Source: a virus
Lineage: Duplodnaviria > Heunggongvirae > Uroviricota > Caudoviricetes
Direction: 5' to 3' (one strand)
Length of the DNA stretch: 64,000 bases
IMG/VR virus record: IMGVR_UViG_2571042445_000002
Shown: piece by piece, positions 1 through 64,000 of the stretch
Layout of the letters: each line of letters starts with the position of its first letter
Numbering within the stretch: position 1 is the first letter of the stretch
The notes under the pieces: generated by a model
Told to the model about the DNA's origin: nothing
Seen by the model: only the letters and a program-made list of their open reading frames with translations
Database searches by the model: none
Program-made: the position numbers and the translations under genes

Positions 1-2
1 AC

Positions 3-1172
3 GGGCGATATATCACTGACGGCCTGTCCTCTAAGGATTTCACACGCGTATTTGAACTCATCAGGAAAGAGCAAAACCGCAAACGCCGCCAGGCGAACAG
101 GACACTCACGCCGGGCAGGCTTAGGAATAAATCAGCCGAAGACATTCTTAAGCTGGGGAAAAAGAAAGGCGGCACGTTCTTTACGCGTGACGATCTGAAA
201 GGCTTCGAAAAGCTGCGAAGCAAAGCTCGCGAAAAATACGACAGCAAGACGGCTGGCATTACATACGCACAACTGGTAGCGTCCAGCCAGGCTATCGATA
301 TTAAGCGAGCAAATAACGCCGTAGACGACGGTTCTGGTATCAAAAGAGCTACGCCCGTATCTCTTCGTCACAATGTGATTAATATCCGCGTGGAAGCGTC
401 CGATATATCCGTTCACCAGCACCACATTGTCCGGGTACGTTTTGAAGAATGGGATCAGATGGTCGATGACATCGCAGAAGACGATAAATCAGCCCTGAAA
501 GTCACAAAATCACTGTGTGCCGGGCGAGTGTCTTTCGATTGTGACTGCGGTCGCCATCAATACTGGTATCGCTACATCGCCACTGCGGGTAACTTTGCCC
601 TGGCCCCGCCAAAAGAATACGCCTATCCAAAAGTTCGCAACCCTAAGCTGCAAGGCGTCGCCTGTAAACATGTGATCCACTCAATGACACGACTACAGTC
701 TGCCAGTTGGCAGATGAGTATTGCTCGTGCGCTACAAAAGGCTGCAACGCAAATTGCATTTGGTGACGATCGCCGCCGTACAACCAAACACTTCTCAAAA
801 GAAGACGAGAAGGAGTTTAATCGCAATCGTAGCAGTAAAACGAACGTTGAAGCCGCCAAACGCGAATGGAGGCTCTATCAGAAGCGCCAGGCAGCTTTAA
901 GTACAAAACTGGCGAAGGACAACGGCAAGATCGACAAGCTACGTGACCAACTGACCAGGGCCAGAAAGTTGTCAGACGCACAGAAAAAACGAGCGGCAGC
1001 AAAAGAAGCGGCCTTGCAACGTGAGAAACAGAAAAACAAGGAGCTTCAGCAACGCCTTGCCGATCAGTTCGCACTGAAGAAGCAGGCGTTCATTGATGCG
1101 CTGGTCATGGCAGGAACGTCACCTGAGCAAGCTGAAAAAATGTTTATGGAGTATGTGAAGAAAGGTTCTTAA
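3..1172 (+). CDS. hypothetical protein, 5' end outside window; SWIM-like CxC...CxH zinc-finger motif and K/E/R-rich coiled-coil C-terminus
   Basis: Frame is open from the window edge to the stop at 1172; motif FDCDCGRHQ...ACKHVIH; followed by hairpin plus T-run at 1181-1206. Confidence 0.5.
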   Translation, partial: GRYITDGLSSKDFTRVFELIRKEQNRKRRQANRTLTPGRLRNKSAEDILKLGKKKGGTFFTRDDLKGFEKLRSKAREKYDSKTAGITYAQLVASSQAIDIKRANNAVDDGSGIKRATPVSLRHNVINIRVEASDISVHQHHIVRVRFEEWDQMVDDIAEDDKSALKVTKSLCAGRVSFDCDCGRHQYWYRYIATAGNFALAPPKEYAYPKVRNPKLQGVACKHVIHSMTRLQSASWQMSIARALQKAATQIAFGDDRRRTTKHFSKEDEKEFNRNRSSKTNVEAAKREWRLYQKRQAALSTKLAKDNGKIDKLRDQLTRARKLSDAQKKRAAAKEAALQREKQKNKELQQRLADQFALKKQAFIDALVMAGTSPEQAEKMFMEYVKKGS

Positions 1173-1180
1173 TTTACAAC

Positions 1181-1206
1181 AAAGGCGGTTATCCCGCCTT
1201 TTATAT
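1181..1206. terminator. hairpin (AAAGGCGG-TTATC-CCGCCTTT) with T-run between convergent genes
   Basis: 8-bp GC-rich stem followed by TTTTATATT on + strand; lies between the stops of 3..1172 (+) and 1206..1955 (-). Confidence 0.55.
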
Positions 1207-1955
1207 TACTTGTCCTTTGATGTCGATTGAGACTCATATATTGTCTCTACGTCATCTATTAGTTTATTAATACCCCACAATCCAGTGTCTTTATAAAAAT
1301 CGCTTTCTTCAATTGCTTTTAATAAATCGGCAAAATCTTCTTGGGTGGAAATTCTTTTCTTTTTTGCTTTATATACATCGACAATTACTTTTATGCCGTG
1401 ATACAGAGCCACTCTGGCACTCTCAGTCTCTCTCTTCTTCTCTTCAATTGCAGACAATAATTTATATTGATCTTCTGTTTGCTTTTCTAGACTTAAAAGC
1501 TTGCTCTCTTTTTGCTTCAAGTTGATCTGCAACTCTTTTATTCTTGCCCTCTCTTCTAAATCAAACTCATAGTCAATGTATCTAATTCTTGCATAGTTCC
1601 TGCCTGTTGCTTTTGATATATACATTGTTATATAAGGCATTACCACTGACGCAGTGGTTCCATATATAAATGGCATAACAAAATGAGCCACAAACGGAGA
1701 TACAATGATGGGGCCAACATAAGGAAAGTGATATTTCTCACCAACCCATACTATAGACAATGTTGTATATATATCGTACTTTGATTTAAATAATATAATA
1801 ATATCCTGCCAATTAACGACAAAAAAAGAAACCACAACATATGCAAACAACTTATTGAATAACTTGTCTCTTATGGCTTCTTCTATTGTGTTCCTGACTG
1901 TGACATTTTCATCTTTATTTTCTAATGATGAATCTTTGCTCATATAAAAATTCAA
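1206..1955 (-). CDS. hypothetical membrane protein with C-terminal coiled-coil; AT-rich cargo gene
   Basis: 249-aa ORF; hydrophobic segments (FAYVVVSFFVV, IVWVGEKYHFPYVGPIIVSPFVAHFVMPFIYG) followed by charged heptad-like region; local AT-richness contrasts with neighbours. Confidence 0.45.
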   Translation of the reverse strand: MNFYMSKDSSLENKDENVTVRNTIEEAIRDKLFNKLFAYVVVSFFVVNWQDIIILFKSKYDIYTTLSIVWVGEKYHFPYVGPIIVSPFVAHFVMPFIYGTTASVVMPYITMYISKATGRNYARIRYIDYEFDLEERARIKELQINLKQKESKLLSLEKQTEDQYKLLSAIEEKKRETESARVALYHGIKVIVDVYKAKKKRISTQEDFADLLKAIEESDFYKDTGLWGINKLIDDVETIYESQSTSKDK

Positions 1956-2004
1956 ACCTTCTTATCTTTATTTTTGGTGAAGGCGGTCTTCCAGACCGCC
2001 AAAC

Positions 2005-2385
2005 TCAAACACCAACCAGGCTTTCAAGAGGAATGCCAAACTGGGAATGTAAACGACGAATCATAGGTAACGTCAAATTTCGCGTGCCATTAAGCACTTC
2101 GTAAACACGGTTTGACTTACCAATTGCCGGTTCCAGATCCTTCACTGTCAGCCCTTGCTGTTCCATACGAAACTTAATGGCTTCAATAGGTGATGGTGGC
2201 TCAATTGGGTAATGCTTTTTCTCGTACTCTTCGATGAGCAGGCACATTACTTCAAAGAAATCGCCTTCCGGTGTGTTCATTTCCGGTTCGTTATCGAACA
2301 TCGGTTCGACCGCACGCAGTGCGGCCTCATAATCTTGTTCTGTACGGATAGGTTTAATGTTCATTAATTCCAAAGGAAAGCCCAC
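2005..2385 (-). CDS. XRE-family HTH protein with HigA-like (N-terminal domain + C-terminal HTH) antitoxin architecture
   Basis: C-terminal Cro/C1-type HTH (GLTVKDLEPAIGKSNRVYEVLNGTRNLTLPMIRRL); 35 bp downstream of the higA-like gene on the same strand. Confidence 0.5.
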   Translation of the reverse strand: MGFPLELMNIKPIRTEQDYEAALRAVEPMFDNEPEMNTPEGDFFEVMCLLIEEYEKKHYPIEPPSPIEAIKFRMEQQGLTVKDLEPAIGKSNRVYEVLNGTRNLTLPMIRRLHSQFGIPLESLVGV

Positions 2386-2420
2386 TTGTTAAGTGGGCTT
2401 TTTGTATGTGTTTAACTATA

Positions 2421-2759
2421 TCAGGCTGCTTTTTTATTCAGGTTCCGCTGAGAAATAAATTTTTCAGCAGTATTGATACGACTTAACTCTTCCTGAACGC
2501 GCATATCATTTTCGACTTCCCACAGGTCTACTGCGGTCTGAAGATTAATCCAAAAATCTACAGAAGTATCGAATGCTTTTGCCAGGCGATATGCCATATC
2601 CATCGTTAGCTTACGATTGTTATTAACAAGAGCACTTACGGTGTTACGATGAACATGAAGTATTTCTGCTAACTCGTTGATCTTAAGCTCTAACGGCTCC
2701 AGGTATTCGTACAGCAGGATATCACCTACAGTCGTCGGTTTTCTGGTTGCCTGTTTCAT
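2421..2759 (-). CDS. higA: HigA-family antitoxin (HTH)
   Basis: 112 aa; HTH segment TVGDILLYEYLEPLELKINELAEILHVHRNTVSALV; directly follows toxin gene (toxin-first order typical of higBA). Confidence 0.6.
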   Translation of the reverse strand: MKQATRKPTTVGDILLYEYLEPLELKINELAEILHVHRNTVSALVNNNRKLTMDMAYRLAKAFDTSVDFWINLQTAVDLWEVENDMRVQEELSRINTAEKFISQRNLNKKAA

Positions 2760-2830
2760 TTTTTGCCCTTACTAGCGTGCGTATTAAGTGGACTCTGGTC
2801 AGTACCCGGCTCATCCGCCGGGTATTTGTT

Positions 2831-3133
2831 TTAGTATTTGTGAGGGTCGAGATACAAGTCCTCGGCCTTTCCGTTAACCCACTTAAAAATTAACCTGTAT
2901 TGCTTATTCACCCTTATTGATGAATAGCCGTTTAGCTTCCCTGACAATTCCTCATACCGATTACCTGGTGGTGATCTCAAGTCCTTCCAAGTAGTTGCAG
3001 CATTGATAATATCCAGCTTCCGCAACAATGTAATCTGAATATCAGAAGGTATCTTTTTGTGTGGTATTGAAAATTCAAAAAAATCATCAAGCCACTCATC
3101 CCTGAAATTCTTTATGTTAATCTTTTTGCTCAT
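2831..3133 (-). CDS. higB: HigB-family toxin (RelE/ParE superfamily mRNA interferase)
   Basis: 100 aa; C-terminal SIRVNKQYRLIFKWVNGKAEDLYLDPHKY resembles HigB/RelE core motifs; ATG at 3133. Confidence 0.6.
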   Translation of the reverse strand: MSKKINIKNFRDEWLDDFFEFSIPHKKIPSDIQITLLRKLDIINAATTWKDLRSPPGNRYEELSGKLNGYSSIRVNKQYRLIFKWVNGKAEDLYLDPHKY

Positions 3134-3296
3134 CGATCATTTTATCCTCCATGATTATTAATGAATGTCATAATGATAGCGCACCGTTGCACCGTGCGCA
3201 AGTGCATATTGTAACAATTCCCCTCCTCCATCCAAAATCACAATCTCCCGAAAATCTTCCTTTCGATACCTGATAAATCGACCTTTGAGGACGCTT

Positions 3297-4088
3297 ATGG
3301 GCCGTTTTGATGAATGGCTTGCTGATGATGCAAGCCTGATGAGAAAGGAAACAGAACATGACAGCACGCAGAGAGAAGAGACAACGACGGTTGAAGCGAA
3401 TGAAGGAAGCACAACGGAAAATGGGAATGTCAGTGCAGGGCCATTCAGTATTCTGGAAGAGCACGCCGCCACCCAATCTAATAGCCATGATAATTGGCCT
3501 GATAATGCTGGTGACTCTGTTACGGAAGTGATTGAACCTGACATCGCTCCCCTACCGGCATCGCTCGCTAACAGAGAACCAAACCAGCAGCTTAAAACCC
3601 GATATAACGGACATAAAGCGTTCAACGACCAGATCCGCGCCGATTGGATGCTCATTATTGAATCAAGCCCTGACGCGTTCGAGGCGCTTTTATACCGCCC
3701 GGCTGATGGCACCTATGGCGTCGTAAACGATGAAACAGGTGAAGAGTCTTTCACGCAACTGGACAACAACCAGCGTGAGCTTACCTATCTGGAACCGGAA
3801 ATCGTATACGTCCTGGATAACCCGGACGGAAGGGATTCGTTTCATGCCATTGATGCCGATGGAGAACAGGATGGTCTTGCTGATGAAGTGCTAATCCTGC
3901 GTATTGCTGCAAACAACGTACCTGTTGGTTCAATCCTGGAATGGAACGAAGAAATGGCGAATGGCCTCGCCCGCCGCTGGTGGTACGTGCATCGAATCTT
4001 CAGCTACGGAACACAACACGTCGGCTCCCTTTATTACTGCATCCCGGCCAGGAACTTTGATACCACTCAAAACGGAGTGATCGAATGA
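3297..4088 (+). CDS. hypothetical phage protein (first gene of a 4-gene overlapping operon)
   Basis: ATG at 3297 preceded by GAGG at 3287-3290; stop overlaps next start (ATGA at 4085). Confidence 0.45.
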   Translation: MGRFDEWLADDASLMRKETEHDSTQREETTTVEANEGSTTENGNVSAGPFSILEEHAATQSNSHDNWPDNAGDSVTEVIEPDIAPLPASLANREPNQQLKTRYNGHKAFNDQIRADWMLIIESSPDAFEALLYRPADGTYGVVNDETGEESFTQLDNNQRELTYLEPEIVYVLDNPDGRDSFHAIDADGEQDGLADEVLILRIAANNVPVGSILEWNEEMANGLARRWWYVHRIFSYGTQHVGSLYYCIPARNFDTTQNGVIE

Positions 4089-4852
4089 CACCCAACAAAA
4101 CTCTCCTGTCCCGCATTGGCGAGTGGCAGACAACGCGTACTGGAAAATTCCAGACAACTGGTCTGGAAAGAGTGGATAACGCTTTTGCTACGCTAATCAG
4201 TGACATTTTTTCTGACGTAACGCTGGTGGAACCAGCAAAAGAAGAAAGGCGCTTTGCATCATTCCTGAGTCGCCCACCAGCGGAGCGTGTTTATGTTGCC
4301 CGTTTTGATAACGCGGTCGAGTTCCTTAAAGCGGTTCGCCGTGCTAATGCCGGGCAAGGGAGAAAGCCAGAGAATCCGAACATTAATCGCGATGCACTCC
4401 CTCTGATTAATATCTCGCGCTCAATGGATATCAGCTATATCAACAATGACCAGCAGATAGACCGCAAAAGCTGTGATCACTTCTGCGAACCTGGCAGCGG
4501 TATGCCTTTAGTAGCCCTGGAATACACCCAGGCAAATCTGACGTATGACGTTACATTAATGGCGACGGATAAGGCGACCATGAGTCTGATGTGTAATTCG
4601 CTAGGAGCACGTCTTCGCTTGATGGCAGGAACGCAGTTTGAAGCAACAACCCCGCTGGTACGAGTACCCGTCCCGCTAATTTGCGCGATTCAGGATGCTA
4701 AAGACATCAGTTTTACTGATGTTTCAGCCCCGATTGGGGAAGAGCGTATTTATGCTGCACAAACGGCAATTAGTGTTATAGCAGACGTGATCACCGCCTG
4801 GGAGCTGGACGCGAAACGAATTATTACTGAAACCTCTCTGAGAATGGGGTAA
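4085..4852 (+). CDS. hypothetical phage protein
   Basis: 255-aa ORF translationally coupled to flanking genes. Confidence 0.45.
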   Translation: MTPNKTLLSRIGEWQTTRTGKFQTTGLERVDNAFATLISDIFSDVTLVEPAKEERRFASFLSRPPAERVYVARFDNAVEFLKAVRRANAGQGRKPENPNINRDALPLINISRSMDISYINNDQQIDRKSCDHFCEPGSGMPLVALEYTQANLTYDVTLMATDKATMSLMCNSLGARLRLMAGTQFEATTPLVRVPVPLICAIQDAKDISFTDVSAPIGEERIYAAQTAISVIADVITAWELDAKRIITETSLRMG

Positions 4853-4855
4853 GCC

Positions 4856-5836
4856 ATGTCCCAGGAGCTACAGCAATACTTTCTACAGTCCGTTACCATC
4901 AACGGAAACAAAGTACCCAGGGAGTGGATATTCACTGCCGTATATGTGGAAAAGGCAAACCTGCGTGCACCATTGCTGAAACTGGAAATTCACGACATTA
5001 CCGGCACCATAATTGATGACTGGAAAACAAAATACGGCGCAGCACTGGTTGCAGAGATGGGAGATCCACAAGGCAATTCAGGCACGTTTAAAACAACTTT
5101 TTTCGTAACATCTGCGGTGCTGGCTGGTGATGTCATCACGGTCATTGCAGTCAGTGAAGACGTTCGGATATTTAAGATCCCCGCCATACGGGCTAACCTG
5201 CATACAAATAAAACGCCTGATACCATTTTCAAGACGTATACCGGTACACTGAAAATCGCCTCCAGCGCATTGAAACGAAGCTGTACGTACCATCTTTCCG
5301 CCGGGGAAAAACCCTCCAAAATGCTATCTGAAATGGCCCGCGATAAAGGCGCTTTATGCTGGGCCTGCCGTGGTCAGTTTAACTTTTATACATTAGCTGA
5401 CCTTATGAAAGCCAAACCATCATTCACCTATGAAGGGAACAACCCCAGGGCGGAATACACGATTTCAAAAATGAGGCTTATACAGCAAGAGTATGCCGTT
5501 ACGGCAAATACTCAGTATCGATTTACCGGCTATTCAATGACTGAAGGCTATGTCGAATATGGCGATAGCTCACTTCCAATACGCTATATATCCGATCCGG
5601 ATATGGAAACTCTGCGCAATATGCAATTGTCGCTCGTACCCAAAATGGATATTGAGGTCGCGGGTAATCCCGACATCACGCCGGGAATGGTTATTGAGAT
5701 CCTCGTGTATCGTTACGACCAGGAAAATAAGCTGGACGAATCGTTGCCTCGTAAGCTGTTGGTGAAAAACGTAGCCCATTTTGAGGACCGGATCGGCTAT
5801 ACAACACGAATGATATTAGGAGTACCCAACCAGTGA
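4856..5836 (+). CDS. hypothetical protein, possibly baseplate hub (gpD/gp27-like)
   Basis: 326-aa ORF immediately upstream of and overlapping the spike-like gene; functional assignment is by position only. Confidence 0.4.
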   Translation: MSQELQQYFLQSVTINGNKVPREWIFTAVYVEKANLRAPLLKLEIHDITGTIIDDWKTKYGAALVAEMGDPQGNSGTFKTTFFVTSAVLAGDVITVIAVSEDVRIFKIPAIRANLHTNKTPDTIFKTYTGTLKIASSALKRSCTYHLSAGEKPSKMLSEMARDKGALCWACRGQFNFYTLADLMKAKPSFTYEGNNPRAEYTISKMRLIQQEYAVTANTQYRFTGYSMTEGYVEYGDSSLPIRYISDPDMETLRNMQLSLVPKMDIEVAGNPDITPGMVIEILVYRYDQENKLDESLPRKLLVKNVAHFEDRIGYTTRMILGVPNQ

Positions 5837-6510
5837 AACGCAGAGCGCAAATCGTAGGGACCAAACACCCTGCCGGACTTATGCGAGCGCAGGTCCGCAT
5901 ACTGCCTGACTGGAACGGTGTACCGGATGAAGACCTCCCATGGGCAGAGTATCAAATGCCTATCGGTAACGCCTTTACACCTACAGTCAGCGGCGATTTA
6001 GTCTGGGTCGAATTTCCTTATCTGGATGCTAAAGGCAGGATAGACACGCGCCGACCTTTAATCGTTGGTGCGGCGCAGGATGCCCCAGGAGGCGTACCAA
6101 ATGTGCCTCCGGAAGCCTCCGGACAAGGAAGTGCATGGTCGCCAGAAGAAGTTGATGGTGCCCCTGCCCGCCCCCAGTTTTCGGCGACTGAAGATTTTGT
6201 TATTCACCGAAACAATATCCTTGAGGTCAGAACGGCTGGCGGTGGCTATGAAATAGCAAACACCGCCGCAGGATCAAGGATAGGGATGAACGAATCCGGC
6301 CAGATTTACATAATCGGCCCGGCGAATATAGTGCTTAATGCTGGAGGTGAGGTTAACGTCAAATCAAGCAGCAAAACCAATGTATCCTCAGATGGAGACG
6401 TTAATGTAAAAGGCAGCAATGTAACCGTCGCAGCTGATGGTGATATAGCCCTGAAAGCTGGTGGCGCGCTAAAAGCAACAGCGAGCAATTTCTCCTTTGT
6501 GAAGGGATAG
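5833..6510 (+). CDS. baseplate central spike protein (gpV/Mu gp45-like)
   Basis: N-terminal OB-fold-like segment (PWAEYQMPIGNAFTPTVSGDLVWVEFPYLD) and C-terminal beta-helix-like G/V/N-rich repeats (NVKSSSKTNVSSDGDVNVKGSNVTVAADGDIALKAGG). Confidence 0.5.
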   Translation: MKRRAQIVGTKHPAGLMRAQVRILPDWNGVPDEDLPWAEYQMPIGNAFTPTVSGDLVWVEFPYLDAKGRIDTRRPLIVGAAQDAPGGVPNVPPEASGQGSAWSPEEVDGAPARPQFSATEDFVIHRNNILEVRTAGGGYEIANTAAGSRIGMNESGQIYIIGPANIVLNAGGEVNVKSSSKTNVSSDGDVNVKGSNVTVAADGDIALKAGGALKATASNFSFVKG

Positions 6511-6516
6511 CAAAAT

Positions 6517-6564
6517 GCAAAACTGTGTTAGATAATTGAGTTTTGTTTTCTAACACAGTTTTGC
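6517..6564. promoter_or_regulatory. perfect 15-bp inverted repeat (GCAAAACTGTGTTAG ... CTAACACAGTTTTGC) containing the dispersed TGTTAGA/TCTAACA operator-like motif
   Basis: Arms at 6517-6531 and 6550-6564, 18-bp spacer; ends 5 bp before the rdgC start. Confidence 0.5.
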
Positions 6565-6569
6565 TAAAC

Positions 6570-7475
6570 ATGAGATTAGTCGCCTTTAAAAACATATACG
6601 TCTATCGCCTTGCCCGCGAAATAAAACTGGACTCAACCACCGTTAGTGATGCCTTAAGCCAATTCACATTCACTCCATGCGCATCACAAGAAATGGCAAA
6701 AGTCGGATGGGTGCCGGTTCTGGCTGACAACCTGATCCATGAATACCACGGTTTTCTACTTCTCCAGCAACAGCGAGAAATTAAGCTCCTGCCCTCTCAT
6801 GTCATTAAGGAGGAAGTGCAGAAAAAAGTGGAAAAGCTCGAAAATGAGCAATCTCGTAAGCTGAAGAAGTCGGAAAAAAACACCCTGAAGGATGAAGTTC
6901 TCCACTCTTTGTTGCCTCGCGCATTCACTCGCAAATCATTGTCGCGAATCCTTATTGATCGCGACAACTATCTGGTCTTCGTAGAAGCTTCCAGCGCCAG
7001 AAAAGCTGAAGAAATGCTGGCGCTCTTACGTAAATCACTTGGCAGCCTGCCAGTGATTCCATTCACGCCGATAGAACCGCTCGAAATGACTATGACCGAA
7101 TGGTTCAAGTCAACATTTCCTCAAGGCTTTAAAGCAGGCGAAGAAGCCATATTGAAATCTCTGTTCGATGACGGCGGCGCAGTTCGTTGCAAGAAAGTAG
7201 ACCTACAGTCAGAGGAAATAATGACTCATATTGAAGCCGGAAAAGTTGCAACAACAGTTGCAATCAACTGGCAGGACCGCGCGACCTTCAGGTTAAACGA
7301 TGACATGAGCATCAAAGCACTGACGTTTTGCGATGATCTCTATGACCAGAACGATGACATCGACCGTGAAGATGTTGCCCAGCGATTTGATGCTGACTTC
7401 ATTCTGTTCACAAGCGAATTATCCGCGATGTTTAGCTCGCTGGTGGAGGCCATTGGCGGTGAAGCAGAGCATTAA
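6570..7475 (+). CDS. rdgC: recombination-associated protein RdgC
   Basis: N-terminus MRLVAFKNIYVYRL, internal LKKSEKNTLKDEVLHSLLPRAF and DIDREDVAQRFDADFIL, C-terminus GGEAEH closely parallel E. coli RdgC as recalled; no obvious SD. Confidence 0.8.
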   Translation: MRLVAFKNIYVYRLAREIKLDSTTVSDALSQFTFTPCASQEMAKVGWVPVLADNLIHEYHGFLLLQQQREIKLLPSHVIKEEVQKKVEKLENEQSRKLKKSEKNTLKDEVLHSLLPRAFTRKSLSRILIDRDNYLVFVEASSARKAEEMLALLRKSLGSLPVIPFTPIEPLEMTMTEWFKSTFPQGFKAGEEAILKSLFDDGGAVRCKKVDLQSEEIMTHIEAGKVATTVAINWQDRATFRLNDDMSIKALTFCDDLYDQNDDIDREDVAQRFDADFILFTSELSAMFSSLVEAIGGEAEH

Positions 7476-7491
7476 TAACCGACCGCTGGCG

Positions 7492-8139
7492 GTGAGTCTT
7501 TGTGATTATACAGGGAATATGGTTTCCCCCTGGCTGGAACACGGCATTGATGCAGTCATTGTCGATCCGCAACACCAGGAGTCCGGCAGCCAATTGATGG
7601 AGTCAGGTGCTGTACTCACACGTATCAGCGCAATTATTGACAGTGATGAGGTCTACAATTTCCTTCGGAAAAATTTGCACAGAGTTGTATTTTTAGCCGG
7701 TTTCCCTCCGTGTACTGACCTGGCTGTATCTGGCGCACGCTGGTTCGCAGATAAAGCGAAAAAAGATCCGGTTTTCCAGTTCAAAGCAATGCAGGTTGTC
7801 TGGCAGTGTTACGACATTGCAAAGATGATTGGTTGCCCGTACATGATTGAAAACCCGGTCAGCCAAATATCGACATTCTGGCGTAAACCTGATCACATAT
7901 TCCATCCTTATCACTTCACTGCATATTGCAAGGAAGACAATTACACCAAAAAAACATGCCTGTGGAGCGGACAAGGATTCATCATGCCAACTCCGCGAAT
8001 CGACGAGTCGTTAGGTGATCCAGACAACCGAATACACAAGGCACCGCCAGGACCTGAAAGAGCGAATTTTCGTAGCGCGACACCTTACGGTTTTGCAAGA
8101 GCTGTATTTGAAGCAAATAAGGAGGGAATCCGTGGCTGA
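7492..8139 (+). CDS. short C5-cytosine DNA methyltransferase-like protein (start uncertain: GTG 7492 or ATG 7519)
   Basis: Motif GFPPCTDLAVSGARW resembles C5-MTase PCQ motif IV; MIENPV resembles ENV motif VI; N-terminal SAM motif degenerate; only ~215 aa. Confidence 0.45.
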   Translation: MSLCDYTGNMVSPWLEHGIDAVIVDPQHQESGSQLMESGAVLTRISAIIDSDEVYNFLRKNLHRVVFLAGFPPCTDLAVSGARWFADKAKKDPVFQFKAMQVVWQCYDIAKMIGCPYMIENPVSQISTFWRKPDHIFHPYHFTAYCKEDNYTKKTCLWSGQGFIMPTPRIDESLGDPDNRIHKAPPGPERANFRSATPYGFARAVFEANKEGIRG

Positions 8140-9049
8140 TATTGGTGCTAAATTTATTTCTTATAGCGACAATCATCGTCCTGCGGCGGAAGCCACTATC
8201 AGCCATATGCGACGTATTCGCTCGGAGGACGAATTTGATCGCCCCGTCTTTAAGTGGGTCGGCGGCAAATTTTCTGCACTGCCCATTATCTTCGAACACC
8301 TGCCCCACGGAAAACGGTTGATAGAACCTTTCGTTGGAGGTGGCGCTGTTTTCACTAATGCCGGATTTAAAAGCAACCTGCTGAACGATATCAATAATGA
8401 CCTGATTAACTTCTATCAGACATTGCAGCGTGAAGGGCATTCTCTTATCACACTGGCATATCGTTTTTTTCAGGATTACAACTCTGCTGATGCATTTTTG
8501 AATGTTCGCAATGCATTCAACAATGGTGCTTATGATTCCCTTCACCATGCAGCGGCGTTCCTGTATCTCAATCGTCATTGTTTTAATGGCGTCACTCGCT
8601 ATAACCGTAAAGGAGAGTTCAACGTCGGATATGGAAAGCAGAAATCCCCCCACTTCCCTCTCGCGGAAATGGAGGCGTTCCTGGCTGACGATATTTCAAA
8701 GTATTCGGAATTTGTGTCCGGCGATTTTGCTGGTGTAATTGAGGCTGCAGGGAATGATGATGTGATTTTCTGCGATCCCCCCTATGAACCATTGCCCGAC
8801 ACTACCGGATTTACAAATTACTCAGGGCATAGCTTTAGGTTTGAAGATCAACAACGGCTGGTGTCACTGCTGGTGGATGCCCACAGACGCGGAGCGAAAA
8901 TTGTGATAACAAACAGTGGTGCGCCTAACATTCGCGAACTTTACGTTGGCAATGGCTTCAAGGTGTATCCTATGCCATCCCGTCGCTCTGTATCCTGTAA
9001 AGCATCAACCCGAATGATAGCTAACGACATTATAGCCACGCTCAATTAA
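8132..9049 (+). CDS. dam: DNA adenine methyltransferase (Dam family, GATC-type)
   Basis: FKWVGGK...EPFVGGGAVF (motif I) and DPPY (motif IV) in Dam order; GTG start at 8132 preceded by AAGGAGGG; alternative ATG at 8207; overlaps previous gene by 8 nt. Confidence 0.8.
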   Translation: MADIGAKFISYSDNHRPAAEATISHMRRIRSEDEFDRPVFKWVGGKFSALPIIFEHLPHGKRLIEPFVGGGAVFTNAGFKSNLLNDINNDLINFYQTLQREGHSLITLAYRFFQDYNSADAFLNVRNAFNNGAYDSLHHAAAFLYLNRHCFNGVTRYNRKGEFNVGYGKQKSPHFPLAEMEAFLADDISKYSEFVSGDFAGVIEAAGNDDVIFCDPPYEPLPDTTGFTNYSGHSFRFEDQQRLVSLLVDAHRRGAKIVITNSGAPNIRELYVGNGFKVYPMPSRRSVSCKASTRMIANDIIATLN

Positions 9050-9051
9050 GA

Positions 9052-9074
9052 AAAGCCCCATATGGGGCTTTATA
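9052..9074. terminator. hairpin AAAGCCCCA-TAT-GGGGCTTT downstream of dam
   Basis: 8-bp GC stem, short U-tract. Confidence 0.45.
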
Positions 9075-9094
9075 ACATCAAATAAACGCCATTA

Positions 9095-9180
9095 CGGTAC
9101 ACTAATAACACCATTCTGGTACTAAAAAGGCATCAAGGTAGTATCAAAATACCACATGGAACCAAAACGGTGTTATTCCG
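9095..9180. repeat. centromere-like repeats downstream of the ParA/ParG-like operon
   Basis: AACACCATTCTGGTACTAAAAAGG and inverted CCAAAACGGTGTT; near-identical copy AACACCGTTTTGGTACTAAAAGAA at 10300-10323 on the other side of the operon. Confidence 0.45.
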
Positions 9181-9183
9181 GCG

Positions 9184-9471
9184 TCATTTTGTATCCTCAG
9201 ACTCTGCAAGCATGAGGATAGCATGGCGGATCATATTCAATTTGCTGCGATTATGCTTTTTGCTTAACGCATCAAGTACCTGGTACTCGTATTCATTGAA
9301 GCCAACACGAATGGATTTAAAATCACGTGGGGCGTCCTTATCGAGCACTTTGTTGTCTTCTGGTTGCTCACCCGGCACCAAATCAGCCTTACTGGCAAAA
9401 TCCTCAATTCGGCGTTCAAGATCGGGGTCTTTTACTTCGGGGGCTTTTACCGATTTACGAGGCTTAATCAC
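9184..9471 (-). CDS. small partition protein, ParG-like (candidate centromere-binding protein)
   Basis: 95-aa ORF overlapping the parA stop by 8 nt; basic N-terminus, C-terminal helical segment; size and position typical of type Ib ParB/ParG. Confidence 0.45.
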   Translation of the reverse strand: MIKPRKSVKAPEVKDPDLERRIEDFASKADLVPGEQPEDNKVLDKDAPRDFKSIRVGFNEYEYQVLDALSKKHNRSKLNMIRHAILMLAESEDTK

Positions 9472-10105
9472 TTAATAACTCCTTAACCAACATCTGGATT
9501 TCACCTTTAGCTTTCCCGTTGTCCATCTCAACAACGCCCTTCCCTTCAGCCATGCAATCGCGGTAAACCTTACGATCACGAATGATGGTTTTCAGCAACT
9601 TCAGTTGCGGATATTCAGCCAGGTACTCTTTGGCCTCATTGGTTTCATTCACAACCGGATTGGATGGGGCCATTGTTAAGACTGCGAACGCCTTAATGCT
9701 AGGATTAGGCATCAGGTCCAAAGCCTCTTCAAACACTTCAACAAAGTGTGCCAGCGTGTCTAAATCTGGTTGAGATGGTCTAAATGGGACCAACACAATA
9801 TCTGCAGCGGTTATGCCTGTACGCATCTCTTTGCTATCGCGCCCGGCTGTATCAACAACTACAAATTCATAACGCTTATCCAGATCGAGAAGTGTTTCTC
9901 GAATATTACCAAACTTCTGGACACAATGAATTACAGGAGAAACCTCTGCCGTGTTACGGTCAGCTGCCCAGCGGGCAGCTGTTCCTTGCTTGTCTGCATC
10001 TAGTAACACTACATCCTTATTTTCGCGGGCAAGCTCCGCACAGATGTTTACGCTTGTGGTTGATTTTCCACAGCCACCTTTTTGGCTGACTACCAATATA
10101 ATCAT
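9464..10105 (-). CDS. parA: ParA-family partition ATPase (small type Ib)
   Basis: Deviant Walker A VVSQKGGCGKSTTS at N-terminus; 213 aa. Confidence 0.8.
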   Translation of the reverse strand: MIILVVSQKGGCGKSTTSVNICAELARENKDVVLLDADKQGTAARWAADRNTAEVSPVIHCVQKFGNIRETLLDLDKRYEFVVVDTAGRDSKEMRTGITAADIVLVPFRPSQPDLDTLAHFVEVFEEALDLMPNPSIKAFAVLTMAPSNPVVNETNEAKEYLAEYPQLKLLKTIIRDRKVYRDCMAEGKGVVEMDNGKAKGEIQMLVKELLSD

Positions 10106-10390
10106 ATCCGTTCCTCGGTGTTATTTTGGTATCAAACTGGTTCCAAACAGAAGCCTTATTGATGCGGTTTTGGCTCTATAGTGGAGTCACTATGCTTTGC
10201 AAAAGTATAACACTAAACACTCTAAATTTACCCTCTGTTGCATCCTGTTTAACACGAAATCAGCCTCAAAGTGGAACCAGACACAAAACAGCACCATAAC
10301 AACACCGTTTTGGTACTAAAAGAACACCAAATTAGAACCATAACAGTATAAAAAAGGCTGCAAATTGCAGCCTTTGAAGATGTAGATTTG
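10106..10390. repeat. repeat-rich region upstream of parA (candidate parS/operator)
   Basis: GGAACCAGA, TGGTTCC, AACACCGTTTTGGTACTAAAAG repeated and inverted relative to 9095-9180. Confidence 0.4.
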
Positions 10391-10756
10391 TTAATCAGGG
10401 AGTGAGTTTGCCAAATTCTGTGCAGAGCGGCTTTTCGAAACGCCAGGTTTTTTAACATCCGCTGAGGCTGAGGGGTTTCCTTCAGGGTTTTCCCGAACTT
10501 CAGGCGAAATTTCAAGAAATGAAACCAGCATTTTTCTGATCACTTCAGGGCTATTATCACCGGATAAAAGCGATGCCAACATGGGAGGTAATCTGCTATC
10601 AACCTCGCCAAGAGCGATACCTGCAAGCATCGCTGTGCGCGCCATATCATTGCGATCTCTTAATGGATGGCCCTCAAGTTTTGCATCAGCATATTGCTCA
10701 CTGGCGTTAAGACCAGGACGAAGATAAAACAATACTTTTCGACGTTCCTGAGACAT
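10391..10756 (-). CDS. parR: ParR/StbB-like partition adaptor
   Basis: 121 aa directly downstream of the ParM-like gene; N-terminal RRKVLFYLRPGLNASEQ resembles R1 ParR ribbon-helix-helix region as recalled. Confidence 0.5.
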   Translation of the reverse strand: MSQERRKVLFYLRPGLNASEQYADAKLEGHPLRDRNDMARTAMLAGIALGEVDSRLPPMLASLLSGDNSPEVIRKMLVSFLEISPEVRENPEGNPSASADVKKPGVSKSRSAQNLANSLPD

Positions 10757-10766
10757 GGCAACCTCA

Positions 10767-11726
10767 TCAACCGATAGATTTTAGACCATAGACAAGAGCA
10801 AGTTGTGGATCATCAGCAACGAAAAACCTATCGTCACGAATGTTTACCTGCTCACGGATAGCATCAGCAACAAGCGGCGCGCCGCCACCAATGACCATAA
10901 CATGCGTGTATCCTTTGAAATCACTGATCACATCCAGTACGCGTGTACGGAGTCGTTCTATGCTTGACGAAATGGCTTTCTTAACATCATCAATAGCAGA
11001 CGGATCGTTAATATTGTCGGTCAAATAATCCTCATCATCACGATTAATGATTAATTGATCGACATTATAATTAGAGGTTTCGGTATTCGCTTTTGCAAGT
11101 GCCTGTCTGACCTCTTTAGTTACCAGCGAAACGCCGAGATTAGAATCGCCAAATACGCGAGAAACGGCGGTCATTTGCCCGGCGACCATCGACACATCCA
11201 GAGTAGTCCCACCAAGATCAACAATAAGCACAGAATGCGCTGGCACAAGGCTGTCGCACAGACCGATCCCTGCGGGTATTGACTCCGGGCGCACAGTCAC
11301 TTTTTTGATAGTAAAAACCTGACCTTTGTTAAGGGTGACTGGGCGCATCAGGCTGGCCTTTTTCCGCTCAATATTTTTCATGTTGTATTGTGCGTCGTCG
11401 TCATAAAACTCTGCCAGTGGCAACGTGACAACTATTTCCACTTCTTGAGGCTCAATGCCACTTGTAAGCAGGGCATGATGAACAGCAAGCACATTAAGCG
11501 GGCTGTATTGCCATTCAACGTTATTCGTCGGCAGCACATCCGGCGAGATCAAGTCATATGAATATTTTTCGTCATCAATGATGTAGTTAAACGGCTTTCC
11601 TGCGCCAAATGTGGCGGACCATCCACGTTTAAAACTGTTCGGACAGATATGGGTTCGAGTTTCCCCGTCCTGTTCCCACAGCATTTTGATATTGGTAGAA
11701 CCATCGTCGATAAAAATGCGCATCAT
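10767..11726 (-). CDS. parM: ParM/StbA actin-like partition ATPase
   Basis: MMRIFIDDGSTNIK... and VIGGGAPLVADAI motifs parallel R1 ParM over full length; start MM at 11726 with GGAG 7 nt upstream. Confidence 0.8.
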   Translation of the reverse strand: MMRIFIDDGSTNIKMLWEQDGETRTHICPNSFKRGWSATFGAGKPFNYIIDDEKYSYDLISPDVLPTNNVEWQYSPLNVLAVHHALLTSGIEPQEVEIVVTLPLAEFYDDDAQYNMKNIERKKASLMRPVTLNKGQVFTIKKVTVRPESIPAGIGLCDSLVPAHSVLIVDLGGTTLDVSMVAGQMTAVSRVFGDSNLGVSLVTKEVRQALAKANTETSNYNVDQLIINRDDEDYLTDNINDPSAIDDVKKAISSSIERLRTRVLDVISDFKGYTHVMVIGGGAPLVADAIREQVNIRDDRFFVADDPQLALVYGLKSIG

Positions 11727-11740
11727 ATTGCTCCACTTCT

Positions 11741-11911
11741 GAGACACATTTGAGAAAGAATTGAATTTTATATGAGAAAACAAAATAAGACCAGAAGTTA
11801 GATAGCGTAGAAAGCATCAAACTAGAGACGTAAGAGAGACACAAAAGAGACTTAGATGATACATGATGTACCCATGATACCCTTTTGAGACAAATCAGAG
11901 ACAAATATGAG
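11741..11911. repeat. parC-like iteron array (GAGACA repeats at ~10-11 bp spacing) upstream of parM
   Basis: GAGACACA at 11741 and 11835, AGAGAC at 11824 and 11846, GAGACAAAT at 11887 and 11898. Confidence 0.5.
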
Positions 11912-11975
11912 AAGTAAGAAATCTGAAGAGTGAAAATCACAAAGTGGAGAAGATTTAAGAAAAAGGAGGTGTTAG

Positions 11976-12260
11976 ATGAGTGCAATAGCGACCAGTGACA
12001 CAGTTTGTTCTGGTCATGGAGGATTCCCTCCGCGACCTGTAGCAGAAACAGTTTCCTGGTTTACCGTAAATGGAAAGCCAGTAGTTGTAGATGGGGGAGC
12101 GTTCCCCAGCCATACAGACGGAAATAGCGCGCACCCCGGATCAGCCGTATCGACGCGCTCATGGTTTGCAATAGGCGGGAAAGGAGTTGTTTGTGTGGGA
12201 GATCCCCTTTCTTGTGGCTCAGTCATCGCCAATGGTGAGGCAATTTTTCAGGTGTCATAA
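11976..12260 (+). CDS. PAAR-like spike-tip protein
   Basis: 94 aa, Gly/Pro/Cys-rich (CSGHGGFP..GGAFPSHTDG..GDPLSCGSV); strong SD AAGGAGG. Confidence 0.5.
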   Translation: MSAIATSDTVCSGHGGFPPRPVAETVSWFTVNGKPVVVDGGAFPSHTDGNSAHPGSAVSTRSWFAIGGKGVVCVGDPLSCGSVIANGEAIFQVS

Positions 12261-13054
12261 TGCTTGATTCAATCGCTGAAGTTAATGCATTCAAAATTCT
12301 AAATGCATCAGGCACAACTACGCCTGCATCTATCACGCTAAGTAAAACAGCGTCATCCAATGCCAGTTCTCTGGAAGAGAATATCCAGGCTCTTATCCTG
12401 AAGGATAAAGCATACCCGGCGTCGGTGGTTTCATGGGTCAATCAGCTTTCTGTCTTTTCAGAACAACTGAAAACTGTCAGTGCAGAAGCAACCAATTTAG
12501 CCGACTCGCTGTCTCCGTATACTTCGCCAACTGAATTACTTCAGATGAAAATTGGCTGGGAATGTTACGTCAAAGGTAATGAGTTATCTCCTGCGCCAGA
12601 ATTTGCTCTCGTAACAGTTATGGGAGATACCCTGCATCCGCAATCGCTTATTGACGCGTTGGCAGCATTTGAACTGGTGCCAATCACTTCAGCCATGACC
12701 GCTATAAATGCAAAAGTTCAGGCGTCAAGCGGGGAGGCTTCAGGCAACGGAAGTTCCACCGGAACAACACAGCAACCAGCACTAACAGAAGAAGAGATCA
12801 AAGCACTAAAAGACGCAGTGGAAGCAGCAACAGAACAAATAAATGCAATAAACAACACGAGCAGTAGTCTCTCAACACTTGTACAGCAAGTTAAGGACTC
12901 TACCGGAAAAGCCAAACAGGGACTGGAGAATGCTGTAGCTATTACGTTAACCGGTTCTCTACTGGGCGATGAAGTAATGAGTCCGGCAATCAGTTTGATC
13001 ATGCCACAAGGTGTGATCGATGCGCTCCAAAGCAACACTAAAAAGGAACCATAA
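12260..13054 (+). CDS. hypothetical protein
   Basis: 264-aa ORF, start overlaps PAAR stop (TAATG). Confidence 0.4.
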   Translation: MLDSIAEVNAFKILNASGTTTPASITLSKTASSNASSLEENIQALILKDKAYPASVVSWVNQLSVFSEQLKTVSAEATNLADSLSPYTSPTELLQMKIGWECYVKGNELSPAPEFALVTVMGDTLHPQSLIDALAAFELVPITSAMTAINAKVQASSGEASGNGSSTGTTQQPALTEEEIKALKDAVEAATEQINAINNTSSSLSTLVQQVKDSTGKAKQGLENAVAITLTGSLLGDEVMSPAISLIMPQGVIDALQSNTKKEP

Positions 13055-13124
13055 CCACACCATTTTAGCCCATAAATGGTTACAAATTGGTACACATATC
13101 ACACCAACAAAAAATCTGAAGAGG

Positions 13125-13583
13125 ATGGTTTTGAAAAAGATAATTTTGATAGTAGTTGCGCTTTTAGCCATTTATGGAATTTACCGTACTACGGCGGCAG
13201 TTATCGATCACATCAGGTATATCCGTTCCCTGGAAGACTCAAAATCACAACTTGAAAGCGAGAACAACACGCTTTCTACCGCATTGCAGTTAAGTGAAAA
13301 ATCGCGATCTGCCATGATGGCTGAAAACGAAAGAATTAAAACACTGGAGAAGGAGTACCAGCGCAAAACAGCAGAACTGAATACCAGCCTGATCAAACAA
13401 CGGGAGGAAAGCCAGAATGAAATTACTCGTCTTGAAACTGCTTTACGCAATGCTGGGGTTAATGATGTGCGTGTGCCTGATGACGTTATCAGGATGCAGC
13501 GGGAACGGGCAAAAGAAATCAATCAGCGTGCCAGTGAAAATTACCGTAGAAGCCACCAGCAAACCGCAGGCAAATCTGATTGA
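13125..13583 (+). CDS. i-spanin (Rz-like), start ATG 13125 or TTG 13131
   Basis: N-terminal signal-anchor KKIILIVVALLAIYGIY followed by long charged coiled-coil periplasmic domain. Confidence 0.5.
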   Translation: MVLKKIILIVVALLAIYGIYRTTAAVIDHIRYIRSLEDSKSQLESENNTLSTALQLSEKSRSAMMAENERIKTLEKEYQRKTAELNTSLIKQREESQNEITRLETALRNAGVNDVRVPDDVIRMQRERAKEINQRASENYRRSHQQTAGKSD

Positions 13584-13749
13584 TTATACCCCTTGCATAG
13601 TGCCAGAGGACACGCCTGTGCTGTTAAACAAGTATCCGGCATACACTGAACAGTTATTCAGCACTATCGATGAATGCAACCAAAGAAACGCACTGAATAA
13701 CCAAAGAAACAGGGAGATTTGGGAAGGGAAGGGGGATCAAGGCTCCTGA
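13417..13749 (+). CDS. o-spanin lipoprotein (Rz1-like), overlapping i-spanin in +1 frame
   Basis: Signal peptide with lipobox LSGC (MKLLVLKLLYAMLGLMMCVCLMTLSGC); Pro-rich mature region; starts inside Rz and extends 166 nt beyond it. Confidence 0.5.
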   Translation: MKLLVLKLLYAMLGLMMCVCLMTLSGCSGNGQKKSISVPVKITVEATSKPQANLIDYTPCIVPEDTPVLLNKYPAYTEQLFSTIDECNQRNALNNQRNREIWEGKGDQGS

Positions 13750-14219
13750 AGCCAGATGTCCTGGCTGTCAGCTTCTTCGAAACCGTGACAGACGTTAAAG
13801 TCACTCAAGCGATACTGGCGCTGACGGCCTCTATTTCGCTCATGCCAATGCATATATCCACCAGCAAATGCCAGCGGACAATCGCTATAGTCGATGTAGC
13901 CAATACCATTACCCAAACGCGCTTCGCGCGCCCCAGCTTTCCAGGACAGCAGAAAAGAGTCACGATCTGCCAGCATGACTACAAAATCATCTGGATCGCC
14001 TATGCAGTGAAGAATGCCTGCCTTGCATAACTGTTTGAGTGCCTTAGACTGACTCAGGATGTCTTCACCGTAATACTGAAAACAATCATCAACAATAGCG
14101 GGATAGCCAGCGGGTGGATTCAGGCTGGTTGGTATAGCTGACGCGATAGCCAGCATTAAACGATATTGTGTTTTCGATGGGTTCGCGTGACTCATGTTTC
14201 CTCTACTCACTGTCTCCAT
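13737..14219 (-). CDS. hypothetical protein
   Basis: 160-aa ORF on minus strand, second gene of a 2-gene leftward operon. Confidence 0.4.
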   Translation of the reverse strand: METVSRGNMSHANPSKTQYRLMLAIASAIPTSLNPPAGYPAIVDDCFQYYGEDILSQSKALKQLCKAGILHCIGDPDDFVVMLADRDSFLLSWKAGAREARLGNGIGYIDYSDCPLAFAGGYMHWHERNRGRQRQYRLSDFNVCHGFEEADSQDIWLQEP

Positions 14220-14599
14220 GCATTTTTCAGCTCCGGAATATCAGCCATTTCCACTAACTTCCGAAGCCCCGCGCTGACCTTCCCATTACCAACCGCAGCA
14301 AGCCAATCCCTTACTGACTTCGGCATATAAAGAGTGGTGGTTACAGGATCTTCCACTCTTACAGGTGTGCCCATTTGAGGCCACTTAACAGATGCCAAAA
14401 CGTCAGAAGGCGGGGTAAGCGCGGGAACATCAAGAATAGCCTTTCCTGAATGCAGAATCACGACTCGTTCAGCCAGGGAAAGAATATCTCTTTCGGTAAG
14501 AATTGATGACAGTTGAGCTTCTACAAGGCATCTGCTGCTTGTATTCAGAGAATGGCTTTTAGCACCATTTTTGTATGAAACGAAGATCTTGTACGCCAT
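14207..14599 (-). CDS. hypothetical protein
   Basis: 130-aa ORF; its upstream region 14600-14758 is AT-rich and carries operator-like motifs. Confidence 0.4.
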   Translation of the reverse strand: MAYKIFVSYKNGAKSHSLNTSSRCLVEAQLSSILTERDILSLAERVVILHSGKAILDVPALTPPSDVLASVKWPQMGTPVRVEDPVTTTLYMPKSVRDWLAAVGNGKVSAGLRKLVEMADIPELKNAWRQ

Positions 14600-14602
14600 T
14601 TG

Positions 14603-14680
14603 TTCTAATGTTATGTGTTAGAAAATTAAGATTAAAACACACCATGACGATTTTGTTAAAGAAAATTATTTTTCTAATGC
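14603..14680. promoter_or_regulatory. divergent control region with three copies of TTCTAAT/TGTTAGAAAATTAA operator-like motif and TTGACT -35-like hexamer
   Basis: GTTCTAAT 14603-14610, TGTGTTAGAAAATTAA 14616-14631, TTTTTCTAATGC 14669-14680, TTGACT 14684-14689. Confidence 0.45.
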
Positions 14681-14758
14681 TATTGACTAAATAACAAAGT
14701 GAGTATTGTCACCTCGTCAAAAGAATCTTCACGCCGCGCCCGAATTTAGGGTTTAACC

Positions 14759-16456
14759 GTGAACAAGAACATTGAGCCAGCTCGTAAGCGCGAGCGCGAG
14801 ATTATGAATCGGGCGGCAAGCGTCATGGCTATGACCGTCGATCCAACCACTGATGCTGCCGGTAACATGATTACCGACAACGAAGTGATGATGGCTAACC
14901 TGGAAAAAGCTATCCAGAAAGAGCCAATGTTTGAAGGCGTTGGACCAGAAGCAGCTCGCCAGATCATTGGTAGCTGGGCCATGTCTATTCATGAATACAA
15001 ACGCCAGCATGGGCATTATCCGGCAAGCGATGTATTAGCCAACGCCCATGTAGCACTTGAGCGCCTGATGATGGAGTCCGCTAAAGAGACGCATGAAGGC
15101 GCTGGCAAAGCCATGTTTGAATCAGTAGCCAAGGACATGCGCACCTCCGATGGTGTAATGAAGGTTGCACAATATGCCGCACTGATCCTGCCTGCTTCTC
15201 TCGGCGCAGCCACCAGCGACGCATGTACGTTTATCCCTTGTGATCGTGATGAAACCAATATTTACGAGCTGACCAACGTTGCTGGTACAAAATTCGGTAC
15301 ATTCGAGCAGGGCGATGAACTGAACATGCAGTCTGCTGGCGTGTATTCGCAGATGAAACGCCTGTACATCCTGACCGAAAAAGGCGATGGCAGCAAAACC
15401 ACCTTCCAGTTTGATATCCAGAACTTCGAAGGCCAGGCCTGCCCGCTGCGCCAGGGCTACAACAAACTGCTGATTAACCGCAAACCGTCCAAAGTAGATG
15501 ATGGTGACGGCAACCTGTATTTCAACGACAAAGACGTCAACGGCAACTCTTTCTCTGCTACAGCAAAAGTTAAATACGATACCGGCGTTATCGATATCAC
15601 CTTTAATGAAGCACCAGCAGAAGGCACAGAAATCGCTGTTCAGGTTGAAATCAACATTGAACGCAATCCGAGCCTGATACCAGTCATTAACCAGTCCATG
15701 CGCAATTACGCCCTGCGCCCGTCGCAGTACGTGATCGCATCCGAACATACGGTTATGACAGCATCTGACCTGAGCCGTGAACACGGACTCGAACTGGCAG
15801 CATTGCAATTCTCCGCAATGCGCAACTGGATTTCCCACGAAATCGATATGATGCGCCTGCGCACTCTGGTATTCCACACAGTTTACGGTCGTGAATTTGA
15901 TGTGGCACTGCCAGAAGCGCAGAACTACGAATCGTGGGTTGGTTTAATTCGCCATGTAGTGAACGCGCTGTCACAGGACATGGCTGACCGCACCCTGACT
16001 ACCGGTATCCGTGGTGGCTTTGCTGGTGGCGATGCTGCTAACTTCCTGCGTTCCTTACCGCCGCAGCACTTCCAGTTGGCACCGGGCTATGTACAGTCGC
16101 CGTACATTCAATACATCGGCACCCTGTTTGGTTCCATTCGTATCTACGAAGTGCCGAAGCCTATCTGCAAACAATTCCAGGAACATGGCTACGACTTTGG
16201 CCTGGACGACATCTACTTCTATGGTCGTGGCGAAGGCATTGGTAAAGCTGGCCTGGTCGCTGGTGATGCTGTGCCTGCTATTCCGTATGTCCACGAAACA
16301 AATCCAGCCCTGGTAAACCGCACCACTCTTTGGGGTACAGCAATCAACGATGTGCATCCGCGCAACGGTGAGAACTATTTCACTCGCCTTCGCCTGACAC
16401 GTTCGAAAGAAGGTGCGATTGACATGTTGAGCGGGCAAATCAACGAAAAAAAGTAG
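14759..16456 (+). CDS. major capsid protein candidate (large, ~62 kDa)
   Basis: 565-aa ORF adjacent to the sheath gene; GTG start at 14759 with AGGG upstream; size matches the P1 major head protein as recalled; assignment by size and position. Confidence 0.45.
   Translation: MNKNIEPARKREREIMNRAASVMAMTVDPTTDAAGNMITDNEVMMANLEKAIQKEPMFEGVGPEAARQIIGSWAMSIHEYKRQHGHYPASDVLANAHVALERLMMESAKETHEGAGKAMFESVAKDMRTSDGVMKVAQYAALILPASLGAATSDACTFIPCDRDETNIYELTNVAGTKFGTFEQGDELNMQSAGVYSQMKRLYILTEKGDGSKTTFQFDIQNFEGQACPLRQGYNKLLINRKPSKVDDGDGNLYFNDKDVNGNSFSATAKVKYDTGVIDITFNEAPAEGTEIAVQVEINIERNPSLIPVINQSMRNYALRPSQYVIASEHTVMTASDLSREHGLELAALQFSAMRNWISHEIDMMRLRTLVFHTVYGREFDVALPEAQNYESWVGLIRHVVNALSQDMADRTLTTGIRGGFAGGDAANFLRSLPPQHFQLAPGYVQSPYIQYIGTLFGSIRIYEVPKPICKQFQEHGYDFGLDDIYFYGRGEGIGKAGLVAGDAVPAIPYVHETNPALVNRTTLWGTAINDVHPRNGENYFTRLRLTRSKEGAIDMLSGQINEKK
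16447..16453 (+). other. candidate -1 frameshift slippery heptamer A AAA AAG at the last two sense codons of the capsid gene
   Basis: A-run 16446-16452 plus G 16453 in X XXY YYZ register relative to capsid frame; -1 frame is open for 33 codons to TAA at 16558-16560. Confidence 0.35.
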
Positions 16457-16597
16457 CAGTGGCGAACGTGTCAGTTTCACCAACGGCAATTGAAGTAAAC
16501 GAAGGTGAAACTATCGCCGCAAGCACTTCAAAGACACGAAAAACACCCAAAAAGAAGTAAGACAAGCCCCTGAATAGGGGGCTATATGGAGGAAAAA

Positions 16598-16876
16598 ATG
16601 GCTGATATTCAGGTAACTATTACCCCACCAAATGCGACAGATAAAACTTTCACTGTCGAATCCGATCATCCGGAAATTGTGAGAGTTGATGGAACCACAT
16701 GCACCGCAGTATCTGCTGGTACTGCGGTACTAACCATCAAAACTACAGATGGAAATAAAACCGCAACGTGCACTGTAACGGTTAATGAAGCCGCAGTAAG
16801 TGTCGACTCTGTCAGCGTTGATCCGTCAACCAAAGAAGTGACGGTAGGTGACAGCTTCACGGTCGGCGAAGCCTGA
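16598..16876 (+). CDS. bacterial Ig-like (Big_2-type) domain protein
   Basis: ITPPNATDKTFTVESDHPEIVRVDGTTCTAVSAGTAVLTIKTTDGNKTATCTVTV is a typical Big_2 pattern; SD GGAGG 5 nt upstream of ATG 16598. Confidence 0.5.
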   Translation: MADIQVTITPPNATDKTFTVESDHPEIVRVDGTTCTAVSAGTAVLTIKTTDGNKTATCTVTVNEAAVSVDSVSVDPSTKEVTVGDSFTVGEA

Positions 16877-16880
16877 TAAA

Positions 16881-16906
16881 AGTCTCCCCATGCAAATGGG
16901 GAGACT
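16881..16906 (+). other. 10-bp perfect hairpin (AGTCTCCCCA-TGCAAA-TGGGGAGACT) between Ig-like gene and sheath gene
   Basis: Perfect stem; no clear U-tract, so terminator function uncertain. Confidence 0.4.
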
Positions 16907-16941
16907 TCTCTCATCCGCTCGATAAAGAGGAAAAGAGCAGC

Positions 16942-18597
16942 ATGAATAAAATTGGTTTTTCTGTTGGTCAGGCGGCGGGCGTTGCGGTAGCGGACGTAAA
17001 TGCCGATGCTACCCTGTCCAACACATCTGGCGGTGCTTCCGTCTTTGCCGGGTTGGTTATTTCCCGCAGAGGGGCACCAGGCAAGGTTTTGCAGGTTACA
17101 GCAGCCAACTATCAGAGCGTGTTAGGTTCACCTCTTCACCCGCGCACCGGGGCCGCATTTGAACCATATCGCCACGTTGAACGCGCAGTAAAAGGCGGCA
17201 CCGGTTATGTGGTTCGCGTATGCGCAAAAGACATGAAAGTACCGGGCATTGCCGTTTCTGTTCAGGCCAGGTCGAAAAGCACCAAGTCAGCAAAAACTCT
17301 GCAAATTGCTCCGACCGAAGCAACGGTAAATATCGGCGATACACTGACCGTTCGTGCCGTTTCTGGAGCCACTTCTCCGGTAACTTTCGCTGCAAGCGAA
17401 ACACCTGAAATTTCCGGCAGTGAACTGGCTATTTTCTACATAAAGGACGGTGATGCTTCGACAAACCGCACGTTATCACTGACCCGTGAGGACGAAGAAA
17501 ATGACCTGTTCACTCTGGAACTGAAAGAGACACAGACCGATGGTTCTGTAGAAACTTTGGAAAGCTACCAGGTTTCTTTCGATCCGGATGCAACGAACGA
17601 TATGGGCCAGCCAGCATGGATTCCTGCGTTGTTAGAAAGTCAGTCCTCCAGGCTTGGAGCTGTACTGGCTGATGGTGCCGAAGACTCCGCTCACTTGCTG
17701 ACTTTCGAAGATGTAGCGTTTGAAGGCGGTACAGATGGCGATCTGTCCTCAATTGACGCTGATGATTATCTGAAAGCGTTAGAGGTTCTCGAAGCGTCAG
17801 AAGTTAATTATACCGCACTGCTTTCTATGGGCTGCTACGACGCATCCGTGCTGGCAAAAATTAATTCGCTGGCAGAAGACGTTCGCGTGGATATGTTCTA
17901 CGACCTGAAATGTGCTCAGACTGGTGATAACGCTATCGCGGAAGCTAAATCACATGGTTTCGGCAAATCCCACCAGGCTGCACGTTATCACTTCCCGTAC
18001 TCATGCCGTGACACTTTCAGCGGTATGAATGTGGTTTACGGAATCAGTTGTGATGCGTTCGTGGCAAAAGCGAAAGGCGTTGCGCTTGTGTCTGATGTAG
18101 GCGGCTGGCATTACGCCCCGGCTGGTCTGTCTCGCGCAATCATTGATCGCCAGAACATCACCAGACTCTCCGGAATTGGCACAATCGATCGTGAAGCGTA
18201 TGTGACCGCTCGTATTAACCCTGTAAGCGTTGCAGCGGATGGTTCTGTCTACATCGACGACTCCCTGACGACATACAGCAAAAATAACTATCTGCGATTC
18301 CAGCACGTTTCATCACTGATGAATGCAATTGCCCGCAATTTCTATGAAGTTGCTCAGGCAATCAAGCATGAACCTGATGGTGTAACGCAGGAAAGTCTGA
18401 CTAACGCACTGACAGATATTCTGGACCGTTTTTATGCGGCTGGTGCGCTGGTTACACCACGCGATGAATCTCAAGGTTCTGACCCTTATGTGGTCAAGGT
18501 AACTCAAAAAGACATCGACTTGTGGGAAGTGGAATGGTCCGTGTGCCCAACAGGCACTGCCCGTCGAATCCTCGGCAAACCAATCCTGATGCGTTGA
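16942..18597 (+). CDS. tail sheath protein (contractile tail) with inserted Ig-like domain
   Basis: 551 aa; internal Big_2-like segment (TLQIAPTEATVNIGDTLTVRAVSGATSPVTFAAS); C-terminal region typical of sheath proteins by general pattern. Confidence 0.5.
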   Translation: MNKIGFSVGQAAGVAVADVNADATLSNTSGGASVFAGLVISRRGAPGKVLQVTAANYQSVLGSPLHPRTGAAFEPYRHVERAVKGGTGYVVRVCAKDMKVPGIAVSVQARSKSTKSAKTLQIAPTEATVNIGDTLTVRAVSGATSPVTFAASETPEISGSELAIFYIKDGDASTNRTLSLTREDEENDLFTLELKETQTDGSVETLESYQVSFDPDATNDMGQPAWIPALLESQSSRLGAVLADGAEDSAHLLTFEDVAFEGGTDGDLSSIDADDYLKALEVLEASEVNYTALLSMGCYDASVLAKINSLAEDVRVDMFYDLKCAQTGDNAIAEAKSHGFGKSHQAARYHFPYSCRDTFSGMNVVYGISCDAFVAKAKGVALVSDVGGWHYAPAGLSRAIIDRQNITRLSGIGTIDREAYVTARINPVSVAADGSVYIDDSLTTYSKNNYLRFQHVSSLMNAIARNFYEVAQAIKHEPDGVTQESLTNALTDILDRFYAAGALVTPRDESQGSDPYVVKVTQKDIDLWEVEWSVCPTGTARRILGKPILMR

Positions 18598-18640
18598 TTT
18601 ATCTTCCCCGCTGAAACGCGGGGATGAATGAGGTTTCCTA

Positions 18641-19387
18641 ATGAAAAACTATTCTGTTGTTGATCCATTCATGCGCGCGCTATTTGCAGGCAAAACAGCC
18701 GATAACGCAGATACAGCCATACTGGAAAGCGCCAAAGATTCTGGTTGTTTTGAAAGTGGCGATAACGCCATCCTGGAAAGTGCCAAGAATGGAACCGATG
18801 GCGCGGATATCGAAGCCGCAATGATGGAAGCGGTGGAATCCCGTGCACAAAGTGACATCCGCAGTCTGGCAGCTTCAATGCTGGCGAGCTGGGTAGAAGA
18901 TGGCGACCCTGAAGCGGATTCATTTGATGCGCTGGCAATCACAATAGCTGGCCTGGCCGACATTGACGAAGACACAGAACTGACCGACGAACAGGTTGAC
19001 GCATATAACGACGCACTCGCGGCGTTGGCTAACGCGGCTGTGGCCCTGGGCGCTGATCAGGACGACGTCACCGAGATGATCGATGACGAAGATGACGCGG
19101 CAGCAGAACGCGTATTTGACGCACTGTCAGAAAGCGATAGCGAAATGATGGAAGAAGCCATTGCGATTTACACCGTTGCTGGTGGCAATGCCGCAATGCT
19201 CGAAGCTGTCAGCAAAAAAGTCGTTCGTGATGGCAAGGTTACTATCATCCGCAAACGCCCGCGCCCGCGTCGCATGACGTCCTTACAAAAGCAGGCGCTG
19301 AAAAAAGCTCGCCTTAAGGCGCATACGTCGATAGCTAACACTCGCCGCCGCAAGTCTATCCGCATTCGCAAAAAACGCGGTCTGTAA
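18641..19387 (+). CDS. hypothetical acidic protein with basic C-terminal tail
   Basis: 248 aa; D/E-rich body, C-terminus RKRPRPRR...RRRKSIRIRKKRGL. Confidence 0.4.
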   Translation: MKNYSVVDPFMRALFAGKTADNADTAILESAKDSGCFESGDNAILESAKNGTDGADIEAAMMEAVESRAQSDIRSLAASMLASWVEDGDPEADSFDALAITIAGLADIDEDTELTDEQVDAYNDALAALANAAVALGADQDDVTEMIDDEDDAAAERVFDALSESDSEMMEEAIAIYTVAGGNAAMLEAVSKKVVRDGKVTIIRKRPRPRRMTSLQKQALKKARLKAHTSIANTRRRKSIRIRKKRGL

Positions 19388-19405
19388 TGATGTAAGCCAC
19401 CTGTA

Positions 19406-20023
19406 ATGGTGGCCTGTTTGGGAGAAATAGCAGTGATTTGCGGCGCTAACGTTGCGGACGGAATCAGTCCGCTAATGAAAGCATACATCATATCAAGCGA
19501 GGATATGGTCATCGGATATATCGGCGAAGGTTCCTCTGCCGAATTAACGTCTCTGTGGCAGTCGCCATTTGAAGATAAAGCGATGGGCAGCATGTTAGGC
19601 GCTATTAGCGAGGCGGCATCATCTCTTGCAGGCATCGTGCAGACATCATCAGGGTACACGAGTAAAAGCCGGTTCAACTCCACCCTCGTGTGGGAAGGGC
19701 AACAACCGCCGGAATTTACCCTTGTACTGGATTTTTTAGCGATGTCCAACGCCAAAACGGAAGTGAATGACGCCATCACGACGTTGCTGAAAATGGCATC
19801 GCCAGAACTAAACGACATTACGCCTTTTGGTCGAGTCCCGGAGGCCGTAACGATAAATATCGGCAGGAACGTGATGTTAACGAACGTTGTGATCAAAAGC
19901 GTCAGCTATCAGCTTGACGCCCCGCGCACATCGGAAGGCTATTTCACCCACAACACGGTCACTCTGCAATGCAGTGGTAACACATCTATTAACCGCAGCA
20001 ATATCTCATCTGTTTTTGTTTAG
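19406..20023 (+). CDS. hypothetical protein (start uncertain, candidates 19406/19432/19474)
   Basis: 205-aa ORF in structural gene block. Confidence 0.4.
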   Translation: MVACLGEIAVICGANVADGISPLMKAYIISSEDMVIGYIGEGSSAELTSLWQSPFEDKAMGSMLGAISEAASSLAGIVQTSSGYTSKSRFNSTLVWEGQQPPEFTLVLDFLAMSNAKTEVNDAITTLLKMASPELNDITPFGRVPEAVTINIGRNVMLTNVVIKSVSYQLDAPRTSEGYFTHNTVTLQCSGNTSINRSNISSVFV

Positions 20024-20031
20024 GAGTAATT

Positions 20032-20523
20032 ATGGCCGGTTTTTCAAACACAAAAGCCGATCTCGCCTTCCTGAAAGCCAGATTCAACAAGAACCTGGCA
20101 GCAGGCGAAAAATTAATTGGCACTGAATATTGGATGACCATTAAGGGATACGAAAATCTGTCAGTGCTGATCCGCACCGCGCAGTTACCGGAAATGACGC
20201 GTGAAGACGTAGAAGATTACGCTCCAGGCGGTATGAAGTTCAACCAACACGGCCCGCTGCGTAACTCAGGTGAATTTCAGGTTACCTGTGCGGAGACGAT
20301 TGAAGGTGTTGTACTCGCTGCCGTCAAAGAGATGGTTTATCAGAAGAAATATCTGGATATCTCTTTCCAGGCTGCCGCTGAATCTAACAGCGGTGACAGC
20401 AAAGGTCTGTCACGTACTTACTCACACTGCAAAGTGTATTCCGATGCCGTTGATTTCTCATCAGAAGATGTAACGGCGGTTGTCAGACCGACCCTGCGTA
20501 TTGTGTACAACTGGGTTGAGTAA
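20032..20523 (+). CDS. hypothetical protein, possibly tail tube
   Basis: 163 aa, size and position downstream of sheath; SD GGAG upstream. Confidence 0.4.
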   Translation: MAGFSNTKADLAFLKARFNKNLAAGEKLIGTEYWMTIKGYENLSVLIRTAQLPEMTREDVEDYAPGGMKFNQHGPLRNSGEFQVTCAETIEGVVLAAVKEMVYQKKYLDISFQAAAESNSGDSKGLSRTYSHCKVYSDAVDFSSEDVTAVVRPTLRIVYNWVE

Positions 20524-20574
20524 TACCGATCCCGCTCAAAAGAGCGGGATTATCCCCCTCCGTCCGGAGTATTT

Positions 20575-21126
20575 ATGACACCTTCTGAACTATTAGAAAG
20601 CGTTAAAGCGCGATTCAATCCTCTTCTTGTACGGGAAGAGGAAACACTGAAAGCATTCCTGCTCAAAGCGTTGACTACTTACCAGGACAGGGCAGGCGTA
20701 GTTAAGGCGTTAAAGCTGGAGAAATCAGACGGCACGGCGATCCCTGTTCCGGATGATTATCTGTCTCTGGTCCACGTCACTGACCACAACGGGCTTCTGG
20801 TTTACGCCGACGAGATTGCCGGTTTTGTCGAACTTGAGCTTACCGGTTCTGAACGCTGGCCTTTCAAGATGCAATACCTTGTAAATCTCCGCGATCGCAA
20901 CCTGGATGAGTGGCAAGTGCCACCTGCGATTATCGGAATGCTTGAGGAATATCTTGAAGCACTTATCAATGTCCGCAACGTTGCCCGCCAGCGAAGGGCG
21001 TCAATTGATGGCAAGTTTGATTACTCCGATCTTCCTGATGAGGCGACGCTCTACGCGCGTGTTCAGGAGATAGAAGAAAAAATGGCAGCCAACCGGGCCA
21101 TTATCCCTGGTGCTACCATTTTTTAA
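20575..21126 (+). CDS. hypothetical protein
   Basis: 183-aa ORF. Confidence 0.4.
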   Translation: MTPSELLESVKARFNPLLVREEETLKAFLLKALTTYQDRAGVVKALKLEKSDGTAIPVPDDYLSLVHVTDHNGLLVYADEIAGFVELELTGSERWPFKMQYLVNLRDRNLDEWQVPPAIIGMLEEYLEALINVRNVARQRRASIDGKFDYSDLPDEATLYARVQEIEEKMAANRAIIPGATIF

Positions 21127-21139
21127 CACGGAGGGCTAC

Positions 21140-21847
21140 GTGAGTATTTTTAGTGCTACAACGCAAACGCTAGCCAGTGCGGTATCGTTTAGCGCGAAAT
21201 CGTTCACCAGCAACCTTATCAGCGACATTCTGGATAGAGCGGTGTCTGGCAGTGGCGTTAGTGGGAGCTACGGCAATGACATCGCTTACGGAAAGAACGT
21301 AGTTGCTACGGCTATGCGTATCCGCTATGCCCAGGGCTGGCAGTGGACGGTAGACGTAGACGGATTAAGCGGCTTTGATATGTTCGTTAAGGACATCACT
21401 TACAGTAGCGGGAATATTGAAACAGAAAGCAAAATCATTGGTAGCGTCGAGTTCAATAAGCCAACGCACGTAACCGCCGGGCCGGTAACAATGACGGTCA
21501 GAGACACAGAAGACGGCAAAATAATGAATTGGTTCAAAGAGCGCCGCGCTCGTGTAACCAATAGCGATGGTACGCTAAACCTGCCGCCAGATTATCTCAT
21601 GAATATCAGGCTATACCGCGTTACACAGGAAGGCGGGAAAGAGCTGGAAGAGGAAATGCGTGTATTTCCGACTCAGATAGGAGAGATCAGCCGCTCACGT
21701 GATCAGGTGTCCGAATTCTTGTCCTATCCGATCACGTTCCAGCGATACACATCTGCCGGTTCCGGCCTGTCCGCATTAGTCAATGGAGCTGCTGGTTTAG
21801 CAACAAGCGCACTTAAAAGCGCCGCCAGCAACGTGATCAAGTTTTGA
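21140..21847 (+). CDS. hypothetical protein
   Basis: GTG start 21140 with GGAGGG 5 nt upstream; 235 aa. Confidence 0.4.
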   Translation: MSIFSATTQTLASAVSFSAKSFTSNLISDILDRAVSGSGVSGSYGNDIAYGKNVVATAMRIRYAQGWQWTVDVDGLSGFDMFVKDITYSSGNIETESKIIGSVEFNKPTHVTAGPVTMTVRDTEDGKIMNWFKERRARVTNSDGTLNLPPDYLMNIRLYRVTQEGGKELEEEMRVFPTQIGEISRSRDQVSEFLSYPITFQRYTSAGSGLSALVNGAAGLATSALKSAASNVIKF

Positions 21848-21890
21848 AATGCAATATTAAAGTGCGAGAAGGAGAGGAAAGGACAAGCTT

Positions 21891-22081
21891 GAGGGCAATT
21901 TTTACACCAGCTATTTACACCAGTGATGGCATTTTTTACACATTCCTTATTAATCAATAAATTACTAATAATGTTAGCCGTTAAAGATCCAACCAACTCA
22001 CTAATGGTGTAAGAATTGCCCTCAATCTCTCATCTTTAAGGGCCAATCCTACACCTACAGAGAGGTGTAGAAATTGCCCTT
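21891..22081. repeat. AGGGCAAT(Y)2-3TACACC repeat family in both orientations, including a 44-bp imperfect palindrome at 22038-22081
   Basis: Copies at 21891-21908 (+), 22006-22025 (-), 22038-22055 (+), 22064-22080 (-); last two separated by 8-bp spacer. Confidence 0.5.
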
Positions 22082-22098
22082 AAGACTGCTGATGGAGA

Positions 22099-22330
22099 AA
22101 TGTTGACTATAGGCGAAATGGCTTACAACTAATGTTGACTGTACTCGATCCCGATCACAAAACATTGACTACACGCGACAAGAAATGAGAAAAGATTGAC
22201 TATAAGCGACAAATACTCAATGAAATAGCTGGTTTATCCATTGATCATGTGAAAAAGCTAATAACTAAATCCGCCAGCGTCAATGTTTGTCGCGTATAGT
22301 CAACGCTTAGAATCGCACACAGTCAATGTT
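22099..22330. repeat. incA-like iteron cluster downstream of repA (iterons in both orientations)
   Basis: TTGACTATAGGCG 22103, TTGACTGTACTCG 22135, TTGACTACACGCG 22166, TTGACTATAAGCG 22196; inverted CGCGTATAGTCAACG 22291, CGCACACAGTCAATG 22315. Confidence 0.55.
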
Positions 22331-23213
22331 ATGGATTTCGTTTATGGATCTGGAAACCTATTTTCCGACCATTCTTTATCTCTGAAAATTTAAGATATTC
22401 AACAGCTTCTAAGTCTTTCATGGCTTTACGAATCACACTGTTCTGAACGCTAACCGAGGACTTGAGGTTCAATCTGGCGCGAAGGCGCTCAATACTCACT
22501 GGCGCAGGGTTTGAAGGTAACGCTTCGAAAAACGTATAAAGCACCTTGGCTGTCTCTTTCCTGCCAAGTTTATCGAGCATTTTGAGCTTCAATATTCGCT
22601 TATAGTCAACGTAGTACAACTCAGACAACTGCTTCTGCGGTTGGATTCTTATAATGTCATTTTCAGTATCAAGTTCACTAAATGCCAATAAATTCATCTG
22701 GATATAACGAACATGTTCTTTGCTGGTGGGCAAGTTGAACTTCAGCAACGTCTGCTGAATACGCGTTAGAGAGTCGCCAATGCTCTTGCGAAAAGCCTTG
22801 GACAGCCGCTTCCTTGGATAACCGCAACGATCCACAAATTCAGAGAATGTTAGGGTGATCACACCATCATTGTCTGGTTTATAGTCAAACAATGCAGATG
22901 TAATGCCTATCCAAACCTTAAAATCAGTATCCATATCCAGGCGTGGCCCATGAATCTCAATACCCTGATACCCTTCCTGCTCTACAATCTTCAGGCTGGA
23001 CAGTTCTTCTGTCGCATCAGTTGAGTTAGTTAAACCGGCGTTCTTGCGACGTAAAGCAACACTGGTAGATTTCAATGTGGGAACAAACACCCCAAGCCGC
23101 AACAAAGCTATCGGCTGAATAGTGCTATTATTGTTAGGCTTTAAGCTGTGGATTTCTCCGGTATTCCCTGATATTTCCTCAACGTTCAGAAAGCCTTTTT
23201 TGTCATCTACCAT
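22329..23213 (-). CDS. repA: plasmid replication initiator RepA (P1 RepA-like)
   Basis: TIQPIALLRLGVFVP, HGPRLDMDTDFKVWIGI and C-terminal RLRARLNLKSSVSVQNSVIRKAMKDLEAVEYL parallel P1 RepA as recalled; flanked by iterons. Confidence 0.8.
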   Translation of the reverse strand: MVDDKKGFLNVEEISGNTGEIHSLKPNNNSTIQPIALLRLGVFVPTLKSTSVALRRKNAGLTNSTDATEELSSLKIVEQEGYQGIEIHGPRLDMDTDFKVWIGITSALFDYKPDNDGVITLTFSEFVDRCGYPRKRLSKAFRKSIGDSLTRIQQTLLKFNLPTSKEHVRYIQMNLLAFSELDTENDIIRIQPQKQLSELYYVDYKRILKLKMLDKLGRKETAKVLYTFFEALPSNPAPVSIERLRARLNLKSSVSVQNSVIRKAMKDLEAVEYLKFSEIKNGRKIGFQIHKRNP

Positions 23214-23261
23214 CCTGTTATTTCCTTGATTGACGGGGCTTTATAGCCAAATGAAAGATAC

Positions 23262-23505
23262 TTATCCACAGCCGTCTGAGGGCTGAGAGAATTATCGCAT
23301 ACAGTCAATGTTTATATCGCATATAGTCAACATTAAATCGCACATAGTCAACATTAAATCGCACATAGTCAACATTAAATCGCACATAGTCAATGTTGAT
23401 CGCCATTTAGGCCAGTGATGGCGCGGCTCGCAGCGATCCGGGATCTTCTTTGGATCTTACTGGTTCTCTTTGGGATCTATTTATTGGATCTACCCTGTGG
23501 ATAAA
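23262..23505. other. oriR-like plasmid origin: DnaA boxes, five 21-bp direct iterons, cluster of six GATC sites
   Basis: TTATCCACA 23262-23270; iterons TCGCAYAYAGTCAAYRTT at 23295, 23317, 23338, 23359, 23380; GATC at 23398, 23435, 23442, 23452, 23473, 23487; TGTGGATAA 23496-23504. Confidence 0.6.
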
Positions 23506-23575
23506 TAGGTTAAAGTCAAAATCACACACTCCCTATCCTCCAGCCAAACGAGTACCGACTTTTCTGGAGGAATCC

Positions 23576-24400
23576 TTGAACATTCCCAAATTCCCATTAC
23601 CTTCACAGCCTGAAATAGAAATTCAGTTTCATGCACCTACTGTGAAAGATGCCCTGAAATATTCAGACATCAATCCGGCAGAAGATGAGGCAACCACAAC
23701 AGAATACCTCAACGCCATGCAAGACGGCGAAATTAACGACAGCTCAAACTGGACAGTTCAGGATCGCAGAACCGCGCTTTGGTGGATCTTTGTCAATTCC
23801 AGACCAGATGCCGTAATGACTTACTCATACGAGTGTGGTCACTGTGGAAACGTTCATCACGCAGATATTAACCTTTCAGACCTTGCCGAAACGGTAGAAA
23901 TCCTGACTGTCCCGCCGTTTATTAAAACTATGGTCCCTATAAACGGAGTACCAACCGAGTGGACGCTTAAACCACTAACAGGGAAAGGAGCTGAATTGCT
24001 TGAGCGTATGCGCGCCACTTTGCCTGATATGAAAACTCCAGAGTACAGTGCTGAGGTTGCTCGTCTCCGCATAGCTGAGTTGGCCTTGTGTACATCTCTG
24101 AACGACGATCCAGAAGACTTCACACAAGCTGCAAACAGACGATTCGATATCATTGAAAACATGGCTCTGGAAACCGAGTTTACCCCTCTGGTAGCTCGCA
24201 TTCAGCTCATGCAGAAAGACCTTCGCCACGGCTTAAAAATGGCTATTGAACGAGGCACAAGCCGCCTGATCCTACCGCCACAACGCTGCAAAAACGCTAA
24301 GGAGGGTGCAGACGTGACTACCACGCTGTACGCCCCATTTCTCAATAGAGAGTTTATCCCATCAATTAGATCTGAATGGATGGCTAACCATTATCAATAA
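23576..24400 (+). CDS. hypothetical protein with CxxC zinc-ribbon-like motif (start uncertain; TTG 23576 has GGAGGA SD)
   Basis: Track ORF 23450 begins inside the origin; first start with SD is TTG 23576; motif YECGHCGN. Confidence 0.35.
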   Translation: MNIPKFPLPSQPEIEIQFHAPTVKDALKYSDINPAEDEATTTEYLNAMQDGEINDSSNWTVQDRRTALWWIFVNSRPDAVMTYSYECGHCGNVHHADINLSDLAETVEILTVPPFIKTMVPINGVPTEWTLKPLTGKGAELLERMRATLPDMKTPEYSAEVARLRIAELALCTSLNDDPEDFTQAANRRFDIIENMALETEFTPLVARIQLMQKDLRHGLKMAIERGTSRLILPPQRCKNAKEGADVTTTLYAPFLNREFIPSIRSEWMANHYQ

Positions 24401-24451
24401 CCTGACGTTATACGGCTACCAGCCAGTTAGTGACGTTGAACAATTACCGCA

Positions 24452-27400
24452 GTGGCGGGCACTCCATATGGAAAAAGCACTGGAAGAGAAATACAAAGCC
24501 CACGCCAAAAAAACAGGGTGATCACCGCCGATGTAAGTGAGGTTATTTTGAACGATAAAAAAGACCGAATAGCGATAATCGACGCAATACAAACGGCAAA
24601 CGCGAAAGAGCTAGCTGCGCTTTCAGAAATAAAAAAAGCACTTGAGTCTTACGGACGCAATCCTGATACCAGCGACGCACCACAAGGACGCGTAAGTCGT
24701 CGCCTGGCCCGAACAGGGAAAGCAGGGGCGCAACGCAACAGTTTCACACAGGGGCCGTATAAAGACCGGCTCCCTACCAGGAAACAGAGATTACGTATAA
24801 ACAACACTAGCGAGATAGATAATCCGCAAAAAGCAGCAGCAGATCACCGCACCGCTCATTCGGAATCAAAAACAGCACCGCTGGCTGAAGGCAAAGCCAC
24901 GAAGTCATCGCCTGAGCGCATTCAGTTGCTCACTCCTGACATTCAGCCTGCAAGGCAAGAACAACCAGTTAGAGAAAGCCAGAGCACCTCTGGTGCACCG
25001 TTACGGGATAGCAACGGACGATTTGCCTCTCAGAAAAAAAACGAGGATCTCGCACGCCAGAATGAGCTACGCGCACAGGCAAAACTACAGGTTGGGTTCC
25101 TGCGAAAACTCGGTTCCATTATGGGGGTTGATGGTTCAGGGAAAGCCGACGATGGAGCTGTAACCGATGCTGCCGGGGTAGGGGCTGGTGGTCCACTATG
25201 GATGGCAGCACGGGGCGTATTTGATATCTGCCGCGAGATTACTGGTAAGGCTAAATCATTGAAAGAATGGATAGATAATGGCAACGACAAGGCGGCTGGC
25301 GCACCGGTGGTCGCAAAAGCCCCCGCCATTACTTACCCGGCACCTGACAATGAAAGGAAGACTCCAGATAACGCGCCCGGTTCAGCAAAGGCATTTACTG
25401 AAGCCGTTAAAGAAAAATCTGTGCGTGCGATCGAAGAACAAACGAAAGTTCTTCAACGCAACGACAGCCAGATAATTGATGAGCTGGAAACTGTATCCGA
25501 AGAGATCCGGAAGCTACGAAAGTCCCAGGAGAGTGGGCTAAAACTGAGCGACCTCCTCGGCGGTGGCAGATTACGTACCAAAATATCCCCTACACGCGGT
25601 CGTAGCAGTGCACGTGGTGGCAACACGGGCCGCACTGGAGACAGTAAAGAAAACAAGGGCAAGAAGGGAAAAAACACCAGCAAACCTACTGAGACGGGCA
25701 GGAGTCAGGAAGGCAAAGAGGGGAAAAAAAATCAGCCAGGCAAAAACAACAGTGCGGGCGAGGAAAAAAATCGGACAAAAAATGCTGGTGGGAACGAGGG
25801 TAGTACCTCACCAAAATCATCGGGTGATAAATCTTCAGTTAAAACCAGAGCAGGTAAGGTCACTGAAGAAAGCGTAGCCAAAACGGCGGCTGGTGGAGCG
25901 GCAGGGAAAGACGCTGGTAAAGCGGCAACTTCCGCTGGGGAAAGCCTTACCAGGAAAGAGGCGGGTAAGGTTGCCGTTGCCACTGGTGAAAACATCGCGA
26001 AAAAAGAAGCTGGAAAAGTGGCTCTCAAAGCTGCCGGAGGTGTTGCCGCAAGGGCCGGATTCAGGGCGATTCCAGTCATCGGCCAGGTGGCTATGGTTGG
26101 TTATGATGCCGTAGACGGCTACAGCGACACAGAAGCGCAGAGGGCGACTTATAACCTGAAGGAAGGGCAGGACGTTACAACACAGCAAAAGAGCGCCTAC
26201 GCCGCTGCTAACGTCCTGGATATGGGCGGTCTGGTGACGGGAGCGGCTAACCTCATTGGCGAGGGGATGTCCGCGCTAGGCTTTGAAGGTGTCGGACAAA
26301 AACTTCAGAGTCTTGATACCAGCAATATTGCTCGCGGCATAAATAGTTCTATCGACGCGTCGAAGAACGCATTCAGCAGCCTAAAAGAATCGTTCTCATC
26401 AAGCAGCGAAGGCACTGCGCAGGTTAAGAAAGCCGTTGAAGATGGCACCAAGCAAACGGTAGCCGCAATTAATGATCTGGCCCGACAGCTACAGGGCGGG
26501 CGCAGAGGTGAGGATGGCGTGGGTGAACACGGCTACAAATCGCCAGACGAATTTAAAGCGCCTGAAAAAAATACAATAACGACTGATCTGAATATAGGCG
26601 GAAGCAACGCCAAGAACAGGAATTACCGGAATAACAACCTGGGGAACCTAGTTTTTGCAAATCAGGAGGGGGCGGTACTGGAAGCGCCGAACGCGAAAGG
26701 CGAACAGCGTTTTGCGCGGTTTAATACGCCCGAAGAAGGGATTCGGGCATTGGCAAACCAGGTATCGAGTTATTACAACGGTACAAGTGCTGCCGCTGGG
26801 TATCAGAAGCTGCAAACAGTATCCAGCATCATTTCAAAATGGGCACCACCAACAGAGAACAACACCAATCAGTACATTGAAAACGTCAGCAAATATCTAG
26901 GGGTATCCCCCAACGATAAAATAGACGTTAGCAACCCTGAAGTTATGACGCACCTTGTTCGCGCTATTGCGACGAAGGAGGGGGGTAACCCGGCGGTTAA
27001 CAACAATTTCATCAAAACAGCTCTTGGTTCATTCAACGCTAAAACTGGGCGTTGGGAAGGGCAATTCAATGATGAAACGCTGGAACACATTAATAAAATC
27101 CAGAAGGAAAAGGGCGGTCCTCTAATCGCTCGCAACTCCCAATATAGTGTCGGTAGCAAAGTCAAATACGCCAACGGCTCATCTTCTGCTATTCCTGCGT
27201 CAAGCGTAGCCCAGGCTGTAATGCCTAGCCCTACTGACGTGGTTCAACACGCACAGGCAGCTAAAAAACCGAAGGCAGCTCAACAGGAAAATGCCCAAGC
27301 GATCAGCCACGCGAAAGCTAGTGGCAATTCTTCCGCCGCAGCCGGATTGACGGAGCGGTTAATGAGTGCAGACGGTGTTGGGGGCGTCATCGCCGGGATA

Positions 27401-28315
27401 GTTGGGGGAGATCCCAATATGGGGCTAAATCTCGGCCCTGTCAGTTCTCCGGAAGAGATGTCCTCGTTAGCAGCAAAAGCCAAGCAATTGGATAAGTTTC
27501 TTGTTGAAAAAATATCCAGAGCAACGGGCAAAAACTTTAGTTTCCAGAAGGCGGAACAGATCGCCGATATCACTACGGCTATACAGCAAAAGCGCAACGT
27601 TAACCGCGATACAGAAACCATTGGCCTGCTTCCGGAGAGTCCGGCAACCATCAGCGAGAAGCGTGCCACATCGACACCGGCGGGTGTGCAGATGTACGAC
27701 AACGGCTACAAGGTGGTTGAAGGTGAGGACAGGGGCTTCTTTGGCTCGCTATTTGATTCAACTGTGTCAGGGCTTAACCAGGTAGGCTCCGCCGTCCTCC
27801 CCGCCGTTGGAGATAACCTCTCGCGACTTGTGGGCGGTATTGATAGCACCGGAATGTTAAATGACTTTGTATTGCAGTCCTCTGGACAGAATACCGATGT
27901 TGCTCGCGCTATTAGTCCGTTAACAAGGAGTGTTGGCGGTTGGCTGAATGGTGGCATACAGAAAACGGCGGATACGATCAGGGACACAACTGGCGCAATC
28001 AATCAAAGCCTGTTTGCTTCGGGCGTGGCTGCTAAAGAACCGTTCCTTGCAATGCCTCCGCAGCTACCAATCGTCACGGACCTCGCACGAAGCGGAATAA
28101 GGCAGATGCTAACAACAGATACCGCAAATAACGATCCGGCTATGTTGAAAGCACTGGAGAACGTTTATTCCGTTCTTAAAGAGATTCTTGGCGTAAGCAA
28201 AGACAACCGCAAAGGCGATCAGGACAAAGTTGTGAACACATCACAACCACAACCTCGTCAGCGTGCCAGCACGACTATCAATGACCCATCTCTTGACAAA
28301 TTACTGGAGGATTAA
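24452..28315 (+). CDS. tape measure / injection protein candidate (Sit-like) with low-complexity K/G/A-rich region
   Basis: 1287-aa ORF; long basic low-complexity stretch (residues ~350-520), coiled-coil segments; start uncertain (GTG 24452 or 24521). Confidence 0.5.
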   Translation: MAGTPYGKSTGREIQSPRQKNRVITADVSEVILNDKKDRIAIIDAIQTANAKELAALSEIKKALESYGRNPDTSDAPQGRVSRRLARTGKAGAQRNSFTQGPYKDRLPTRKQRLRINNTSEIDNPQKAAADHRTAHSESKTAPLAEGKATKSSPERIQLLTPDIQPARQEQPVRESQSTSGAPLRDSNGRFASQKKNEDLARQNELRAQAKLQVGFLRKLGSIMGVDGSGKADDGAVTDAAGVGAGGPLWMAARGVFDICREITGKAKSLKEWIDNGNDKAAGAPVVAKAPAITYPAPDNERKTPDNAPGSAKAFTEAVKEKSVRAIEEQTKVLQRNDSQIIDELETVSEEIRKLRKSQESGLKLSDLLGGGRLRTKISPTRGRSSARGGNTGRTGDSKENKGKKGKNTSKPTETGRSQEGKEGKKNQPGKNNSAGEEKNRTKNAGGNEGSTSPKSSGDKSSVKTRAGKVTEESVAKTAAGGAAGKDAGKAATSAGESLTRKEAGKVAVATGENIAKKEAGKVALKAAGGVAARAGFRAIPVIGQVAMVGYDAVDGYSDTEAQRATYNLKEGQDVTTQQKSAYAAANVLDMGGLVTGAANLIGEGMSALGFEGVGQKLQSLDTSNIARGINSSIDASKNAFSSLKESFSSSSEGTAQVKKAVEDGTKQTVAAINDLARQLQGGRRGEDGVGEHGYKSPDEFKAPEKNTITTDLNIGGSNAKNRNYRNNNLGNLVFANQEGAVLEAPNAKGEQRFARFNTPEEGIRALANQVSSYYNGTSAAAGYQKLQTVSSIISKWAPPTENNTNQYIENVSKYLGVSPNDKIDVSNPEVMTHLVRAIATKEGGNPAVNNNFIKTALGSFNAKTGRWEGQFNDETLEHINKIQKEKGGPLIARNSQYSVGSKVKYANGSSSAIPASSVAQAVMPSPTDVVQHAQAAKKPKAAQQENAQAISHAKASGNSSAAAGLTERLMSADGVGGVIAGIVGGDPNMGLNLGPVSSPEEMSSLAAKAKQLDKFLVEKISRATGKNFSFQKAEQIADITTAIQQKRNVNRDTETIGLLPESPATISEKRATSTPAGVQMYDNGYKVVEGEDRGFFGSLFDSTVSGLNQVGSAVLPAVGDNLSRLVGGIDSTGMLNDFVLQSSGQNTDVARAISPLTRSVGGWLNGGIQKTADTIRDTTGAINQSLFASGVAAKEPFLAMPPQLPIVTDLARSGIRQMLTTDTANNDPAMLKALENVYSVLKEILGVSKDNRKGDQDKVVNTSQPQPRQRASTTINDPSLDKLLED

Positions 28316-28320
28316 GACCG

Positions 28321-28695
28321 ATGCTTTATGAGATTGATGCCCGCCTTCAGACAAACGAGAGCGGGGTGGTGATCGCTGAAGGCGACACAAACGCCTGGAT
28401 AGCCCGACTCGATGAATGGCTACGGACACCAAATGGCAGCGTTTACGGATTGCCGTCATGGGGGAATCCGATGGAGGAGTTCAAACACGAACCCTTCGGT
28501 TCTGATACGTCACACATTGTTGAAGTGGCGATTGAAGCGCGAATGATGACGAAGCTACAGCAGGACTTACCAGGGCTTGGACTCCAGGCGATCCGCTGCG
28601 CGACTGTCTCTGAAGACCAGTTACTAATTAGCTTCCAGGCAAAAGGAGGCACCGTGAATGTTGTTATGCAGAAAGATAGCGGAGATACAGCGTGA
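28321..28695 (+). CDS. baseplate protein, gpW/gp25-like candidate
   Basis: 124 aa, immediately upstream of and overlapping the J-like gene. Confidence 0.4.
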   Translation: MLYEIDARLQTNESGVVIAEGDTNAWIARLDEWLRTPNGSVYGLPSWGNPMEEFKHEPFGSDTSHIVEVAIEARMMTKLQQDLPGLGLQAIRCATVSEDQLLISFQAKGGTVNVVMQKDSGDTA

Positions 28696-30122
28696 GTATT
28701 ACCGAATTACTGGACAAGTTTAATGCCAAGCTGAACGAAAACCCCTGGTGGGCGCGATTTGTAAACAGCCAGTTTATTCAAATGCAGTCCGTTTTGGGCG
28801 CGCAGATTGTTTATATTGCGCGTACATTTGCAAGCCGTGCACTTACAGAAGGATTCATTTCCACCGCGACGCGTAGAGCAAGTATTCTCGCGGCAGCGGA
28901 AGACCGTGGCTATGTCGGTCGTTTGGTCGATGCGTCATACGGCACTGTTTCCATCACCAACAAAACCGACAGGGATATTACTCTACCCGGAGGGGCTGAA
29001 TTACTGACAAGTGACCAGACACCAATTGCAACCAGCAGTAGTGTTGTTATCCCTGCTGGTGAAACAGTACCCGGCATAGAAGTAAAACAGCATGAAGCAG
29101 TCAGCGTAACGTTCGACGTGGTGCAAGAAACACCATTCTTGACGCTGTTACTTTCCCGTGAGTTAACAGCAGAAGTCGCCAGCCTGGAAGTTGTCGTGAT
29201 AACTAATGGTGTCGAGGAAAAATGGACACATAACCCCCTGTTCCGCATGTCCAGGGATAACAGTAAACATTATGTGTTGGTTTATAAGCCGACAGAACAG
29301 ATCGGCGTGCGCTTCGGTGATGGATCAATGGGGATGATGCCAGCGGCAGGGAGTCAGGTACGCATTGATATTATGGCAAGCCTCGGTGATTACACGCTGG
29401 CTGAAGGCCAGAAACTTGAACCAGCAGGGAACATCTCCGGGTATGTCGAATCACTGGAAGTAAAAACCGATTCGATCATTTCTGGCGGTGGTGGCATGGA
29501 AACTACCGAGGAAACCCGAAACAGGGCGCAGTATTATGTGGCCTACGATGAGCAGGTTGTTTGGGGCGGTGATTACCGCCAGTTCATTCAGAACGTGGTC
29601 AGTGGCACGTCATGGCTTAACGTGTGGGGGGAGGCGCTACAGGAGAAAATCACGGGCTTTGATGTGCGTAATATCAACAAAATTTTCTTTTGTGGGCACA
29701 AGCCCGGCGTAACACAGGAAGCTCTGAAAACAGAGATATTATCAGCCCTTGAGAGTATCCCTAATGAGCTGAATAAGAAGTTCGAATACGTCGCCACCAA
29801 TGAACAGCCGTTCAACATCAAATTTACCGGTATCGTAAAAAAGAGTGTGCTGGTGGATGACGCGCTAACTGCAATTAAAGCGGCACTGGAGGAGAACTTC
29901 GGTAAAGACTCCATGTCATTTAGCCAGCTATTGCAGAGTGATGACGATTCACAGCAATGTTATGCACAGGTCAAAGTAAAAGATATCTGGCGAGTAATCG
30001 AATCGCTGGATATGTTCCTGTCTTATGACGTGGCTACGCAGAACATGAAAGAAGCTGTGTACTTTAATGATTTTGTTTATCTGGACGTGGAATCATCAAC
30101 GTTCAGCATAACCTATCCGTAA
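28692..30122 (+). CDS. baseplate wedge protein (gpJ/gp6-like)
   Basis: 476 aa; position between W-like and I-like genes; N-terminal region resembles Baseplate_J family by general pattern. Confidence 0.45.
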   Translation: MSITELLDKFNAKLNENPWWARFVNSQFIQMQSVLGAQIVYIARTFASRALTEGFISTATRRASILAAAEDRGYVGRLVDASYGTVSITNKTDRDITLPGGAELLTSDQTPIATSSSVVIPAGETVPGIEVKQHEAVSVTFDVVQETPFLTLLLSRELTAEVASLEVVVITNGVEEKWTHNPLFRMSRDNSKHYVLVYKPTEQIGVRFGDGSMGMMPAAGSQVRIDIMASLGDYTLAEGQKLEPAGNISGYVESLEVKTDSIISGGGGMETTEETRNRAQYYVAYDEQVVWGGDYRQFIQNVVSGTSWLNVWGEALQEKITGFDVRNINKIFFCGHKPGVTQEALKTEILSALESIPNELNKKFEYVATNEQPFNIKFTGIVKKSVLVDDALTAIKAALEENFGKDSMSFSQLLQSDDDSQQCYAQVKVKDIWRVIESLDMFLSYDVATQNMKEAVYFNDFVYLDVESSTFSITYP

Positions 30123-30131
30123 GAGGTCACA

Positions 30132-30974
30132 ATGCAGAATAACTGGCTAAAAGAGCGTCTGACGCAATTTAAACAGGATTCTAAATTGTGGGCCGCCTTT
30201 GTTGATACGATTCAGGACGTGTGGAATGAATCGGTTGAACCTATTCTCACGCGAATAAGCAACCGTAAATCGTTTTTCACAATGGCAAGGGAGGATATGG
30301 ACACTCGCATTGCTGAATATGGTCGTTTCTTTGTTATCACAGAAACGGACAAAACACGCAGGCCAATGCTATTAGCTCAACGACTGGATGAGGTGCACTT
30401 CAAAGGAACAGTAAGGCCGATAGAGCAAACGTTCTGGCGTGAATTTGGCACAATCCCCGTCTCATGGGAACCTTTGTATGCGCCTGTCGATACAGAAAAA
30501 CATCCCTATGGTTCATTCTTCGCGACTGCAAATGAAATACCGACTGCTCAGGCACAATATGGTGAGTTTTTCCTGACATCCAGAGGGCTGGTTGTCGTCA
30601 ACCAAAATAAGCTGTATCGAGCTTATGATAGCGATGACAGAGACGTTGCTGTACAGAAGCTACTTGCTGATTTTGATACGGTTATAGCGCCGCTATTGCC
30701 ATTGCATATCGTGTTTGATGGTGTTTCTTTCCAGTTGAGCGCAACATTGCCGGAAATGGCGGAGATCCTGAATTGCTTATCTGCGGAAGTGTCCTTTATT
30801 GAGGGGGTGTACACGACGCAAGAGATGGTCGATGAACTATCTATTAGCGATACGATCATTCAATTAGACGGCATCCAGTTCGCAGGAAGGCCAGACCGGA
30901 CGACGGAAAGAGTGCTTCATCTCGATGAACTCCCGCTCGACGCCTGGGCGCTGGATTATAATTTTGCACCTTAG
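30132..30974 (+). CDS. tail protein, gpI-like candidate
   Basis: 280 aa following J-like gene. Confidence 0.35.
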   Translation: MQNNWLKERLTQFKQDSKLWAAFVDTIQDVWNESVEPILTRISNRKSFFTMAREDMDTRIAEYGRFFVITETDKTRRPMLLAQRLDEVHFKGTVRPIEQTFWREFGTIPVSWEPLYAPVDTEKHPYGSFFATANEIPTAQAQYGEFFLTSRGLVVVNQNKLYRAYDSDDRDVAVQKLLADFDTVIAPLLPLHIVFDGVSFQLSATLPEMAEILNCLSAEVSFIEGVYTTQEMVDELSISDTIIQLDGIQFAGRPDRTTERVLHLDELPLDAWALDYNFAP

Positions 30975-31090
30975 CAAACCAGGCCCCACCAACCTGGGTG
31001 GGGCCATTTCTCAAAACAAAAGACCACTGGAAATCACAAACTGAACATACTGCCCTTCGATTTATTGCTTGTTAAAGGGGCTATGTTCGT

Positions 31091-31537
31091 ATGGCTGAAA
31101 CTTTAAAATCCCAAAGCGATTCAAGTATTTACAAGGCGCAACTCCTTTCTTACTACTACTCTCGCCGTGCAGAGTCTGCAATCGGCAGGGGTGAGCGTTT
31201 TGTTATGACAAAGGCTTATTGGTGCAAGTCCGATCTTGTGACGGTAAATAGTGCTGGTGGCTGGACTATTTCTGATATTCCGCTCGACTTCAAGTTAAGT
31301 GATGCACAGCATTTTGCTGAATCCAATCTCATTCTTTCCAGCCTCGATGGTGTCATTACGATTAATGCCGCTTTTCCACAAGAAACGATGCCGGACGATA
31401 CACCTTACGATTTCAATACGCTGGTTCTCGTAGATGCAGAGGATCAGGCTTTTGGGGTTGTTTGTACTCAACAGGACACCTTATTCAAAGGTAAGCGATA
31501 CAGCTTGCTCATGACCATTGAACAGGTCGAGGGATAA
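31091..31537 (+). CDS. hypothetical protein
   Basis: 148-aa ORF immediately upstream of tail fiber gene. Confidence 0.4.
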   Translation: MAETLKSQSDSSIYKAQLLSYYYSRRAESAIGRGERFVMTKAYWCKSDLVTVNSAGGWTISDIPLDFKLSDAQHFAESNLILSSLDGVITINAAFPQETMPDDTPYDFNTLVLVDAEDQAFGVVCTQQDTLFKGKRYSLLMTIEQVEG

Positions 31538-31539
31538 TT

Positions 31540-34500
31540 ATGTGCGCAGATAAAGTAAAGAATATTGTCACCTTATCTTCGGACATTTCCGCTCCACTAA
31601 TTGCAGACATGCAATACTTTGAGCTGTATAGCACCGAAGCTCTAAACAGGAAGATGAAAAATATCGTTCTGCCCGGAGTGTACTGTGGGTTTGAACCGGT
31701 GCCAGGGGATGGTCTGTTTGTGCGTATTACATCCGAGAAAACAGAGGGAAGAGGGGCGGCTTCAATTGACGTGGGTAAATGTCAGATATCCGTGCAGCAA
31801 GTCAGTGATGTTCTTGTTCCTGTAGAAGCTGGTGTAACGACAATCATCGTTCTTGAAGCTAATTACGAACATGGAGTGAAAACCAGCCAGGTAGATAGCT
31901 CATCGGATATTAGCGCAGCGAGAATTATTGCTCTCGTTGATGAGGAAATAGCATCTAACCAGATTGAGCTATGCCGCGTGATCGTGCCTGACAATGCTCA
32001 AGCCGTTACCGCAGATATGATTAGCACTGAATATCGTGCTAATCGTGCTGTTGGTGTTGAGTTTTCCAGTGCTTTGGATAGTGACGAAGAATATAAAGCC
32101 GCAACACCTCTTGCTATCAGCACGTTAAACAAACTAAAAGCTCCGGTTGATAGCCCGGAGTTTATTGGTATACCTAAATCTCCAACTCCGGAACAAGGTA
32201 CAAACAGTACACAAATCGCAAACACTGCCTTTGTTCAGGCCGCAATAACCGCCCTTATTGATGGTTCTCCTTCGGCGTTGGATACGCTGAAAAAAATTGC
32301 AGATGCAATTAACAATGATCCTCAGTTTAGCCAGACGATTAATGCTGCTTTAGCTCTTAAAGCACCGTTATTAAGCCCGGCATTTACAGGGGTGCCAACA
32401 GCGCCTACAGCGTCACAAGGTACGAACAACACTCAGATTGCAACAACCGCTTATGTTCGTGCCGCTATTTCTGCATTGGTCGGCTCATCACCAGAAGCTC
32501 TTGATACTCTTAATGAGCTTGCTGCGGCGCTGGGCAATGACCCGAACTTTGCGGCTACAATGACAAATGCCCTGGCAGGTAAGCAGCCTCTCGACGCAAC
32601 CTTAACCGCGCTCGCTGACCTGGCGACGGGGGCAAATAAATTACCGTACTTTACCGGAACAGACACTGTAGCCCAGACTGATTTAACGTCAGTCGGTCGC
32701 GATATTCTTGCTAAAACAAGCACACTGGCTGTTATCCAATACCTTGGTTTAAGAGAACTCGGAACCAGCGGAGAAAAGCTCCCCCTGTTGAGCACAGCTA
32801 ATACCTGGAGTGCACGCCAGACTTTCAGCGCGGGGATCACTGGTACGCTGACCGGGAACGCCGATACTGCGACGAAATTAAAAACAGCCAGAAAGATTAA
32901 CGGTGTGGCATTTGATGGGTCGGCAGATATTACTCTGACCCCTGAAGATCTTGGCTTAACGGATATTGCTTCTCAAGCTGGTAACGCAGTTCAGCGTTCT
33001 GGCGACACAATGGGGGGGCAGCTAAAAATTGGCACAATAAATGCCCTTCGAATATTTAACCAGGACTTTGGCCTTATCTTCAGGAGATCCGAGGAATATC
33101 TTCATCTTATCCCGACAAATGAAGGGGAGGGTGAAAATGGTGACATCGGGCCATTAAGACCATTTTCTATAAACTTAAGAACTGGGTTGGTGTCCATCGG
33201 TAACGGCGTAAAAGTTGGCGGTGGTATTACTGGTAATTTGACGGGAAACGCAGATACTGCCACAAAGCTCAAGATAGCTCGAACGATCGGCGGAGTGTCA
33301 TTTGATGGCAGCGCCAATATCGACCTGCCTGGCGTGAATAAAACAGGTAATCAGAGCACTACCGGCAATGCTGCAACCGCAACGAAACTTCAGACGGCAC
33401 GCACAATCGGCGGAGTGTCATTTGATGGCAGCGCCAATATCGACCTGCCTGGCGTGAATAAAACAGGTAATCAGAGCACTACCGGCAATGCTGCAACCGC
33501 AACGAAACTTCAGACGGCACGCACAATCGGCGGAGTGTCATTTGATGGCAGCGCCAATATCGACCTGCCTGGCGTGAATAAAACGGGTAATCAGAGCACT
33601 ACCGGCAATGCTGCAACCGCAACGAAACTTCAGACGGCAAGAACAATCGGCGGGGTGGCATTTGATGGCACTGCCAATATCAACCTGCCGGGTGTGAACA
33701 TTGCTGGTAACCAGAACACAACAGGTAATGCTGCAACCGCTACAAAACTGCAAACAGCCCGCACAATCAACGGTGTTAAGTTTGATGGTTCTGCGAACAT
33801 TTCGATACCAACAATTACGTCCAGAGGGCGTGTTACTGCGCTCACCAGTACAACGCAAGGTGCTACTACTGGATTGCAGATGTATGAGGCGTACAACAAC
33901 GGCTATCCTTCTGCTTACGGGAATGTGCTTCATCTTAAGGGCGCAACTGCCGCTGGTGAAGGCGAGTTGTTCATAGGTTGGAGCGGCACAAGTGGTGCTC
34001 ATGCGCCTGTACATGTACGTTCGCGACGAGATACTGATACAGCCAGTTGGTCTGAGTGGGCGCAGGTCTACACATCGAAGGATTCCATCCCTGGTGTAAA
34101 TACAACAGGCAACCAGAACACAACCGGAAACGCGGCGTCTGCAACGAAATTACAAACGGCAAGAACTATTGGTGGTGTTTCATTTAATGGCACCGCAAAC
34201 ATCGACCTGCCGGGCGTGAATAAAACAGGTAATCAGAGCACTACCGGCAATGCTGCAACTGCAACGAAACTACAAACAGCGCGCACAATAGGCGGGGTTT
34301 CGTTTGATGGTACAGCAAACATCAATCTTCCGGGCGTTAATATTGCCGGAAATCAAAATACAAGTGGTAATGCAGCTACAGCGACAAAGTTAAAAACTGC
34401 CAGAAAAATAAGTGGAGTGGCTTTTGATGGTTCTGCAGACATCACATTAACGGCAAGTCATGTTGGTGCGTTACCAACAACAGGTGGTACTGTTACCGGT

Positions 34501-35049
34501 GAAATTATATCCAGCAGCCAAAATGCTATACGCCTAACTTATAATAATAACTATGGATTCCTAATAACTAATACTGGATATAGTTTCCAGATATCAACCA
34601 CTGGGCAAAATGTTAATGGTGATGTCGTTTACACTCCATTAAAGATAGATGGCGGTGATGGTCGCGTAGAATTAGGACGTGCTGATGGTCATGTAAGGGT
34701 TATGGGGAATTTATCTGCCGCTGGTCAGATTACCCCTGGTAACTATAGTAATTTCAACACGAAATATCAGGCTAAAAACACAGCATATGCCAACATTCAT
34801 GGATGGCATAAGGATACATCAACTAAGGTGATGATGCAGTGGGGGTTTATAACAAATTTAACTCCAGGAAGCGTGGTTAAATTTCCGACTACTTTTCCTG
34901 AGGCGTGTGCGGTAGTTGTGATTTCGCCTCACAGCGGGAATGCTGTCAATTCAATTCTTTATACATACAACCACTCAGTCACTGGTTTTACAGTGAAAAG
35001 TAGCTCCACTGATAAAATATATGCACAGTATGTTGCTTATGGTTATTAA
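31540..35049 (+). CDS. tail fiber protein with internal tandem repeats
   Basis: 1169 aa; conserved fiber motifs (PEFIGIPKSPTPEQGTNSTQIANTAFV, SPAFTGVPTAPTASQGTNNTQIATTAYV); repeated 40-aa units GNAATATKLQTARTIGGVSFDGSANIDLPGVNKTGNQSTT; SD GAGGG. Confidence 0.75.
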   Translation: MCADKVKNIVTLSSDISAPLIADMQYFELYSTEALNRKMKNIVLPGVYCGFEPVPGDGLFVRITSEKTEGRGAASIDVGKCQISVQQVSDVLVPVEAGVTTIIVLEANYEHGVKTSQVDSSSDISAARIIALVDEEIASNQIELCRVIVPDNAQAVTADMISTEYRANRAVGVEFSSALDSDEEYKAATPLAISTLNKLKAPVDSPEFIGIPKSPTPEQGTNSTQIANTAFVQAAITALIDGSPSALDTLKKIADAINNDPQFSQTINAALALKAPLLSPAFTGVPTAPTASQGTNNTQIATTAYVRAAISALVGSSPEALDTLNELAAALGNDPNFAATMTNALAGKQPLDATLTALADLATGANKLPYFTGTDTVAQTDLTSVGRDILAKTSTLAVIQYLGLRELGTSGEKLPLLSTANTWSARQTFSAGITGTLTGNADTATKLKTARKINGVAFDGSADITLTPEDLGLTDIASQAGNAVQRSGDTMGGQLKIGTINALRIFNQDFGLIFRRSEEYLHLIPTNEGEGENGDIGPLRPFSINLRTGLVSIGNGVKVGGGITGNLTGNADTATKLKIARTIGGVSFDGSANIDLPGVNKTGNQSTTGNAATATKLQTARTIGGVSFDGSANIDLPGVNKTGNQSTTGNAATATKLQTARTIGGVSFDGSANIDLPGVNKTGNQSTTGNAATATKLQTARTIGGVAFDGTANINLPGVNIAGNQNTTGNAATATKLQTARTINGVKFDGSANISIPTITSRGRVTALTSTTQGATTGLQMYEAYNNGYPSAYGNVLHLKGATAAGEGELFIGWSGTSGAHAPVHVRSRRDTDTASWSEWAQVYTSKDSIPGVNTTGNQNTTGNAASATKLQTARTIGGVSFNGTANIDLPGVNKTGNQSTTGNAATATKLQTARTIGGVSFDGTANINLPGVNIAGNQNTSGNAATATKLKTARKISGVAFDGSADITLTASHVGALPTTGGTVTGEIISSSQNAIRLTYNNNYGFLITNTGYSFQISTTGQNVNGDVVYTPLKIDGGDGRVELGRADGHVRVMGNLSAAGQITPGNYSNFNTKYQAKNTAYANIHGWHKDTSTKVMMQWGFITNLTPGSVVKFPTTFPEACAVVVISPHSGNAVNSILYTYNHSVTGFTVKSSSTDKIYAQYVAYGY
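33285..33660. repeat. three tandem 120-bp repeats inside the tail fiber gene (first two identical)
   Basis: 33301-33420 and 33421-33540 are identical; 33541-33660 differs at a few positions; diverged copies continue to ~33780 and recur at ~34150-34440. Confidence 0.8.
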
Positions 35050-35080
35050 AAATATAGTTAATTAGAATGAAGGTGCTTAA

Positions 35081-35503
35081 ATGGCAAAGTATTACAGCAA
35101 AGAGACTGGTGGTTTCTACGACGACAGACTAAAAGAAGATTACGATAAAAACGGTTCATGGCCGTCCGATACTGTACATATACCTGATGACTTATATGAT
35201 GAATTGTTATCAGGGTATGGCAATGGGAAAATAATAATTGCAAATGGCGATGGTTATCCAATGTTATCTGACCCACAACCTATGAGCTTAGAGGATAGAG
35301 TCAGCATTGCTGAAAACACCAAAAGTAGTCTTATGAATGATGTGAGCATAAAAATATCAACGCTTCAGGATGCTGTTGATATGGATATTGCCACTGATGA
35401 GGAAATAGAAATGTTGACAAAGTTAAAGAGGTATAGAGTTCTTCTTAATAGAGTTGACACTTCTGTTGATGCAGATATCTCATGGCCTGAGATGCCTGTA
35501 TAA
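35081..35503 (+). CDS. tail fiber assembly chaperone (Tfa-like)
   Basis: 140 aa; C-terminal EEIEMLTKLKRYRVLLNRVDTSVDADISWPEMP typical of Tfa proteins; directly downstream of fiber gene. Confidence 0.6.
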   Translation: MAKYYSKETGGFYDDRLKEDYDKNGSWPSDTVHIPDDLYDELLSGYGNGKIIIANGDGYPMLSDPQPMSLEDRVSIAENTKSSLMNDVSIKISTLQDAVDMDIATDEEIEMLTKLKRYRVLLNRVDTSVDADISWPEMPV

Positions 35504-35546
35504 ACAATCATAACAATCCAATCAGCACTGCTTTTTTGATATTTCA

Positions 35547-35575
35547 AGCCCTCTTTTGTTGAGGGCTTTATTAGT
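35547..35575 (+). terminator. rho-independent terminator after tail fiber assembly gene
   Basis: AGCCCTC-TTTTGTT-GAGGGCT followed by TTATTAGT. Confidence 0.55.
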
Positions 35576-35963
35576 GAGTGCTTTTGTGACCTTTTTTAGT
35601 AATACAATCCTTTGGTACAAAAAAGCCGCCGTCCAGTCAATGACGGCGGGCAAAATGAACACTCAGTTAGTGGTATCTGAGAGGGGGGCATTATATTCAC
35701 TGAATGACGCTTGTGAAGACTCACATGTCATCATTTTGTCCTCAAGAATCAGCTCACATCTTGCGCATTCAAGCGTATTTCTCTTTAAAGCCGTGTTTGG
35801 ACCATTTTGTTGATACGCGAATTTGGCATCCTCCACGCTCTGAGTGACGAGGTTTACGGACCACCGGGCCATCATATGCATCCATTTTGTGTGAATGGCA
35901 TTTAGTCGGGAAATAACAAACTGGATAAGTTGAAGCCGCGTTAAACGTCATTTCTGGAGGGGT

Positions 35964-36290
35964 ATGTTTGCAGATTATGAAAATCTGGCTGTAGCAGTCA
36001 TAACATCCCTGCTGAGTGGAACCGGCGTATTCCTTCTCGGAGTTAGAGACGGGCGCATTTCTGCGTCACTGCTCAACCTCGCGAGTGAATTGTTTACTGC
36101 GGTAACTGCCGGGCTTGCGGGGTTTTGGGTGGCTGATAGCTATGAATGGCCGGAAGGCATCATTTACTGCGTTGTTCTGATTGCCAGTAACAACGGAAGT
36201 GAAATTTTACAGGGCTTGAAGTCCAGAGCTAGTAACGTCTTGAATCTCTTAAGCGTAATAGCGAGTGGGGGAAAAGGTGGAGAGAAGTAA
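35964..36290 (+). CDS. holin-like small membrane protein (LydA-like candidate)
   Basis: 108 aa with ~3 hydrophobic segments and charged C-terminus; SD GGAGGGG; first gene of operon that includes the DarA-like gene. Confidence 0.4.
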   Translation: MFADYENLAVAVITSLLSGTGVFLLGVRDGRISASLLNLASELFTAVTAGLAGFWVADSYEWPEGIIYCVVLIASNNGSEILQGLKSRASNVLNLLSVIASGGKGGEK

Positions 36291-36736
36291 TGGGTGACTT
36301 TGGAAATTATTTCATTTTTATCATGGCATTTGTTGCCGTTATTGACCGTTTCTTATTTCGTCGCAAGAGTGTTGATATTTTGAGCATTGGCGAAGCTGTA
36401 GTGAAAGAGTCTGCTATAGCGTTTCCCGTGTCGCTTCGCGTTAAGCGAAGCTGGGTAAGCAATGCACAAATCGAATATTGGTTGCAGGACTTGAAAAATC
36501 CATCTGTGGTTATTTCGGGGAAAACAAGACCAGTTGACGCATCAAAACGCGGTGAGAGAGAAGAATATTTGCTCATCGACACGAAATATCTTGAGCCAGC
36601 GAAGTGGGATCTAAAGGTCACATTGACTAACGGTAATTGCCGCCTGAATCCGCTTTATCGCATTTTCCCTATCAATGACTGCATAGAACGCCAGTTTATG
36701 ATTGAAAAGTGTGAAGGAGACTGGAATGTCAAATAA
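36290..36736 (+). CDS. hypothetical membrane-anchored protein
   Basis: N-terminal hydrophobic segment FGNYFIFIMAFVAVI; overlaps flanking genes. Confidence 0.35.
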   Translation: MGDFGNYFIFIMAFVAVIDRFLFRRKSVDILSIGEAVVKESAIAFPVSLRVKRSWVSNAQIEYWLQDLKNPSVVISGKTRPVDASKRGEREEYLLIDTKYLEPAKWDLKVTLTNGNCRLNPLYRIFPINDCIERQFMIEKCEGDWNVK

Positions 36737-37343
36737 GTCTAATTATGTTCTTCTTAATTATGATGAGTTAAACGAAAAGGGGCTGGCAAAACTCGTCAAA
36801 GAAATCGGTAAAGGAGGCTACAAGATAGCGAGGGTGATCCCCGCCAGTAATGGCAGGAAGAAAGACGGGATCATGACGCGCACGTTTACCCTTATCGGAA
36901 TCGATGAGCAGACGATGGACGTTCAGGTTAATGATACTGGTGATATTTCTGGTGTAAAACTGAACGGAAAAATTGTTCCTTTCAAGCCAGTTAAAACGCT
37001 GATGGCTTTAGGGCAATCACTGGCTGCTTTATTTAATAAAGGCGCATCATCATTTCAGAAATCATTGGCGCGTAAGTTAGCTCGTGCGGCGAAAGATATT
37101 GATGATGGGAATAAGAAAATAAAAGGCGTTAAGTCCAATGCGCAGAAACTAGCAGAGGCAAAGGAATCTCGCGATGCGATCCGCGAGGATATTGAAAGGG
37201 CCAAAGAAAAATTAAATCAGGTGCAAGGTAATTCAGACCGCGCAACAAGAGAAACTGAAATCATTAGAACCGAGATGGCGCAGGAACTGGCGAAAACTCG
37301 CGTATTGAAAGAAGAAATAGCGCGCCTGGAGGAAGATGCATGA
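36726..37343 (+). CDS. hypothetical protein with C-terminal coiled-coil
   Basis: ATG 36726 with AAGGAG SD; 205 aa. Confidence 0.4.
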   Translation: MSNKSNYVLLNYDELNEKGLAKLVKEIGKGGYKIARVIPASNGRKKDGIMTRTFTLIGIDEQTMDVQVNDTGDISGVKLNGKIVPFKPVKTLMALGQSLAALFNKGASSFQKSLARKLARAAKDIDDGNKKIKGVKSNAQKLAEAKESRDAIREDIERAKEKLNQVQGNSDRATRETEIIRTEMAQELAKTRVLKEEIARLEEDA

Positions 37344-39292
37344 TAAAGAAACCTATTCGAATAAATATCCAGTCCACTTTTGCAGATACGCTCACTGGAT
37401 ATACGCCTAATCGTTGGGTGGCGGAGGATATCACCGAGGATGATTTACTTATCGAGCCTGCGACGCTGGAAGATATCGAGCTGGCCTATATGGGCAACGA
37501 AATTTTGGTAACTACCAATGAGGCAATGTTCGAAGCTATAACCACAACAAAATTGCGGTTAGCGCAAACAATGCGAGCATTTGTCCGGGCGCTTAATCGC
37601 GGCCTGAATGGCACTGACATTGCTGCGGGTACGGATGAGGCAGGTGAATATGAAGACGGACGTAATAGTATCGGTGGGGCAATCATTGGGCGCGTGCGCC
37701 GGGTTGCTAATATCCCTGTTGTAACAGCACAAATACCTCTAACCGATGGACAAACGACAAGCATAATTTTCCATTCTCCAACCGCAGACGGCACAAGAAT
37801 TAAAGGGGATGACGAGCTGGTTGCGTTTCAGTTTCTTCTTAACAAAAGAAACGTTACGCATGTTGTTGCGCCAATCGGTGGGCGTGATGTATCTCTGAGC
37901 CAGGTGTGTCAGGCGCTTTCTAACCTCATTGAGCGTAACAGTGCAAAATTCAAAAAAGCAAAGGAGCGCCAGGACAAAATGAAGGCTGATATTGAGGGGT
38001 ATCTCAATGAAGCCGACAAGCTGGCAGAAGAACGTTCTGTGCTGATTGAGCAGGTTGAAGACGCACAGCGGGGGCTGGCAGAGAAACGCTCAACACTCAA
38101 TGATATGCAGAATAAATTAGACGCACAAAAAGCCCTTAACGCGGAATTGCAGGCTAAGCGCGATAATTTATTGTCAGCTAAGAGCCAAGGAACTAAAGAG
38201 CGAGCCTTCAATGATCAACTGCGACACATAAAACATAATCTTGCTACAGAAGGCCAAACAACGCTGGATAATGGTGCTGTAGTTAAGTATGTCACGTCAG
38301 GCAGTGATAGCTTTGTCACGATTGAGGCACCAGAAGGCAATTTCAGTATTGATGTCAGTGCTGTTAAAGGTGGGAGTTCAGCGGACGCTGCAACCAAATT
38401 ACTTAAAGCCTATCGTGAACATAATGCTGATCAATACAAAGTGGATGTGTTGCCGGGCCAGCCTGAGCCAACTGATCAGCCGCAGCCTGAACAGGAGCCA
38501 CAACCAGCATCACATCCTGATCCCCTGGAGGTTGGTAAATATCGCTATGCGCTCCAATCTCGCCCGGCGGGTGTTGGTGCGGTTCCTGAAGGAAATAAAG
38601 CTGTACTTGACCGTCCTGATCAGGCTGATCCGTATTACGAATATGCTCGTCACGGAATCATTACGTATGACCGCAAACTGACAGATGAAGAAGTCAGTCA
38701 GTACGAGTTGCTATATCTCCCTGGTGACGATGAATTGAAAGAGATTGCAGGCGAATTGGTTGCGTCCAGTATGTCGAACCATATTGATGGCTACGTTGAT
38801 CTGTTTGGAAGCGACTTGAAAACCTTTAAGGCGCAGATAAAAATCCTCTTCCGCAAAGCATTTCCTAACGTCGCTTATCCACTTGGAGATGGGGAGAACC
38901 TTTTTATAATGGATATCTATAACGCGCTTCAGAATCAATCAGAAGTAGTCGAAGCTGAACAGACATTAGATCAGGCGCCGGAAGCAGTACAAGAACCAGA
39001 ACCTGAGTCTGAACCTGAATCCCCCCAAGAGTCTGATACAGGTTCAGATGGGCCAGTAGTTAGTGAGGCTGATCAGGAGGCGGACAGTGCGCTGGAATAT
39101 CTGAAATCCGTGCCGTTGCAGTTTACGTCCCGTGATTTGACGGTGATTAGAGCGGAGTTTGATCGCATTCAGGAGGCAGCTAATGTTCTTATCAACGCAG
39201 GTCGATATGATGAGAACGAGTCACTTGTTGGTGCGGCAGCCGATCACCTGATCAACATTCTGGCAGAGATACAACAAGGGGGCGTGTGGTGA
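37340..39292 (+). CDS. large hypothetical protein, possible DarA-like virion internal protein
   Basis: 650 aa; size and operon context (after holin-like genes, as in the P1 lydA-lydB-darA arrangement recalled); central coiled-coil, acidic Pro-rich linkers. Confidence 0.4.
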   Translation: MIKKPIRINIQSTFADTLTGYTPNRWVAEDITEDDLLIEPATLEDIELAYMGNEILVTTNEAMFEAITTTKLRLAQTMRAFVRALNRGLNGTDIAAGTDEAGEYEDGRNSIGGAIIGRVRRVANIPVVTAQIPLTDGQTTSIIFHSPTADGTRIKGDDELVAFQFLLNKRNVTHVVAPIGGRDVSLSQVCQALSNLIERNSAKFKKAKERQDKMKADIEGYLNEADKLAEERSVLIEQVEDAQRGLAEKRSTLNDMQNKLDAQKALNAELQAKRDNLLSAKSQGTKERAFNDQLRHIKHNLATEGQTTLDNGAVVKYVTSGSDSFVTIEAPEGNFSIDVSAVKGGSSADAATKLLKAYREHNADQYKVDVLPGQPEPTDQPQPEQEPQPASHPDPLEVGKYRYALQSRPAGVGAVPEGNKAVLDRPDQADPYYEYARHGIITYDRKLTDEEVSQYELLYLPGDDELKEIAGELVASSMSNHIDGYVDLFGSDLKTFKAQIKILFRKAFPNVAYPLGDGENLFIMDIYNALQNQSEVVEAEQTLDQAPEAVQEPEPESEPESPQESDTGSDGPVVSEADQEADSALEYLKSVPLQFTSRDLTVIRAEFDRIQEAANVLINAGRYDENESLVGAAADHLINILAEIQQGGVW

Positions 39293-39657
39293 AAATATCA
39301 GTAACGGAGCGCCTTAGCTTAGGCAAAGAACTGTCTGAGCTGATGTCTGCGCAAAAAAGCGCGACTGCGGTACAACGTGTCACTATTGGCGTGCGGATAG
39401 TTGAAGTGATGATGAAGCTGGGGCTTGGTTCATCGAATAATCCAGCACAACAGCAAGAAGAGGAAGTGCAACCGGCGGCACAAGAAACGCCTAAAATTGT
39501 TGCTGACTTCCTTAGTGGTGCATTTACTAAATCATCACAAATGGAGTTCATCGATGCTTTGAGAGGCATATCTCAATATGTTGGTGAATTTTTGACACTC
39601 GACCAGGCCAAAGAACAGACCGTAAACTGGGTTTCAGCTAACGGGTATGCAGCGTAA
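39286..39657 (+). CDS. hypothetical protein
   Basis: 123-aa ORF overlapping previous stop. Confidence 0.4.
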   Translation: MVKISVTERLSLGKELSELMSAQKSATAVQRVTIGVRIVEVMMKLGLGSSNNPAQQQEEEVQPAAQETPKIVADFLSGAFTKSSQMEFIDALRGISQYVGEFLTLDQAKEQTVNWVSANGYAA

Positions 39658-39748
39658 AAGAGAGGGGCAGAATGCCCCTTTCTTCTTAAAATAGTCACCG
39701 AAATAACACACTTTTTACACTGCCTTTTTTACAGAAAGGTGGTTAATT

Positions 39749-41134
39749 GTGACTCAAAACGTAACATCAGCACTTCTGGCCGCAGCGAACATTGAGGGGG
39801 TTATCGCTGTGGTGTCATCTCTTGAAAAGCAAGAGACGAAGTTGGGGCGTAGCAGCTATGTCGTCACCAGCAAAGGCGACGAAGTTAAAACAGCGTTCAA
39901 GGTTATTGATGCCAAAAAGCTCATCATTTCTAACAACCTGGACGGAAGTATAAATCCGTCATTTCCGGAGGAACTCCAGCCTCGCGATCGCACCCGACTG
40001 TCAAGTAAGCTCCAGGTTAACCGTATCGCCGCCAATTTACGCCCGGCACAACTCACTGATTCGGGTATGAGTAGTCATGGTTCCCCGATTGTTGGTCCGG
40101 ATAATGTCGTTGAGTCTGGTAATGGTCGAAGCATGGGAATCTGGCGTGCTTATGAACAAGGGCAGGCTGAAGATTACCGACAATATCTTATCGATCACGC
40201 TAAAGAGTTTGGCCTTAATCCCGAAGACGTCAGGGCAATGGTGATGCCTGTACTGGTTCGCGAGCGCCTCACTGACGTTGATCGTGCTCAATTTGCACGC
40301 GACTCAAACATCAGCGATCTGCAAGAGATGGCTGCAAGTGAGAAAGCGTATGCGGATGCGCAATTTCTCACTGAGAGCGTCATGGCGCTATTTAATCCTT
40401 CAGATGATGGAAATCTACTGGCGCGGTCCAATGATGCGTTTATTCGTGCGTTTTTGCACGAAATAGGTGATACCGCGACGGCAGGTTTGCTTACAGCCGA
40501 TGGACGTCCAACGAAACAGCTTATCGATCGCATTCAGAATGCGATTTTTGCCAAAGCCTATAAGGATGAGCGACTTGTTCGGCTTGTGGCGGAAGAACCG
40601 GATCCGGAAATGCGCAATATCCTGACCGCGCTTAATACAGCGGCCAGTGACTTTGCGCAAATGCAGTCGATTTCTGGCGATGCACATCATGATGCTGTAA
40701 CTGGTCTGGTTGATGGTATAGAGCAGGTGAACGGTCTGGATAAACAGGCTATAGCAGCACTCCAGGACGCGATTAACCTTGTTCGTGAAGCCAAAGACAA
40801 CGGTCAGGCAGTGGAAGAGGTGATAGCCCAGCGCGGACTCTTCGGTGATAGCACGCCGGAAGCTGAGGCGTTGGCGCTATTCATCGTGGCAAATAATCGA
40901 AGCGCGAAGCGCATGGGGGCTGCATTCAAAAAAATGGCACAAAAAATCAACGACGAACTGATTCATAAACAGCAGGCGTTGGGCGATATGTTCGGCGGTG
41001 GAGATGTCGATCTACGTAGTATTTTGACCGCTGTTTCTAATGAGATTGAACTGGAACATGGAGAGGGGAAAGGGCTTAACTTCACGATGTTCGAAGCCAA
41101 AACAGAACAAAGCGATTTTGGGCTGGAAACCTGA
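39749..41134 (+). CDS. hypothetical protein with ParB/Srx-like N-terminal region
   Basis: Segment IDAKKLIISNN...LQPRDR...SPIVGPDNVVESGNGRSMG resembles ParB N-terminal box pattern; GTG start with AAGGTGG SD. Confidence 0.4.
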   Translation: MTQNVTSALLAAANIEGVIAVVSSLEKQETKLGRSSYVVTSKGDEVKTAFKVIDAKKLIISNNLDGSINPSFPEELQPRDRTRLSSKLQVNRIAANLRPAQLTDSGMSSHGSPIVGPDNVVESGNGRSMGIWRAYEQGQAEDYRQYLIDHAKEFGLNPEDVRAMVMPVLVRERLTDVDRAQFARDSNISDLQEMAASEKAYADAQFLTESVMALFNPSDDGNLLARSNDAFIRAFLHEIGDTATAGLLTADGRPTKQLIDRIQNAIFAKAYKDERLVRLVAEEPDPEMRNILTALNTAASDFAQMQSISGDAHHDAVTGLVDGIEQVNGLDKQAIAALQDAINLVREAKDNGQAVEEVIAQRGLFGDSTPEAEALALFIVANNRSAKRMGAAFKKMAQKINDELIHKQQALGDMFGGGDVDLRSILTAVSNEIELEHGEGKGLNFTMFEAKTEQSDFGLET

Positions 41135-41149
41135 CCTGGCGACCGGACA

Positions 41150-41185
41150 CCCCGGATAACCTCCGGGGGATTCGGTATTTCTTCT
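41150..41185 (+). terminator. hairpin CCCCGG-ATAACCT-CCGGGG with U-rich tail
   Basis: Located 16 nt after the stop at 41134. Confidence 0.45.
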
Positions 41186-41245
41186 TTGAATAGAGCGTTT
41201 TTAACAAATACCCCGTAAATCCTCGCCCAGCAGGGCGGGGAGCAG

Positions 41246-41677
41246 TCACCGCATTGGTGTGACAGATACGACGATATTTTTATTCAGTTGATGCAGTGCC
41301 AGCTCGACAGTTTCAACTTTCGATGAATGTTCGACGTCGAGAAGCCGATCAATCTGAGTTCCATTTTTTCCGAGTTTGCGCGCCAACTCTGCTTTGCGTG
41401 TGCCGGTTTCTATCATCGCGTTGTGGAGTGCAGCCTTCATTGCTGGTAGCACTGGCAAAGAGACAACGTACTCACCTTCTTTTGGCTCGCTACCAGTGGG
41501 AACAGGTCGGCGTTCTTCAATCTCAATCGCAACCGCTGCGACCAATCCATAACCAGCCTCAAGCAACGCTTCTTCAACTGAGTCACCCACGGAATTAAAC
41601 AATGGTAGGTCGCGGCATGATACGACATACGCGCCGGTTTTGTCGTCGCGCTCCAGTTTTACCGGATAGTTAAACAT
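41246..41677 (-). CDS. hicB: HicB-family antitoxin
   Basis: MFNYPVKLERDDKTGAYVVSCRDLP N-terminal fold segment and C-terminal HTH (RKAELARKLGKNGTQIDRLL) parallel E. coli HicB as recalled. Confidence 0.7.
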   Translation of the reverse strand: MFNYPVKLERDDKTGAYVVSCRDLPLFNSVGDSVEEALLEAGYGLVAAVAIEIEERRPVPTGSEPKEGEYVVSLPVLPAMKAALHNAMIETGTRKAELARKLGKNGTQIDRLLDVEHSSKVETVELALHQLNKNIVVSVTPMR

Positions 41678-41707
41678 AGAGAAGCTCCTAGTGAAAAAGG
41701 CTGGGGC

Positions 41708-41890
41708 TTAAAGCCCCAGGTCCTTCATTATTTTCTTGCGTAGCGGTTCAGGCATTTCCTTTGAACCGTGGTCCGGGAAAACCGACCGCTTTCCGTTCAG
41801 GTTCACTTTCTGATGACTGCCGCCACCAGGCGCTTTCCTGAACTCTGCCCCTTGCTGGATTAACCAGCGTTTGAACTCTGAATACTTCAC
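41708..41890 (-). CDS. hicA: HicA-family toxin
   Basis: 60 aa; KYSEFKRWLIQQGA...GGSHQKVNLNGKRSVFPDHGSKEMPEPLRKKIMKDLGL parallels HicA; GTG start with AAGGAAA SD. Confidence 0.7.
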   Translation of the reverse strand: MKYSEFKRWLIQQGAEFRKAPGGGSHQKVNLNGKRSVFPDHGSKEMPEPLRKKIMKDLGL

Positions 41891-41962
41891 AAGTTTCCTT
41901 ATGCAATTTATCCATCATGGGCGATAAGAATAGTAACACAAAAGATATAAAACACAACAAAA

Positions 41963-41976
41963 ATGTTTATAAACAT
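41963..41976. promoter_or_regulatory. perfect 14-bp palindrome ATGTTTATAAACAT upstream of the 42123 operon
   Basis: Self-complementary; followed by direct repeats GCATATGG(A/T)GAAAAACA at 42019 and 42037. Confidence 0.35.
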
Positions 41977-42122
41977 AACTTCCTTGTTTGGTGGTTGCGT
42001 TTTTGGAAAAGCATTTCCGCATATGGAAAAACATCAGCATATGGTGAAAACAACGAAAAATTACTGATGAAATCACACACTGGATAAGCTGCCACGAAAT
42101 CGGAAACCTTTTGCGGTGAATC

Positions 42123-43808
42123 ATGGCAACGAAAGACAAAAACAAGGGCTTTCTGTCGGCATTGAAGAAAGCCTTCAGCGGTGGTGATGTTACGCCTGCC
42201 GATCCGGTCGTATTTGCGAGCGGGCATAGCGTCGTTGCTCGTTCTGGCCTGTCCGCCTTGCGTCCTGGCATCCTGGGGAGCAATAGCGATGGCATGACAA
42301 GCGCGGCGGATACTGTATCTATATCGGCAGAATTACCGAGTGACCGCCTGCAAAAATACAACATACTGGAGACGATGGCGAAAAGTCCGACTATCTCCAC
42401 AGCATTAAACATTCACATTGCGCATTCTCTGGCTCCATCAAAAAAAACAGGCCTCGCATTTATTCTCTCTCCGAAAAATGGGGCGGATAAGGAGGCTGTA
42501 AGTCGATGTGAGGAATTGACCGCTGATTTAAGCTCAATGATTAATGATGGCCTGCCATCGTGGGCCATGATCATGGCTATTTTCGGTGTGTCGTATATCC
42601 GTCCATATGCAGAGCAAGGGAAGGGGATAACTGGAATTGAGTCGAGCTATTACACGCTCCCTCATTTCGTTCAGGAGTTTTATCGCGGTAGCCAACTTGT
42701 CGGATTCAGCGGTGATTATATTCTGGATACGCATACTTTGCGCAGAGTTATAACCGAACCGTGGAATCTGGTTTCCATGAAAAACCCGTACTGGACGCCT
42801 CAGCATAAAGTAATGCCAGTAACTTACGGCACTAAAGGCTATTCCTTGCTTAGTGAACAGCAGGACAAGCCGTTAATGGAGACGCAGAACTACGGTACGT
42901 CGTTTCTTGAATACAGTTATGAACCCTACCTGAATTTATGTGCCGCGCTTGCTGCGCTGAAAGCAACGCGAAACAACGCTGCAAAAATTGATCGCCTGAT
43001 TGCACTCACAACGAACACGATAGATCCGGTAAACGCGGCGAATTATACGCGCGGGATCAGCCAGGCACTGAAGCGTCATAGCGACCTCGTAGCGCAACGG
43101 TCGATTAATTCTAATGCTCTCCCATCTGTACTTAACCATCTGATACCCGTCATGGGGGATGGGAAGAACGGGATCACCATTGATACGCAATCTATACCCG
43201 CAGATATCAGTGGTATCGAAGACGTTATGTTTCATCTCCGACAGCTCGCGGCAAGCCTCGGTATTGACGCAACAATGCTTGGCTGGGCTGATCAGATGAG
43301 TGGTGGACTTGGAGAAGGCGGTTGGCAGCAAACAGCTATCCAGGCCGCCTTACGCGCGAACTGGATCAGGCAGGCCGCCCAGCGGACTATTTATCGGCTT
43401 CATGACATTCACCTCGCTTATAAATACGGGAAGGTTTACACCGAAAAAAACCGTCCTTATGACGTGCAATTCAACTCAATGAACACAGCTATCCAGGAAG
43501 AGGAAAACCGAGAGCTGGATGCGCGCGCCAACTTCGTAGCTGTCATCTCGCAAATAATGGACCAGATCCAGAACAACCCGAAACTGGCGGGTAGCGACGC
43601 GTTTATGCGTTATCTGTTCACCGAACAGCTTCGTATCGACGATGACACTCTCAACGTAATGATCCAAGAGTTTAAGGCGAATGAATCAGAGCAAAACAAC
43701 GAGCATGGTATGTACGAATCCGCGCCGTTGTCGTCCGGTGACGATCCGGAAAACTGGACGCAAGAACAATTAATCAACTTTGCAAAATTTGTGATGAGCA
43801 ATAATTAA
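42123..43808 (+). CDS. hypothetical virion protein, possible portal
   Basis: 561 aa, precedes a gene with a coiled-coil C-terminus; assignment by size and context only. Confidence 0.4.
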   Translation: MATKDKNKGFLSALKKAFSGGDVTPADPVVFASGHSVVARSGLSALRPGILGSNSDGMTSAADTVSISAELPSDRLQKYNILETMAKSPTISTALNIHIAHSLAPSKKTGLAFILSPKNGADKEAVSRCEELTADLSSMINDGLPSWAMIMAIFGVSYIRPYAEQGKGITGIESSYYTLPHFVQEFYRGSQLVGFSGDYILDTHTLRRVITEPWNLVSMKNPYWTPQHKVMPVTYGTKGYSLLSEQQDKPLMETQNYGTSFLEYSYEPYLNLCAALAALKATRNNAAKIDRLIALTTNTIDPVNAANYTRGISQALKRHSDLVAQRSINSNALPSVLNHLIPVMGDGKNGITIDTQSIPADISGIEDVMFHLRQLAASLGIDATMLGWADQMSGGLGEGGWQQTAIQAALRANWIRQAAQRTIYRLHDIHLAYKYGKVYTEKNRPYDVQFNSMNTAIQEEENRELDARANFVAVISQIMDQIQNNPKLAGSDAFMRYLFTEQLRIDDDTLNVMIQEFKANESEQNNEHGMYESAPLSSGDDPENWTQEQLINFAKFVMSNN

Positions 43809-43821
43809 CCGGAGGGAAATA

Positions 43822-44820
43822 ATGCAATCACTGAATACCGTTACGGATCGCTTCTCCCTGGTAGAGAAAATCCGCAAACACACACCTCAGAACAATCGCA
43901 ATTACGTTATCCAGTCGGTACGAGACACATTCAACTCGCCAGAAACAAAAGAGCGTATCGCACTGGGTGAGATGTATGGTTATTACGGTCATGGTCGCCG
44001 GGCGATGCACTATAACAAAACGAAAAGCCTGGACTTGCCGGAAGTCTCTGTTGTGATGGTAGATGGGAAGCCTGTTGTATTGGAGAACGTGCCGTCAAAC
44101 AGGACTATCGACATTTCAATTGACGACAACGGCATTGTTACCCATACACAGGAAATACTGGATACGGACACCGGACGTATTGTTCAGGGTATGATTAATT
44201 CTGGCGCAGGTGGTTGGTCATGGGCTACATCTGGTCCAGATTACTCTGTATCCCTGGTAAAGTCTTTTCACGGTTTTGATTACGTAACTGTGCCTAACTA
44301 TATCAGCCTCGACAAGAAAAGCCTGATGCTTGAATCAGCAGAAGAACGCGACGCGGCGATTCATGCGGCACTTATCGAACAAGGTTTTACCGATAATGCT
44401 GCTACGGATCTGGTTCACCACTTTTCAGCAATGAAGAGTCAGCAAGCCATATTCGAATCAGCACAACGTGAAGTTCTGGAGTCGGAACTGATACATCTTG
44501 AAGTGGAAAATATGCAGCTTCGCGACAAACTACGCGACCAGGCCGCGATGATGGAAAGCCAGGGGGAGAACGCGAAGAAATGCCGCCGTATTTTGCGTGA
44601 TGCTATCCAGGAAATGCCTGTTTTTATCAGCGCAGAACAGCGCCGGGCGCTCTGCCGTATGCAGTCAGAGGATGATGCACGCATTGTCGCAGCGATGCTT
44701 GAATCCCTGGGGGCTAATGCCACTTATGGTCTGCCAATATCAGCCAATAAACAACAAGAAATACCGGTGAAAGAGAACAAGACGGTGACTCCGCTGATCT
44801 TTGTGTCTAAGAGGATGTGA
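43822..44820 (+). CDS. hypothetical protein, possible prohead protease/scaffold
   Basis: 332 aa; C-terminal coiled-coil segment; context only. Confidence 0.35.
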   Translation: MQSLNTVTDRFSLVEKIRKHTPQNNRNYVIQSVRDTFNSPETKERIALGEMYGYYGHGRRAMHYNKTKSLDLPEVSVVMVDGKPVVLENVPSNRTIDISIDDNGIVTHTQEILDTDTGRIVQGMINSGAGGWSWATSGPDYSVSLVKSFHGFDYVTVPNYISLDKKSLMLESAEERDAAIHAALIEQGFTDNAATDLVHHFSAMKSQQAIFESAQREVLESELIHLEVENMQLRDKLRDQAAMMESQGENAKKCRRILRDAIQEMPVFISAEQRRALCRMQSEDDARIVAAMLESLGANATYGLPISANKQQEIPVKENKTVTPLIFVSKRM

Positions 44821-44945
44821 GCTAAAAGCTAGCTTAATTTTCTAACACAGTGTGTTTTTATACACTGTTGATCCGACGGCACGTGATCGAGTAGGATCGC
44901 GGTCACTGCTCCGGTAGCGACTGCCAAAAAAAGCAAAAGCCGCTG

Positions 44946-44970
44946 AGTAGCGGCTTTTGGGTGTATAAAT
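44946..44970 (+). terminator. rho-independent terminator AAAGCCGCT-GAGT-AGCGGCTTT
   Basis: 9-bp stem followed by TTGGGTG. Confidence 0.5.
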
Positions 44971-45019
44971 CCACTGGCATAGATTTATACGGTAGATAGA
45001 TTTTTCACGGAACTATCTG

Positions 45020-45652
45020 GTGAGTATTTTAAATTCAGTTTCAGTTACTTTCAACACTTCTGAGTATAAAAACAACACTGAATACCACAAAAAAATCAAA
45101 GGTCATCAGTTGAGTTTTTTTGCTCGTCATAGCGGTTTTCTTTCCCCTTCACATAGCGCCATTATTGCCGAGTTCGCCAACCTGGCAGGAGCTACCGATG
45201 AATACATGATCCGTCGCTCATATGCGGATATGTCCGAGATTACAGGACGCAGTATTTCTACTGTGCGCCGGGCATTTGCCGAAGCGACGAAGTGCGGAAT
45301 GCTTGTTAAGCAGCATCAGGTAGCGAATAACAATGCTCAGGTGTGTAACGTGTACCGGTTTACAACACAATTTCTCCACTTCATTCATGTAGCAATGGAG
45401 ATAGGGAGTAAGCAGGGCATCAAATTTGCCAACGCCACAAAACTGGTTAAGCAGTTGATTTCAAAGGTTCGTTATTTTTTTGAAACTGGGAACCCCCTGT
45501 TCAAATTGAACAAGTCCCCCCATGTTCAAAATGAACAGCCAATAGAAAATAAGAGTCACTCTATAGCCAAAAGAAGAGAAAGATCATGCGCGGTTCAGCC
45601 AAAGGCTTCACCAGCAGATAGTTCTCAAGCGGATAATGGGGGGGCTGGATAA
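45020..45652 (+). CDS. hypothetical protein with winged-helix-like DNA-binding segment (start uncertain)
   Basis: Segment ITGRSISTVRRAFAEATKCGMLVK; 210-aa ORF. Confidence 0.35.
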   Translation: MSILNSVSVTFNTSEYKNNTEYHKKIKGHQLSFFARHSGFLSPSHSAIIAEFANLAGATDEYMIRRSYADMSEITGRSISTVRRAFAEATKCGMLVKQHQVANNNAQVCNVYRFTTQFLHFIHVAMEIGSKQGIKFANATKLVKQLISKVRYFFETGNPLFKLNKSPHVQNEQPIENKSHSIAKRRERSCAVQPKASPADSSQADNGGAG

Positions 45653-46036
45653 AAAACCAGTAATCAGGGAAGAACATACCAACCACTGCCTGGCGGCGGC
45701 AAAAGCGAGAGCTGCAAAGCGTCGTTCAGATGAGGGGCACGCAAAACGGCAGGCTCTGTATCGTACCGCTGAAAAGCTGGCAAAAAAATTTGCATGGATA
45801 CGTAGTGCCGCTACAGCAGTGAATAAGCCTAAACAATCCAGTGCCCTGGATTTCTCAATGGATTATTCTGGCTCCCAGGGGTGTGCAACCATTGGTGAAG
45901 CCTTTGACCTGATGAAACAGCGTGGCTATCGGTCTGAATTTGACCGGGAAGACTGGTCAATTCCGGAGGGCTTTCGGGGATGATGTTGCGATTGACTGTA
46001 CAATAACCGTGCGGCGGGAATTTCATCGCTCGAAAA

Positions 46037-46081
46037 TGTATGTTAGAAAATTAAATTGATGTTTCTAATCAAGAATGTATG
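46037..46081. promoter_or_regulatory. operator-like inverted motif TGTTAGAAAATTAAATTGATGTTTCTAAT
   Basis: Half-sites TGTTAGAAA and TTTCTAAT in inverted orientation; additional TTTCTAATG at 46131. Confidence 0.5.
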
Positions 46082-46399
46082 ATTTATATCGTCACTAAAA
46101 AACAGCATCTGATAAAAATTCTGTTGATCTTTCTAATGTTCAGGCTTATATTCATGCCGTCGTAGCAAATTCTGCGACCGGGTTTAGCAGCCTGAATGTT
46201 AGTGCGGACAACCGCAGATATCCGATATTGCGGTATTTTTGTGTCCGTAAAACCGCGTTACGCCCAAATTATGGTGGGGCGTGATGGGGAGGCTTCGGCC
46301 TGCTGGTTTCACTAACGCCAGTCTGCTAACCCCGTCACGTCCTGCCACCTGTTTAGCAGCGGGTAGCAGGTTGTTAAACCTGTTAGTGAGGCCGTAACT

Positions 46400-46624
46400 A
46401 TGGTTAATGCCAATCCTTGCTCACGTCCAGAATTCATCTGGCGTTTTCACTCCCTGCAAAAACACTGCGATCACTTCGCAATTGCCGCAACTGAAAAAGA
46501 AGCCCGTTCTCTGATCCCTGATCAGTATGGCGTTCTCACTGGTCGTTTCTCTACTTCCCCACAACCAAACACCAATCCCTGGTATCGCAATATTACCAAT
46601 CCCGGCATTGCGGAGGCTCACTGA
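46400..46624 (+). CDS. small protein translationally coupled to antirepressor (icd-like position)
   Basis: 74 aa; ATG 46400 with GTGAGG SD; stop overlaps ant start (ATGA). Confidence 0.4.
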   Translation: MVNANPCSRPEFIWRFHSLQKHCDHFAIAATEKEARSLIPDQYGVLTGRFSTSPQPNTNPWYRNITNPGIAEAH

Positions 46625-47331
46625 TGGATATCTGCATTCTCGAAAAGCCATCAATGACCAGCATTGAGATCGCGGAGCTGGTGGGAAAACGTCATGACAA
46701 TGTGAAACGCACTATTGAGACATTAGACAAAGGTGGCGTTATTGTTCGTCCTCAAATTGAGGTTTTCGAAAAAATCAATAACTTAGGACTACGACGTAGT
46801 GTTGAGGCTTACGTCTTCGAAGGCGAGCAAGGCAAGCGCGATAGCATTATCGTCGTCGCGCAGCTCTCTCCCGAATTCACCGCCCGGCTGGTGGACCGCT
46901 GGCGCGAACTGGAAGAACAAGTACGCCAGCCGTTGACCGAAATAGAGATGATCGCTGCAATGGCTGCAAATGCAGTTCAGCAGCAAAAGCGGCTTCATGT
47001 TGTTGAGTCAAAGGTTAGCCAGGTTGCTGAAACCGTCGAGCAGATCAAGAAGGGCAACATGCCAGAAGGTTACATTGGCTATCGTCAGTTAGCGGCGAAA
47101 TGTGGCCTGACTGAAGCCAAATGCCGTAACCTGGTCAACGCTAACCGGATTCCCACAGATACGCATGAGTTTTTGACGCCAGAGGGGGTATTGTCGCGTC
47201 GTACTATTGTGGCCTTATCTCCCTTCATGAATGCCTTTACCCTGATGATGTCGGAGGCTGAACACCGAGGAAAACGCTGGTATCACCCAAGGATGGGACA
47301 ATTCCAGGTGATCGGTTGGGGAGGCGAGTGA
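46624..47331 (+). CDS. phage antirepressor (Rha/Ant-like N-terminal domain)
   Basis: N-terminus ILEKPSMTSIEIAELVGKRHDNVKRTIETL matches Rha-family pattern; SD GGAGG 9 nt upstream. Confidence 0.6.
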   Translation: MDICILEKPSMTSIEIAELVGKRHDNVKRTIETLDKGGVIVRPQIEVFEKINNLGLRRSVEAYVFEGEQGKRDSIIVVAQLSPEFTARLVDRWRELEEQVRQPLTEIEMIAAMAANAVQQQKRLHVVESKVSQVAETVEQIKKGNMPEGYIGYRQLAAKCGLTEAKCRNLVNANRIPTDTHEFLTPEGVLSRRTIVALSPFMNAFTLMMSEAEHRGKRWYHPRMGQFQVIGWGGE

Positions 47332-47559
47332 TGGACATCATGCAGGCGGTAAAAAAAATCAGGGAAGGACAGGCTGAAGTGTGCCGCCGTAAAGCATGGA
47401 GTGTTGGTATATGGATCTGGCCTGATAATTGCTCTACTACCGGATGGTTTTGTATTAATGGATGCCAGATCCGGGAAGTCGATTTATCGACGGCGGATGC
47501 AGTCGGTAATGATTGGATCGTAACTTGAAGTGTGATGCCCCGGCCTGGCCGGGGCTTTT

Positions 47560-48051
47560 TCATGCCTCATTAGTTGAGGTTGCTGCGTCGCCGACAGGTA
47601 ACAGAACTGTATTGCGTGGTTCGCCAGCAGGCCAGCGATAGCCAGACACTCTTGATGTTGGGAATGCGCGAATATTAACAGCATCCCCCTGGTTCCCACC
47701 CAAGACAAGCAGATCGCCATTGGCGCGGCGTCCGACAACAAAGCCTACATGCCCACCGCCTGCGCGAGTAAATACAACGATACATCCGTATGCCGGTGTA
47801 TCTAATTTCTCGCCCCAATCCAGATAGGATTTTGCCGACTCAAATCTTGTTGAGCGGATGCCTACACGTTCCAGCATTGCACCGACAAATGCTGCGCACC
47901 ACGGCGTTTCATCGTCTTTAATTCCACCGCGCTTAATATCCCGCCAGAACTGGACGATCTCAGGATTGTGTTTCGCTCCTTTTATTTCGGTGACTCCAAT
48001 ATTTTTACGGGCTTCAATAAGCCAGCGAGGTTCATTATTGATCATAATCAT
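47560..48051 (-). CDS. peptidoglycan hydrolase candidate (papain-like Cys/His cell-wall peptidase)
   Basis: 163 aa; ETPWCAAFVGAMLER (Cys) and GGGHVGFVVG (His) arrangement typical of CHAP/NlpC-P60-like small phage hydrolases. Confidence 0.45.
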   Translation of the reverse strand: MIMINNEPRWLIEARKNIGVTEIKGAKHNPEIVQFWRDIKRGGIKDDETPWCAAFVGAMLERVGIRSTRFESAKSYLDWGEKLDTPAYGCIVVFTRAGGGHVGFVVGRRANGDLLVLGGNQGDAVNIRAFPTSRVSGYRWPAGEPRNTVLLPVGDAATSTNEA

Positions 48052-48238
48052 GCTCCGAATGAAAAAAGAGCAATAACTATGTTGAGAATGTGATTTCTAT
48101 TACACCAAACATTATTAAACGGCATTCATCTTTAACTTTATTCAATGTATTATCTAACAGAAAAGTTAAGTTGCGCTAAGTTAATGATAACACTGGTTAT
48201 TATTGGTTTGCGTTATTTATTTGAGAAAAGAGAAAGTT

Positions 48239-48736
48239 ATGAAAAAAGCAATATTAGCGACTATTGTTTGTGCATTTGCATTATCAGGATGCGCTCCGGT
48301 TCAGACATACAACAAGCCTCAGCAAGTAAAACAGTTTGTTAAACGCCCAGCATTCCCTGTAGAGGAATATCAGGCATTGCCGAAAAAAGGCACAGGTAAG
48401 GTTAAGGGGGAATTATTTGGAGTAACTCGCGGAGGGGATGTGAAGATTGGTGCTGGCTCCAATATCATACTGCGTCCGTATACTTCATATATCAAAAATA
48501 CCCCCAAAATTGATTACGACACTCAGACCTTAGAAATAATCGACGGCAGGGTTGCGGAATATGACAGAACTGTCCTGACTGATGCTCAAGGCAAATTTGA
48601 GTTCGAAAACGTACCACCAGGCCAGTATGAAGTGATTGGTTCGTTCAGTTGGTATGCTGGAAATTTCCCGCAAATCGTTCTTCTGAACAAAATCATTACC
48701 GTTAAGAACGGTGATGTTATCCAGGTTCAACCATGA
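48239..48736 (+). CDS. lipoprotein (possible carboxypeptidase-regulatory-like beta-sandwich domain)
   Basis: Signal peptide MKKAILATIVCAFALSGC with lipobox LSGC; C-terminal GKFEFENVPPGQYEV motif; AT-rich. Confidence 0.55.
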   Translation: MKKAILATIVCAFALSGCAPVQTYNKPQQVKQFVKRPAFPVEEYQALPKKGTGKVKGELFGVTRGGDVKIGAGSNIILRPYTSYIKNTPKIDYDTQTLEIIDGRVAEYDRTVLTDAQGKFEFENVPPGQYEVIGSFSWYAGNFPQIVLLNKIITVKNGDVIQVQP

Positions 48737-48848
48737 TCCCCTTTTGAGTAAGAACCTTCGGGGTGTGATTCTGCGAAATTAACACACTCCATACCCTCTC
48801 AAACCGTACCGCTTAAGGCGGATTTAACGGTTTTGAGGGGGGCTTCCT

Positions 48849-51800
48849 TTGGACAAAATAATTGATTCAATTAGCCAGGCCACCAGCATTGGGGCGCTGA
48901 TTGAAATTGTTAGTCGGTTGCATAAACCGCGAGCTGTAGTGACCTTTGGCGTTAAGAAAGTCGATGGCGTCAGTATTCAGAAAACACGCCGGGCAGCAAA
49001 CAACGCCGCAGTAAATCTTCTTAATTCCCTTCCGCCTGGCTTCGATGGGGCGAAATTAACTGACGAACAGCGCCAGATTCTTGCCGGGTATACCGGTGAA
49101 GGCGGCCTGACAGATGGTGAGGGCAGCCAATACGAATACTATACGCCACAGTTTATGGCAGAAGGTATATGGGATCTCTTCGGCGACTACGGTATTGATA
49201 GCGGTCACGTACTGGAACCGTCAGCAGGCACAGGTATTTTCCAGGAGACAAAACGGCAGGGCATGATAATGACCAGTGCCGAACTGTCTCCGATCTCCGG
49301 TCGAATAAACCAGCTTTTGCACCCGGAAGATGATGTGAATATCGGGGCGTTTGAGGCGCTGGCGGCGAAAGATGCAATGTATGACCACGCAGTTGGTAAC
49401 GTACCGTTTGGCGAAGGGCGTTCCGGCGTCGCCGGGCTTGATCCGGCATATGCAAACGAGAAGAACGTTGGCAATTATTTTGTGCTGCGCACGATCGACA
49501 AGGTTAAGCCTGGTGGACTAATTGTATTGGTGGTGCCGAATGGCATGACCGATGGTACGAAATACAAAAAATTGCGCGATAAAGTCAGCCGTAAAGCGGA
49601 ATTTTTGGGCGCGCATCGTATGCCTTCTGGTACGTTCAGCGAATCCGGTACAGATACCGTGGTGGACGTATGGGTATTGCGTAAACACCCGGAAACCTTC
49701 CTGGAGATGATCCCCGACACGGATGATGCAACGCTCAAATCGGCAAACGTCCTTTGGGATACCTTCCTCAAAGGGAAATGGTTTACAACCGAAGGGAAGC
49801 GATTTGTTTACGGCGACATGGAACGCACCAGCTTCCGCAATACCCTGGTGGTGAAAAAGGACGGTCGTGTATCCAATGAGTCGATGAAAACCGCGTTATC
49901 ATGCCGCTTTGAAAGCCGTATTAATTGGGATTTGCTCGGAGTAACTACCCAGGCATGGCAGGGCGCAAAAGTAGGGGATAAGCGTCTTGTAGGCGGTATC
50001 TGGCATGAGTTTGATGGCCTGAAATGGGTTAAGGACACGACAACCAAATCCTCCGCGCTTGATGTAAGTCGATATGGTGTTTCGACGTTTGGCGATCTGC
50101 AGATCGCGTTCCAGTCAACAAACGGGATTCTGGCTTTGTCATGGGACCAGATATCGGCGATCGCGTCCGACTATCCATCGGTTGTCAGTGATGAAGTGGC
50201 AGCAATGATTCGCTTTGCTGGCAAACAGCGAGAAAAAGACAGGGAGCGCGTTATGCGCGGTGCGTTGATAGGGCAGTTGATCAACAAGGCACTTGATTTG
50301 CGTAACCTGGGGGTGAACGTTGATGACAAACTGGCAGATGCATCCCGCCTGGCGGCAGCAGAAGTTGCGAAGTATGGACCACCGCACGCGATTAAGCTGA
50401 ATGGGCTTGCTGAAGCTGGCGCTAAAAACTGGATGACGTTCACTGGCAATGTGAAACAGGATGGTTCCACTTCTGACCTTCTGGCAGGGCGACTTGATGT
50501 AACGGATGGTGCTGCCGGTATTGACTTTACACGTCCGGAACAAGTGATAGCACATCTTTTCAGTGATGTAGCCCTTAATCCTATAACGCTGGGCGACTTT
50601 CGTGAGGCGTTTGCTGGTGAACTGCCAGAGGACGACGACGCGGCCCTTGAATACCTGGCGAAATTTGATGATATCGCTATTGATGGGTATGGCTGCCTGC
50701 TGCCGATGGACCGCGCCACCAGCGGCGATATTGTAACCAAAACAGCATTGCTGGTGGGCTGGCGTGATGCATCAACAGGTGAGCAGAAAGCGAACTTTGA
50801 GCGTCAGTTGGCGAAAATCGAAGAGAAACGCATTTTCACGCCACTAAATAAAGTCACCGTTAATCTGAACGCCCGCTGGCTGGATCGCCGCTTGATAAAA
50901 GAGTTCCTGGCAGAGCAGGGCTATGACGAGTTTAAGTACACTGAACCTGATCTGAAGGTCGTCGATGGCATTCTGGTATCTCCGGACGATTACGAAGGTA
51001 AGGACGGGGTATTTACCGGCTATCAGCTACGAACCGTAAACGGCAAAAACGGGAATGAGTTCAAGAAGGCCAACAATAAAGACGGCTTCCTGAACCAGTT
51101 AGAAAACTACCTGAACGGTGTTAAACCGCGTGGGCAGAACGCTAACGAGTACCTGGATAAAATTGCTCAACTGGAAGTTAGCTTTAACGACTGGTTACGC
51201 ACCCACCCGCAGGCGGATCAGATAGCCCGTGACTATAACGACGCATTCAATGGCTTCATTCCGTTCACGCACTCTAACGCACCGCTTGGCCTGGAAGGGA
51301 TTAGTGGAAAGCGCATTCCTCTGACTTATCAGAATGAAGAAGTTCGTCGCTTGTCAGAAGATGGGCGCGGCATCATGGGATTTGGTACCGGGCTGGGTAA
51401 AACCACGACCGCGCTTGCGCTTGAGGCGTATAACTTCGAAACAGGTCGTACTAAACGCACGTGTATTGTTGTTCCGAAGGCGGTTTATCAGAACTGGTAT
51501 CACGAGGCACAGAGCTTCTACAGTGCTGATGCCTTCGCCAATATGATGTTTATCGGTCTGGATGAAGTTCGTGATGACAGCGGAAATATTCTGACCGCTC
51601 CGGTGCTTGATGAAAATGGCGAACCCCGCCTCGACAGTAACGGGCAGCCTCTTACCAGAAATGTTGTGAAAGAGTCCGCCAGCGCCGTTATCGTTCAGCG
51701 CATGAACATGATCCCGTCGTCAAATTGGCGAACGGTCATCATGACAAAAGAACAATTCGCGTCTATCCCGCTACGAGAAAAAACCATCGAGGAGAACTCA

Positions 51801-54800
51801 CAGCAAGCTGTCTTTAATGCTGTGGAAATGGGGCGTCTTGACCTGGCGTCTGGTAAACACCGTGATGCGCAGAAGAAGAACAAGATTAAGGATCAGGCCG
51901 CGAATACCGGTACAACGAAGAAGCAGAATATCCCGTACTTTGAGGATATGAACTTCGATAGCGTGATAGCCGACGAGGGGCATAACTACCGCAACTCCTT
52001 TAATGCCGGGCGTGAAGCGGGACAACTGGCATATTTGCCTAACCCGGCAGTATCCAAGATGGCCCGCGACATGGCTGTAAAAGCTGCGTACATGATGAAA
52101 CGCAACAACGGGCGTGGTGTAGTCATGCTGACGGCAACACCGCTGGTGAACAGTCCGATTGATGCCTTCAACATGCTGTCTACTGTCATTCCGCAGGAAG
52201 AGTGGATGCGCATGGGCATCATTACGCCTGATGATTTCGTTCGTGTGTTTGGTAAAACAGCCACAGTTCAGGTCCAGAAAATTTCCGGGGAAGTGGAAGA
52301 GAAGCAGGGGCTGGTTGGCTTCCAGAACCTTGATGGCCTGCGTGGTATTTTCCATCGCTGGACTACTCTGAAGACTGCTGCGGACGTCGGGGCGACGGTT
52401 AAAATCCCTGATATTGTCGAGAATACCTTGCAGATCCCGATGACAGGGGAGCAGGAGGCTGCTTATGAAGAGCTTCGTAAGCGTGCACAGGAGTTAAGTA
52501 GTAAAGATGCGCTGACGGTTGATGAAAACGGGCATATCACAAACGAAAAACCGGATGATTTCATCTTCTCCATCATCCGCGACATGGATAAGGTTGCTAT
52601 AGATCCGGATCTGTATGCCAGTGCGATTACATTCCAGTTCCCCGTTGAGCTTGCAGACAAGGTAAAAGCTATTGCTGATGCCCTGCCAAAAGTAGCTGGC
52701 GGTAAAGTGGCAGATGATGCAGACGAGGCCGAAGAAGACGGCGCTGGTGGGCTGGTTAGTACGCGCACCAGTAAGGTAGTGAAGACCACCTTTAGTGAAC
52801 ATCCGGCGCATGTTGAAATACGTGCCAGCATTGAACTGGAAGCTGAAATACTGAAGGCCATTGCTGCCGCCGGGATTGATATGCAGCAGGTATCACACCC
52901 AATCCCGCCGAAGTATGCCGCGCTGATCGAAAACCTTCGTGAAGGTCTGAAGAACGGTAAACAAATTGTCTTCATTGATGAAAAAGCCCAGCACCAGAAG
53001 CTGCGCCGTATTATCGCCAGTGCACTGCAAATGCCGGAGCAGGAGATAGGCATTATCAATGCGACGACCGTTAGCCAGGCTGGCGGCATCAAGCTGAAGA
53101 AGGTGAATAAGCCGACTGAACCTACTCCGAATAAAAATGGTGAATACAAAGAAGGGGCATGGGAAACCTACTACAGCAAACTTGCCCAATATGAGGATTA
53201 TCTCTCAGCTAAAAATGATGCTGGCCTTGAGGGTATGGAAGGCATTGCCGCCGACTATAACGAAGGGCGCACGCGCATAATTATCTGTAACAAGAAGGCT
53301 GAAGTAGGTATTAACCTGCATATCGGGACAACCGATATCCACCACCTGACACTACCCTGGACACCAGCCAGTATCGACCAACGAAATGGGCGCGGTGCGC
53401 GCGTAGGTTCACCGCAAGAGAAGGTCAATGTTCACTACTATTGTGGCAAAGGCACATTCGACGACTTCCGTCTGGATACGCTGAAACGTAAGAAAGACTG
53501 GATCAAGATGGTGATGACCTCCGACATGTCAGAGATCGCCAATGGTGATGCGGATGATGCTGATGAACGCGCCATTATGCTGGCGGCAAACCCGGAAGAA
53601 CGCCGCGCAATCATGGCTCGCCAGGCGCAAGAGCGTGAAGAACGTCTGAAACTGAAAGCACAGCGCGAGGCCAACAATGCTCTCGATATCTACCTGAAAG
53701 CGGCAAACGCCGCTGGAAAAGATATCGGCATGATGGAGACAGAACTGAAAAGCGCGATGGAACAGATAGAGTATTACCAGCGAAATCTTGACGACCTGAT
53801 AAAAGCGGGTACGAACAGGAATGGGCAAAAATTCGCGCTTGAGCAGTTGAGTAGCTACAGAAAACGTGCGCGGGTGCTGCGGTTTGCGATCACCAGGGCA
53901 AAAGACGCGGATACCATAATGAAACGCTCTCGTGGTGATGTGGAGCGCGCTATTAAGTCTGGTGTGCTGGATATCAGTATCGATGTTATTCAGAACCCAC
54001 AGGAATATATGCGCACTGACAAGAATATCCTGTTGCATAAAGGTAGTTATTACCGTGCAGTCATTGATGATCGCGAAACAACAGCGATTGTCCGGGTGGA
54101 AAAAATTGACGGTGAAAAAGCACAATACCTCTGCCGTATCGCCTGGCTGGATAGAGCAAGTCGTTACGCTCGAGCACCGGGGTCAATCGTTACATTGCCG
54201 TTTGACTCTGTGATTGAAGCGGTAACTTTTGAAGAGGGGGTAGCTGAATCGCGCGCAACGGCTGCGCGTGGTGTTCAGTGCCACCAGCTATCAACAATAC
54301 TTACTCGCGATCAGTTCTATGATGCTATTCGCAATGGGGTAATGAATGTTATTGCTGGTAAACCTGGTAATGCATGGGGCGGTGGGTCAGCTATTAAATA
54401 CTGGGCATATCGCACAGATGATGGTCAGATCGCGCTGTCATCGGCCTATGATGGCGTGATAGGCCAAAAAATCGGGCGAGCATCGGATATAGCACCTGAA
54501 CGATGGATATATCCAGATGGCAACGATGAGGCGCTGAAGCGTGAAGTGGCAAAAATACAAGCCAGTGATAACCCGCTGAATATCGTGGACGGCGAGGGAT
54601 TCCTCCAGGCATTGTATGGGTATGATTACATCCAGGGAATGCAGGCATGGGGCGCACAGGCAACGATGGATGATGTTGTCCAGGAGTTCGAAAACTGGAT
54701 GGCTGGGCGTGGTCTGTCAGGTCGTTCGCTTAATAAAGTCACTTCTGAAGATATTCTTAGCTTGTTCCGCAAACCGTCCGGAGAAGGTCTGGAATCATTC

Positions 54801-55685
54801 TGGAGGACCGTGCTGGCATACCGTTTATTCAAGGGCAGAATGAAAGCCTTTAGCAATATCGATGATATTGAACGGATGTTTAATCAGGTCAAGATCGCCA
54901 AAATTAAGACGAAGATCGAAAAAACACGTTCTGCGCTGGTGGCCTGGCGCGATGCATTGTTTGAGCAATATAAATCACTCAGTGATGCAGATGGATGGGC
55001 GGCATTGGAACAGTTGGCGAATAATGGGGTAGATGGAGCGAAACTCGCCATAGTCCAGGCTGATAACCCCCTGGAATCACCGGCAGCACAGTGGATTAAG
55101 GTGGGGGCTGTCATCAATGCATTTGATGAAAAACACATTAGTAAGGACGATTTTGCTGATGCTGTTTCTGTTAATCGCCTGGTAGAAATGGCTACCCGCC
55201 GCGCCCGTGAGTTGAAAGACGGTGACTATGTGAATGAGTTGCCGGATGCGCTCAAATCAGCAACGTGGCAAGACTATGTATCGCTGAAAAACGGCGGGGC
55301 CACCGAATCAGAGATCGCGGAAAGGCTTGAACAGGCTGAAAGCAAAAGAGAAGAGCAGGCGGCAGTGGCTGAAGCCAGAGCTGATGAAGCGGCGAATGAT
55401 GACTATATCATTGTGGTTAATGATAAGCCGATTCGCGCTAAGGCGCGTGTTCGCGGGCGCTGGTGGAGTGTCAGCGAGGACGTCGGTGCGGTTTATCTCA
55501 TTGCCGACCAACCAGGTTCCTCGACAATACGGAACGCCAAAGACGCGATTAAGAAGATTGGCGGGCGTTTCTGGAATTTTGAAGCAAACCCGGTTGCTGA
55601 TGTGAACTTTGACCGTCCTGCATGGATGGTATCTACGCGTTACTCGGTAGATGAACTGCGTAAAATAATCGCCGATGCGGCCTAA
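48849..55685 (+). CDS. darB: DarB-like giant N6-adenine methyltransferase / SF2 helicase fusion (anti-restriction candidate)
   Basis: 2278 aa; MTase motif I VLEPSAGTGIF and motif IV-like GNVPFG near N-terminus; helicase motifs GFGTGLGKTT (Walker A), VIADEGHNYRN (DExH), LTATPLVNS, RNGRGARVG; size matches P1 DarB as recalled; TTG start. Confidence 0.7.
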   Translation: MDKIIDSISQATSIGALIEIVSRLHKPRAVVTFGVKKVDGVSIQKTRRAANNAAVNLLNSLPPGFDGAKLTDEQRQILAGYTGEGGLTDGEGSQYEYYTPQFMAEGIWDLFGDYGIDSGHVLEPSAGTGIFQETKRQGMIMTSAELSPISGRINQLLHPEDDVNIGAFEALAAKDAMYDHAVGNVPFGEGRSGVAGLDPAYANEKNVGNYFVLRTIDKVKPGGLIVLVVPNGMTDGTKYKKLRDKVSRKAEFLGAHRMPSGTFSESGTDTVVDVWVLRKHPETFLEMIPDTDDATLKSANVLWDTFLKGKWFTTEGKRFVYGDMERTSFRNTLVVKKDGRVSNESMKTALSCRFESRINWDLLGVTTQAWQGAKVGDKRLVGGIWHEFDGLKWVKDTTTKSSALDVSRYGVSTFGDLQIAFQSTNGILALSWDQISAIASDYPSVVSDEVAAMIRFAGKQREKDRERVMRGALIGQLINKALDLRNLGVNVDDKLADASRLAAAEVAKYGPPHAIKLNGLAEAGAKNWMTFTGNVKQDGSTSDLLAGRLDVTDGAAGIDFTRPEQVIAHLFSDVALNPITLGDFREAFAGELPEDDDAALEYLAKFDDIAIDGYGCLLPMDRATSGDIVTKTALLVGWRDASTGEQKANFERQLAKIEEKRIFTPLNKVTVNLNARWLDRRLIKEFLAEQGYDEFKYTEPDLKVVDGILVSPDDYEGKDGVFTGYQLRTVNGKNGNEFKKANNKDGFLNQLENYLNGVKPRGQNANEYLDKIAQLEVSFNDWLRTHPQADQIARDYNDAFNGFIPFTHSNAPLGLEGISGKRIPLTYQNEEVRRLSEDGRGIMGFGTGLGKTTTALALEAYNFETGRTKRTCIVVPKAVYQNWYHEAQSFYSADAFANMMFIGLDEVRDDSGNILTAPVLDENGEPRLDSNGQPLTRNVVKESASAVIVQRMNMIPSSNWRTVIMTKEQFASIPLREKTIEENSQQAVFNAVEMGRLDLASGKHRDAQKKNKIKDQAANTGTTKKQNIPYFEDMNFDSVIADEGHNYRNSFNAGREAGQLAYLPNPAVSKMARDMAVKAAYMMKRNNGRGVVMLTATPLVNSPIDAFNMLSTVIPQEEWMRMGIITPDDFVRVFGKTATVQVQKISGEVEEKQGLVGFQNLDGLRGIFHRWTTLKTAADVGATVKIPDIVENTLQIPMTGEQEAAYEELRKRAQELSSKDALTVDENGHITNEKPDDFIFSIIRDMDKVAIDPDLYASAITFQFPVELADKVKAIADALPKVAGGKVADDADEAEEDGAGGLVSTRTSKVVKTTFSEHPAHVEIRASIELEAEILKAIAAAGIDMQQVSHPIPPKYAALIENLREGLKNGKQIVFIDEKAQHQKLRRIIASALQMPEQEIGIINATTVSQAGGIKLKKVNKPTEPTPNKNGEYKEGAWETYYSKLAQYEDYLSAKNDAGLEGMEGIAADYNEGRTRIIICNKKAEVGINLHIGTTDIHHLTLPWTPASIDQRNGRGARVGSPQEKVNVHYYCGKGTFDDFRLDTLKRKKDWIKMVMTSDMSEIANGDADDADERAIMLAANPEERRAIMARQAQEREERLKLKAQREANNALDIYLKAANAAGKDIGMMETELKSAMEQIEYYQRNLDDLIKAGTNRNGQKFALEQLSSYRKRARVLRFAITRAKDADTIMKRSRGDVERAIKSGVLDISIDVIQNPQEYMRTDKNILLHKGSYYRAVIDDRETTAIVRVEKIDGEKAQYLCRIAWLDRASRYARAPGSIVTLPFDSVIEAVTFEEGVAESRATAARGVQCHQLSTILTRDQFYDAIRNGVMNVIAGKPGNAWGGGSAIKYWAYRTDDGQIALSSAYDGVIGQKIGRASDIAPERWIYPDGNDEALKREVAKIQASDNPLNIVDGEGFLQALYGYDYIQGMQAWGAQATMDDVVQEFENWMAGRGLSGRSLNKVTSEDILSLFRKPSGEGLESFWRTVLAYRLFKGRMKAFSNIDDIERMFNQVKIAKIKTKIEKTRSALVAWRDALFEQYKSLSDADGWAALEQLANNGVDGAKLAIVQADNPLESPAAQWIKVGAVINAFDEKHISKDDFADAVSVNRLVEMATRRARELKDGDYVNELPDALKSATWQDYVSLKNGGATESEIAERLEQAESKREEQAAVAEARADEAANDDYIIVVNDKPIRAKARVRGRWWSVSEDVGAVYLIADQPGSSTIRNAKDAIKKIGGRFWNFEANPVADVNFDRPAWMVSTRYSVDELRKIIADAA

Positions 55686-55721
55686 CAGATAAGGAGCGGC
55701 CCCAACCGGGGCCGAATTTGA

Positions 55722-56156
55722 ATGACGACATTAATTGACACTGTAAAACCGACGGAATCCTACCTTGAGGACATTTTGCCGCAGGCGCTCAATGGCAGGA
55801 GTGAAGAGGCGTTTCTGGATGCATATCTGGATGGCATGGCGGAAAGGCTGAAAAGAGATCCACAGCTTTATCATCTTTATGGGCCGTGGTGGCCTGCGCT
55901 TAAAACGTTATTGCTGGAGCGTGGCGACATATCATTTGGACAAGTTGTAGATAGTGATGTGGCAGAAATCTACAAAATGAGTCGCCCGGCGCTTACGGTT
56001 TTAGCCGGGCATCTGTATTCGAGCGATCGCCTGGAAAATGACGCGGTATACAATCCCGTTCATGCTCTGGAAGTCGCGCCTTATGCTGATGATACAGAGC
56101 CATACGTATACACAAGTTACGACGAGTCTATAGAGAAATATCGAATCGTGGGGTAG
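55722..56156 (+). CDS. hypothetical protein
   Basis: 144-aa ORF after GC hairpin 55697-55714. Confidence 0.4.
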   Translation: MTTLIDTVKPTESYLEDILPQALNGRSEEAFLDAYLDGMAERLKRDPQLYHLYGPWWPALKTLLLERGDISFGQVVDSDVAEIYKMSRPALTVLAGHLYSSDRLENDAVYNPVHALEVAPYADDTEPYVYTSYDESIEKYRIVG

Positions 56157-56158
56157 CC

Positions 56159-56419
56159 ATGCGGAAGAATCGTAGGTTTACGATCGACGACTTAAAAGCG
56201 TACTCACAAGGGAAGGGATACGCCCTTGAATACCACCGTTATAAGCGGGTATTTACCCTGCGGCATATAGAAAACCCTTCGAAATGGGGATGGATTTATT
56301 TTCCGCACACTGACGATAAGCTGGTGGGACTTGTTGATGATTTATCCTATGAAGGATGGATGATTGCTATCGACAAGGCGGTTACGGAAATTAACGAACC
56401 TGATAAAATAAACCATTAA
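56159..56419 (+). CDS. hypothetical protein
   Basis: 86-aa ORF, 2-nt gap from previous gene. Confidence 0.4.
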   Translation: MRKNRRFTIDDLKAYSQGKGYALEYHRYKRVFTLRHIENPSKWGWIYFPHTDDKLVGLVDDLSYEGWMIAIDKAVTEINEPDKINH

Positions 56420-56593
56420 AAATAACAAGTTGGGTAAATGACATACAATTTACCCGGCTTGTTGACCCGCATCACCATTTACTCTAAAAACAAGTCCGAC
56501 CTGTTGCATCCGCCTATCTCTTCAGTAGTATTCCCCTCGGTTTTGATAAAACTAACGCTCTTGTTATTATCGTGTTCATGATTTCAGGAAGTT

Positions 56594-56609
56594 TGTGTTA
56601 GAAATTTGA
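56594..56609. promoter_or_regulatory. operator-like motif TGTGTTAGAAATTTGA abutting the VRR-NUC start codon
   Basis: Motif ends at the ATG 56609; no SD present. Confidence 0.45.
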
Positions 56610-57052
56610 TGCGAAGACGCAGGCATCATAGTGCGTATTCTGAAATATCCCCGCACGCTGCTGCACTGAGAGAGTTAGAAAGAAATCCTGACTTATTAAA
56701 ACGGAATTACGAACATTACGAACAGGTTCGCGTTCTGGATTGGCTGTATCGCAACATGCGATACGTGTATGAGCACACACACTCAACACCGAACGGCGGC
56801 CTGAGAGGCAAAAGGACAGCCATTAAGATGGTGGCAGAAGGTCAGAAGAAGGGCTATCCGGACCTTTCTATTGACCTTGCTCGTGGTGGGTATCACGGAA
56901 TGCGCATTGAGATGAAGCACGGGAGAAACCGTCTGACTCCCGAACAGCTCGTCTGGATGACTCGCCTCACGGAAGCAGGCTATTACTGCTTTGAGGCGCG
57001 CAGTGCCGATGAAGCCATAAAAGCTATCACTGAATATGTAAATCTTGATTAA
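56609..57052 (+). CDS. VRR-NUC domain nuclease
   Basis: YEHYEQVRVLDWL ... GYPDLSIDLARGGYHGMRIEMKHGRNRLTPEQ matches VRR-NUC (PD-(D/E)xK) pattern. Confidence 0.55.
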   Translation: MRRRRHHSAYSEISPHAAALRELERNPDLLKRNYEHYEQVRVLDWLYRNMRYVYEHTHSTPNGGLRGKRTAIKMVAEGQKKGYPDLSIDLARGGYHGMRIEMKHGRNRLTPEQLVWMTRLTEAGYYCFEARSADEAIKAITEYVNLD

Positions 57053-57066
57053 ACGGAGAAATCGTT

Positions 57067-57267
57067 TTGCGTTTACTTAACGTGGCTGAACTTATCCCTG
57101 CCAGTGCTAACGTTGTTGCTCGTCGCTGCTCATGGCCTCATTCTTTCTGTATAGAGCTTAAAAAGATGGATGATGGGGCATTAGAAGCCCGAAACATAGT
57201 TACCGGCGACAAGGTATGCATTACCCCGGAAAGCGCGAAAGCCAATGATTGGGAGTTTGTTCATTGA
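57067..57267 (+). CDS. hypothetical small protein
   Basis: 66-aa ORF. Confidence 0.3.
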   Translation: MRLLNVAELIPASANVVARRCSWPHSFCIELKKMDDGALEARNIVTGDKVCITPESAKANDWEFVH

Positions 57268-57575
57268 GCAGAAAACACCACGTAAATCTGACGTTTGCTG
57301 ATGACGCCGGAAGAACCAGAAGCATAACCATGAAAGTTGCTTCCAGGAAAGTAACCGCGCCACTTATACGAGAGGCCGTAAGTGAACTTGATATGAGTGA
57401 GAATGCAGCTCTGTTATCGGTAAGCTGGCTGGGGAAAATGACGGATCAGGAATACTCGGATGGTATACCCCACGGTGAGCGGCAGATAGTAAAGCGCGCG
57501 TTTAGAATTTCAGAGGTAGTTGTCGTACTGATAGCTTTGATTTATATGGCATACATGCTACTCCAACACGTCTAA
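57249..57575 (+). CDS. hypothetical protein with C-terminal transmembrane helix
   Basis: C-terminus VVVVLIALIYMAYMLL. Confidence 0.3.
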   Translation: MGVCSLSRKHHVNLTFADDAGRTRSITMKVASRKVTAPLIREAVSELDMSENAALLSVSWLGKMTDQEYSDGIPHGERQIVKRAFRISEVVVVLIALIYMAYMLLQHV

Positions 57576-57646
57576 ACGGTCATAAACCCGCCAGTTGGCG
57601 GGTTTTTTGTTGCCTGAGTCTTTTTATTGAAATTGCATACTAATAA

Positions 57647-57670
57647 AATATGTTAGAAAACTAATTTCAA
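57647..57670. promoter_or_regulatory. operator-like motif AATATGTTAGAAAACTAATTTCAAG upstream of 57685 gene
   Basis: Core TGTTAGAAAA 57651-57660. Confidence 0.45.
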
Positions 57671-57684
57671 GAAAGGGAACAAAC

Positions 57685-58893
57685 ATGAGTCAGCAAGTAG
57701 AATCATCAAGCCTGGAGATCATCTCAACCGCAATTGAAACGCTGCGGACACAAATCGCGCTTATACAGAAACGAAATCCGGGCGATGACCTGTCAAAGCG
57801 ACTGCATGAGAGCGTCATTGCCACTACAGATAACCTGGTGGCGGAAATCAACCAGCTCCTTGATGATGGGGCAGTTGATTACAATAAGCTGGTGGATCAG
57901 TTTGAGGAATATCAGCAAGCCGTTAATGATGGCTTGATCCGTTTTTCTCAAGTCACTGGTGTATCAGCGACAGTTGAAAGCCTGGGGGATGCAGTTAATC
58001 AATTTGCCGCGAATATGCGTAATGAGATCGGCAATCTGGAGGCGCGTCTTGAGCAGGCAAATACACTGCGCAAATCTGCTGAAGTCGATTTGAGTCGTTA
58101 CAAAAAAGACTATCCGCCAAGCCTGACAAAACGACTGGATGTTGCGGAGAAAGATAACCGCACGCTGAAAAGAGAGCGTCGGGAACTAAAAGAGCGTTTA
58201 ACCAAGCTAAATCAGCAATGCGTTGAGTATCAAGGCGAACTCGTCACACTGCGTAAAAAGTTAGCAGCGGCGCAGAGCATTATTGAAACATTGAAACGAG
58301 AGTGCTCAGAGCTTGGTCATGATCTGAATCGCGCCTGTGGCATGGGGCAAAGGCCAGAGACATTCCCGCTAATGTATGACGGAAGAGAAGCTATTGCCTA
58401 TATCCATGAGTTTCCGCATGGTCTGGTCGCGGAGACTGGGCAACGTGGCGAAGCGTTGCTGACGGCAAATTACCATCAGCAAATCAGAACCAGCCGCCTG
58501 CTGACGATGGATGTGATCCCGTCAGTATGGGGAACGCCGCTTTACTACCGAATTCCTGGCTTCGAAACTGACTGGAATACCGACATAGACGAATGTCTGG
58601 CAGATAAAATTATGGCGTACCTTGAAACGGATTTTCCACGCTTGCATCGCCGGATTATGGACTCTAAGGATGCACCGATCGACGAATTGAAAATGCGTCC
58701 AGAGACGTTGGAGGCAATCAAGCAGACTGAGTTTGATACAGTGTTCAGTGTGGCCTGCATTCCAAGCAGCTTTCATGAAAGCATTCCGTTCATGCAGGGC
58801 GATCGCCGTCAGGAAATAATTGATGCTTGCCGGGTATGGGCGAACGAGTGGGATAAGAAGAACGGTGGAGTTGAAAATCTTTACGGGAAATAA
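57685..58893 (+). CDS. hypothetical protein with N-terminal coiled-coil
   Basis: 402 aa; SD AAAGGGAAC. Confidence 0.45.
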   Translation: MSQQVESSSLEIISTAIETLRTQIALIQKRNPGDDLSKRLHESVIATTDNLVAEINQLLDDGAVDYNKLVDQFEEYQQAVNDGLIRFSQVTGVSATVESLGDAVNQFAANMRNEIGNLEARLEQANTLRKSAEVDLSRYKKDYPPSLTKRLDVAEKDNRTLKRERRELKERLTKLNQQCVEYQGELVTLRKKLAAAQSIIETLKRECSELGHDLNRACGMGQRPETFPLMYDGREAIAYIHEFPHGLVAETGQRGEALLTANYHQQIRTSRLLTMDVIPSVWGTPLYYRIPGFETDWNTDIDECLADKIMAYLETDFPRLHRRIMDSKDAPIDELKMRPETLEAIKQTEFDTVFSVACIPSSFHESIPFMQGDRRQEIIDACRVWANEWDKKNGGVENLYGK

Positions 58894-58930
58894 TGTATTA
58901 GAAAATTAAAATTGTTTTTCTAACATATTG
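58893..58930. promoter_or_regulatory. operator-like palindrome ATGTATTAGAAAATTAAAATTGTTTTTCTAACATATTG
   Basis: Half-sites ATTAGAAAA and TTTTCTAAC inverted around AATTAAAATTG; second copy AGTGTTAGAAAGTAAATTTT at 59044-59063. Confidence 0.5.
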
Positions 58931-58981
58931 ATTATGTAGTTAACTTAACATAGAATTTTTCGTGCTGGTGGGGAGCTTCCC

Positions 58982-59044
58982 ATGTCGCTTGCGGGTTTGA
59001 TAGTCACTTCATTGTCTTTCCCCACCAGCATCAAACAATTTTAA
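58982..59044 (+). CDS. 20-codon hydrophobic small ORF (MSLAGLIVTSLSFPTSIKQF) enclosed by an 11-bp hairpin; candidate type I toxin-like peptide
   Basis: Stem 58964-58974 / 59019-29 sequesters the GGGGAG SD-like element; not in ORF track (below 60 aa). Confidence 0.25.
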   Translation: MSLAGLIVTSLSFPTSIKQF

Positions 59045-59553
59045 GTGTTAGAAAGTAAATTTTAAGGTAAGGGAAAGCTCCGGCACCGTGCAAATACATG
59101 CCCGGCAGGTTTAGTGCGTAAAGTGGTTTCAGCGAGAGCATTTTACGGAGTAAACGACAGTGACTTGAGCCACGGAAGGTCTTTTTATGGTGTTCATTGA
59201 TGATGATCTGGCAGTGAGTATGTTAAGTGGGCCAGGCTGCATCGGGTCATCATCAGTGCACATCCTCAACGTTAAGGAGGCGCAGAGTTGGGTTTTCCTC
59301 TTATTTTGCTGACTCTGAGTCTCCTTAACGTTGCGGTAATGCACCTATGCGGATGTGGCCTTGCATTGTGTCTTGAAAGAATGGGGTAAGGCCGGGGATA
59401 TCCTCAGGGGGAGGCACCCCCGCTGCAACGAACAGCCACAGACGGCAGTCGAGTGATGGAAACGTGCAAAGACTTTAAACCTCGTTACGGCTGGCGTGGC
59501 AAACGCGACAACCGAGACAGAGCGGTGACGGGCGGAGAGAGAGCCGCTTCAAG

Positions 59554-59628
59554 ATAAAAGCCGACTATGGATTCCTTTCTGCGGGCCTTTGAAAGTGAAT
59601 CTTGCTCAGGCAGTCGGCTTTTATGTTG
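59554..59628 (+). terminator. hairpin ATAAAAGCCGACT ... AGTCGGCTTTTAT (13-bp stem, large loop) with U-tract
   Basis: Perfect 13-bp complementarity 59554-59566 / 59612-59624. Confidence 0.4.
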
Positions 59629-59753
59629 ATACGTAGCGATAACCGCGACAGGCGCGGCGGTAAGTATGGCGGGGTTATTCCTTCCCCGTTGAGGACACCG
59701 AGTTGCCAGGTTGACCATACGCCTAAGTGGCAATACCGCGAGTGGGATATTTG

Positions 59754-59776
59754 CCCACCTTCGGGTGGGTGTTTTT
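59754..59776 (+). terminator. rho-independent terminator CCCACC-TTCG-GGTGGG + TGTTTTTT
   Basis: UUCG tetraloop hairpin followed by T6 run; implies a + strand transcript across the ORF-poor region. Confidence 0.65.
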
Positions 59777-60238
59777 TCAGTGTTTTCGTCATGGTTAGCG
59801 ACTTTGCGGCGGTTTAGAACCCGACCATTAAAGTAAATGCAAACGATGATCTGATGATGGTAGCGGCCTAAGAAGCCTGACGCCACGGGGTATGAGTCGT
59901 CCCCCGTCAAAAAATCGACCGCAGAGTGTCCCCGTCTGTGTATTAGGGAACGGGGAGGCATAACAGGCAAGGGCGCTGGTGTGATTAACCAGATGAATGA
60001 GAAGGGTCAGGTCTTTCTGGTCAGCGCCCTTACCTGTTACGTCCCTCCCGCGTAACAGCCATTGGTTAATGGCTTTCTGGGATAATGTCTTGTAACGGGT
60101 ATATCCCGTCATGCTGAAGGCGCTAATCACGCTGGAAGCCAGGGTTATGCATCCCCTGTTACCGAATTGCAGCCAGGGCGCGGTGCGCCGAAAAGCATAC
60201 GGAGGTGGAAGCCCTCGCCGGAGACGTACCCGGCAAGT

Positions 60239-60313
60239 GATGGTGTAGCTCAGTGGTAGAGCAGTTGGCTGTTAACCAACTGGTCGGTGGTTCGAATCCA
60301 CTCACCATCGCCA
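60239..60313 (+). tRNA. tRNA-Asn (anticodon GTT)
   Basis: Cloverleaf parsed manually: acceptor GATGGTG/CACCATC, D-arm GCTC-AGTGGTA-GAGC, anticodon loop CTGTTAA, T-loop TTCGAAT, 3' CCA encoded. Confidence 0.8.
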
Positions 60314-60315
60314 AT

Positions 60316-60391
60316 GCCGGTTTAGCTCAGTTGGTAGAGCGCCTGCCTTGTAAGCAGGATGTCAGCGGTTCGAGTCCGTTAACCGGCACCA
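60316..60391 (+). tRNA. tRNA-Thr (anticodon TGT)
   Basis: Acceptor GCCGGTT/AACCGGC, anticodon stem CCTGC/GCAGG with loop CTTGTAA, T-loop TTCGAGT, CCA encoded; 2 nt after tRNA-Asn. Confidence 0.8.
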
Positions 60392-60392
60392 A

Positions 60393-60479
60393 CACAACAG
60401 GTAAGGGTATTTTGCGACGTCGGAGATCGCCGAGCTTGGCAGAGGGTTCGAATCCCTACGAAGTACCCTTACCGTTGTG
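60393..60479 (+). other. tRNA-like element: canonical T-loop (GGTTCGAATCC) and D-arm-like hairpin enclosed by a 16-17 bp inverted repeat; lacks anticodon arm (pseudo-tRNA or structured RNA)
   Basis: IR CACAACAGGTAAGGGTA 60393-60409 / TACCCTTACCGTTGTG 60464-60479; cannot be folded into a full cloverleaf. Confidence 0.3.
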
Positions 60480-60579
60480 ATGAATGCACAGGCTGATGTG
60501 CCGCAACTACAGTAGTGCGCGCTTTGCGGGGCTTGCTACAACCCTGTGTCGGAGTTCAGCACCGACCATCACAATCACT

Positions 60580-60666
60580 GGAGAGTAGGGAGCATGGTGC
60601 TCAAGCGGTCTTGAAAACCGTCCCATTGCGCAAGCGATGATGGTTCGATTCCATTACTCTCCGCCA
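60580..60666 (+). tRNA. atypical tRNA-like gene, possibly tRNA-Ser(TGA) with long variable arm and unusual D-arm
   Basis: Acceptor GGAGAGT/ACTCTCC + G + CCA; anticodon arm GCGGT-CTTGAAA-ACCGT; T-arm GATGG-TTCGATT-CCATT; D-arm atypical (5-bp stem, 3-nt loop). Confidence 0.35.
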
Positions 60667-60922
60667 GCGCAACGTTAAGAGTATTTGGCTAATTAAGCGA
60701 ATGCCGGAAGCAGAACCGGATCACCAAATGCTCTTACCATTGCGGTGAATGCGGCTAAGCGCACGCGGAACAGTTAAAACAGTAAAGGTGGTCTTTTTAC
60801 TGGCGTAACGAGAATCCATAAGTGATCCGGCGTTAATTGTTAACTGGTTAACGTCACCGGGAGGCACCCGGCACCGCAACCTAACAGCAATGGCGTTTTG
60901 TCTTAAAAGGTGGCTGCAAGTG

Positions 60923-61051
60923 ATGGATTTTTGGGCGTTTGCCGATAAAAACCCGGAGTGGACATTATTGTTTCTGCTGGTGGTTGCATACGGGGTAGAG
61001 CAAGCGGCAAAAGCCTTACGCGGTTCTGGCAAAAAGCGTAAGCGTAATTAA
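60923..61051 (+). CDS. 42-aa small membrane protein candidate (MDFWAFADKNPEWTLLFLLVVAYGVEQAAKALRGSGKKRKRN)
   Basis: Single hydrophobic helix plus basic C-terminus; SD AAGGTGG; located between tRNA-like genes; below ORF-track size cutoff. Confidence 0.3.
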   Translation: MDFWAFADKNPEWTLLFLLVVAYGVEQAAKALRGSGKKRKRN

Positions 61052-61060
61052 CAGTAATCT

Positions 61061-61136
61061 GGCCCTTTAGCTCAGTGGTTAGAGCGGGCGACTCATAATC
61101 GCACGGTCACCGGTTCAAGTCCGGTAGGGGCCACCA
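61061..61136 (+). tRNA. tRNA with CAT anticodon, ileX-like (tRNA-Ile2/lysidine type or elongator Met)
   Basis: GGCCCTTTAGCTCAGTGGTTAGAGCGGGCGACTCATAATCGC...GGTTCAAGTCCGGTAGGGGCCACCA closely resembles E. coli ileX as recalled. Confidence 0.8.
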
Positions 61137-61588
61137 CATTTGGTTGTAACACGGCGTATGGCACATGCGTCGTTAGCGGTCTGGTGTAGCTGTTAGGTAC
61201 CTTTTACTAACACTGCATGGGCACACCAGGTAGCCGGAATGTGCAAGCCCCGTTCATAGCGTCGGACTGCGGATTCACCATCCTGGCGATTCGGTGTGAC
61301 AGCCGGAAGAGCACGGCGTACAACAGGAAAAGGCGTTTAATTAGCGTGAGCGCCGTTTCCGTTGTGGTAATTGCGGCTATGCGCTCGTGACGAAGCCATT
61401 TTCATTCACTACGTTCTGATAAGTGTCGTCGCCGGGCGTGGCTAACCTGGCAGGTGGAGGCACCACCGCCACAACTCCTTTCAATTCATCATATAGCCGC
61501 TCAGGCTGTAACCCTTAATTAATACGAAGTTACGACGTCACTACCGGTTCAGCCGGGGGATAGTCGCGCGTGTAAAAAAGGAGACGTT

Positions 61589-62164
61589 ATGTTAACGGCG
61601 AACGATAACGCGTATTCAGAAGATGATCTCGTTTTGAGTGACTTTATAGGGCGACGAGAATGCTGGACGCAAAAGCGCGAGGAGCTTTATGCAGCGTTAG
61701 TTCGTAAAGGCGTCAACATCGAAACCGCACAGAACGGTGATATGACAGTGGTAAGTGTTGGACTGCACGGCGTAAGTGTGTCAGCAATCAATCATGAGCC
61801 GTACATTGCGTTATCCGAGTCGATGGTAAGGTTAGTTAAGTTCCTGAAGTACACAGAAGCGAATAACGTGATCATCGCCAAAAAGAACATCCCGTTCTCA
61901 TCGGCCTTTTACTGGATGATGAAGGGGCTTGATGCCCGGCGAACATCATGGCCTAAAGGGAGCTATATATCGATGCTCCGTGGCAGTGTTGGTAGCAAAG
62001 AAAAGCTCGTCGAATTCCTGCCGGAAGAGGCATTCGATATTGTTGAAGGTTGTGATGTGATGGTTATGCCTCGCCTGGTAATGATGAATGGGGATTTACA
62101 GGCGCAGACAGACTGGTTTGCAACTGGAGTTGATATTATCGCTACTGACTGGGAGGTTTTTTGA
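61589..62164 (+). CDS. protein with C-terminal DUF2829/Tad2-like domain (candidate anti-defence signal sponge)
   Basis: C-terminal half SAFYWMMKGLDARRTSWPKGSYI ... NGDLQAQTDWFATGVDIIATDWEVF fits the recalled DUF2829 pattern (ARRxxW ... DWEV); start may be internal. Confidence 0.4.
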   Translation: MLTANDNAYSEDDLVLSDFIGRRECWTQKREELYAALVRKGVNIETAQNGDMTVVSVGLHGVSVSAINHEPYIALSESMVRLVKFLKYTEANNVIIAKKNIPFSSAFYWMMKGLDARRTSWPKGSYISMLRGSVGSKEKLVEFLPEEAFDIVEGCDVMVMPRLVMMNGDLQAQTDWFATGVDIIATDWEVF

Positions 62165-62544
62165 TGTACGAGGCTACTAAATTACGCACTGAGGATGCGA
62201 TGCACATTGGTTGGGACATCATCACCTGCAAGATAACATCATGCAAGGCTACACGCACAGACGCCGGACACAAGAGCACAATATCAGGTTATGTCGTGAT
62301 GTCAGTCAGGAGTGTGCGCATACGCTTCAGATGGAAAGCCTGCCAGGTTACATCATCAATGCCGCTTACCGTCGAGCAGGATTATTTATGCTTACCCGAA
62401 ATAGACGGAGCGTTGCTGGTGGGCAATAGTGGTCGAAAAGCCGATTTTGAAGCCAGTCTGAAGATGGCGCAGGCGGTGATCAACAAACATAAAGGGAAGT
62501 GGGAGGCAAAAGTTAAGCATGTTGTTCGTTTATCCCGCTGGTAG
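62161..62544 (+). CDS. hypothetical protein
   Basis: 127-aa ORF overlapping previous stop. Confidence 0.35.
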   Translation: MMYEATKLRTEDAMHIGWDIITCKITSCKATRTDAGHKSTISGYVVMSVRSVRIRFRWKACQVTSSMPLTVEQDYLCLPEIDGALLVGNSGRKADFEASLKMAQAVINKHKGKWEAKVKHVVRLSRW

Positions 62545-62577
62545 TGTTAGCAAATTGATATTAATTTTCTAATACAT
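62543..62577. promoter_or_regulatory. operator-like motif AGTGTTAGCAAATTGATATTAATTTTCTAATACAT
   Basis: Inverted half-sites GTTAGCAAA / TTTTCTAAT; TTTTCTAATACAT resembles the P1 C1 operator core (CTCTAATAAAT) as recalled. Confidence 0.5.
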
Positions 62578-62651
62578 CATGTTTTTGACAGTCTTCTCAG
62601 TATTAACAAGCTGATTATCATCCCCTCGGTCTTTTTCTATCCGGGGGATAA

Positions 62652-63044
62652 ATGGAGCAAATCAGTAGCGCCGAAATAGCGGATATCATGATCAGGGCTA
62701 ACTGCTATCTGACGGTCACCGAAATCACCAGCCGTGCAAAAGCACAATATCCTCACCTTCATGTGTCGCGCGTAAACGTAAATAACATCATACGTTTTTT
62801 TGTTCGTTCCAGTCGTGCCATTTGCGAAATAGACGACCGCGTATACCCCCGGAAATATTGGTTACATGGCCTGAATGGATACCAGTTCAAGGTGCGCGGG
62901 CGCACTCCTGAATTCGGTCGGCTGTTGGTGAAAAACACCAACCGAAAGATAGAAGCTCAATTACGAAAGGAGCAGCGTCAGTTGGTGGCGATGACTAACC
63001 AGCTATGGAACGCCGCTGTGAAAAAACGTGAGGCTTCCCTATGA
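62652..63044 (+). CDS. hypothetical protein, possible late-promoter activator (Lpa-like position upstream of pacA)
   Basis: 130 aa; directly upstream of and overlapping the PacA-like gene, as lpa is in P1 (recalled); functional call by synteny only. Confidence 0.35.
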   Translation: MEQISSAEIADIMIRANCYLTVTEITSRAKAQYPHLHVSRVNVNNIIRFFVRSSRAICEIDDRVYPRKYWLHGLNGYQFKVRGRTPEFGRLLVKNTNRKIEAQLRKEQRQLVAMTNQLWNAAVKKREASL

Positions 63045-64000
63045 CGTTAATTAACTGGGAAGCGCATCGAGCTAAGTTCCTGGAGTTAAGAGAAGAAACC
63101 GGGATCACCATAAAAGAATATTGCGAGCAGCATGACCTCAGCTTTAACACCGCCAGAAAGCATCTCAATATGAAAAAAAATGAGGTTAAGGCGAAAGCTA
63201 AGGCTACCGGGAAAAGTACAAAACAGCGCGCAAAAAGCAGTGCCACCGGCTCAAAAAAAGAGCAAAAAAAGGCTAATAAAAGCACAGAATTTACAAAAAC
63301 TGACAAATCGTTGGCTGGTGGACGGTTCCGCGCCATGCCGCAAAAACAAAATGCGGATCACAAAGAAAAGCCAAGTAATAACAACAAGATACACAAGGAT
63401 GTGAAGGGATCATTTTGTGATGAAATGGGAGAAATGATCCCTAAAAGCAGCGATAAAGCCCAACGAAACAAGGGATCATTGCAAATGATCCCTGATTCAT
63501 CAGCTCAAAGCACCACTTTGCCTGCCACCAACGTCGCCCGTGAGATGATGAAGAACGGCGCGACTGAACATTTACGACTTGCGATACAGATGGCGCAGGA
63601 ACGAGCAATTCAGTATCAGGCTATCGTTGACCAGGAAGCGGAGCGACTACAGGAAGAGATTGACGCTCTCGGTGATACACAGCCAGAGGGGATGCACCCA
63701 GGGCAGCGTCTTCTCGGACTGATCAGCGATGCGGCCTACTACATGAATGACTTTATCACCAGGCTGGCAGCCATCTATCAGAACGAGCAGAAGCTACGCC
63801 AGGGGGATGAAAAACTTGCGCAGGGCGCGCGTCAGCAGGCATTCAGGGAGGCTGAGGCCAGAGAAAAACTGGCGATTGCCCGCCTACAAGCCGAGCAGCG
63901 TGGCAAGGAGATTGAGTATCGCATTGGCGCTGACGCACGCGCCGCCAGGGTTATCGCCGCCGCTATACGTATGCGTGAGCGCGAGGAGCTGGATGATATA
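63041..64000 (+). CDS. pacA: PacA-like terminase small subunit / pac-recognition protein, 3' end outside window
   Basis: Open frame from ATG 63041 to window end (not in ORF track because unterminated); N-terminus MTLINWEAHRAKFLELREETGITIKEYCEQHDLSFNTARKHL parallels P1 PacA N-terminus as recalled. Confidence 0.5.
   Translation, partial: MTLINWEAHRAKFLELREETGITIKEYCEQHDLSFNTARKHLNMKKNEVKAKAKATGKSTKQRAKSSATGSKKEQKKANKSTEFTKTDKSLAGGRFRAMPQKQNADHKEKPSNNNKIHKDVKGSFCDEMGEMIPKSSDKAQRNKGSLQMIPDSSAQSTTLPATNVAREMMKNGATEHLRLAIQMAQERAIQYQAIVDQEAERLQEEIDALGDTQPEGMHPGQRLLGLISDAAYYMNDFITRLAAIYQNEQKLRQGDEKLAQGARQQAFREAEAREKLAIARLQAEQRGKEIEYRIGADARAARVIAAAIRMREREELDDI
63406..63491. other. pac-like site: four TGATCCC/GGGATCA elements (GATC-containing) in alternating orientation inside the pacA 5' region
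   Basis: GGGATCA 63406-63412, TGATCCC 63434-63440, GGGATCA 63472-63478, TGATCCC 63485-63491. Confidence 0.45.

Follow-up and report, generated by a model that had tools for sequence, protein, structure and literature searches.

Which functions are encoded directly downstream of the giant gene darB (48849-55685, 2278 aa), and do these genes add to the antirestriction system next to which they lie? The question is raised by six plus-strand open reading frames at 55722-58893 of the window, i.e., the whole stretch of 64,000 nucleotides that was analyzed, which the initial annotation regarded as uncharacterised genes with candidate anti-defence or DNA-processing functions. Sequence comparisons identify the window as a D6-type, P1-like phage-plasmid of E. 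coli: its nucleotide identity is 86% with phage D6 and 99.9% with the E. coli plasmid NZ_LR890273, several deposited plasmids are 99-99.9% identical to it, and the block is carried by 113 PLSDB plasmids. All six open reading frames are real genes under purifying selection (dN/dS 0.03-0.41 in comparison with D6 and an E. fergusonii plasmid). The label of unknown function was upheld only in part: ORF2 and ORF4 belong to phrogs of unknown function, but ORF1-ORF6 correspond gene by gene to D6 orf14 to orf9 and four of the six have named P1 homologues, namely ulx, pmgM, pmgR and pmgS. Judged by homology, the block represents these already annotated genes and is a largely ordinary region. Its gene order is kept in relatives down to 26% PmgS identity, P1 is the only relative in which it is not attached to darB, and the window holds the full Dar set (hdf, darA, ddrA, ddrB, darB, ulx). 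Beyond the existing annotation, the analysis suggests an (HhH)2 domain in PmgS, a possible Tad2-like domain in ORF4 and a membrane-anchor-like tail in the D6-group PmgR; two "unknown" proteins have testable predicted roles, in DNA binding and possibly the blocking of a bacterial immune signal. With a probability of roughly 70%, the block is the conserved segment distal to darB in a phage-plasmid of D6 type and P1 family, and comprises three transcription units, predicted to be the last part of the darB-ulx operon followed by two early units under repressor control.

In the first unit, ulx and ORF2 would finish the darB operon. ORF1 (55722-56156, 144 aa; phrog_1629 'Ulx-like anti-restriction', E 4.5e-59) shows 46% full-length identity to P1 Ulx (E 1.5e-38), corresponds to D6 orf14 (dN/dS 0.05-0.07) and is by homology Ulx, the accessory protein of Dar antirestriction. 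In P1, Ulx was shown to be a virion head protein that aids DarB localisation (PMC9024508); by homology, it would be packaged into the capsid here and help to load DarB, which would protect injected DNA from type I restriction as in P1. The darB-ulx junction (55694-55721, plus strand), read from the sequence and folded, consists of GGAG, a 7-bp G+C hairpin (55698-55715), 6 nt and the ulx ATG. This hairpin is kept, by compensatory base changes, all the way from P1 to the D6 group, shows GNRA or UUCG loops in relatives, and is proposed to act as a hairpin-bridged Shine-Dalgarno or as an mRNA stabiliser. ORF2 (56159-56419, 86 aa; phrog_6844, E 3.3e-47) starts 2 nt after the ulx stop, corresponds to D6 orf13 (dN/dS 0.17) and is a conserved small protein, also present in the relatives L010, L012 and L016-L018; it has no similarity to P1 Lxc, encoded at the same position in P1. 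A hairpin conserved in D6 follows on the plus strand (56424-56463, core stem 56432-56455). The stem scan reports it on the minus strand with a T-run, the E. fergusonii plasmid has TTTTTT after it on the plus strand, and it is probably a weak end of the darB-ulx-ORF2 transcript.

The remaining two units are marked by a motif that had been noticed as operator-like. The 9-mer TGTTAGAAA occurs in 10 exact copies in the window, compared with 0.64 +/- 0.72 in shuffles, and it also forms an inverted pair in front of the lpa-like gene. Across the whole D6 genome, such sites are found upstream of c1, lpa, repL, icd/ant, hrdC-dmt, ref and pmgS, i.e., genes of the P1 C1 regulon, while the P1 genome contains none and shuffles contain 0-2. 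In P1, pmgR-pmgS are annotated under the C1 operators OpmgRa/b. Motif enrichment and the analogy to the P1 regulon predict that TGTTAGAAA is the core of what corresponds, in D6-type elements, to the C1-repressor operator of P1, in support of the earlier suspicion, and it differs from the P1 operator sequence ATTGCTCTAATAAATTT. As these are predicted D6-type C1 operators, both units should be silent in the lysogen and would be switched on early after induction or infection. Upstream of ORF3, promoter scan and conservation point to two promoter-like elements (56504-56570, plus strand), TTGCAT-N16-TAGTAT (56504-56531) and TTGATA-N16-TATTAT (56543-56570), the latter with 10 of 12 consensus positions and a TG extension; both hexamer pairs are kept in D6 and E. 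fergusonii with varying spacers. A single operator overlaps the ORF3 start (56590-56612, minus strand; position-weight-matrix score 20.5). Its core TGTTAGAAA (56596-56604, plus strand) is invariant in D6 and E. fergusonii and a TTAGAA half-site lies upstream of the equivalent gene in L010 and L012; it is a single half-site with flanks poorly conserved in D6, scoring there below the scan threshold. ORF3, ORF4 and ORF5 would follow in this second unit, closed by a strong intrinsic terminator (57584-57605, whole feature 57584-57613, plus strand; terminator scan) with a 9-bp stem (6 G-C pairs) and TTTTTTG, which is kept in five relatives with compensatory changes. The third unit would consist of ORF6 behind a promoter-like site, TTGAAA-N16-TATGTT (57627-57654), that is overlapped by an inverted-repeat operator with the halves CTAATA (57640-57645) and TGTTAGAAA (57651-57659) (whole feature 57627-57667, plus strand; promoter scan, matrix score 26.9). 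The block CTAATA(A/T)AAT..TTAGAAAA is kept in D6, E. fergusonii, L010 and L012, and the arrangement resembles the P1 bivalent operator Oban-ab. The last gene of the block thus indeed has its own predicted operator, as had been described.

ORF3 (56609-57052, plus strand, 147 aa, or 148 aa from TTG 56606) is a PmgM-like stand-alone VRR-NUC nuclease, in agreement with the initial annotation: it matches Pfam VRR_NUC (PF08774) with 26.2 bits against a gathering score of 23.8 (E 8.9e-6) and the solved stand-alone VRR-NUC psNUC (4QBL) with E 1.1e-16, the motifs HxxPNGG, GYPD and ExK are conserved (D85, E101, K103), and it is 56% identical to P1 PmgM. In vitro, psNUC was reported to form dimers and to resolve Holliday junctions (PMC4103454). 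Like ORF3, psNUC, stNUC (4QBO) and saNUC (4QBN) are phage-borne, single-domain proteins with about 110 core residues (Pennell et al., 2014, PMC4103454). ORF3 shares with psNUC the catalytic motifs and the insertion between beta-1 and beta-2, but unlike these stand-alone enzymes it is extended at the N-terminus by about 35 residues, the first of which are rich in arginine; P1 PmgM has about 45 further N-terminal residues compared with ORF3. ORF3 may therefore be pictured as a dimeric junction-resolving nuclease trimming branches from replicating or recombining phage DNA, whereby headful packaging could proceed. P1 deleted for pmgM or for pmgS formed normal plaques, and its restriction phenotype on EcoA, EcoB and EcoK hosts did not change (PMC9024508), and both genes are dispensable by deletion and CRISPRi (PMC9024508; PMC10695390); any DNA-processing role is therefore redundant or conditional. 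That ORF3 is a 5'-truncated, decaying pmgM remnant, of which only the PGAP-called 74-aa C-terminal piece or nothing is expressed, would agree with this dispensability, with the absence from the D6-group proteins of about 35-45 N-terminal residues found in P1, L015 and L016, and with the disagreement of annotated starts, giving 74, 147, 157 and 164 aa. It is nonetheless extremely improbable: dN/dS is 0.03 over residues 8-147 (D6) and 0.12 (E. fergusonii), helix alpha-1 and the HxxPNGG strand lie upstream of the PGAP start, the 4QBL alignment begins at residue 38, and all relatives retain the basic stretch at the N-terminus and the SPHAAAL motif.

The start of ORF3 had been described as abutting the operator with no ribosome-binding site. 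This is accurate: the ATG (56609) follows the 9-mer after 4 bases (TTTG), and the sole purine-rich stretch before it, AGGAAG (56586-56591), lies 17 nt upstream and hence provides no usable Shine-Dalgarno. Such weak initiation might hold the nuclease at a low level. A leaderless mRNA with its 5' end at this ATG, as had been suspected, would also fit; the operator would then double as a -10 region, its core containing TAGAAA, which matches 4/6 of TATAAT and stops 4 nt short of the ATG. The idea is very improbable and unsupported, however, because the conserved promoter elements, which are also the better ones, lie 40-100 nt upstream with the operator between them and the ATG; moreover, the conserved T at the last position is missing from TAGAAA, whose best -35 partner reaches 3/6. 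D6 and the E. fergusonii relative do not have this ATG, and the equivalent genes start with an ATG behind an AGGTG Shine-Dalgarno (L010) or with GTG (L012). As the start codon varies among relatives, the N-terminus given here is provisional.

ORF4 (57067-57267, plus strand, 66 aa, TTG start; phrog_7206) is found in only 5 clusters among 5.8 billion proteins. It may be a diverged Tad2-like/DUF2829 (anti-Thoeris) domain, as suggested by hhalign against a validated Tad2-like alignment (probability 61.8%, E 7.7e-5, 51 columns), by BLASTP against the window's own clear Tad2-like protein, encoded 2.7 kb downstream (E 2e-4), and by the genes at its position in L016 and L015, which have a Tad2-like C-terminus (Pfam domain confirmed in L016; judged by sequence reading and alignment in L015). 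It shares RRxxW...G...P...DWE with validated domains and is about domain size (Tad2/DUF2829 sponges such as SPO1 Gp34.65, 8SME, 89 aa; Pfam model 73; Yirmiya et al., bioRxiv 10.1101/2023.05.01.538930), but unlike Tad2 it has no Pfam or PDB match by HMMER, and all Tad2 tests with HMMER were negative. ORF5 (103 aa, phrog_9115, E 5e-50; phrog_3177, the P1 PmgR family, E 6.8e-10) runs to 57575 on the plus strand. Its most probable start is TTG 57264, which overlaps the stop codon of ORF4 (TTGA), and not 57249 (108 aa). ORF5 is 29% identical to P1 PmgR with the common motif (S/Y)(W/Y)LGKMT. Residues 82-100 reach a mean Kyte-Doolittle value of 2.4 (19-residue window) compared with a maximum of 0.88 in P1 PmgR, which lacks such a tail, so that a membrane-anchor-like C-terminal helix is predicted for the D6-group PmgR. 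P1 pmgR is essential and needed for complete virions, its deletion giving tails and incomplete heads (PMC9024508; PMC10695390); the PmgR-like protein would supply this function, here tethered by the hydrophobic tail. Such a tail is hard to square with a head-completion protein.

ORF6 (57685-58893, plus strand), the PmgS-like protein of 402 aa, is composed of the coiled coil that had been noted (6-217), a beta domain (226-285), helices (299-329) and an (HhH)2 region (about 331-393). The C-terminus of PmgS proteins is an (HhH)2 domain like that of the RNA polymerase alpha-CTD, which argues against the label as scaffold. The window's own PmgS does not pass Pfam HHH_5 and its second hairpin has MQGD in place of G-I-G. 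The residue aligned with R265, the DNA-contact residue of the alpha-CTD, is glutamate. PmgS may form coiled-coil oligomers and use (HhH)2 to bind DNA or an RNA polymerase partner, rather than serve as a capsid scaffold.

Do the six genes then form an anti-defence island, most or all of them extending the Dar system, the nuclease or PmgS neutralising the nucleic-acid machinery of host defences and ORF4 soaking up Thoeris signals as a small Tad2-type sponge? Ulx is a genuine Dar component, the linkage to darB and the Tad2-like resemblances point in this direction, and early, repressor-controlled expression suits such genes. The unchanged antirestriction on EcoA, EcoB and EcoK after P1 pmgM and pmgS deletion (PMC9024508 supplement), the assembly phenotype of P1 pmgR, the PADLOC and NCBIfam matches to ORF6, which cover the coiled coil only, and the negative HMMER results of ORF4 make it unlikely for the block as a whole. 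Anti-defence is secure for Ulx only, with ORF4 as a candidate through its weak but repeatable resemblance to Tad2-like domains, and the DNA-processing proposal fits the nuclease and the (HhH)2 domain but meets the dispensability of both P1 genes. That the genes serve virion assembly, as implied by the name pmg (putative morphogenetic), the GenBank label of D6 orf9 ('putative prohead scaffolding protein') and the 'head and packaging' label of phrog_1660, appears more improbable still. The P1 pmgR phenotype and the long coiled coil, typical of scaffolding proteins, agree with it; the dispensable pmgS and pmgM, the nuclease identity of ORF3, the (HhH)2 end of PmgS and a location behind repressor operators, not late promoters, away from portal, protease and capsid genes, do not. 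PmgS is never mentioned (0 occurrences) in the main text of the paper on the P1 virion proteome (PMC9024508). The preferred reading remains the darB-distal segment with three transcription units.

Among known systems, D6 (NC_050154 / MF356679) and D6-like plasmid prophages of E. coli and Salmonella carry these six genes behind darB in identical order, and D6 has the same operators and terminator; it differs in lacking the ATG directly after the operator and in its proteins, ORF5 being only 51% and ORF2 and ORF4 about 70-73% identical. In P1 (NC_005856), where identity goes down to 22% for PmgS, ulx likewise directly follows darB, and the adjacent pmgR-pmgS are annotated as C1-controlled, the group lying upstream of lpa-pacAB-c1. 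Unlike in the window, darB-ulx is about 70 kb away from pmgM...pmgS, lxc follows ulx, and pmgN-O-P-ppp-pmgQ lie between pmgM and pmgR. The RNA polymerase alpha-CTD and the RAD51 N-terminal domain are (HhH)2 folds as well, whereas in PmgS a 210-residue coiled coil and a small beta domain are joined to it, the D6 clade has a degenerate glycine motif in the hairpin, and the alpha-CTD DNA-contact residues are not conserved in the alignment.

The window belongs to the P1 family of phage-plasmids and is of the D6 type. Over 55600-59000 it shares 86% identity with Escherichia phage D6 and 99.9% identity with the E. coli plasmid NZ_LR890273, and the block of genes downstream of darB is carried by 113 PLSDB plasmids, nearly all of them from E. 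coli and Salmonella. The darB gene is located at 48849-55685 and encodes a protein of 2278 aa with 43% identity to P1 DarB. The initial annotation had placed six ORFs behind this gene, and six ORFs on the + strand (ORF1 to ORF6) were indeed recovered, which correspond one-to-one to D6 orf14 to orf9. Pairwise dN/dS values of 0.03-0.41 for the six ORFs, obtained against D6 and an E. fergusonii plasmid, indicate that they are real genes. P1-family genomes are already known to contain the block, which is annotated in D6 and in over 100 sequenced phage-plasmids of E. coli and Salmonella; P1 names exist for four of its genes. The first observation was confirmed and its interpretation was partly supported; the useful yield is a corrected annotation together with a few testable predictions.

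ORF1 (55722-56156, + strand) is the homologue of P1 Ulx, as judged from its match to phrog_1629 (E 4.5e-59) and from 46% identity to P1 Ulx across 138/144 residues (E 1.5e-38). It lies 36 nt downstream of darB, and in P1 ulx also directly follows darB; the remaining Dar genes hdf, darA, ddrA and ddrB are found in the window at 36726-41095. P1 Ulx was reported to be a head protein that aids the localisation of DarB (PMC9024508). Incorporation into the head and the need for DarB loading are taken from the P1 data, and ORF1 is likened to P1 Ulx by homology. ORF1 certainly belongs to the anti-defence functions, as the Ulx component of Dar antirestriction. At the darB-ulx junction (55694-55721) a 7-bp G+C hairpin comes immediately after the motif GGAG, and 6 nt separate it from the ulx ATG. 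This layout is kept from P1 to every D6-group relative, with compensatory changes in the stem (C-G to T-A, G-C to C-G, CC/GG to GG/CC) and with GNRA or UUCG tetraloops in the relatives. The hairpin looks like part of a hairpin-bridged "split" Shine-Dalgarno sequence, an arrangement described for T4 gene 38, or like a 3' stabiliser of the darB mRNA. At the other end of darB, immediately ahead of its TTG start, a long G+C-rich inverted repeat (CCCTCTCAAACCGT ... ACGGTTTTGAGGGGGG) lies at 48770-48848, which may be the terminator of the preceding lipoprotein-like gene (48203-48736) or a regulatory structure.

ORF2 (56159-56419, + strand) starts 2 nt past the ulx stop and is kept throughout the group; no relatives of known function were detected for it. 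It occupies the position of lxc in P1 but is unrelated to Lxc, and an assignment as Lxc homologue was rejected on the basis of a BLASTP E of 5.6 and of separate PHROGs. Sequence searches of the PDB with the single sequences of ORF1 and ORF2 returned nothing meaningful.

The 9-mer TGTTAGAAA is present in 10 exact copies in the window, compared with 0.64 +/- 0.72 in shuffled sequences. The sites share their flanks, with the opposite-strand consensus AATTTAATTTTCTAACAYA, and several occur as inverted pairs, one of which precedes the lpa homologue. Scanning of the full D6 genome with a position-weight matrix made from the window sites gave matches upstream of c1, lpa, repL, icd/ant, hrdC-dmt, ref, a pdcB-like gene and pmgS, i.e., essentially the operon set annotated as C1-controlled in P1. 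The same scan found no D6-type sites in the P1 genome, with 0-2 matches in shuffled D6. The sites do not follow the 17-bp P1 consensus ATTGCTCTAATAAATTT, with which they have the TCTAA(Y)A core alone in common, and this difference fits a related repressor of different specificity. By analogy, the motif would be the D6-type C1 operator, placed before the same operons as in P1 as single sites or inverted pairs; c1 is located outside the window. P1-type late-promoter boxes (AAGTGACTT with a -10 element) are absent from the block, and the whole window holds one doubtful match, distant from the block. A conserved AGTAGTAT element was considered as a repeated late-promoter box and rejected, as it is unique in the window.

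The block can be divided into three putative transcription units. Unit 1 comprises darB, ulx and ORF2, separated by gaps of 36 and 2 nt, without an internal promoter in the promoter scan, and ends at a conserved hairpin (56424-56463) that has a proper T-run in the E. fergusonii relative. Unit 2 comprises ORF3 to ORF5 and is headed by two promoter-like elements on the + strand (56504-56531 and 56543-56570), the second with 10/12 consensus positions and a TG extension; both hexamer pairs are kept in relatives, while their spacers vary. These elements are followed by a single operator (56590-56612) and then by ORF3, whose start the operator overlaps. ORF4 and ORF5 both have a good Shine-Dalgarno sequence, ORF5 overlaps the ORF4 stop, and a strong terminator at 57584-57605, kept by compensatory changes in five relatives, closes the unit. 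Unit 3 consists of ORF6, which has a normal Shine-Dalgarno sequence and is preceded by a promoter-like site that an inverted-repeat operator overlaps (57627-57667), an arrangement also kept in five relatives. As operators lie upstream of both units and P1 annotates pmgR-pmgS under the operators OpmgRa/b, units 2 and 3 are probably early, repressor-controlled genes by analogy with P1, and not late morphogenetic ones. A 47-aa ORF at 56438-56581 was dismissed as a gene candidate, as it sits in the promoter region and carries a 2-nt indel in the D6 alignment. Just left of the pmgS operator core, at 57632-57649, the sequence ATTGCATACTAATAAAAT resembles P1-type operators such as O26 (ATTGCACTAATAATTTT) save for a 2-nt insertion; it may serve as the second arm of a bivalent operator, or it may be a relic.

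ORF3 (56609-57052, + strand) is the PmgM homologue, with 56% identity to P1 PmgM. It matches Pfam PF08774 VRR_NUC with 26.2 bits, above the gathering threshold of 23.8 (E 8.9e-6), and aligns to psNUC (PDB 4QBL) with an E of 1.1e-16, with the GYPD (D85), IEMK (E101, K103) and HxxPNGG motifs intact. The protein psNUC and two phage VRR-NUC proteins (stNUC and saNUC) were shown to be dimers that cut Holliday junctions symmetrically (PMC4103454), and by analogy with these three enzymes ORF3 may be a junction-cutting homodimeric nuclease. The initial annotation had described a VRR-NUC gene whose ATG stands beside an operator-like motif and lacks a Shine-Dalgarno sequence, which is what the gene shows. 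The leaderless mRNA that had been raised along with it is unlikely. Conserved promoter hexamers are found 40-100 nt upstream of the ATG and would put the transcript start ~30-70 nt upstream, with the operator within the leader; no -10 element is present ~7 nt before the AUG, where the best local hexamer, the TAGAAA of the operator, is without the critical final T; and the ATG is not conserved. D6 has no ATG at that place and its annotated TTG start lies inside the promoter, the annotation of the E. fergusonii plasmid starts the homologue at a GTG at about +1, the relative L012 uses a GTG that corresponds to the operator GTT of the window, and in the relative L010 an AGGTG Shine-Dalgarno sequence accompanies an ATG. 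The more distant homologues of P1 and of the lineages L015 and L016 have ~35-45 further N-terminal residues. Possibly, the arrival of the promoter-operator region in the D6 clade was accompanied by a remodelling of the gene's 5' end, and each lineage would now rely on any weak start at hand; a low level of expression would suit a nuclease that cuts junctions.

In the incomplete PLSDB gene table of the E. coli plasmid NZ_LR890273.1, the VRR-NUC gene is given as 74 aa with a start corresponding to window 56828, a call by which helix alpha-1 and the HxxPNGG strand are cut off. The dN/dS of 0.03 and the presence of essential fold elements upstream of this 74-aa PGAP call argue that ORF3 is not decaying. 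ORF4 and ORF5 do not appear in the same incomplete table, for a plasmid that is nearly identical to the window over the block.

ORF4 (57067-57267, + strand) encodes 66 aa and is represented by five sequence clusters only. Tad2, a DUF2829 protein of 89 aa, sequesters gcADPR (bioRxiv 10.1101/2023.05.01.538930), and comparisons of ORF4 with this family gave a mixed picture. BLASTP of ORF4 against the window's own Tad2-like protein gave an E of 2e-4. In two distant lineages, the position between pmgM and pmgR is taken by a protein of 172-182 aa whose C-terminus is Tad2-like; in L016 this protein passes the Pfam Tad2 model (26.0 bits, gathering score 25), and in L015 it was assigned by sequence reading and alignment. 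An hhalign comparison of the ORF4 family with the Tad2-like alignment gave a probability of 61.8% and an E of 7.7e-5 over 51 columns, which include the RRxxW and the C-terminal DWE motifs, and the Tad2-like alignment itself matches the solved Tad2 structure 8v3e with an E of 9.7e-9. On the other side, ORF4 has no match to Pfam PF11195 even at E 10, its profile found no solved Tad2 chains in the PDB, hhalign against a 3-sequence Tad2 alignment was negative, and among 2908 local ORFs the profile ranks the window's Tad2-like protein 6th, with an E of 0.62. A Tad2-like fold of ORF4 is a real possibility that falls somewhat short of even odds, and ORF4 can be listed as another anti-Thoeris candidate. 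The window's own Tad2-like protein (191 aa) is encoded at 61589-62164, and its Tad2-like (anti-Thoeris) domain is clear (Pfam PF11195, E 4.4e-10). Its homologue D6 orf6 is annotated as hypothetical, and a Tad2-like gene of the same length lies just upstream of lpa in L010 and in the further relative L011 too.

ORF5 (57264-57575, + strand) is PmgR-like (phrog_3177, E 6.8e-10), with 29% identity to P1 PmgR (E 5e-4 against the P1 genome). It is positioned immediately upstream of pmgS in all relatives examined, and pmgR and pmgS remain neighbours in each of the lineages examined, even in one where PmgS identity is 21%. P1 PmgR is a small soluble protein of ~72 aa; ORF5 encodes 103 aa with a C-terminal hydrophobic helix, which is found in every D6-group homologue (window, D6, L010, L012). 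The mean Kyte-Doolittle value over a 19-residue window is 2.4 for ORF5 and 1.75-2.4 in the D6 group, compared with 0.88 for P1 PmgR. This membrane-anchor-like hydrophobic end of the D6-group protein, encoded at 57504-57575, is without counterpart in P1 PmgR. P1 pmgR is essential and its deletion results in tails and incomplete heads; PmgR could not be demonstrated as a virion component (PMC9024508). A hydrophobic helix is unexpected for a head-completion protein. In the E. fergusonii plasmid NZ_CP099330 (L006, 5760-5770), the pmgR-like gene carries a 1-nt frameshift in a C-run, which is either a sequencing error or a mark of a pseudogene.

ORF6 (57685-58893, + strand) is PmgS-like (phrog_1660, E 3.8e-143), and P1 PmgS aligns with it at full length over residues 2-395 (E 3e-11). 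The initial annotation of a 402-aa coiled-coil gene behind its own operator-like site was borne out. The family comprises 86 representative clusters in which the full-length architecture is kept; a second homologue search with an alignment added no new PmgS relatives. A PDB search with the single sequence gave nothing meaningful. With a 47-sequence family profile, the last ~70 positions match (HhH)2 domains, i.e., the Brr2 Sec63 unit (E 5e-7), the RAD51 N-terminal domain (E 4.7e-6) and the RNA polymerase alpha-CTD (E 7.4e-6), and hhalign against E. coli alpha-CTD gave an E of 1.7e-4. ORF6 itself matches neither Pfam HHH_5 nor RNA_pol_A_CTD, models that are passed by 5/47 and 4/47 family members, respectively. 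The AlphaFold2 model built with the 47-sequence alignment is confident, with a pLDDT of 85 (64 with 10 sequences), and consists of coiled-coil helices (6-217), a small beta domain (226-285), helices (299-329) and an (HhH)2 domain extending to 393; the C-terminus superposes on the (HhH)2 fold. In the window's own sequence the second hairpin is degenerate, and the residue aligned with R265, a DNA-contact residue of alpha-CTD, is not conserved. In NCBIfam and PADLOC scans of the six proteins, the sole consistent signal was coiled-coil noise of ORF6 (SMC, Rad50, JetC, LmuB), with scores well under the NCBIfam cut-offs; the remaining matches were single and weak (ORF2 to Rrp4, E 0.004; ORF1 to PDC-S05, E 0.0096).

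Neither "head morphogenesis" (the PHROGs label) nor "putative prohead scaffolding protein" (that of D6 GenBank) fits ORF6 well. The gene does not lie in a head module as an essential late gene; a repressor operator precedes it, and the portal, protease and capsid genes are far away. Published P1 data show pmgS to be dispensable by deletion and CRISPRi, and the P1 virion-proteome paper does not mention PmgS in its main text. Given the (HhH)2 end seen in profile and model, the scaffold/head label is probably wrong, and a DNA-binding or polymerase-contacting coiled-coil protein appears to be the better hypothesis.

That the block is a candidate for further anti-defence or DNA-processing functions was sustained in part. 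Ulx is a certain case, VRR-NUC and PmgS are plausible DNA-processing proteins and ORF4 is possibly an anti-defence protein. Against a general anti-defence role stand the P1 pmgM and pmgS deletions, whose restriction phenotype was parent-like on EcoA, EcoB and EcoK hosts in published P1 data, and the pmgR deletion, which has an assembly phenotype. A more far-reaching reading can be put forward, to which we assign a probability of about 0.15. Units 2 and 3 would form a repressor-controlled early module that prepares the phage DNA and disarms host immunity. In this module ORF4 would be a cryptic, highly diverged Tad2-type sponge; PmgS would be an unrecognised SMC-like coiled coil with an alpha-CTD-like (HhH)2 domain that binds DNA or hijacks or mimics RNA polymerase alpha contacts; and the function of PmgR that is essential in P1 would be performed at the membrane.

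As an entity the block is ordinary; what it offers is a corrected annotation, open to testing, for plasmid prophages of a very common family that includes carriers of resistance genes. The gains are a D6 immunity-type operator motif with its regulon, three transcription units instead of one string of genes, the nuclease start mis-called in RefSeq, two small genes absent from the incomplete plasmid table, evidence that the PmgS label is probably wrong, and one more candidate for an anti-Thoeris function. In P1, a standard phage of the laboratory, pmgR and pmgS rank among the most conserved genes without an assigned function (PMC9603915).

Beyond ORF6, two operators form an inverted pair at 58890-58931, a promoter-like site lies at 58928-58956 and one more operator at 59040-59062. 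These sites are followed by ~1.3 kb without a long ORF and by four tRNA genes on the + strand (60239-61136), i.e., Asn, Thr, Ser(tga) and Met. In the D6 RefSeq record (L001, 13519-14224), three tRNA genes are listed opposite to the pmgS strand; ARAGORN places them on the pmgS strand, as in the window. The layout of 58890-61136 resembles that of P1, in which a bivalent ban operator, a dicF-like region and tRNA genes head the ban operon. In overall gene order, darB-ulx-(ORF2)-pmgM-X-pmgR-pmgS ... lpa is the common arrangement of the family, and P1 is the rearranged exception.

Follow-up and report, generated by a model that had tools for sequence, protein, structure and literature searches.

What is the meaning of three short hairpins that keep one loop, AGGCA, and change their stems, in a stretch around tRNA genes of a P1-like phage where open reading frames are scarce? 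When the whole 64,000-nucleotide stretch analysed here (the window) is scanned on both strands for perfect 5-bp Watson-Crick stems around an AGGCA loop, exactly these three are found, all within the ORF-poor region and all on the + strand, as are all features located below: GGGGG-AGGCA-CCCCC (59407-59421, placed one base too low in the preliminary description), CCGGG-AGGCA-CCCGG (60857-60871) and GGTGG-AGGCA-CCACC (61453-61467). The chance expectation is a mean of 0.107, and none of 300 dinucleotide-preserving shuffles reaches three; recurrence of any pentaloop at least three times is seen in 4 of 100 shuffles. In size, in having a 5-nt loop and in stems that covary between copies, the hairpins resemble the boxB of lambda nut, a 5-bp stem and pentaloop bound by N. 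We nevertheless reject that identity, as the loop is AGGCA and not GNRA-like (GAAAA or GAAGA in boxB), boxA is absent from the whole region and the hairpin forms part of a larger domain.

Each AGGCA hairpin is helix H4, the last helix of a structured RNA domain of 100-140 nt, in which a closing helix P1 is followed by an AAU junction, H1, a variable H2, H3, and H4 abutting the 3′ strand of P1. The window holds three clear copies (U1, U2 and U3, with hairpins 1, 2 and 3) and a divergent fourth (U4), all lying on the sense strand of a long and mostly non-coding operon in the tRNA island. The hairpin was rightly taken for a conserved structure, although as one helix of a multi-helix domain it is not an autonomous element, and the GC...CAAC tail noted after each hairpin is indeed there (GCTGCAAC, CACCGCAA(C) and GCCACAAC directly 3′ of hairpins 1, 2 and 3, respectively) but is the 3′ strand of P1 rather than a separate tail. 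U1 (59329-59430) has P1 at 59329-59337 with 59422-59430, H1 at 59341-59356, H2 at 59357-59393, H3 at 59394-59405 and H4 as hairpin 1. U2, of the subtype called type A (60740-60879), has P1 at 60740-60747 with 60872-60879, H1 at 60751-60766 and H3 at 60829-60855. U3 (61361-61475) has P1 at 61361-61368 with 61468-61475, H1 at 61373-61388, a GACG/CGUC H2 and H3 at 61431-61449. In U4 (60474-60575; P1 60474-60482 with 60567-60575) the H4 equivalent is GTCGG-AGTTCAGCA-CCGAC (60548-60566), with a loop complementary to that of H1 (GCUGA/UCAGC).

The covariance-model search proposed in the preliminary description recovers all three copies and the fourth. Model R1, built only from type-A copies found elsewhere and without U1, gives U2 (135 bits), U3 (36.1 bits, E 5.6e-9) and U1 (29.9 bits, E 3.8e-7) as its top three matches in the window, the next reaching 14 bits. 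U4 receives only 6.5 bits from R1, and 20.3 bits (E about 3e-4) from model R2, in whose training it was not included, as the fourth-best match in the window. In the type-A alignment (74 sequences), 96.3% of the cells are paired and 22 pairs show double changes, values reached by none of 500 shuffles. Over 95 distinct sequences of all subtypes, pairing is 100% in H4 and H1, 99.5% in the inner part of P1 and 95.7% in H3. As the alignments were collected by exact H1 patterns or fitted to the model, conservation looks higher in them than it is. Double changes fall on three of the five H4 pairs (GC/CG/UA, GC/CG/AU and UA/GC), the other two being invariant G-C pairs. Covariation over these roughly 95 sequences supports the predicted helices P1, H1, H3 and H4, in line with the claim that the hairpins reflect covarying, conserved RNA structure rather than chance, and RNAalifold, given a U3-type alignment of 57 homologues, independently predicts P1 and H1 to H4. 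Minimum free energy z-scores are modest (-1.5 to -2.8). G-U pairs are numerous in the helices, which points to an RNA formed on the sense strand, and the sense strand scores 165-172 bits against 30-35 bits for the antisense.

Comparison of sequences suggests that a pseudoknot between the segment following H1 (J) and the H3 loop is likely. Within each of seven subtypes these two pair over 6-8 bp with unrelated sequences, and most non-cognate combinations give 2-5 bp, although the comparison across subtypes is not clean, because subtype C's J pairs with B's loop over 7-8 bp and D1 and D3 also pair well with each other. Among U3-type sequences, 19 of 25 unique combinations are fully paired, which 3 of 2000 permutations equal. 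The candidate pairings in the window are CAGUUAA with UUAACUG in U2 and AGCCA with UGGCU in U3; the 5′ strand of the type-A pseudoknot has an alternative pairing inside H2.

Every domain of the window is, moreover, the second half of a two-part module, whose first half is a long hairpin (LH) of 19-24 bp, these being the long stems mentioned earlier for the region. In all four modules the 3′ strand of the LH overlaps the 5′ strand of P1 by 4-6 nt, so that a GUUGY motif can pair either with an upstream RCAAC at the base of the LH or with a downstream RCAAC in P1. LH1 (59267-59333; 15 + 9 bp, with a CAACG/CGUUG base) overlaps by 5 nt, LH4 (60393-60479; 6 + 15 bp) by 6, LH2 (60668-60744; 5 + 12 bp and inner stems) by 4 and LH3 (61319-61366; 6 + 5 + 8 bp) by 6. 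In unrelated phages, too, an LH, with covarying stems, stands directly 5′ of U3-type domains, and the lambda late leader has one as well; a 41-nt stretch of the LH2 loop is 97.6% identical to that leader. A further long hairpin, LH0 (59950-60053), lies 5′ of tRNA-Asn and has no recognisable domain after it, R1 and R2 giving only generic-hairpin scores there.

In all four cases the module stands immediately 5′ of a payload, which for U1 is an sRNA-like tail that ends in a terminator-like hairpin, for U4 tRNA-Ser, for U2 a small hydrophobic ORF and for U3 a Tad2-like gene. The whole ORF-poor operon may be transcribed from a candidate promoter, a sigma-70-like site (58928-58956, TTGATT-17-TAGAAT) directly after pmgS, whose hexamers are identical in phage D6 and which is flanked by an inverted repeat (58906-58925 and 59046-59065). 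After U1 come about 190 nt of conserved non-coding sequence and a long hairpin (59549-59629; 18-nt arms, 94% complementary, then UUUUAU) resembling a terminator, which would make the 3′ end of this unit. The preliminary description had pointed to AGTGATGGA starts after two of the hairpins. The first, 30 nt after hairpin 1, opens a 34-aa ORF (59453-59557) that has no Pfam match and is not conserved, and probably is no gene, as about 10 of 25 homologous sequences carry TGA at codon 5. The second, 46 nt after hairpin 2, is a real start, that of a TciC-like small hydrophobic ORF of 42/43 aa (60920-61051; MDFWAFADKNPEWTLLFLLVV...) with homologues in phages D6 and P1 (tciC). Downstream of the U1 unit lie a segment (59643-59739) 91.8% identical to the part of the Qin prophage just upstream of DicF, and annotated ‘dicF-like region’ in phage P1, and an intrinsic terminator (59752-59777; 8-bp stem within 59752-59771, then UUUUUU). 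The four tRNA genes already recognised are tRNA-Asn(GTT) (60239-60313), tRNA-Thr(TGT) (60316-60391), tRNA-Ser(TGA) (60580-60666), for which U4, ending 4 nt before it, is the leader, and a tRNA with a CAT anticodon (61061-61136), annotated tRNA-Ile2 in phage P1. Finally, U3 precedes a 191-aa ORF with a Tad2-like (Thoeris anti-defence 2) domain (61589-62164; PF11195, E 4.4e-10); in 27 other loci the same ORF follows U3-type domains at a distance of 112-113 nt.

Could such repeats be selfish or recombinogenic DNA (MITE- or PATE-like, or module boundaries of mosaic phages) without RNA function, the hairpins being by-products of terminal inverted repeats? They are multi-copy, with terminal inverted repeats as long as 21 bp and flanking RCAAC direct repeats, and phages P1, D6 and the one studied here differ by whole units with junctions in a conserved GTTGTG(A/G)TGAA segment. 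Yet the copies are always on the transcribed strand at a constant position relative to terminator and ORF, and all of those at the loci examined are in phage or prophage contexts, none elsewhere. Their G-U pairs would become A-C mismatches on the opposite strand, and compensatory changes keep internal helices and the pseudoknot, which DNA mobility would not select. This makes the explanation very improbable.

It is also hard to believe that the domains are tRNA-derived or tRNA-like structures read by RNase P-type enzymes as extra processing signals of a tRNA operon, notwithstanding their place next to tRNA genes in P1-like and lambdoid phages. The five-helix layout with a 5-bp last hairpin against the closing helix does resemble a class II tRNA, the loop complementarity of H1 and H4 in the U4 type (5-6 bp) recalls D-loop/T-loop contacts, and LH4 holds a canonical T-arm sequence, GGGTTCGAATCCC (60444-60456). 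Neither ARAGORN nor the Rfam tRNA model calls the domains, however; the H4 loop has 5 nt and no T-loop consensus, P1 spans 8-22 bp, not 7, and is followed by no conserved CCA or discriminator, and copies of the AGGCA type show only 2-4 bp of H1/H4 complementarity.

What fits best, in our opinion, is a module processed by RNase III so that the downstream RNA keeps a compact 5′ domain, a reading derived from the sequences and held tentatively, with slightly less than even confidence. RNase III would cut the polycistronic transcript in the LH, RNase P and RNase E at the tRNAs. GUUGY would thereby become free to close P1, and the downstream RNA would begin with a compact, pseudoknotted 5′-terminal domain, in which H4, with its invariant GGAGGCACC, would be a structural core element stacked coaxially on P1, its loop probably touching that of H1 or else a protein. 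Of the roles suggested in the beginning, 5′ leader and processing site suit the contexts best, save that the likely processing site is the upstream long hairpin and not the AGGCA hairpin; the latter may still be a protein-binding hairpin. P1, with only 8-9 bp in the window, is no RNase III substrate itself, whilst in lambdoid phages it reaches 21-22 contiguous bp. Intercistronic RNase III signals are known in phages (the T7 early region, the lambda N leader and sib), as are 5′ stabiliser stem-loops of the ompA type. They share with the module long imperfect duplexes between cistrons and processed ends that stay base-paired, but the phage signals are simple hairpins, whereas here a conserved multi-helix pseudoknotted domain stands beside the hairpin; they serve as a working analogy, and no sequence relationship is claimed.

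The domains of the window are divergent members of the STnc100/PasD family of temperate-phage RNAs. The Rfam model of STnc100 (RF02076), a prophage sRNA of Salmonella and E. coli, matches U2 with 40.8 bits, below its gathering threshold of 47, and does not report U1, U3 or U4. Its consensus at U2 is CACCGGGAGGCACCCGGCACC enclosed by a 7-bp closing helix, and both have the closing helix, the AAU junction and H1, an H3 whose loop complements the segment that follows H1, and CCGGG-AGGCA-CCCGG directly against the closing helix. STnc100 is likewise found beside phage tRNA genes, its bona fide copies coming after a tRNA triplet in a lambdoid prophage. STnc100 proper (136-165 bits) is a stand-alone RNA some 200 nt long, whose own terminator comes about 25 nt after the domain, as opposed to the copies of the window, which are parts of an operon and have ORFs or a tRNA behind them; and as the Rfam model starts about 30 nt upstream of P1, not every member of the family begins at P1. 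PasD1 and PasD2 (EcOnc13), Hfq-dependent prophage sRNAs of EPEC and EHEC, share P1 (GCAUGGUG/GCCAUGC), AAU, H1 and H3, have a 6-bp pseudoknot (AUGAUC/GAUCAU) and neighbour a DUF3927 (TciB-like) gene, as in the tci cluster of the P1 type. PasD1, which R1 does not detect, differs in having a promoter of its own, a 3′ tail that carries the seed and a terminator, and its H4 is reduced to GGGAGGC without 3′ strand; this loss means that some members can do without H4. In PasD1, P1 begins exactly at the published 5′ end (NC_011601 position 1060260; supplement of PMC8550237). Zhu, Shabalina and Storz have proposed that STnc100 and PasD share an origin (bioRxiv 10.64898/2026.05.13.724894).

This kinship raises the alternative that the domains are scaffolds of trans-acting Hfq-dependent sRNAs, each module being an sRNA gene or excised precursor that regulates host or phage mRNAs or sponges sRNAs, and does not act on the downstream cistron. 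PasD1 and PasD2 are Northern-verified, Hfq-stabilised and have RIL-seq targets (PMC8550237). In STnc100, as in many copies of the U3 type, the domain is immediately followed by a single-stranded tail (CUGUGUGUAGUCUU) and an intrinsic terminator, and the conserved non-coding stretch and terminator-like hairpin after U1 look similar. On the other hand, the mapped seed of PasD1 (UGUGAG) is in the 3′ tail, outside the domain, the conserved part is paired or buried and offers no accessible seed, and what comes after U2, U3, U4 and about 97% of the copies of type A is an ORF or tRNA and no terminator. We find this alternative doubtful, if worth serious attention, and keep to the RNase III-processed module.

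The family extends well beyond this phage, one subtype being present in 85% of complete E. coli genomes. In the Qin prophage of E. coli K-12 the domain fills the gap between dicF and dicB, from the DicF terminator to the dicB ribosome-binding site, and U2 is 77.7% identical to it; as judged from this similarity, dicB has an unannotated leader that is related to the domains of the window, and we found no description or test of it in the literature. DicF and dicB are both present in the dicBF operon of Qin, unlike in the window, where Rfam gives no DicF match. The 190-nt DicF species of K-12 Qin, which offers a precedent for the proposed processing, is RNase III-dependent (Ragunathan et al., bioRxiv 10.1101/2023.04.14.536235). 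Its 5′ part is the counterpart of 59643-59739, and its 5′ end, placed by length, falls 2-5 nt upstream of GUUGUGGC, in the 3′ strand of a predicted 22-bp LH. Of 120 type-A copies, 116 have a same-strand ORF starting about 15-80 nt downstream, nearly all within 50 nt, and these ORFs encode DicB (44 copies), Kil-like proteins (34), small hydrophobic peptides and TerB.

Lambdoid copies precede dicB, kil or small membrane peptides by 15-50 nt, which brings up a cis-regulatory sensor (riboswitch-like, or responsive to a protein or RNA) that gates the translation or stability of host-toxic genes such as these and tciA/C. A complex pseudoknotted fold with invariant loop and junction nucleotides would suit a sensor, as would the place of most copies at that distance from the start codon of toxic small genes, the location of lambdoid copies directly after an intrinsic terminator and the switch-like look of the alternative GUUGY pairing. 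We hold it to be unlikely nonetheless, because the same domain also stands 5′ of a tRNA, of a Tad2-like gene 114 nt away and of sRNA tails, the distance to the ribosome-binding site varies with no consistent expression platform, and H2 and H3 are replaced wholesale between subtypes, unlike a ligand pocket.

Under the RNase III-processed module, the 5′-terminal domain would serve to insulate the payload RNA and to stabilise it, and could also set the use of a nearby ribosome-binding site. A plain hairpin would be enough for processing and 5′ protection, so the elaborate core conserved in these phage RNAs (GGAGGCACC, the H1 loop and the pseudoknot) suggests an additional function.

As the preliminary description had it, three hairpins with an AGGCA loop recur in this region, at 59407-59421, 60857-60871 and 61453-61467 (the first had been placed one base too low), and neither strand of the 64 kb has any other perfect 5-bp/AGGCA hairpin. 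Dinucleotide shuffles hold a mean of 0.107 such hairpins and 0 of 300 reach three, and any pentaloop at all recurs three times in 4 of 100 shuffles; the recurrence is beyond chance. Their interpretation as a covarying structure of a functional type stands, whereas that of the hairpin as an element in its own right does not, since each is the helix H4 of a larger domain. The sequence GCUGCAACG, CACCGCAA or GCCACAAC directly abuts each hairpin and pairs over 8-9 bp with a GUUGYGG located 90-130 nt upstream; therefore the ‘GC...CAAC tail’, which is indeed present, is the 3′ strand of the helix closing the domain (hereafter the P1 helix). Inside this helix, all copies fold into an ‘AAU’, a bulged 5-bp helix H1 with the loop UAWGC, a variable H2, H3 and then the AGGCA hairpin. 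An intrinsic terminator was rejected, as the sequences following the hairpins (GCTGCAAC, CACCGCAA and GCCACAAC) have no U-run and the terminator scan does not return the hairpins.

The H4 stems observed are GGGGG, CCGGG, CCUGG, GGUGG, UCUGG and CAUGG, each with a matching 3′ strand, around an invariant core GGAGGCACC; in the copy of phage P1 the loop is AAGCA. The three hairpins belong to the domain copies U1, U2 and U3, and a fourth, divergent copy (U4, 60462-60589 on the + strand, as delimited by a covariance model) ends 4 nt before tRNA-Ser and has GUCGG-AGUUCAGCA-CCGAC as the equivalent of H4. The z-scores of minimum free energy are modest (-1.5 to -2.8). Several known identities of such hairpins were considered and discarded. 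Sequestration of a Shine-Dalgarno sequence by the GGAGG of H4 would place it 30-114 nt off the start codons, and the AAGCA of phage P1 destroys the SD-like motif; the GGA is not presented in a loop, as a CsrA site would have it; a lambda boxB/nut site would need a boxA, and no CGCTCTT or GCTCTTTA is present on either strand of 58900-61600, where the loop is AGGCA and not GNRA-like; and a T-box-like ‘specifier’ does not agree with a loop that is nearly invariant and not matched to the tRNA. As to tRNAs or tRNA-like structures, ARAGORN and the Rfam tRNA model detect only the four real tRNAs, and the H4 loop has 5 nt as opposed to the 7 of a T-loop, whilst the P1 helix has 8-22 bp as opposed to the 7 of an acceptor stem. 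RNase P substrates and mobile DNA each failed specific tests; the CAAC/GTTG likeness to integron attC or IS200/IS605 ends is superficial and comes with no integrase or TnpA context.

The domain was recovered independently by covariance models. Relatives of copy 2 were gathered from IMG/VR by an exact pattern of the H1 region, and the alignment of 74 distinct sequences (A1) gave the model R1, representing type A, the subtype of U2 and of the dicF-dicB leader of prophage Qin. Run with filters off over the whole window, R1 returns the three hairpin copies as its top three matches (copy 2 at 135 bits, copy 3 at 36.1 bits, E 5.6e-9, and copy 1 at 29.9 bits, E 3.8e-7), the remaining matches, at ≤14 bits, being generic hairpins. 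It barely detects U4, which is added by R2 (20.3 bits, E ~3e-4), a model built from 101 matches of all subtypes (alignment A3) with U4 outside its training set.

Covariation supports the same fold. In A1, pairing holds in 96.3% of the cells and double changes occur at 22 pairs, values attained by no shuffle; when the 3′ partners are slid by 1-3 columns, pairing falls to 32-38%. In A3 (95 distinct rows) pairing is complete (100%) in H4 and H1 and stands at 99.5% in the inner 9 bp of the P1 helix and 95.7% in H3, figures to be read with the caveat that the H1-based collection patterns and the fitting of A3 to a model make H1 look more conserved, and the fit better, than they are. The outer three pairs of H4 alternate between GC, CG and UA, between GC, CG and AU, and between UA and GC, and the two G-C pairs beside the loop are invariant in A3. 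RNAalifold predicted the P1 helix, H1, H2, H3 and H4 independently from 57 homologues of the U3 type. The structure is to be read on the transcribed strand, because G-U pairs are frequent and sense scores (165-172 bits) far exceed antisense ones (30-35 bits). Hairpin promoters of the N4 type and single-stranded DNA elements were dropped on the strand-specific G-U pairs and the match to an RNA family.

A further interaction is likely, judging from complementarity between the segment that follows H1 (J) and the loop of H3, which would form a pseudoknot of 6-8 bp. It is found in seven subtypes with sequences unrelated between subtypes (CAGUUAA/UUAACUG, UGGUUAU/AUAACCA, AAGGCUGG/UCAGCCUU, AUCAGC/GCUGAU, CUGGUG/CACCGG and AGCCAU/GUGGCU among them), and non-cognate combinations mostly give 2-5 bp, with the exceptions of subtype C J with the subtype B loop (7-8 bp) and of the related D1 and D3 with each other. 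Among U3-type sequences, full pairing is seen in 19 of 25 unique combinations (AGCCA:UGGCU, GGCCA:UGGCC or UGGUC, GACCA:UGGUC), a result equalled in only 3 of 2000 permutations. Complementarity between the loops of H1 and H4 reaches 5-6 bp in the U4 type and 2-4 bp in AGGCA-type copies, so that a contact between them is a lead.

The element of the window is an operon-embedded, multi-copy and previously undescribed variant of the known STnc100/PasD RNA family. The Rfam model of STnc100 (RF02076) matches U2 at 40.8 bits over its positions 31-147 of 206, below the gathering threshold of 47, and does not report U1, U3 or U4 even at E≤10; among the controls, bona fide copies reach 165 and 136 bits and the dicB leader of Qin 34.4 bits. 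The alignment of copy 2 by cmscan places CACCGGGAGGCACCCGGCACC of the RF02076 consensus within the closing helix and, together with the folds and the R1 matches on U1, U2 and U3, reveals the core architecture of STnc100, that is, a closing helix around H1, H3 and a terminal GGGAGGCACCC hairpin abutting its 3′ strand. PasD and STnc100 have been proposed to share an origin (bioRxiv 10.64898/2026.05.13.724894). PasD is a Northern-verified, Hfq-dependent sRNA, with Hfq dependence and trans targets known for PasD1/D2 only (PMC8550237), and the literature gives no function for STnc100. The PasD1 of EPEC, although not detected by R1, has the P1 helix, the AAU, H1, H3 and the pseudoknot, and of H4 it keeps only a truncated GGGAGGC. 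The 5′ end published for PasD1 coincides with the first base of the P1 helix, and the seed has been mapped to the 3′ tail (PMC8550237); a seed in the 5′ strand of the P1 helix was rejected, the PasD1 sequence putting it in that tail. The PasD1 locus (862-1233 of the record for prophage PP4 of EPEC E2348/69) directly follows a DUF3927 (TciB-like) gene and precedes holin and lysozyme genes, and by its -35 and -10 hexamers (TTGACT-17-ATTAAA) the start likewise falls on the first base of the helix.

A purely trans-acting sRNA is a plausible role for the terminator-bearing relatives; however, it is a misfit with copies linked to ORFs and tRNAs. In the window, an ORF or a tRNA comes after each of U2, U3 and U4, and they lack a T-run and the terminator shortly behind the domain that gives stand-alone STnc100/PasD genes their 3′ end and Hfq site; a terminator-like hairpin is found only at U1, 120-200 nt downstream. 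The start context after the first hairpin does not belong to a conserved gene, since a TGA occupies codon 5 in ~10 of 25 homologous sequences. With in-frame TGA so frequent, the 34-aa ORF it would open (59453-59557, +) was rejected and is probably not a gene, and the ~190 nt around it are highly conserved at the nucleotide level; an sRNA-like unit probably has its non-coding tail in this stretch and ends at the 59549-59629 hairpin and its UUUUAU. The other payloads are tRNA-Ser for U4, a TciC-like peptide and a tRNA for U2, and for U3 a 191-aa ORF (61589-62164, +) whose residues 103-190 are Tad2-like (Thoeris anti-defence 2, PF11195, E 4.4e-10) and which also lies behind U3-type domains in 27 other loci.

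The region, between pmgS (57685-58893) and the 191-aa ORF, comes from a P1-like phage or phage-plasmid, its closest record being Escherichia phage D6 (91% identity over 86% of 58900-61600); P7, P1 and relatives come next. It has four tRNA genes on the + strand (Asn, Thr, Ser and a CAT-anticodon tRNA); the last (61061-61136) is called tRNA-Met by ARAGORN, and its phage P1 homologue is annotated as tRNA-Ile2 (ileX-like, lysidine-dependent). In phage P1 the counterpart of this region forms the long leader of the ban operon, which is under C1 control, and the annotation of this leader comprises a ‘dicF-like region’, tRNAs and tciA/B/C; a literature search on this operon gave nothing relevant. At 58906-59065 a promoter-like site (58928-58956) and a hairpin with 17-bp arms (58958-59035) are bracketed by a 20-nt inverted repeat with TGTTAGAAA, also present in D6, which, by analogy with the C1 operators at Pban of phage P1, may be an operator pair. 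The plp and upl of phage P1 (3744-4313 of its record, minus strand) run antisense over tRNA-Thr and two modules of long hairpin and domain; this stretch is missing from the window, apparently by recombination between two GTTGTG(A/G)TGAA segments, and both may be mis-annotated. Probable mis-annotation is flagged for the small ORF after U1 and possibly for plp and upl.

Outside the window, the domain occurs in P1-like phage-plasmids, lambdoid prophages and Stx phages, and its type-A subtype in 4633 of 5426 complete E. coli genomes (~85%). In the Qin prophage of K-12 MG1655, a type-A domain with a closing helix of 21 bp (2498-2652 of the prophage record), where no feature is annotated, fills the gap from the DicF terminator to the dicB ribosome-binding site. 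The MG1655 record matches the type-A domain in two places. Copy 2 has 77.7% identity to the Qin dicF-dicB segment, and window 59643-59739 has 91.8% to the Qin sequence immediately before DicF; DicF itself is replaced in the window by an unrelated terminator hairpin (59752-59777), with no Rfam DicF match. A same-strand ORF begins ~15-80 nt after the P1 helix in 116 of 120 type-A loci, nearly always within 50 nt, and encodes DicB (44 loci, Pfam-confirmed), a Kil-like 73-aa protein (34), hydrophobic peptides of 35-47 aa or TerB/TciA. Lambdoid type-A copies have a T-run terminator immediately upstream, and the bona fide STnc100 copies (165 and 136 bits) directly follow three tRNA genes in a lambdoid prophage. 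That the domain is a riboswitch-like sensor seems improbable, and no consistent expression platform accompanies it.

All four domains of the window are preceded by a long hairpin (LH1-LH4, numbered as the copies) of 19-24 predicted bp, namely 24 bp in LH1, 17 bp plus inner stems in LH2, 19 bp in LH3 and 21 bp in LH4. Each long hairpin overlaps the P1 helix, which begins with the 4-6 nt (GUUGY) that end the 3′ strand of the hairpin; GUUGY may therefore pair with either the upstream or the downstream RCAAC. The same layout, with strongly covarying long stems, is found at U3-type domains in many unrelated viral contigs, and in the lambda late leader between tR′ and S. There (~1424-1570 of the lambda record) a long hairpin ACAACAGGTAAGAGCA...TGCTCTTTCCGTTGT precedes a closed helix of 9 bp, GTTGTGCTG...CAGCACAAC; over 41 nt this leader is 97.6% identical to the loop of LH2, and the 41-mer also occurs in rV5-like myoviruses. 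LH4 (60393-60479, between tRNA-Thr and U4), conserved in D6 and P1, has the look of a tRNA remnant, with the canonical T-arm sequence GGGTTCGAATCCC at 60444-60456 and an extended acceptor-like stem, and no ARAGORN call. Before tRNA-Asn, 59950-60238 holds another long hairpin (LH0, 104 nt) and ~185 nt of conserved ORF-free sequence, in which neither R1 nor R2 recognises a domain of the family.

As predicted, these hairpins would offer RNase III the duplex of ~20 bp or more (two helical turns) that it cuts, and lambdoid P1 helices themselves reach 21-22 contiguous bp. The 190-nt DicF species of Qin is RNase III-dependent and lost in delta-rnc (bioRxiv 10.1101/2023.04.14.536235). By its length, its 5′ end would lie 2-5 nt before GUUGUGGC, within the 3′ strand of a predicted 22-bp long hairpin; in two RNase III mapping papers dicF appears only as a citation. 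This end and that of PasD1 at the P1 helix suggest, as the likeliest course of events, that RNase III would cut the long hairpin and the released GUUGY would close the P1 helix, so that the downstream RNA, be it the tail of an sRNA, DicF, the precursor of a tRNA or mRNA from a toxic or anti-defence gene, would start with a compact base-paired domain insulating cistrons and protecting 5′ ends. Phage RNase III signals and 5′ stem-loops are established means of both. The elaborate conserved core speaks for a specific partner of the domain as well. Tentatively, and with more doubt than confidence, the long hairpin and the domain could be regarded as a very widespread, unrecognised modular ‘RNA cassette’ of temperate enterobacterial phages, whose pseudoknotted domain with the invariant GGAGGCACC hairpin would have a specific partner, either a protein of host or phage, a ribonuclease or a ligand, and through it would control the expression of host-toxic or anti-defence payloads, dicB and kil included. 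Its range may extend over the early-left and late operons of lambdoid phages, the lambda late leader and the ban/tRNA operon of the P1 type.

Only stand-alone sRNA forms (STnc100 and PasD) have been catalogued so far, whilst the results of this work show their core recurring as a 5′ module before cell-division inhibitors, small membrane peptides, tRNAs and an anti-defence gene. Its constant association with a long RNase III-type hairpin and its covariation-supported fold, with a likely pseudoknot, offer a testable hypothesis on how accessory transcripts of phages are processed and controlled. If the ‘RNA cassette’ interpretation is correct, the dicF-dicB leader of K-12 would be a tractable model, Qin being an experimental system present in every laboratory.

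Follow-up and report, generated by a model that had tools for sequence, protein, structure and literature searches.

The analysed window, a 64,000-nt stretch of viral DNA (IMG/VR record IMGVR_UViG_2571042445_000002), raises the question of what lies between a canonical tRNA-Thr gene and a tRNA gene with the anticodon CAU, where two elements resemble tRNAs only in part; an earlier note, made from the letters of the DNA, proposed that these elements, here denoted element 1 (60393-60479) and element 2 (60580-60666), might be tRNAs in decay, decoys for processing, or tRNAs of a non-canonical type. The window represents a D6/P1-like phage-plasmid, and Asn, Thr, Ser and Met tRNAs have been reported on D6-like plasmids (PMC6799933). 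A pattern count of the T-loop motif GGTTCRANTCC produced six sites in the window, against a random expectation of 0.23; four of these are located within called tRNAs, one within element 1, and one at 19671. The codons of the three neighbouring tRNAs, UCA, ACA and AUA, are used in the window ORFs at 14.4, 19.6 and 12.6 per 1000, respectively, and for UCA, this is about twice the usage of the host, with typical E. coli codon frequencies taken for the comparison. The genes flanking element 1 are PmgS-like and orf6-like (homology to D6 and PGAP annotation); no P1-type C1 operators were found in the window, with up to three mismatches allowed.

Element 2 is a structurally intact tRNA-Ser(UGA), neither decayed nor new. 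ARAGORN calls a tRNA-Ser(tga) at 60580-60666 on the + strand, and in RefSeq, PGAP has annotated a tRNA-Ser at the equivalent site of NZ_CP085065.1, a plasmid that also matches the element 1 query at 100%. All parts of the molecule can be read in the sequence, in full accordance with the description in the earlier note (acceptor stem with CCA, UGA arm, long variable arm, minimal D arm): the 7-bp acceptor stem GGAGAGU/ACUCUCC (60580-60586 with 60656-60662), A8 (60587), the D arm GAGC-AUGGU-GCUC with 4 bp and a 5-nt loop (60590-60602), the anticodon arm GCGGU-CUUGAAA-ACCGU (60605-60621, UGA at 60612-60614), a 5-bp variable arm with a GCAA loop (60625-60638), the T arm (60639-60655), G73 (60663), and the encoded CCA (60664-60666), all on the + strand. 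The shape is nevertheless non-canonical: the D arm is compact, position 8 is an A, and the 12 bp of the acceptor/T branch are compatible with either an 8/4 or a 7/5 drawing. The best Rfam match is to the tRNA-Sec model (44.6 bits, against a gathering threshold of 47), but an assignment to tRNA-Sec (RF01852) was rejected, given that the anticodon is UGA rather than UCA, the branch is 12 rather than 13 bp long, and the score is below the threshold. Element 2 shares with bacterial class II tRNA-Ser, such as E. coli serT, the UGA anticodon, G73, the encoded CCA, the long variable arm and the acceptor pairs G1-C72, G2-C71 and A3-U70; the long variable arm, G73 and these three pairs make up the SerRS identity set read in element 2. 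Element 2 departs from canonical bacterial tRNA-Ser, in which U8 is combined with a short D stem and a large D loop (in serT, the D stem has 3 bp), in that it has A8 and a 5-nt D loop.

The same unusual shape is maintained in a broader family. In an alignment of 12 homologues from eight phage groups (P1-, rV5-, T5- and T4-like phages, phi92, and phages of Vibrio, Acinetobacter and Streptomyces), every pair is paired in all 12 sequences, and compensatory changes are present, with covariation in D-stem pairs 2-4, acceptor pairs 4-6, the anticodon stem, the variable arm, and position 3 of the T stem. The D stem, for instance, appears as GAGC/GCUC, GCUC/GAGC, GCUA/UAGC, GCGG/CCGC, GCGC/GCGC, GCGA/UCGC, or GCGU/ACGC, and encloses a loop of 3-6 nt. 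Among the identity bases, G2-C71 and A3-U70 are invariant, G1-C72 is present in 11 of the 12 sequences, and position 73 is G in nine and U in three. A8, G49.U65 and the C that precedes the variable arm are invariant, as the 8/4 fold requires; A8 can pair with U65, and G49 with the C before the variable arm, but all four bases are invariant, so that the 7/5 arrangement (G49.U65) fits equally well. By sequence, element 2 appears to fit the published class of (8/4) tRNA-Ser, which was first found in phages as near-hits of the tRNA-Sec model (Mukai et al. 2017, NAR 45:2776, PMC5389517): it shares with (8/4) tRNA-Ser/allo-tRNA the serine anticodon, the long variable arm, G73, a compact tRNA-Sec-like D stem-loop, and a 12-bp branch that can be drawn as 8/4 through A8-U65. 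The allo-tRNAs are described as having a long D stem and a tetraloop (PMC5389517), whereas the element 2 family has a 4-bp D stem and a loop of 3-6 nt. Element 2 would be classed as a functional serine tRNA of the phage type, one that decodes UCA and, given the usual modification of U34, probably other UCN codons as well. It is a well-sampled addition to the known odd-shaped serine tRNAs of phages, which pipelines often miss or call pseudogenes, and matters little beyond that.

Element 1 is a conserved non-coding RNA that looks like a tRNA but is not one. All its parts are encoded on the + strand. The two ends form a long stem of 21 pairs, G.U pairs included, with a single bulged A at 60399 (5′ strand, 60393-60414; 3′ strand, 60459-60479). 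Within it are a D-arm-like hairpin, GCGA-CGUCGGAGA-UCGC, with a 9-nt loop that contains GG (60414-60430); a stub of 2-3 bp, GCC-GAGCUU-GGC, in the place of the anticodon arm (60429-60440); and a canonical T arm, AGGG-UUCGAAU-CCCU (60443-60457), separated from the D-like hairpin by only 12 nt. CCA is absent, the 3′ end is not single-stranded, and there is no linker at positions 8-9. The 91-nt stretch folds with an energy of -41.4 kcal/mol (z = -5.5), which none of 200 shuffled sequences equalled. The canonical T arm, the D-like hairpin and the lack of an anticodon arm (apart from the stub) stand as originally described, although the inverted repeat comprises 21 pairs rather than 16-17. Classification as a tRNA was rejected on account of the stub, the missing CCA and the lack of any ARAGORN or Rfam tRNA call, and the label of a non-canonical tRNA can be kept for element 2, with its covarying phage tRNA-Ser family and RefSeq tRNA-Ser annotation, but not for element 1. 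What element 1 appears to copy is only the elbow half of a tRNA, that is, the D-like hairpin and the T arm set atop the 21-bp stem.

Comparison with known RNA families yielded no close relative. A permissive Rfam search of element 1 gave only matches at the level of chance, including a fragment of a plastid T arm, and neither YrlA nor tmRNA; the best match within the tRNA clan was tRNA-Sec, with 14.6 bits and an E-value of 1.1. A mascRNA-type assignment (RF01684) was rejected as well (14.9 bits, E-value of 0.75, against a gathering threshold of 42.5). The mascRNA, the t-elements of plant mitochondria, C4 RNA of P1/P7, CI RNA of P4, and M3 RNA of phi80 are all similar to element 1 in that a non-decoding, tRNA-resembling fold is embedded in a longer transcript, but C4, CI and M3, unlike element 1, have no T loop. 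Compared with tRNA-like substrates of RNase P, element 1 lacks the CCA, and its acceptor-like helix extends to 21 bp.

The case for element 1 as an RNA structure rests on 16 distinct variants. Both sides change at 13 of the 21 stem pairs, and 94% of the cells are paired, compared to 30-54% when the partner strand is slid. G.U occurs in 31 cells and A.C in 5, an excess which implies that the RNA is read from the + strand; the score of model R1 is 110 bits on the + strand and 26 bits on the - strand. Variation is concentrated in the stem, where 75% of the columns vary, against 4 of 38 in the core; only 2 of the 17 columns of the D-like hairpin vary, and the T arm is the same in all variants. Position 3-70 is U.G in 12 of the 16 variants and C-G in the rest. 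The loop of the stub varies in sequence and length (6-7 nt: GAGCUU, GUGCUU, AUUAUU, AUUCUU, AUUGCUG, AUGCAG), with the closing GCC/GGY retained. Compensatory changes thus maintain the structure throughout the P1-like, lambdoid and Uetakevirus genomes that carry it. The constancy of the D-like and T helices within the family is due in part to the search patterns, in which these helices were fixed; a relaxed pattern, with the D stem left free, retrieved, besides genuine tRNAs, a single unrelated mini tRNA-like sequence and no divergent copy of element 1. RNAalifold prefers an alternative pairing of the interior and, because the inner helices are invariant, the cloverleaf-like interior rests on the resemblance to tRNA and on a parallel class of cargo (L160), which is unrelated in sequence and yet has the same layout of a D hairpin and a T arm.

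P1, D6 and 488 plasmids carry element 1, as do 464 of the 5426 complete genomes of E. coli; most of the carriers are E. coli plasmids, and a scan of species-representative genomes produced one Escherichia contig. It was also identified in eight lambdoid late-leader loci and in Uetakevirus BUCT554, none of which has a tRNA gene within several kb. In P1/D6-like genomes, the stem begins one base past the CCA of tRNA-Thr, and in another locus (L069), Arg, Tyr and Thr tRNAs and element 1 are tightly packed. P7 has kept the stem but lacks the tRNA-like cargo, and since this phage is viable, element 1 is dispensable. None of the records of the carriers annotates the element, Rfam has no family for either element 1 or its scaffold, and our literature searches returned nothing relevant on element 1, the scaffold or the tag-like reading frame discussed below. 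Even P1, a classical model, carries a conserved, structured tRNA look-alike that is absent from all annotation; in the P1 record, the 3′-terminal part of the predicted plp gene overlaps it.

The long stem is a reusable scaffold that holds many small RNA cargos in the leader transcripts of the phage lytic cycle. Its occurrences span at least 120 viral contigs; the cargos, of which 77 are distinct, fall into about 40 crude clusters, and a single leader can hold several copies. Two paralogous cassettes are located in the window itself, both on the + strand. One, at 59956-60044 (GCATAACAGGCAAGGGCGCTG...CAGCGCCCTTACCTGTTACG; 20-22 bits with model R1; inverted repeat I2), carries a cargo that is not tRNA-like; the other, at 60667-60747 (25.3 bits, E-value of 1.5e-4), carries a different cargo and lies immediately 3′ of tRNA-Ser. 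A stretch homologous to the latter is present in phage Mangalyan, and in rV5-like phages, a cassette of this type directly follows tRNA-Ser, which is directly preceded by an AT-rich version of the scaffold. Because other cargos on this scaffold are not tRNA-like, its processing would need no tRNA mimic. The presence of element 1 in P1, the reuse of its stem with many cargos and the existing annotation of element 2 had all been overlooked in the earlier note.

Taken jointly, the two elements are probably best explained as a working serine tRNA (element 2) and a scaffold-displayed mimic of the tRNA elbow that is cut from the leader (element 1), although we hold this view with some reserve. The element 1 hairpin would be excised from the polycistronic leader by RNase III acting in the stem, by RNase P directed by the elbow, or by both. 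The 21-bp helix has about the minimal length for RNase III, which could then cleave it, and a putative RNase P site is predicted at 60407/60408, at a distance from the T loop of 12 stacked pairs. Cleavage by RNase P would be less efficient than on a tRNA, given that element 1 lacks the CCA, a free 3′ end and the 8-9 linker, and that the helix continues past the predicted site. RNase P is known to cut phage RNAs other than tRNAs, namely, C4 of P1/P7 and M3 of phi80, so that P1, through C4 RNA, already uses this enzyme. In P1/D6-like genomes, a cut at element 1 would also free the 3′ end of tRNA-Thr, since the stem starts one base after its CCA. The released tRNA-like cargo, if stable, would then act through its nearly invariant D and T loops, being bound by some tRNA-handling factor to the benefit of the phage. 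If the RNAs of this scaffold family are indeed processed and act in trans, they would add a new layer to the accessory functions of phages, at the “moron” position that Shiga toxin genes and phage tRNAs also occupy.

A competing possibility, doubtful but of some weight, is that element 1 is only punctuation in cis, that is, a pseudo-tRNA that recruits RNase P on a stem that recruits RNase III, with no function after cleavage. The placement of the stem one base past the CCA of tRNA-Thr and the tight packing in L069 fit this reading, as do the scaffold and the cassette-homologous stretch on the two sides of tRNA-Ser in rV5-like phages and the separation of polycistronic E. coli tRNAs by RNase P (PMC4176162). 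Punctuation, however, does not account for the occurrence of element 1 in the lambdoid and Uetakevirus leaders, remote from any tRNA, or for the stem of P7 without the tRNA-like cargo. Moreover, real tRNAs, all of which are RNase P substrates, vary freely in the D and T loops, whereas the core of element 1 is nearly invariant.

The elbow-mimic reading can be carried further, although rather tentatively and with a low probability: element 1 might be one effector in a large, hypervariable phage library of hairpin-displayed RNAs, in which the elbow mimics, as decoys or inhibitors in trans, would counter host factors directed at tRNAs. The role of a processing decoy, as originally suggested, may apply to element 1. 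The phages that would share such a library include P1, D6, lambdoid prophages, Uetakevirus, and rV5-like phages, with at least two independent sequence classes of elbow mimics, and the candidate targets are tRNA-cleaving defence nucleases and tRNA-processing enzymes. If real, the library would amount to an RNA-based counter-defence cassette system that adjoins phage tRNA genes.

Alternatively, the long inverted repeat might act at the level of DNA, either by forming the termini of a miniature mobile element or by serving as a linker through which recombination shuffles the cargos, the tRNA-like interior being an accident of capture. The recurrence of the same termini around about 40 different cargos, with several copies per leader, is compatible with this scenario, and the conserved flanks would favour cassette exchange via homologous recombination. 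Nonetheless, we consider it improbable: the excess of G.U over A.C and the far higher score of the + strand point to pairing in a + strand RNA, and there is no reason to expect compensatory changes on both sides in ends that a transposase binds.

That both elements are decaying pseudogenes left from a larger phage tRNA cluster is very unlikely. Element 1 indeed has no anticodon arm and no CCA, some records label the homologues of element 2 “pseudo” or omit them, and the D6 copy of element 2 has a C.U mismatch in the D stem. Against decay, element 2 is intact and its homologues keep all helices via compensatory change in eight phage groups, and in element 1, a covarying stem and a nearly invariant core persist although the flanks differ by about 25%, and some of the genomes, including those of the eight lambdoid loci and BUCT554, have no tRNA cluster nearby.

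We give an equally small chance to element 1 being a bacterial Y RNA, the long stem of which would be bound by the Ro60 (Rsr) protein. Y RNAs, 80-130 nt in length, combine a tRNA-like domain with a long stem at the termini, and the approximately 88-nt element 1, with a stem closed by its 5′ and 3′ ends, mimics of the D and T arms and no decoding function, resembles YrlA and, in topology, Yrn1 of D. radiodurans, in which the order of the arms is the reverse of that in YrlA and a stem-loop lies between the D and T arms, where the anticodon arm would be, as the stub does in element 1 (Chen et al. 2014, PMC4201824). In YrlA itself, the T arm comes first, followed by the closed acceptor stem and then the D arm (PMC4201824), in contrast to the D-then-T order of element 1, which, furthermore, is located in a phage leader. 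YrlA (RF02553) produced no match to element 1 on 60385-60490 at E<=10, the Ro-binding motif GNCGAA(N)G is absent from the stem (60393-60414), and the neighbouring genes are the PmgS-like and orf6-like ones rather than rsr. Furthermore, most carriers are E. coli plasmids, and E. coli is not generally known to have Rsr.

Scarcely credible is the notion that element 1 is the tRNA-like half of a phage split tmRNA-like system, with the tag half provided by an ssrA-like reading frame (A-N-D-D-L-M-M-V-A-A-stop, 59839-59871) 550 nt upstream. P1, P7, D6 and the lambdoid leaders all retain this frame, with seven peptide variants and a few silent differences (CTG/CTT; GCA/GCT, both Ala). In its lambdoid form, the frame is matched by the betaproteobacterial two-piece tmRNA model over the coding part of that model (18.8 bits, E-value of 0.0011), and in two loci (L012 and L063), the tag comes immediately after element 1. 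As in the tRNA-like domain of tmRNA, element 1 has a T arm and an analogue of the D loop but no anticodon arm; it lacks, however, an aminoacylatable end with CCA, G3.U70 (3-70 is U.G, not G.U), the P2 helix, and an mRNA-like insert, and the D-then-T order with the 12-nt spacing is unlike either one-piece or permuted tmRNA. ARAGORN found no tmRNA, the tmRNA matches that Rfam gives for the leader fall far short of the gathering thresholds, and P7 retains the tag frame but not element 1.

Two other candidates were also rejected. In the case of a nut/boxA signal, the lambdoid stem contains UGCUCUUU in its 3′ strand, followed by a boxB-like hairpin, but this sequence is base-paired there, and the P1-type stem has UACCCUUA instead. 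A remnant of an attachment site is at odds with the covariation of the stem and with the location of element 1 in late leaders, away from any integrase.

The conservation of RNA structure extends beyond the element 1 cassette: on its 3′ side, a hairpin, GCACA-GGCUGA-UGUGC (60485-60503, + strand), is conserved with compensatory changes to GCGCA/UGCGC and UCGCA/UGCGA among D6, P7 and BUCT554.

The window comes from a P1/D6-like phage-plasmid; positions 60200-61200 align piecewise with phages D6, P7 and P1, the identity being 92-96%, and a query covering element 1 (60385-60490) is matched at 100% by an 89.7-kb E. coli plasmid and one RefSeq plasmid. All features of the locus are on the plus strand. 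A PmgS-like ORF ending at 58893 is followed by a non-coding leader of about 1.3 kb, which contains a promoter-like site (58928-58956) and a hairpin resembling a strong terminator (59752-59771); the latter closes a region 5' of the tRNAs (58900-59750) that is dense in long imperfect inverted repeats (arms of 17-38 nt, 78-94% complementary). The leader gives way to tRNA-Asn (60239-60313), tRNA-Thr (60316-60391), the tRNA-like element 1 (60393-60479), conserved hairpins spanning about 100 nt, element 2 (60580-60666), a hairpin cassette that shares its stem with element 1 (60667-60747), a stretch just 3' of this cassette that partially matches the prophage sRNA STnc100 (60741-60878; 40.8 bits vs the gathering score of 47), a small tciB/tciC-like ORF, and tRNA-Ile2 (CAU; 61061-61136). 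Our results confirm the overall observation of the earlier note, namely, that the two elements are atypical tRNA-like structures.

Element 2, identified by ARAGORN as tRNA-Ser(tga), has all the parts previously ascribed to it: an acceptor stem (GGAGAGU/ACUCUCC) with G73 and an encoded CCA after it, UGA in the anticodon arm, a long variable region (a 5-bp arm with a GCAA loop), and a minimal D arm that consists only of GAGC-AUGGU-GCUC, with A in position 8. Relatives were detected by BLAST in 401 phage records, and 12 of these, from P1-like, rV5-like, T5-like, T4-like, phi92, Vibrio, Acinetobacter and Streptomyces phages, were aligned and split into helices by hand. All pairs of all helices are standard in each of the 12 relatives, and the D loop is 3-6 nt throughout. 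Both partners have changed at 3 of the 4 positions in the D stem and 3 in the acceptor, and likewise in the anticodon stem, in the variable arm and midway along the T stem. This pattern points to purifying selection, not decay, so that element 2 appears to be a working tRNA; the possibility of a decayed tRNA, raised in the earlier note, is at odds with the compensated helices in 12 of 12 relatives, whereas the alternative of a non-canonical tRNA fits the combination of A8, a 5-nt D loop and intact helices.

Compared to the canonical bacterial tRNA-Ser, element 2 departs in two features, U8 and the large D loop. The best Rfam match is the tRNA-Sec model, at 44.6 bits, slightly below the threshold of 47; given this score and the UGA anticodon, tRNA-Sec identity was rejected. 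Bacteriophage tRNA-Ser of the (8/4) type has been detected as near-misses of the tRNA-Sec model, and SerRS tolerates tRNA-Sec-like bodies (Mukai et al., PMC5389517). Element 2 agrees with this class in all testable features, and a 7/5 drawing is likewise compatible: A8, G49.U65 and the C before the variable arm are invariant in the 12 relatives, and the same four bases would form A8-U65 and C-G49 under the 8/4 split of the 12-bp acceptor/T branch, so that covariation does not separate the two. Element 2 is already known as a tRNA gene: PGAP places a tRNA-Ser at the equivalent site in a close RefSeq relative, a plasmid, D6-like plasmids have been counted as carrying Asn, Thr, Ser and Met tRNAs (PMC6799933), and the D6 record includes the homologue with a note that the amino acid was not called by tRNAscan. 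The D6 copy contains a C.U mismatch in the D stem, absent from the window and P7, which may account for this remark. The window ORFs use UCA, ACA and AUA at 14.4, 19.6 and 12.6 per 1000 codons, about 2 to 2.5 times the E. coli values, and these are exactly the codons of tRNA-Ser(UGA), tRNA-Thr(UGU) and tRNA-Ile2; phage tRNAs usually match codons over-used by the phage. Element 2 combines an ordinary function with a non-canonical shape.

Judging from sequence comparison, element 1 is a real, conserved and unannotated tRNA-mimicking RNA. The features noticed previously, a canonical T-loop and a D-arm-like hairpin without an anticodon arm, are all present, and so is the inverted repeat that encloses them, but this is longer than the reported 16-17 bp, amounting, with G.U included, to 21 pairs and a single bulged A. 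The T arm at 60443-60457 (AGGG-UUCGAAU-CCCU) is canonical, the D-arm-like hairpin (GCGA-CGUCGGAGA-UCGC, 60414-60430) includes G18 and G19, and a stub (GCC-GAGCUU-GGC, 60429-60440) occupies the position of the anticodon arm. Helix 1 abuts the D-like hairpin, with G23-C68 invariant and the next two pairs covarying; linkers at positions 8-9 are absent, and one unpaired A lies between the T stem and the long stem. The fold is much more stable than that of shuffled sequence (z = -5.5), and element 1 is recognised by neither ARAGORN nor any Rfam family. The predicted structure is that of a tRNA-elbow mimic on a stalk, with a plausible interior, rather than a cloverleaf.

Pair counting on 16 distinct variants yielded 94% standard pairs (cells) for the proposed structure, compared to 30-54% with the 3' partner slid by 1-3 columns. 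Two-sided changes occur in 13 of the 21 stem pairs, and the covariation score was reached by none of 500 shuffles. The stem cells include 31 G.U and 5 A.C, and a covariance model derived from this structure scores 110 bits on the plus strand and 26 bits on the minus strand; together, these observations imply pairing in an RNA read from the tRNA-bearing strand and argue against a purely DNA-level inverted repeat. Among the 16 variants, 75% of the stem columns are variable, compared to 4 of 38 in the D-like hairpin/T-arm region, where two of the search patterns had fixed core parts; BLAST, in which nothing is fixed, retrieved only copies with the identical core type, and a relaxed pattern search detected no diverged member. 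RNAalifold proposes pairing between the D and T loops, which in real tRNA is the tertiary G18/G19-Psi55/C56 interaction. The alignment therefore leaves the stem well supported and the interior plausible.

Element 1 is also present in D6, SJ46, RCS47 and 488 plasmids, and 464 of the 5426 complete E. coli genomes carry it, with plasmids accounting for 466 of 475 places; in these genomes, the adjacent tRNA-Thr is the sole feature annotated beneath it. The P1 copy is 98% identical; on the opposite strand, the predicted plp ORF (AF234172, 69472-69849) overlaps the 3' end of tRNA-Thr and, with its own 3' end, the entire element 1. There is no plp-like ORF in the window, and the 3' part of the P1 call may be spurious. 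P7 retains the stem, with compensatory changes, around a different interior without the T arm. Enterobacter phage BUCT554 (Uetakevirus) carries a copy with 85% identity in a locus without a tRNA gene, within a non-coding unit that, as read from the sequence, extends from a promoter-like site to a terminator-like hairpin. Immediately upstream of this copy (L004, ~2330-2495) is the homologue of a non-coding stretch located 3' of tRNA-Ile2 in the window (~61150-61330; GGCACATG.GTCGT.AGCGGTC...GGTAGCCGGAATGTGCAAG...), for which there was no Rfam match. Pattern scans of viral contigs identified 100 stretches representing 37 distinct variants. These include stretches from lambdoid-type prophages, whose late leader holds element 1 after the post-promoter terminator and before the lysis genes, with no tRNA nearby in the 8 lambdoid loci rescanned. 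In locus L081, a full STnc100 (4677-4888, minus strand; 109.7 bits) is immediately 3' of the homologue. Only one species-representative genome contained element 1, which marks it as a feature of enterobacterial mobile elements.

Element 1 belongs to a larger family of hairpin cassettes, of which we found no description in the literature. Weaker matches of its covariance model share the stem but not the interior (hereafter, cargo); these include two other cassettes in the window (59956-60044 and 60667-60747) and stem-only matches in P7, D6-like contigs and lambdoid leaders. An AT-rich version of the stem lies between tRNA-Tyr and tRNA-Ser in rV5-like phages, which share with the window the cassette 3' of tRNA-Ser. 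A scan for the lambdoid stem (CAGGTAAGRGCATT, 35-65 nt, AGTGCTCTTTCC) with an unconstrained interior identified at least 120 viral contigs (loci L140-L255 among the matches listed); 126 readable instances among these listed matches carry 77 distinct cargos in about 40 crude clusters, the element 1 type accounting for 9 of these. T-arm-like hairpins occur in several other cargos. The L160-type cargo (8 instances) is unrelated to element 1 in sequence but identical in layout: a GCAU-AUCUGGGAA-AUGC hairpin, a connector, and GCGG-UUCGAUU-CCGC one base 5' of the 3' strand of the stem. By analogy, this class is the best available support for interpreting the element 1 interior as a D arm plus a T arm; in one more cargo class, the T arm comes first.

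Element 1 resembles bacterial Y RNAs in its size and its design, with a tRNA-like domain on a long terminal stem, and it has the D-then-T arm order of D. radiodurans Yrn1, unlike YrlA (PMC4201824); however, it lacks a match to the YrlA model, the GNCGAA motif and an rsr gene nearby. The tRNA-like domain of tmRNA was rejected (no CCA, U.G in position 3-70, no tmRNA called), as was the mascRNA family (only 14.9 bits).

Conservation of the scaffold sequence under cargo replacement suggests an active cargo on a scaffold that serves expression, processing or stability. The 21-bp helix is about the size needed by RNase III, and RNase P measures an elbow plus 12 stacked pairs, which would place its cut in element 1 between 60407 and 60408. 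RNase P matures the P1 C4 RNA and further phage RNAs. In P1/D6-like genomes, the stem begins one base 3' of the tRNA-Thr CCA, and the predicted cut would also free the 3' end of this tRNA. The main rival interpretation, that element 1 is solely a cis-acting processing signal, draws on this arrangement and on the role of RNase P in separating polycistronic tRNAs in E. coli (PMC4176162). However, element 1 also occurs in leaders that contain no tRNAs, P7 does without it, and the constancy of its D and T loops goes far beyond what RNase P needs for recognition, so that release of tRNA-Thr cannot be its whole role. We therefore favour a trans-acting tRNA-elbow mimic, probably bound by some tRNA-handling factor, which in the P1 context would also benefit processing in cis. 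As a speculation, rapid cargo turnover beside phage tRNA genes, in an accessory locus, is as expected of a counter-defence locus.

Several other elements were observed. Two conserved hairpins between elements 1 and 2, 60485-60503 (GCACA-GGCUGA-UGUGC) and 60549-60566 (UCGG-AGUUCAGCA-CCGA, then CCAUCACAA), show compensatory changes in D6, P7, BUCT554 and lambdoid leaders; in the latter, a C/A-rich tail and a terminator come after the second hairpin, as at an sRNA 3' end. A 10-codon frame at 59839-59871 (+; GCAAACGATGATCTGATGATGGTAGCGGCCTAA, A-N-D-D-L-M-M-V-A-A-stop) resembles the ssrA/tmRNA tag, with AAAGUAAAU before it and the stop codon in a small hairpin loop. It recurs in P1 (L003, 1136), P7 (L002, 1135), D6 (L001, 1140) and lambdoid loci L005, L006, L012, L055, L063, L084, L118, L120 and L125, in seven peptide variants (e.g., ANDEQFLAVA and ANDDLMLAAA) with a few silent differences (CTG/CTT; GCA/GCT, same Ala). 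Rfam matches cover only the coding part of tmRNA models, all far below threshold (tmRNA_permuted, 24.1 bits; beta_tmRNA, 18.8 bits, E 0.0011, in L055); there was no tRNA-like domain, no tmRNA call and no literature description found. An unrelated tRNA-like sequence of about 62 nt in a viral contig (L135, 1390-1452) combines an acceptor stem and CCA with a D-loop-like GUCGGAGA and a T arm, without an anticodon arm or an ARAGORN call. In rV5-like phages, a 99-nt tRNA-like gene (L105, 490-588; L106, 489-587) whose acceptor stem and T arm are proper but whose body is irregular is assigned a 4-base anticodon (atcc) by ARAGORN and tRNA-Lys in the Mangalyan record. Finally, the sixth exact T-loop motif of the window (GGTTCAACTCC) lies at 19671-19681 (+), distant from the tRNA region.
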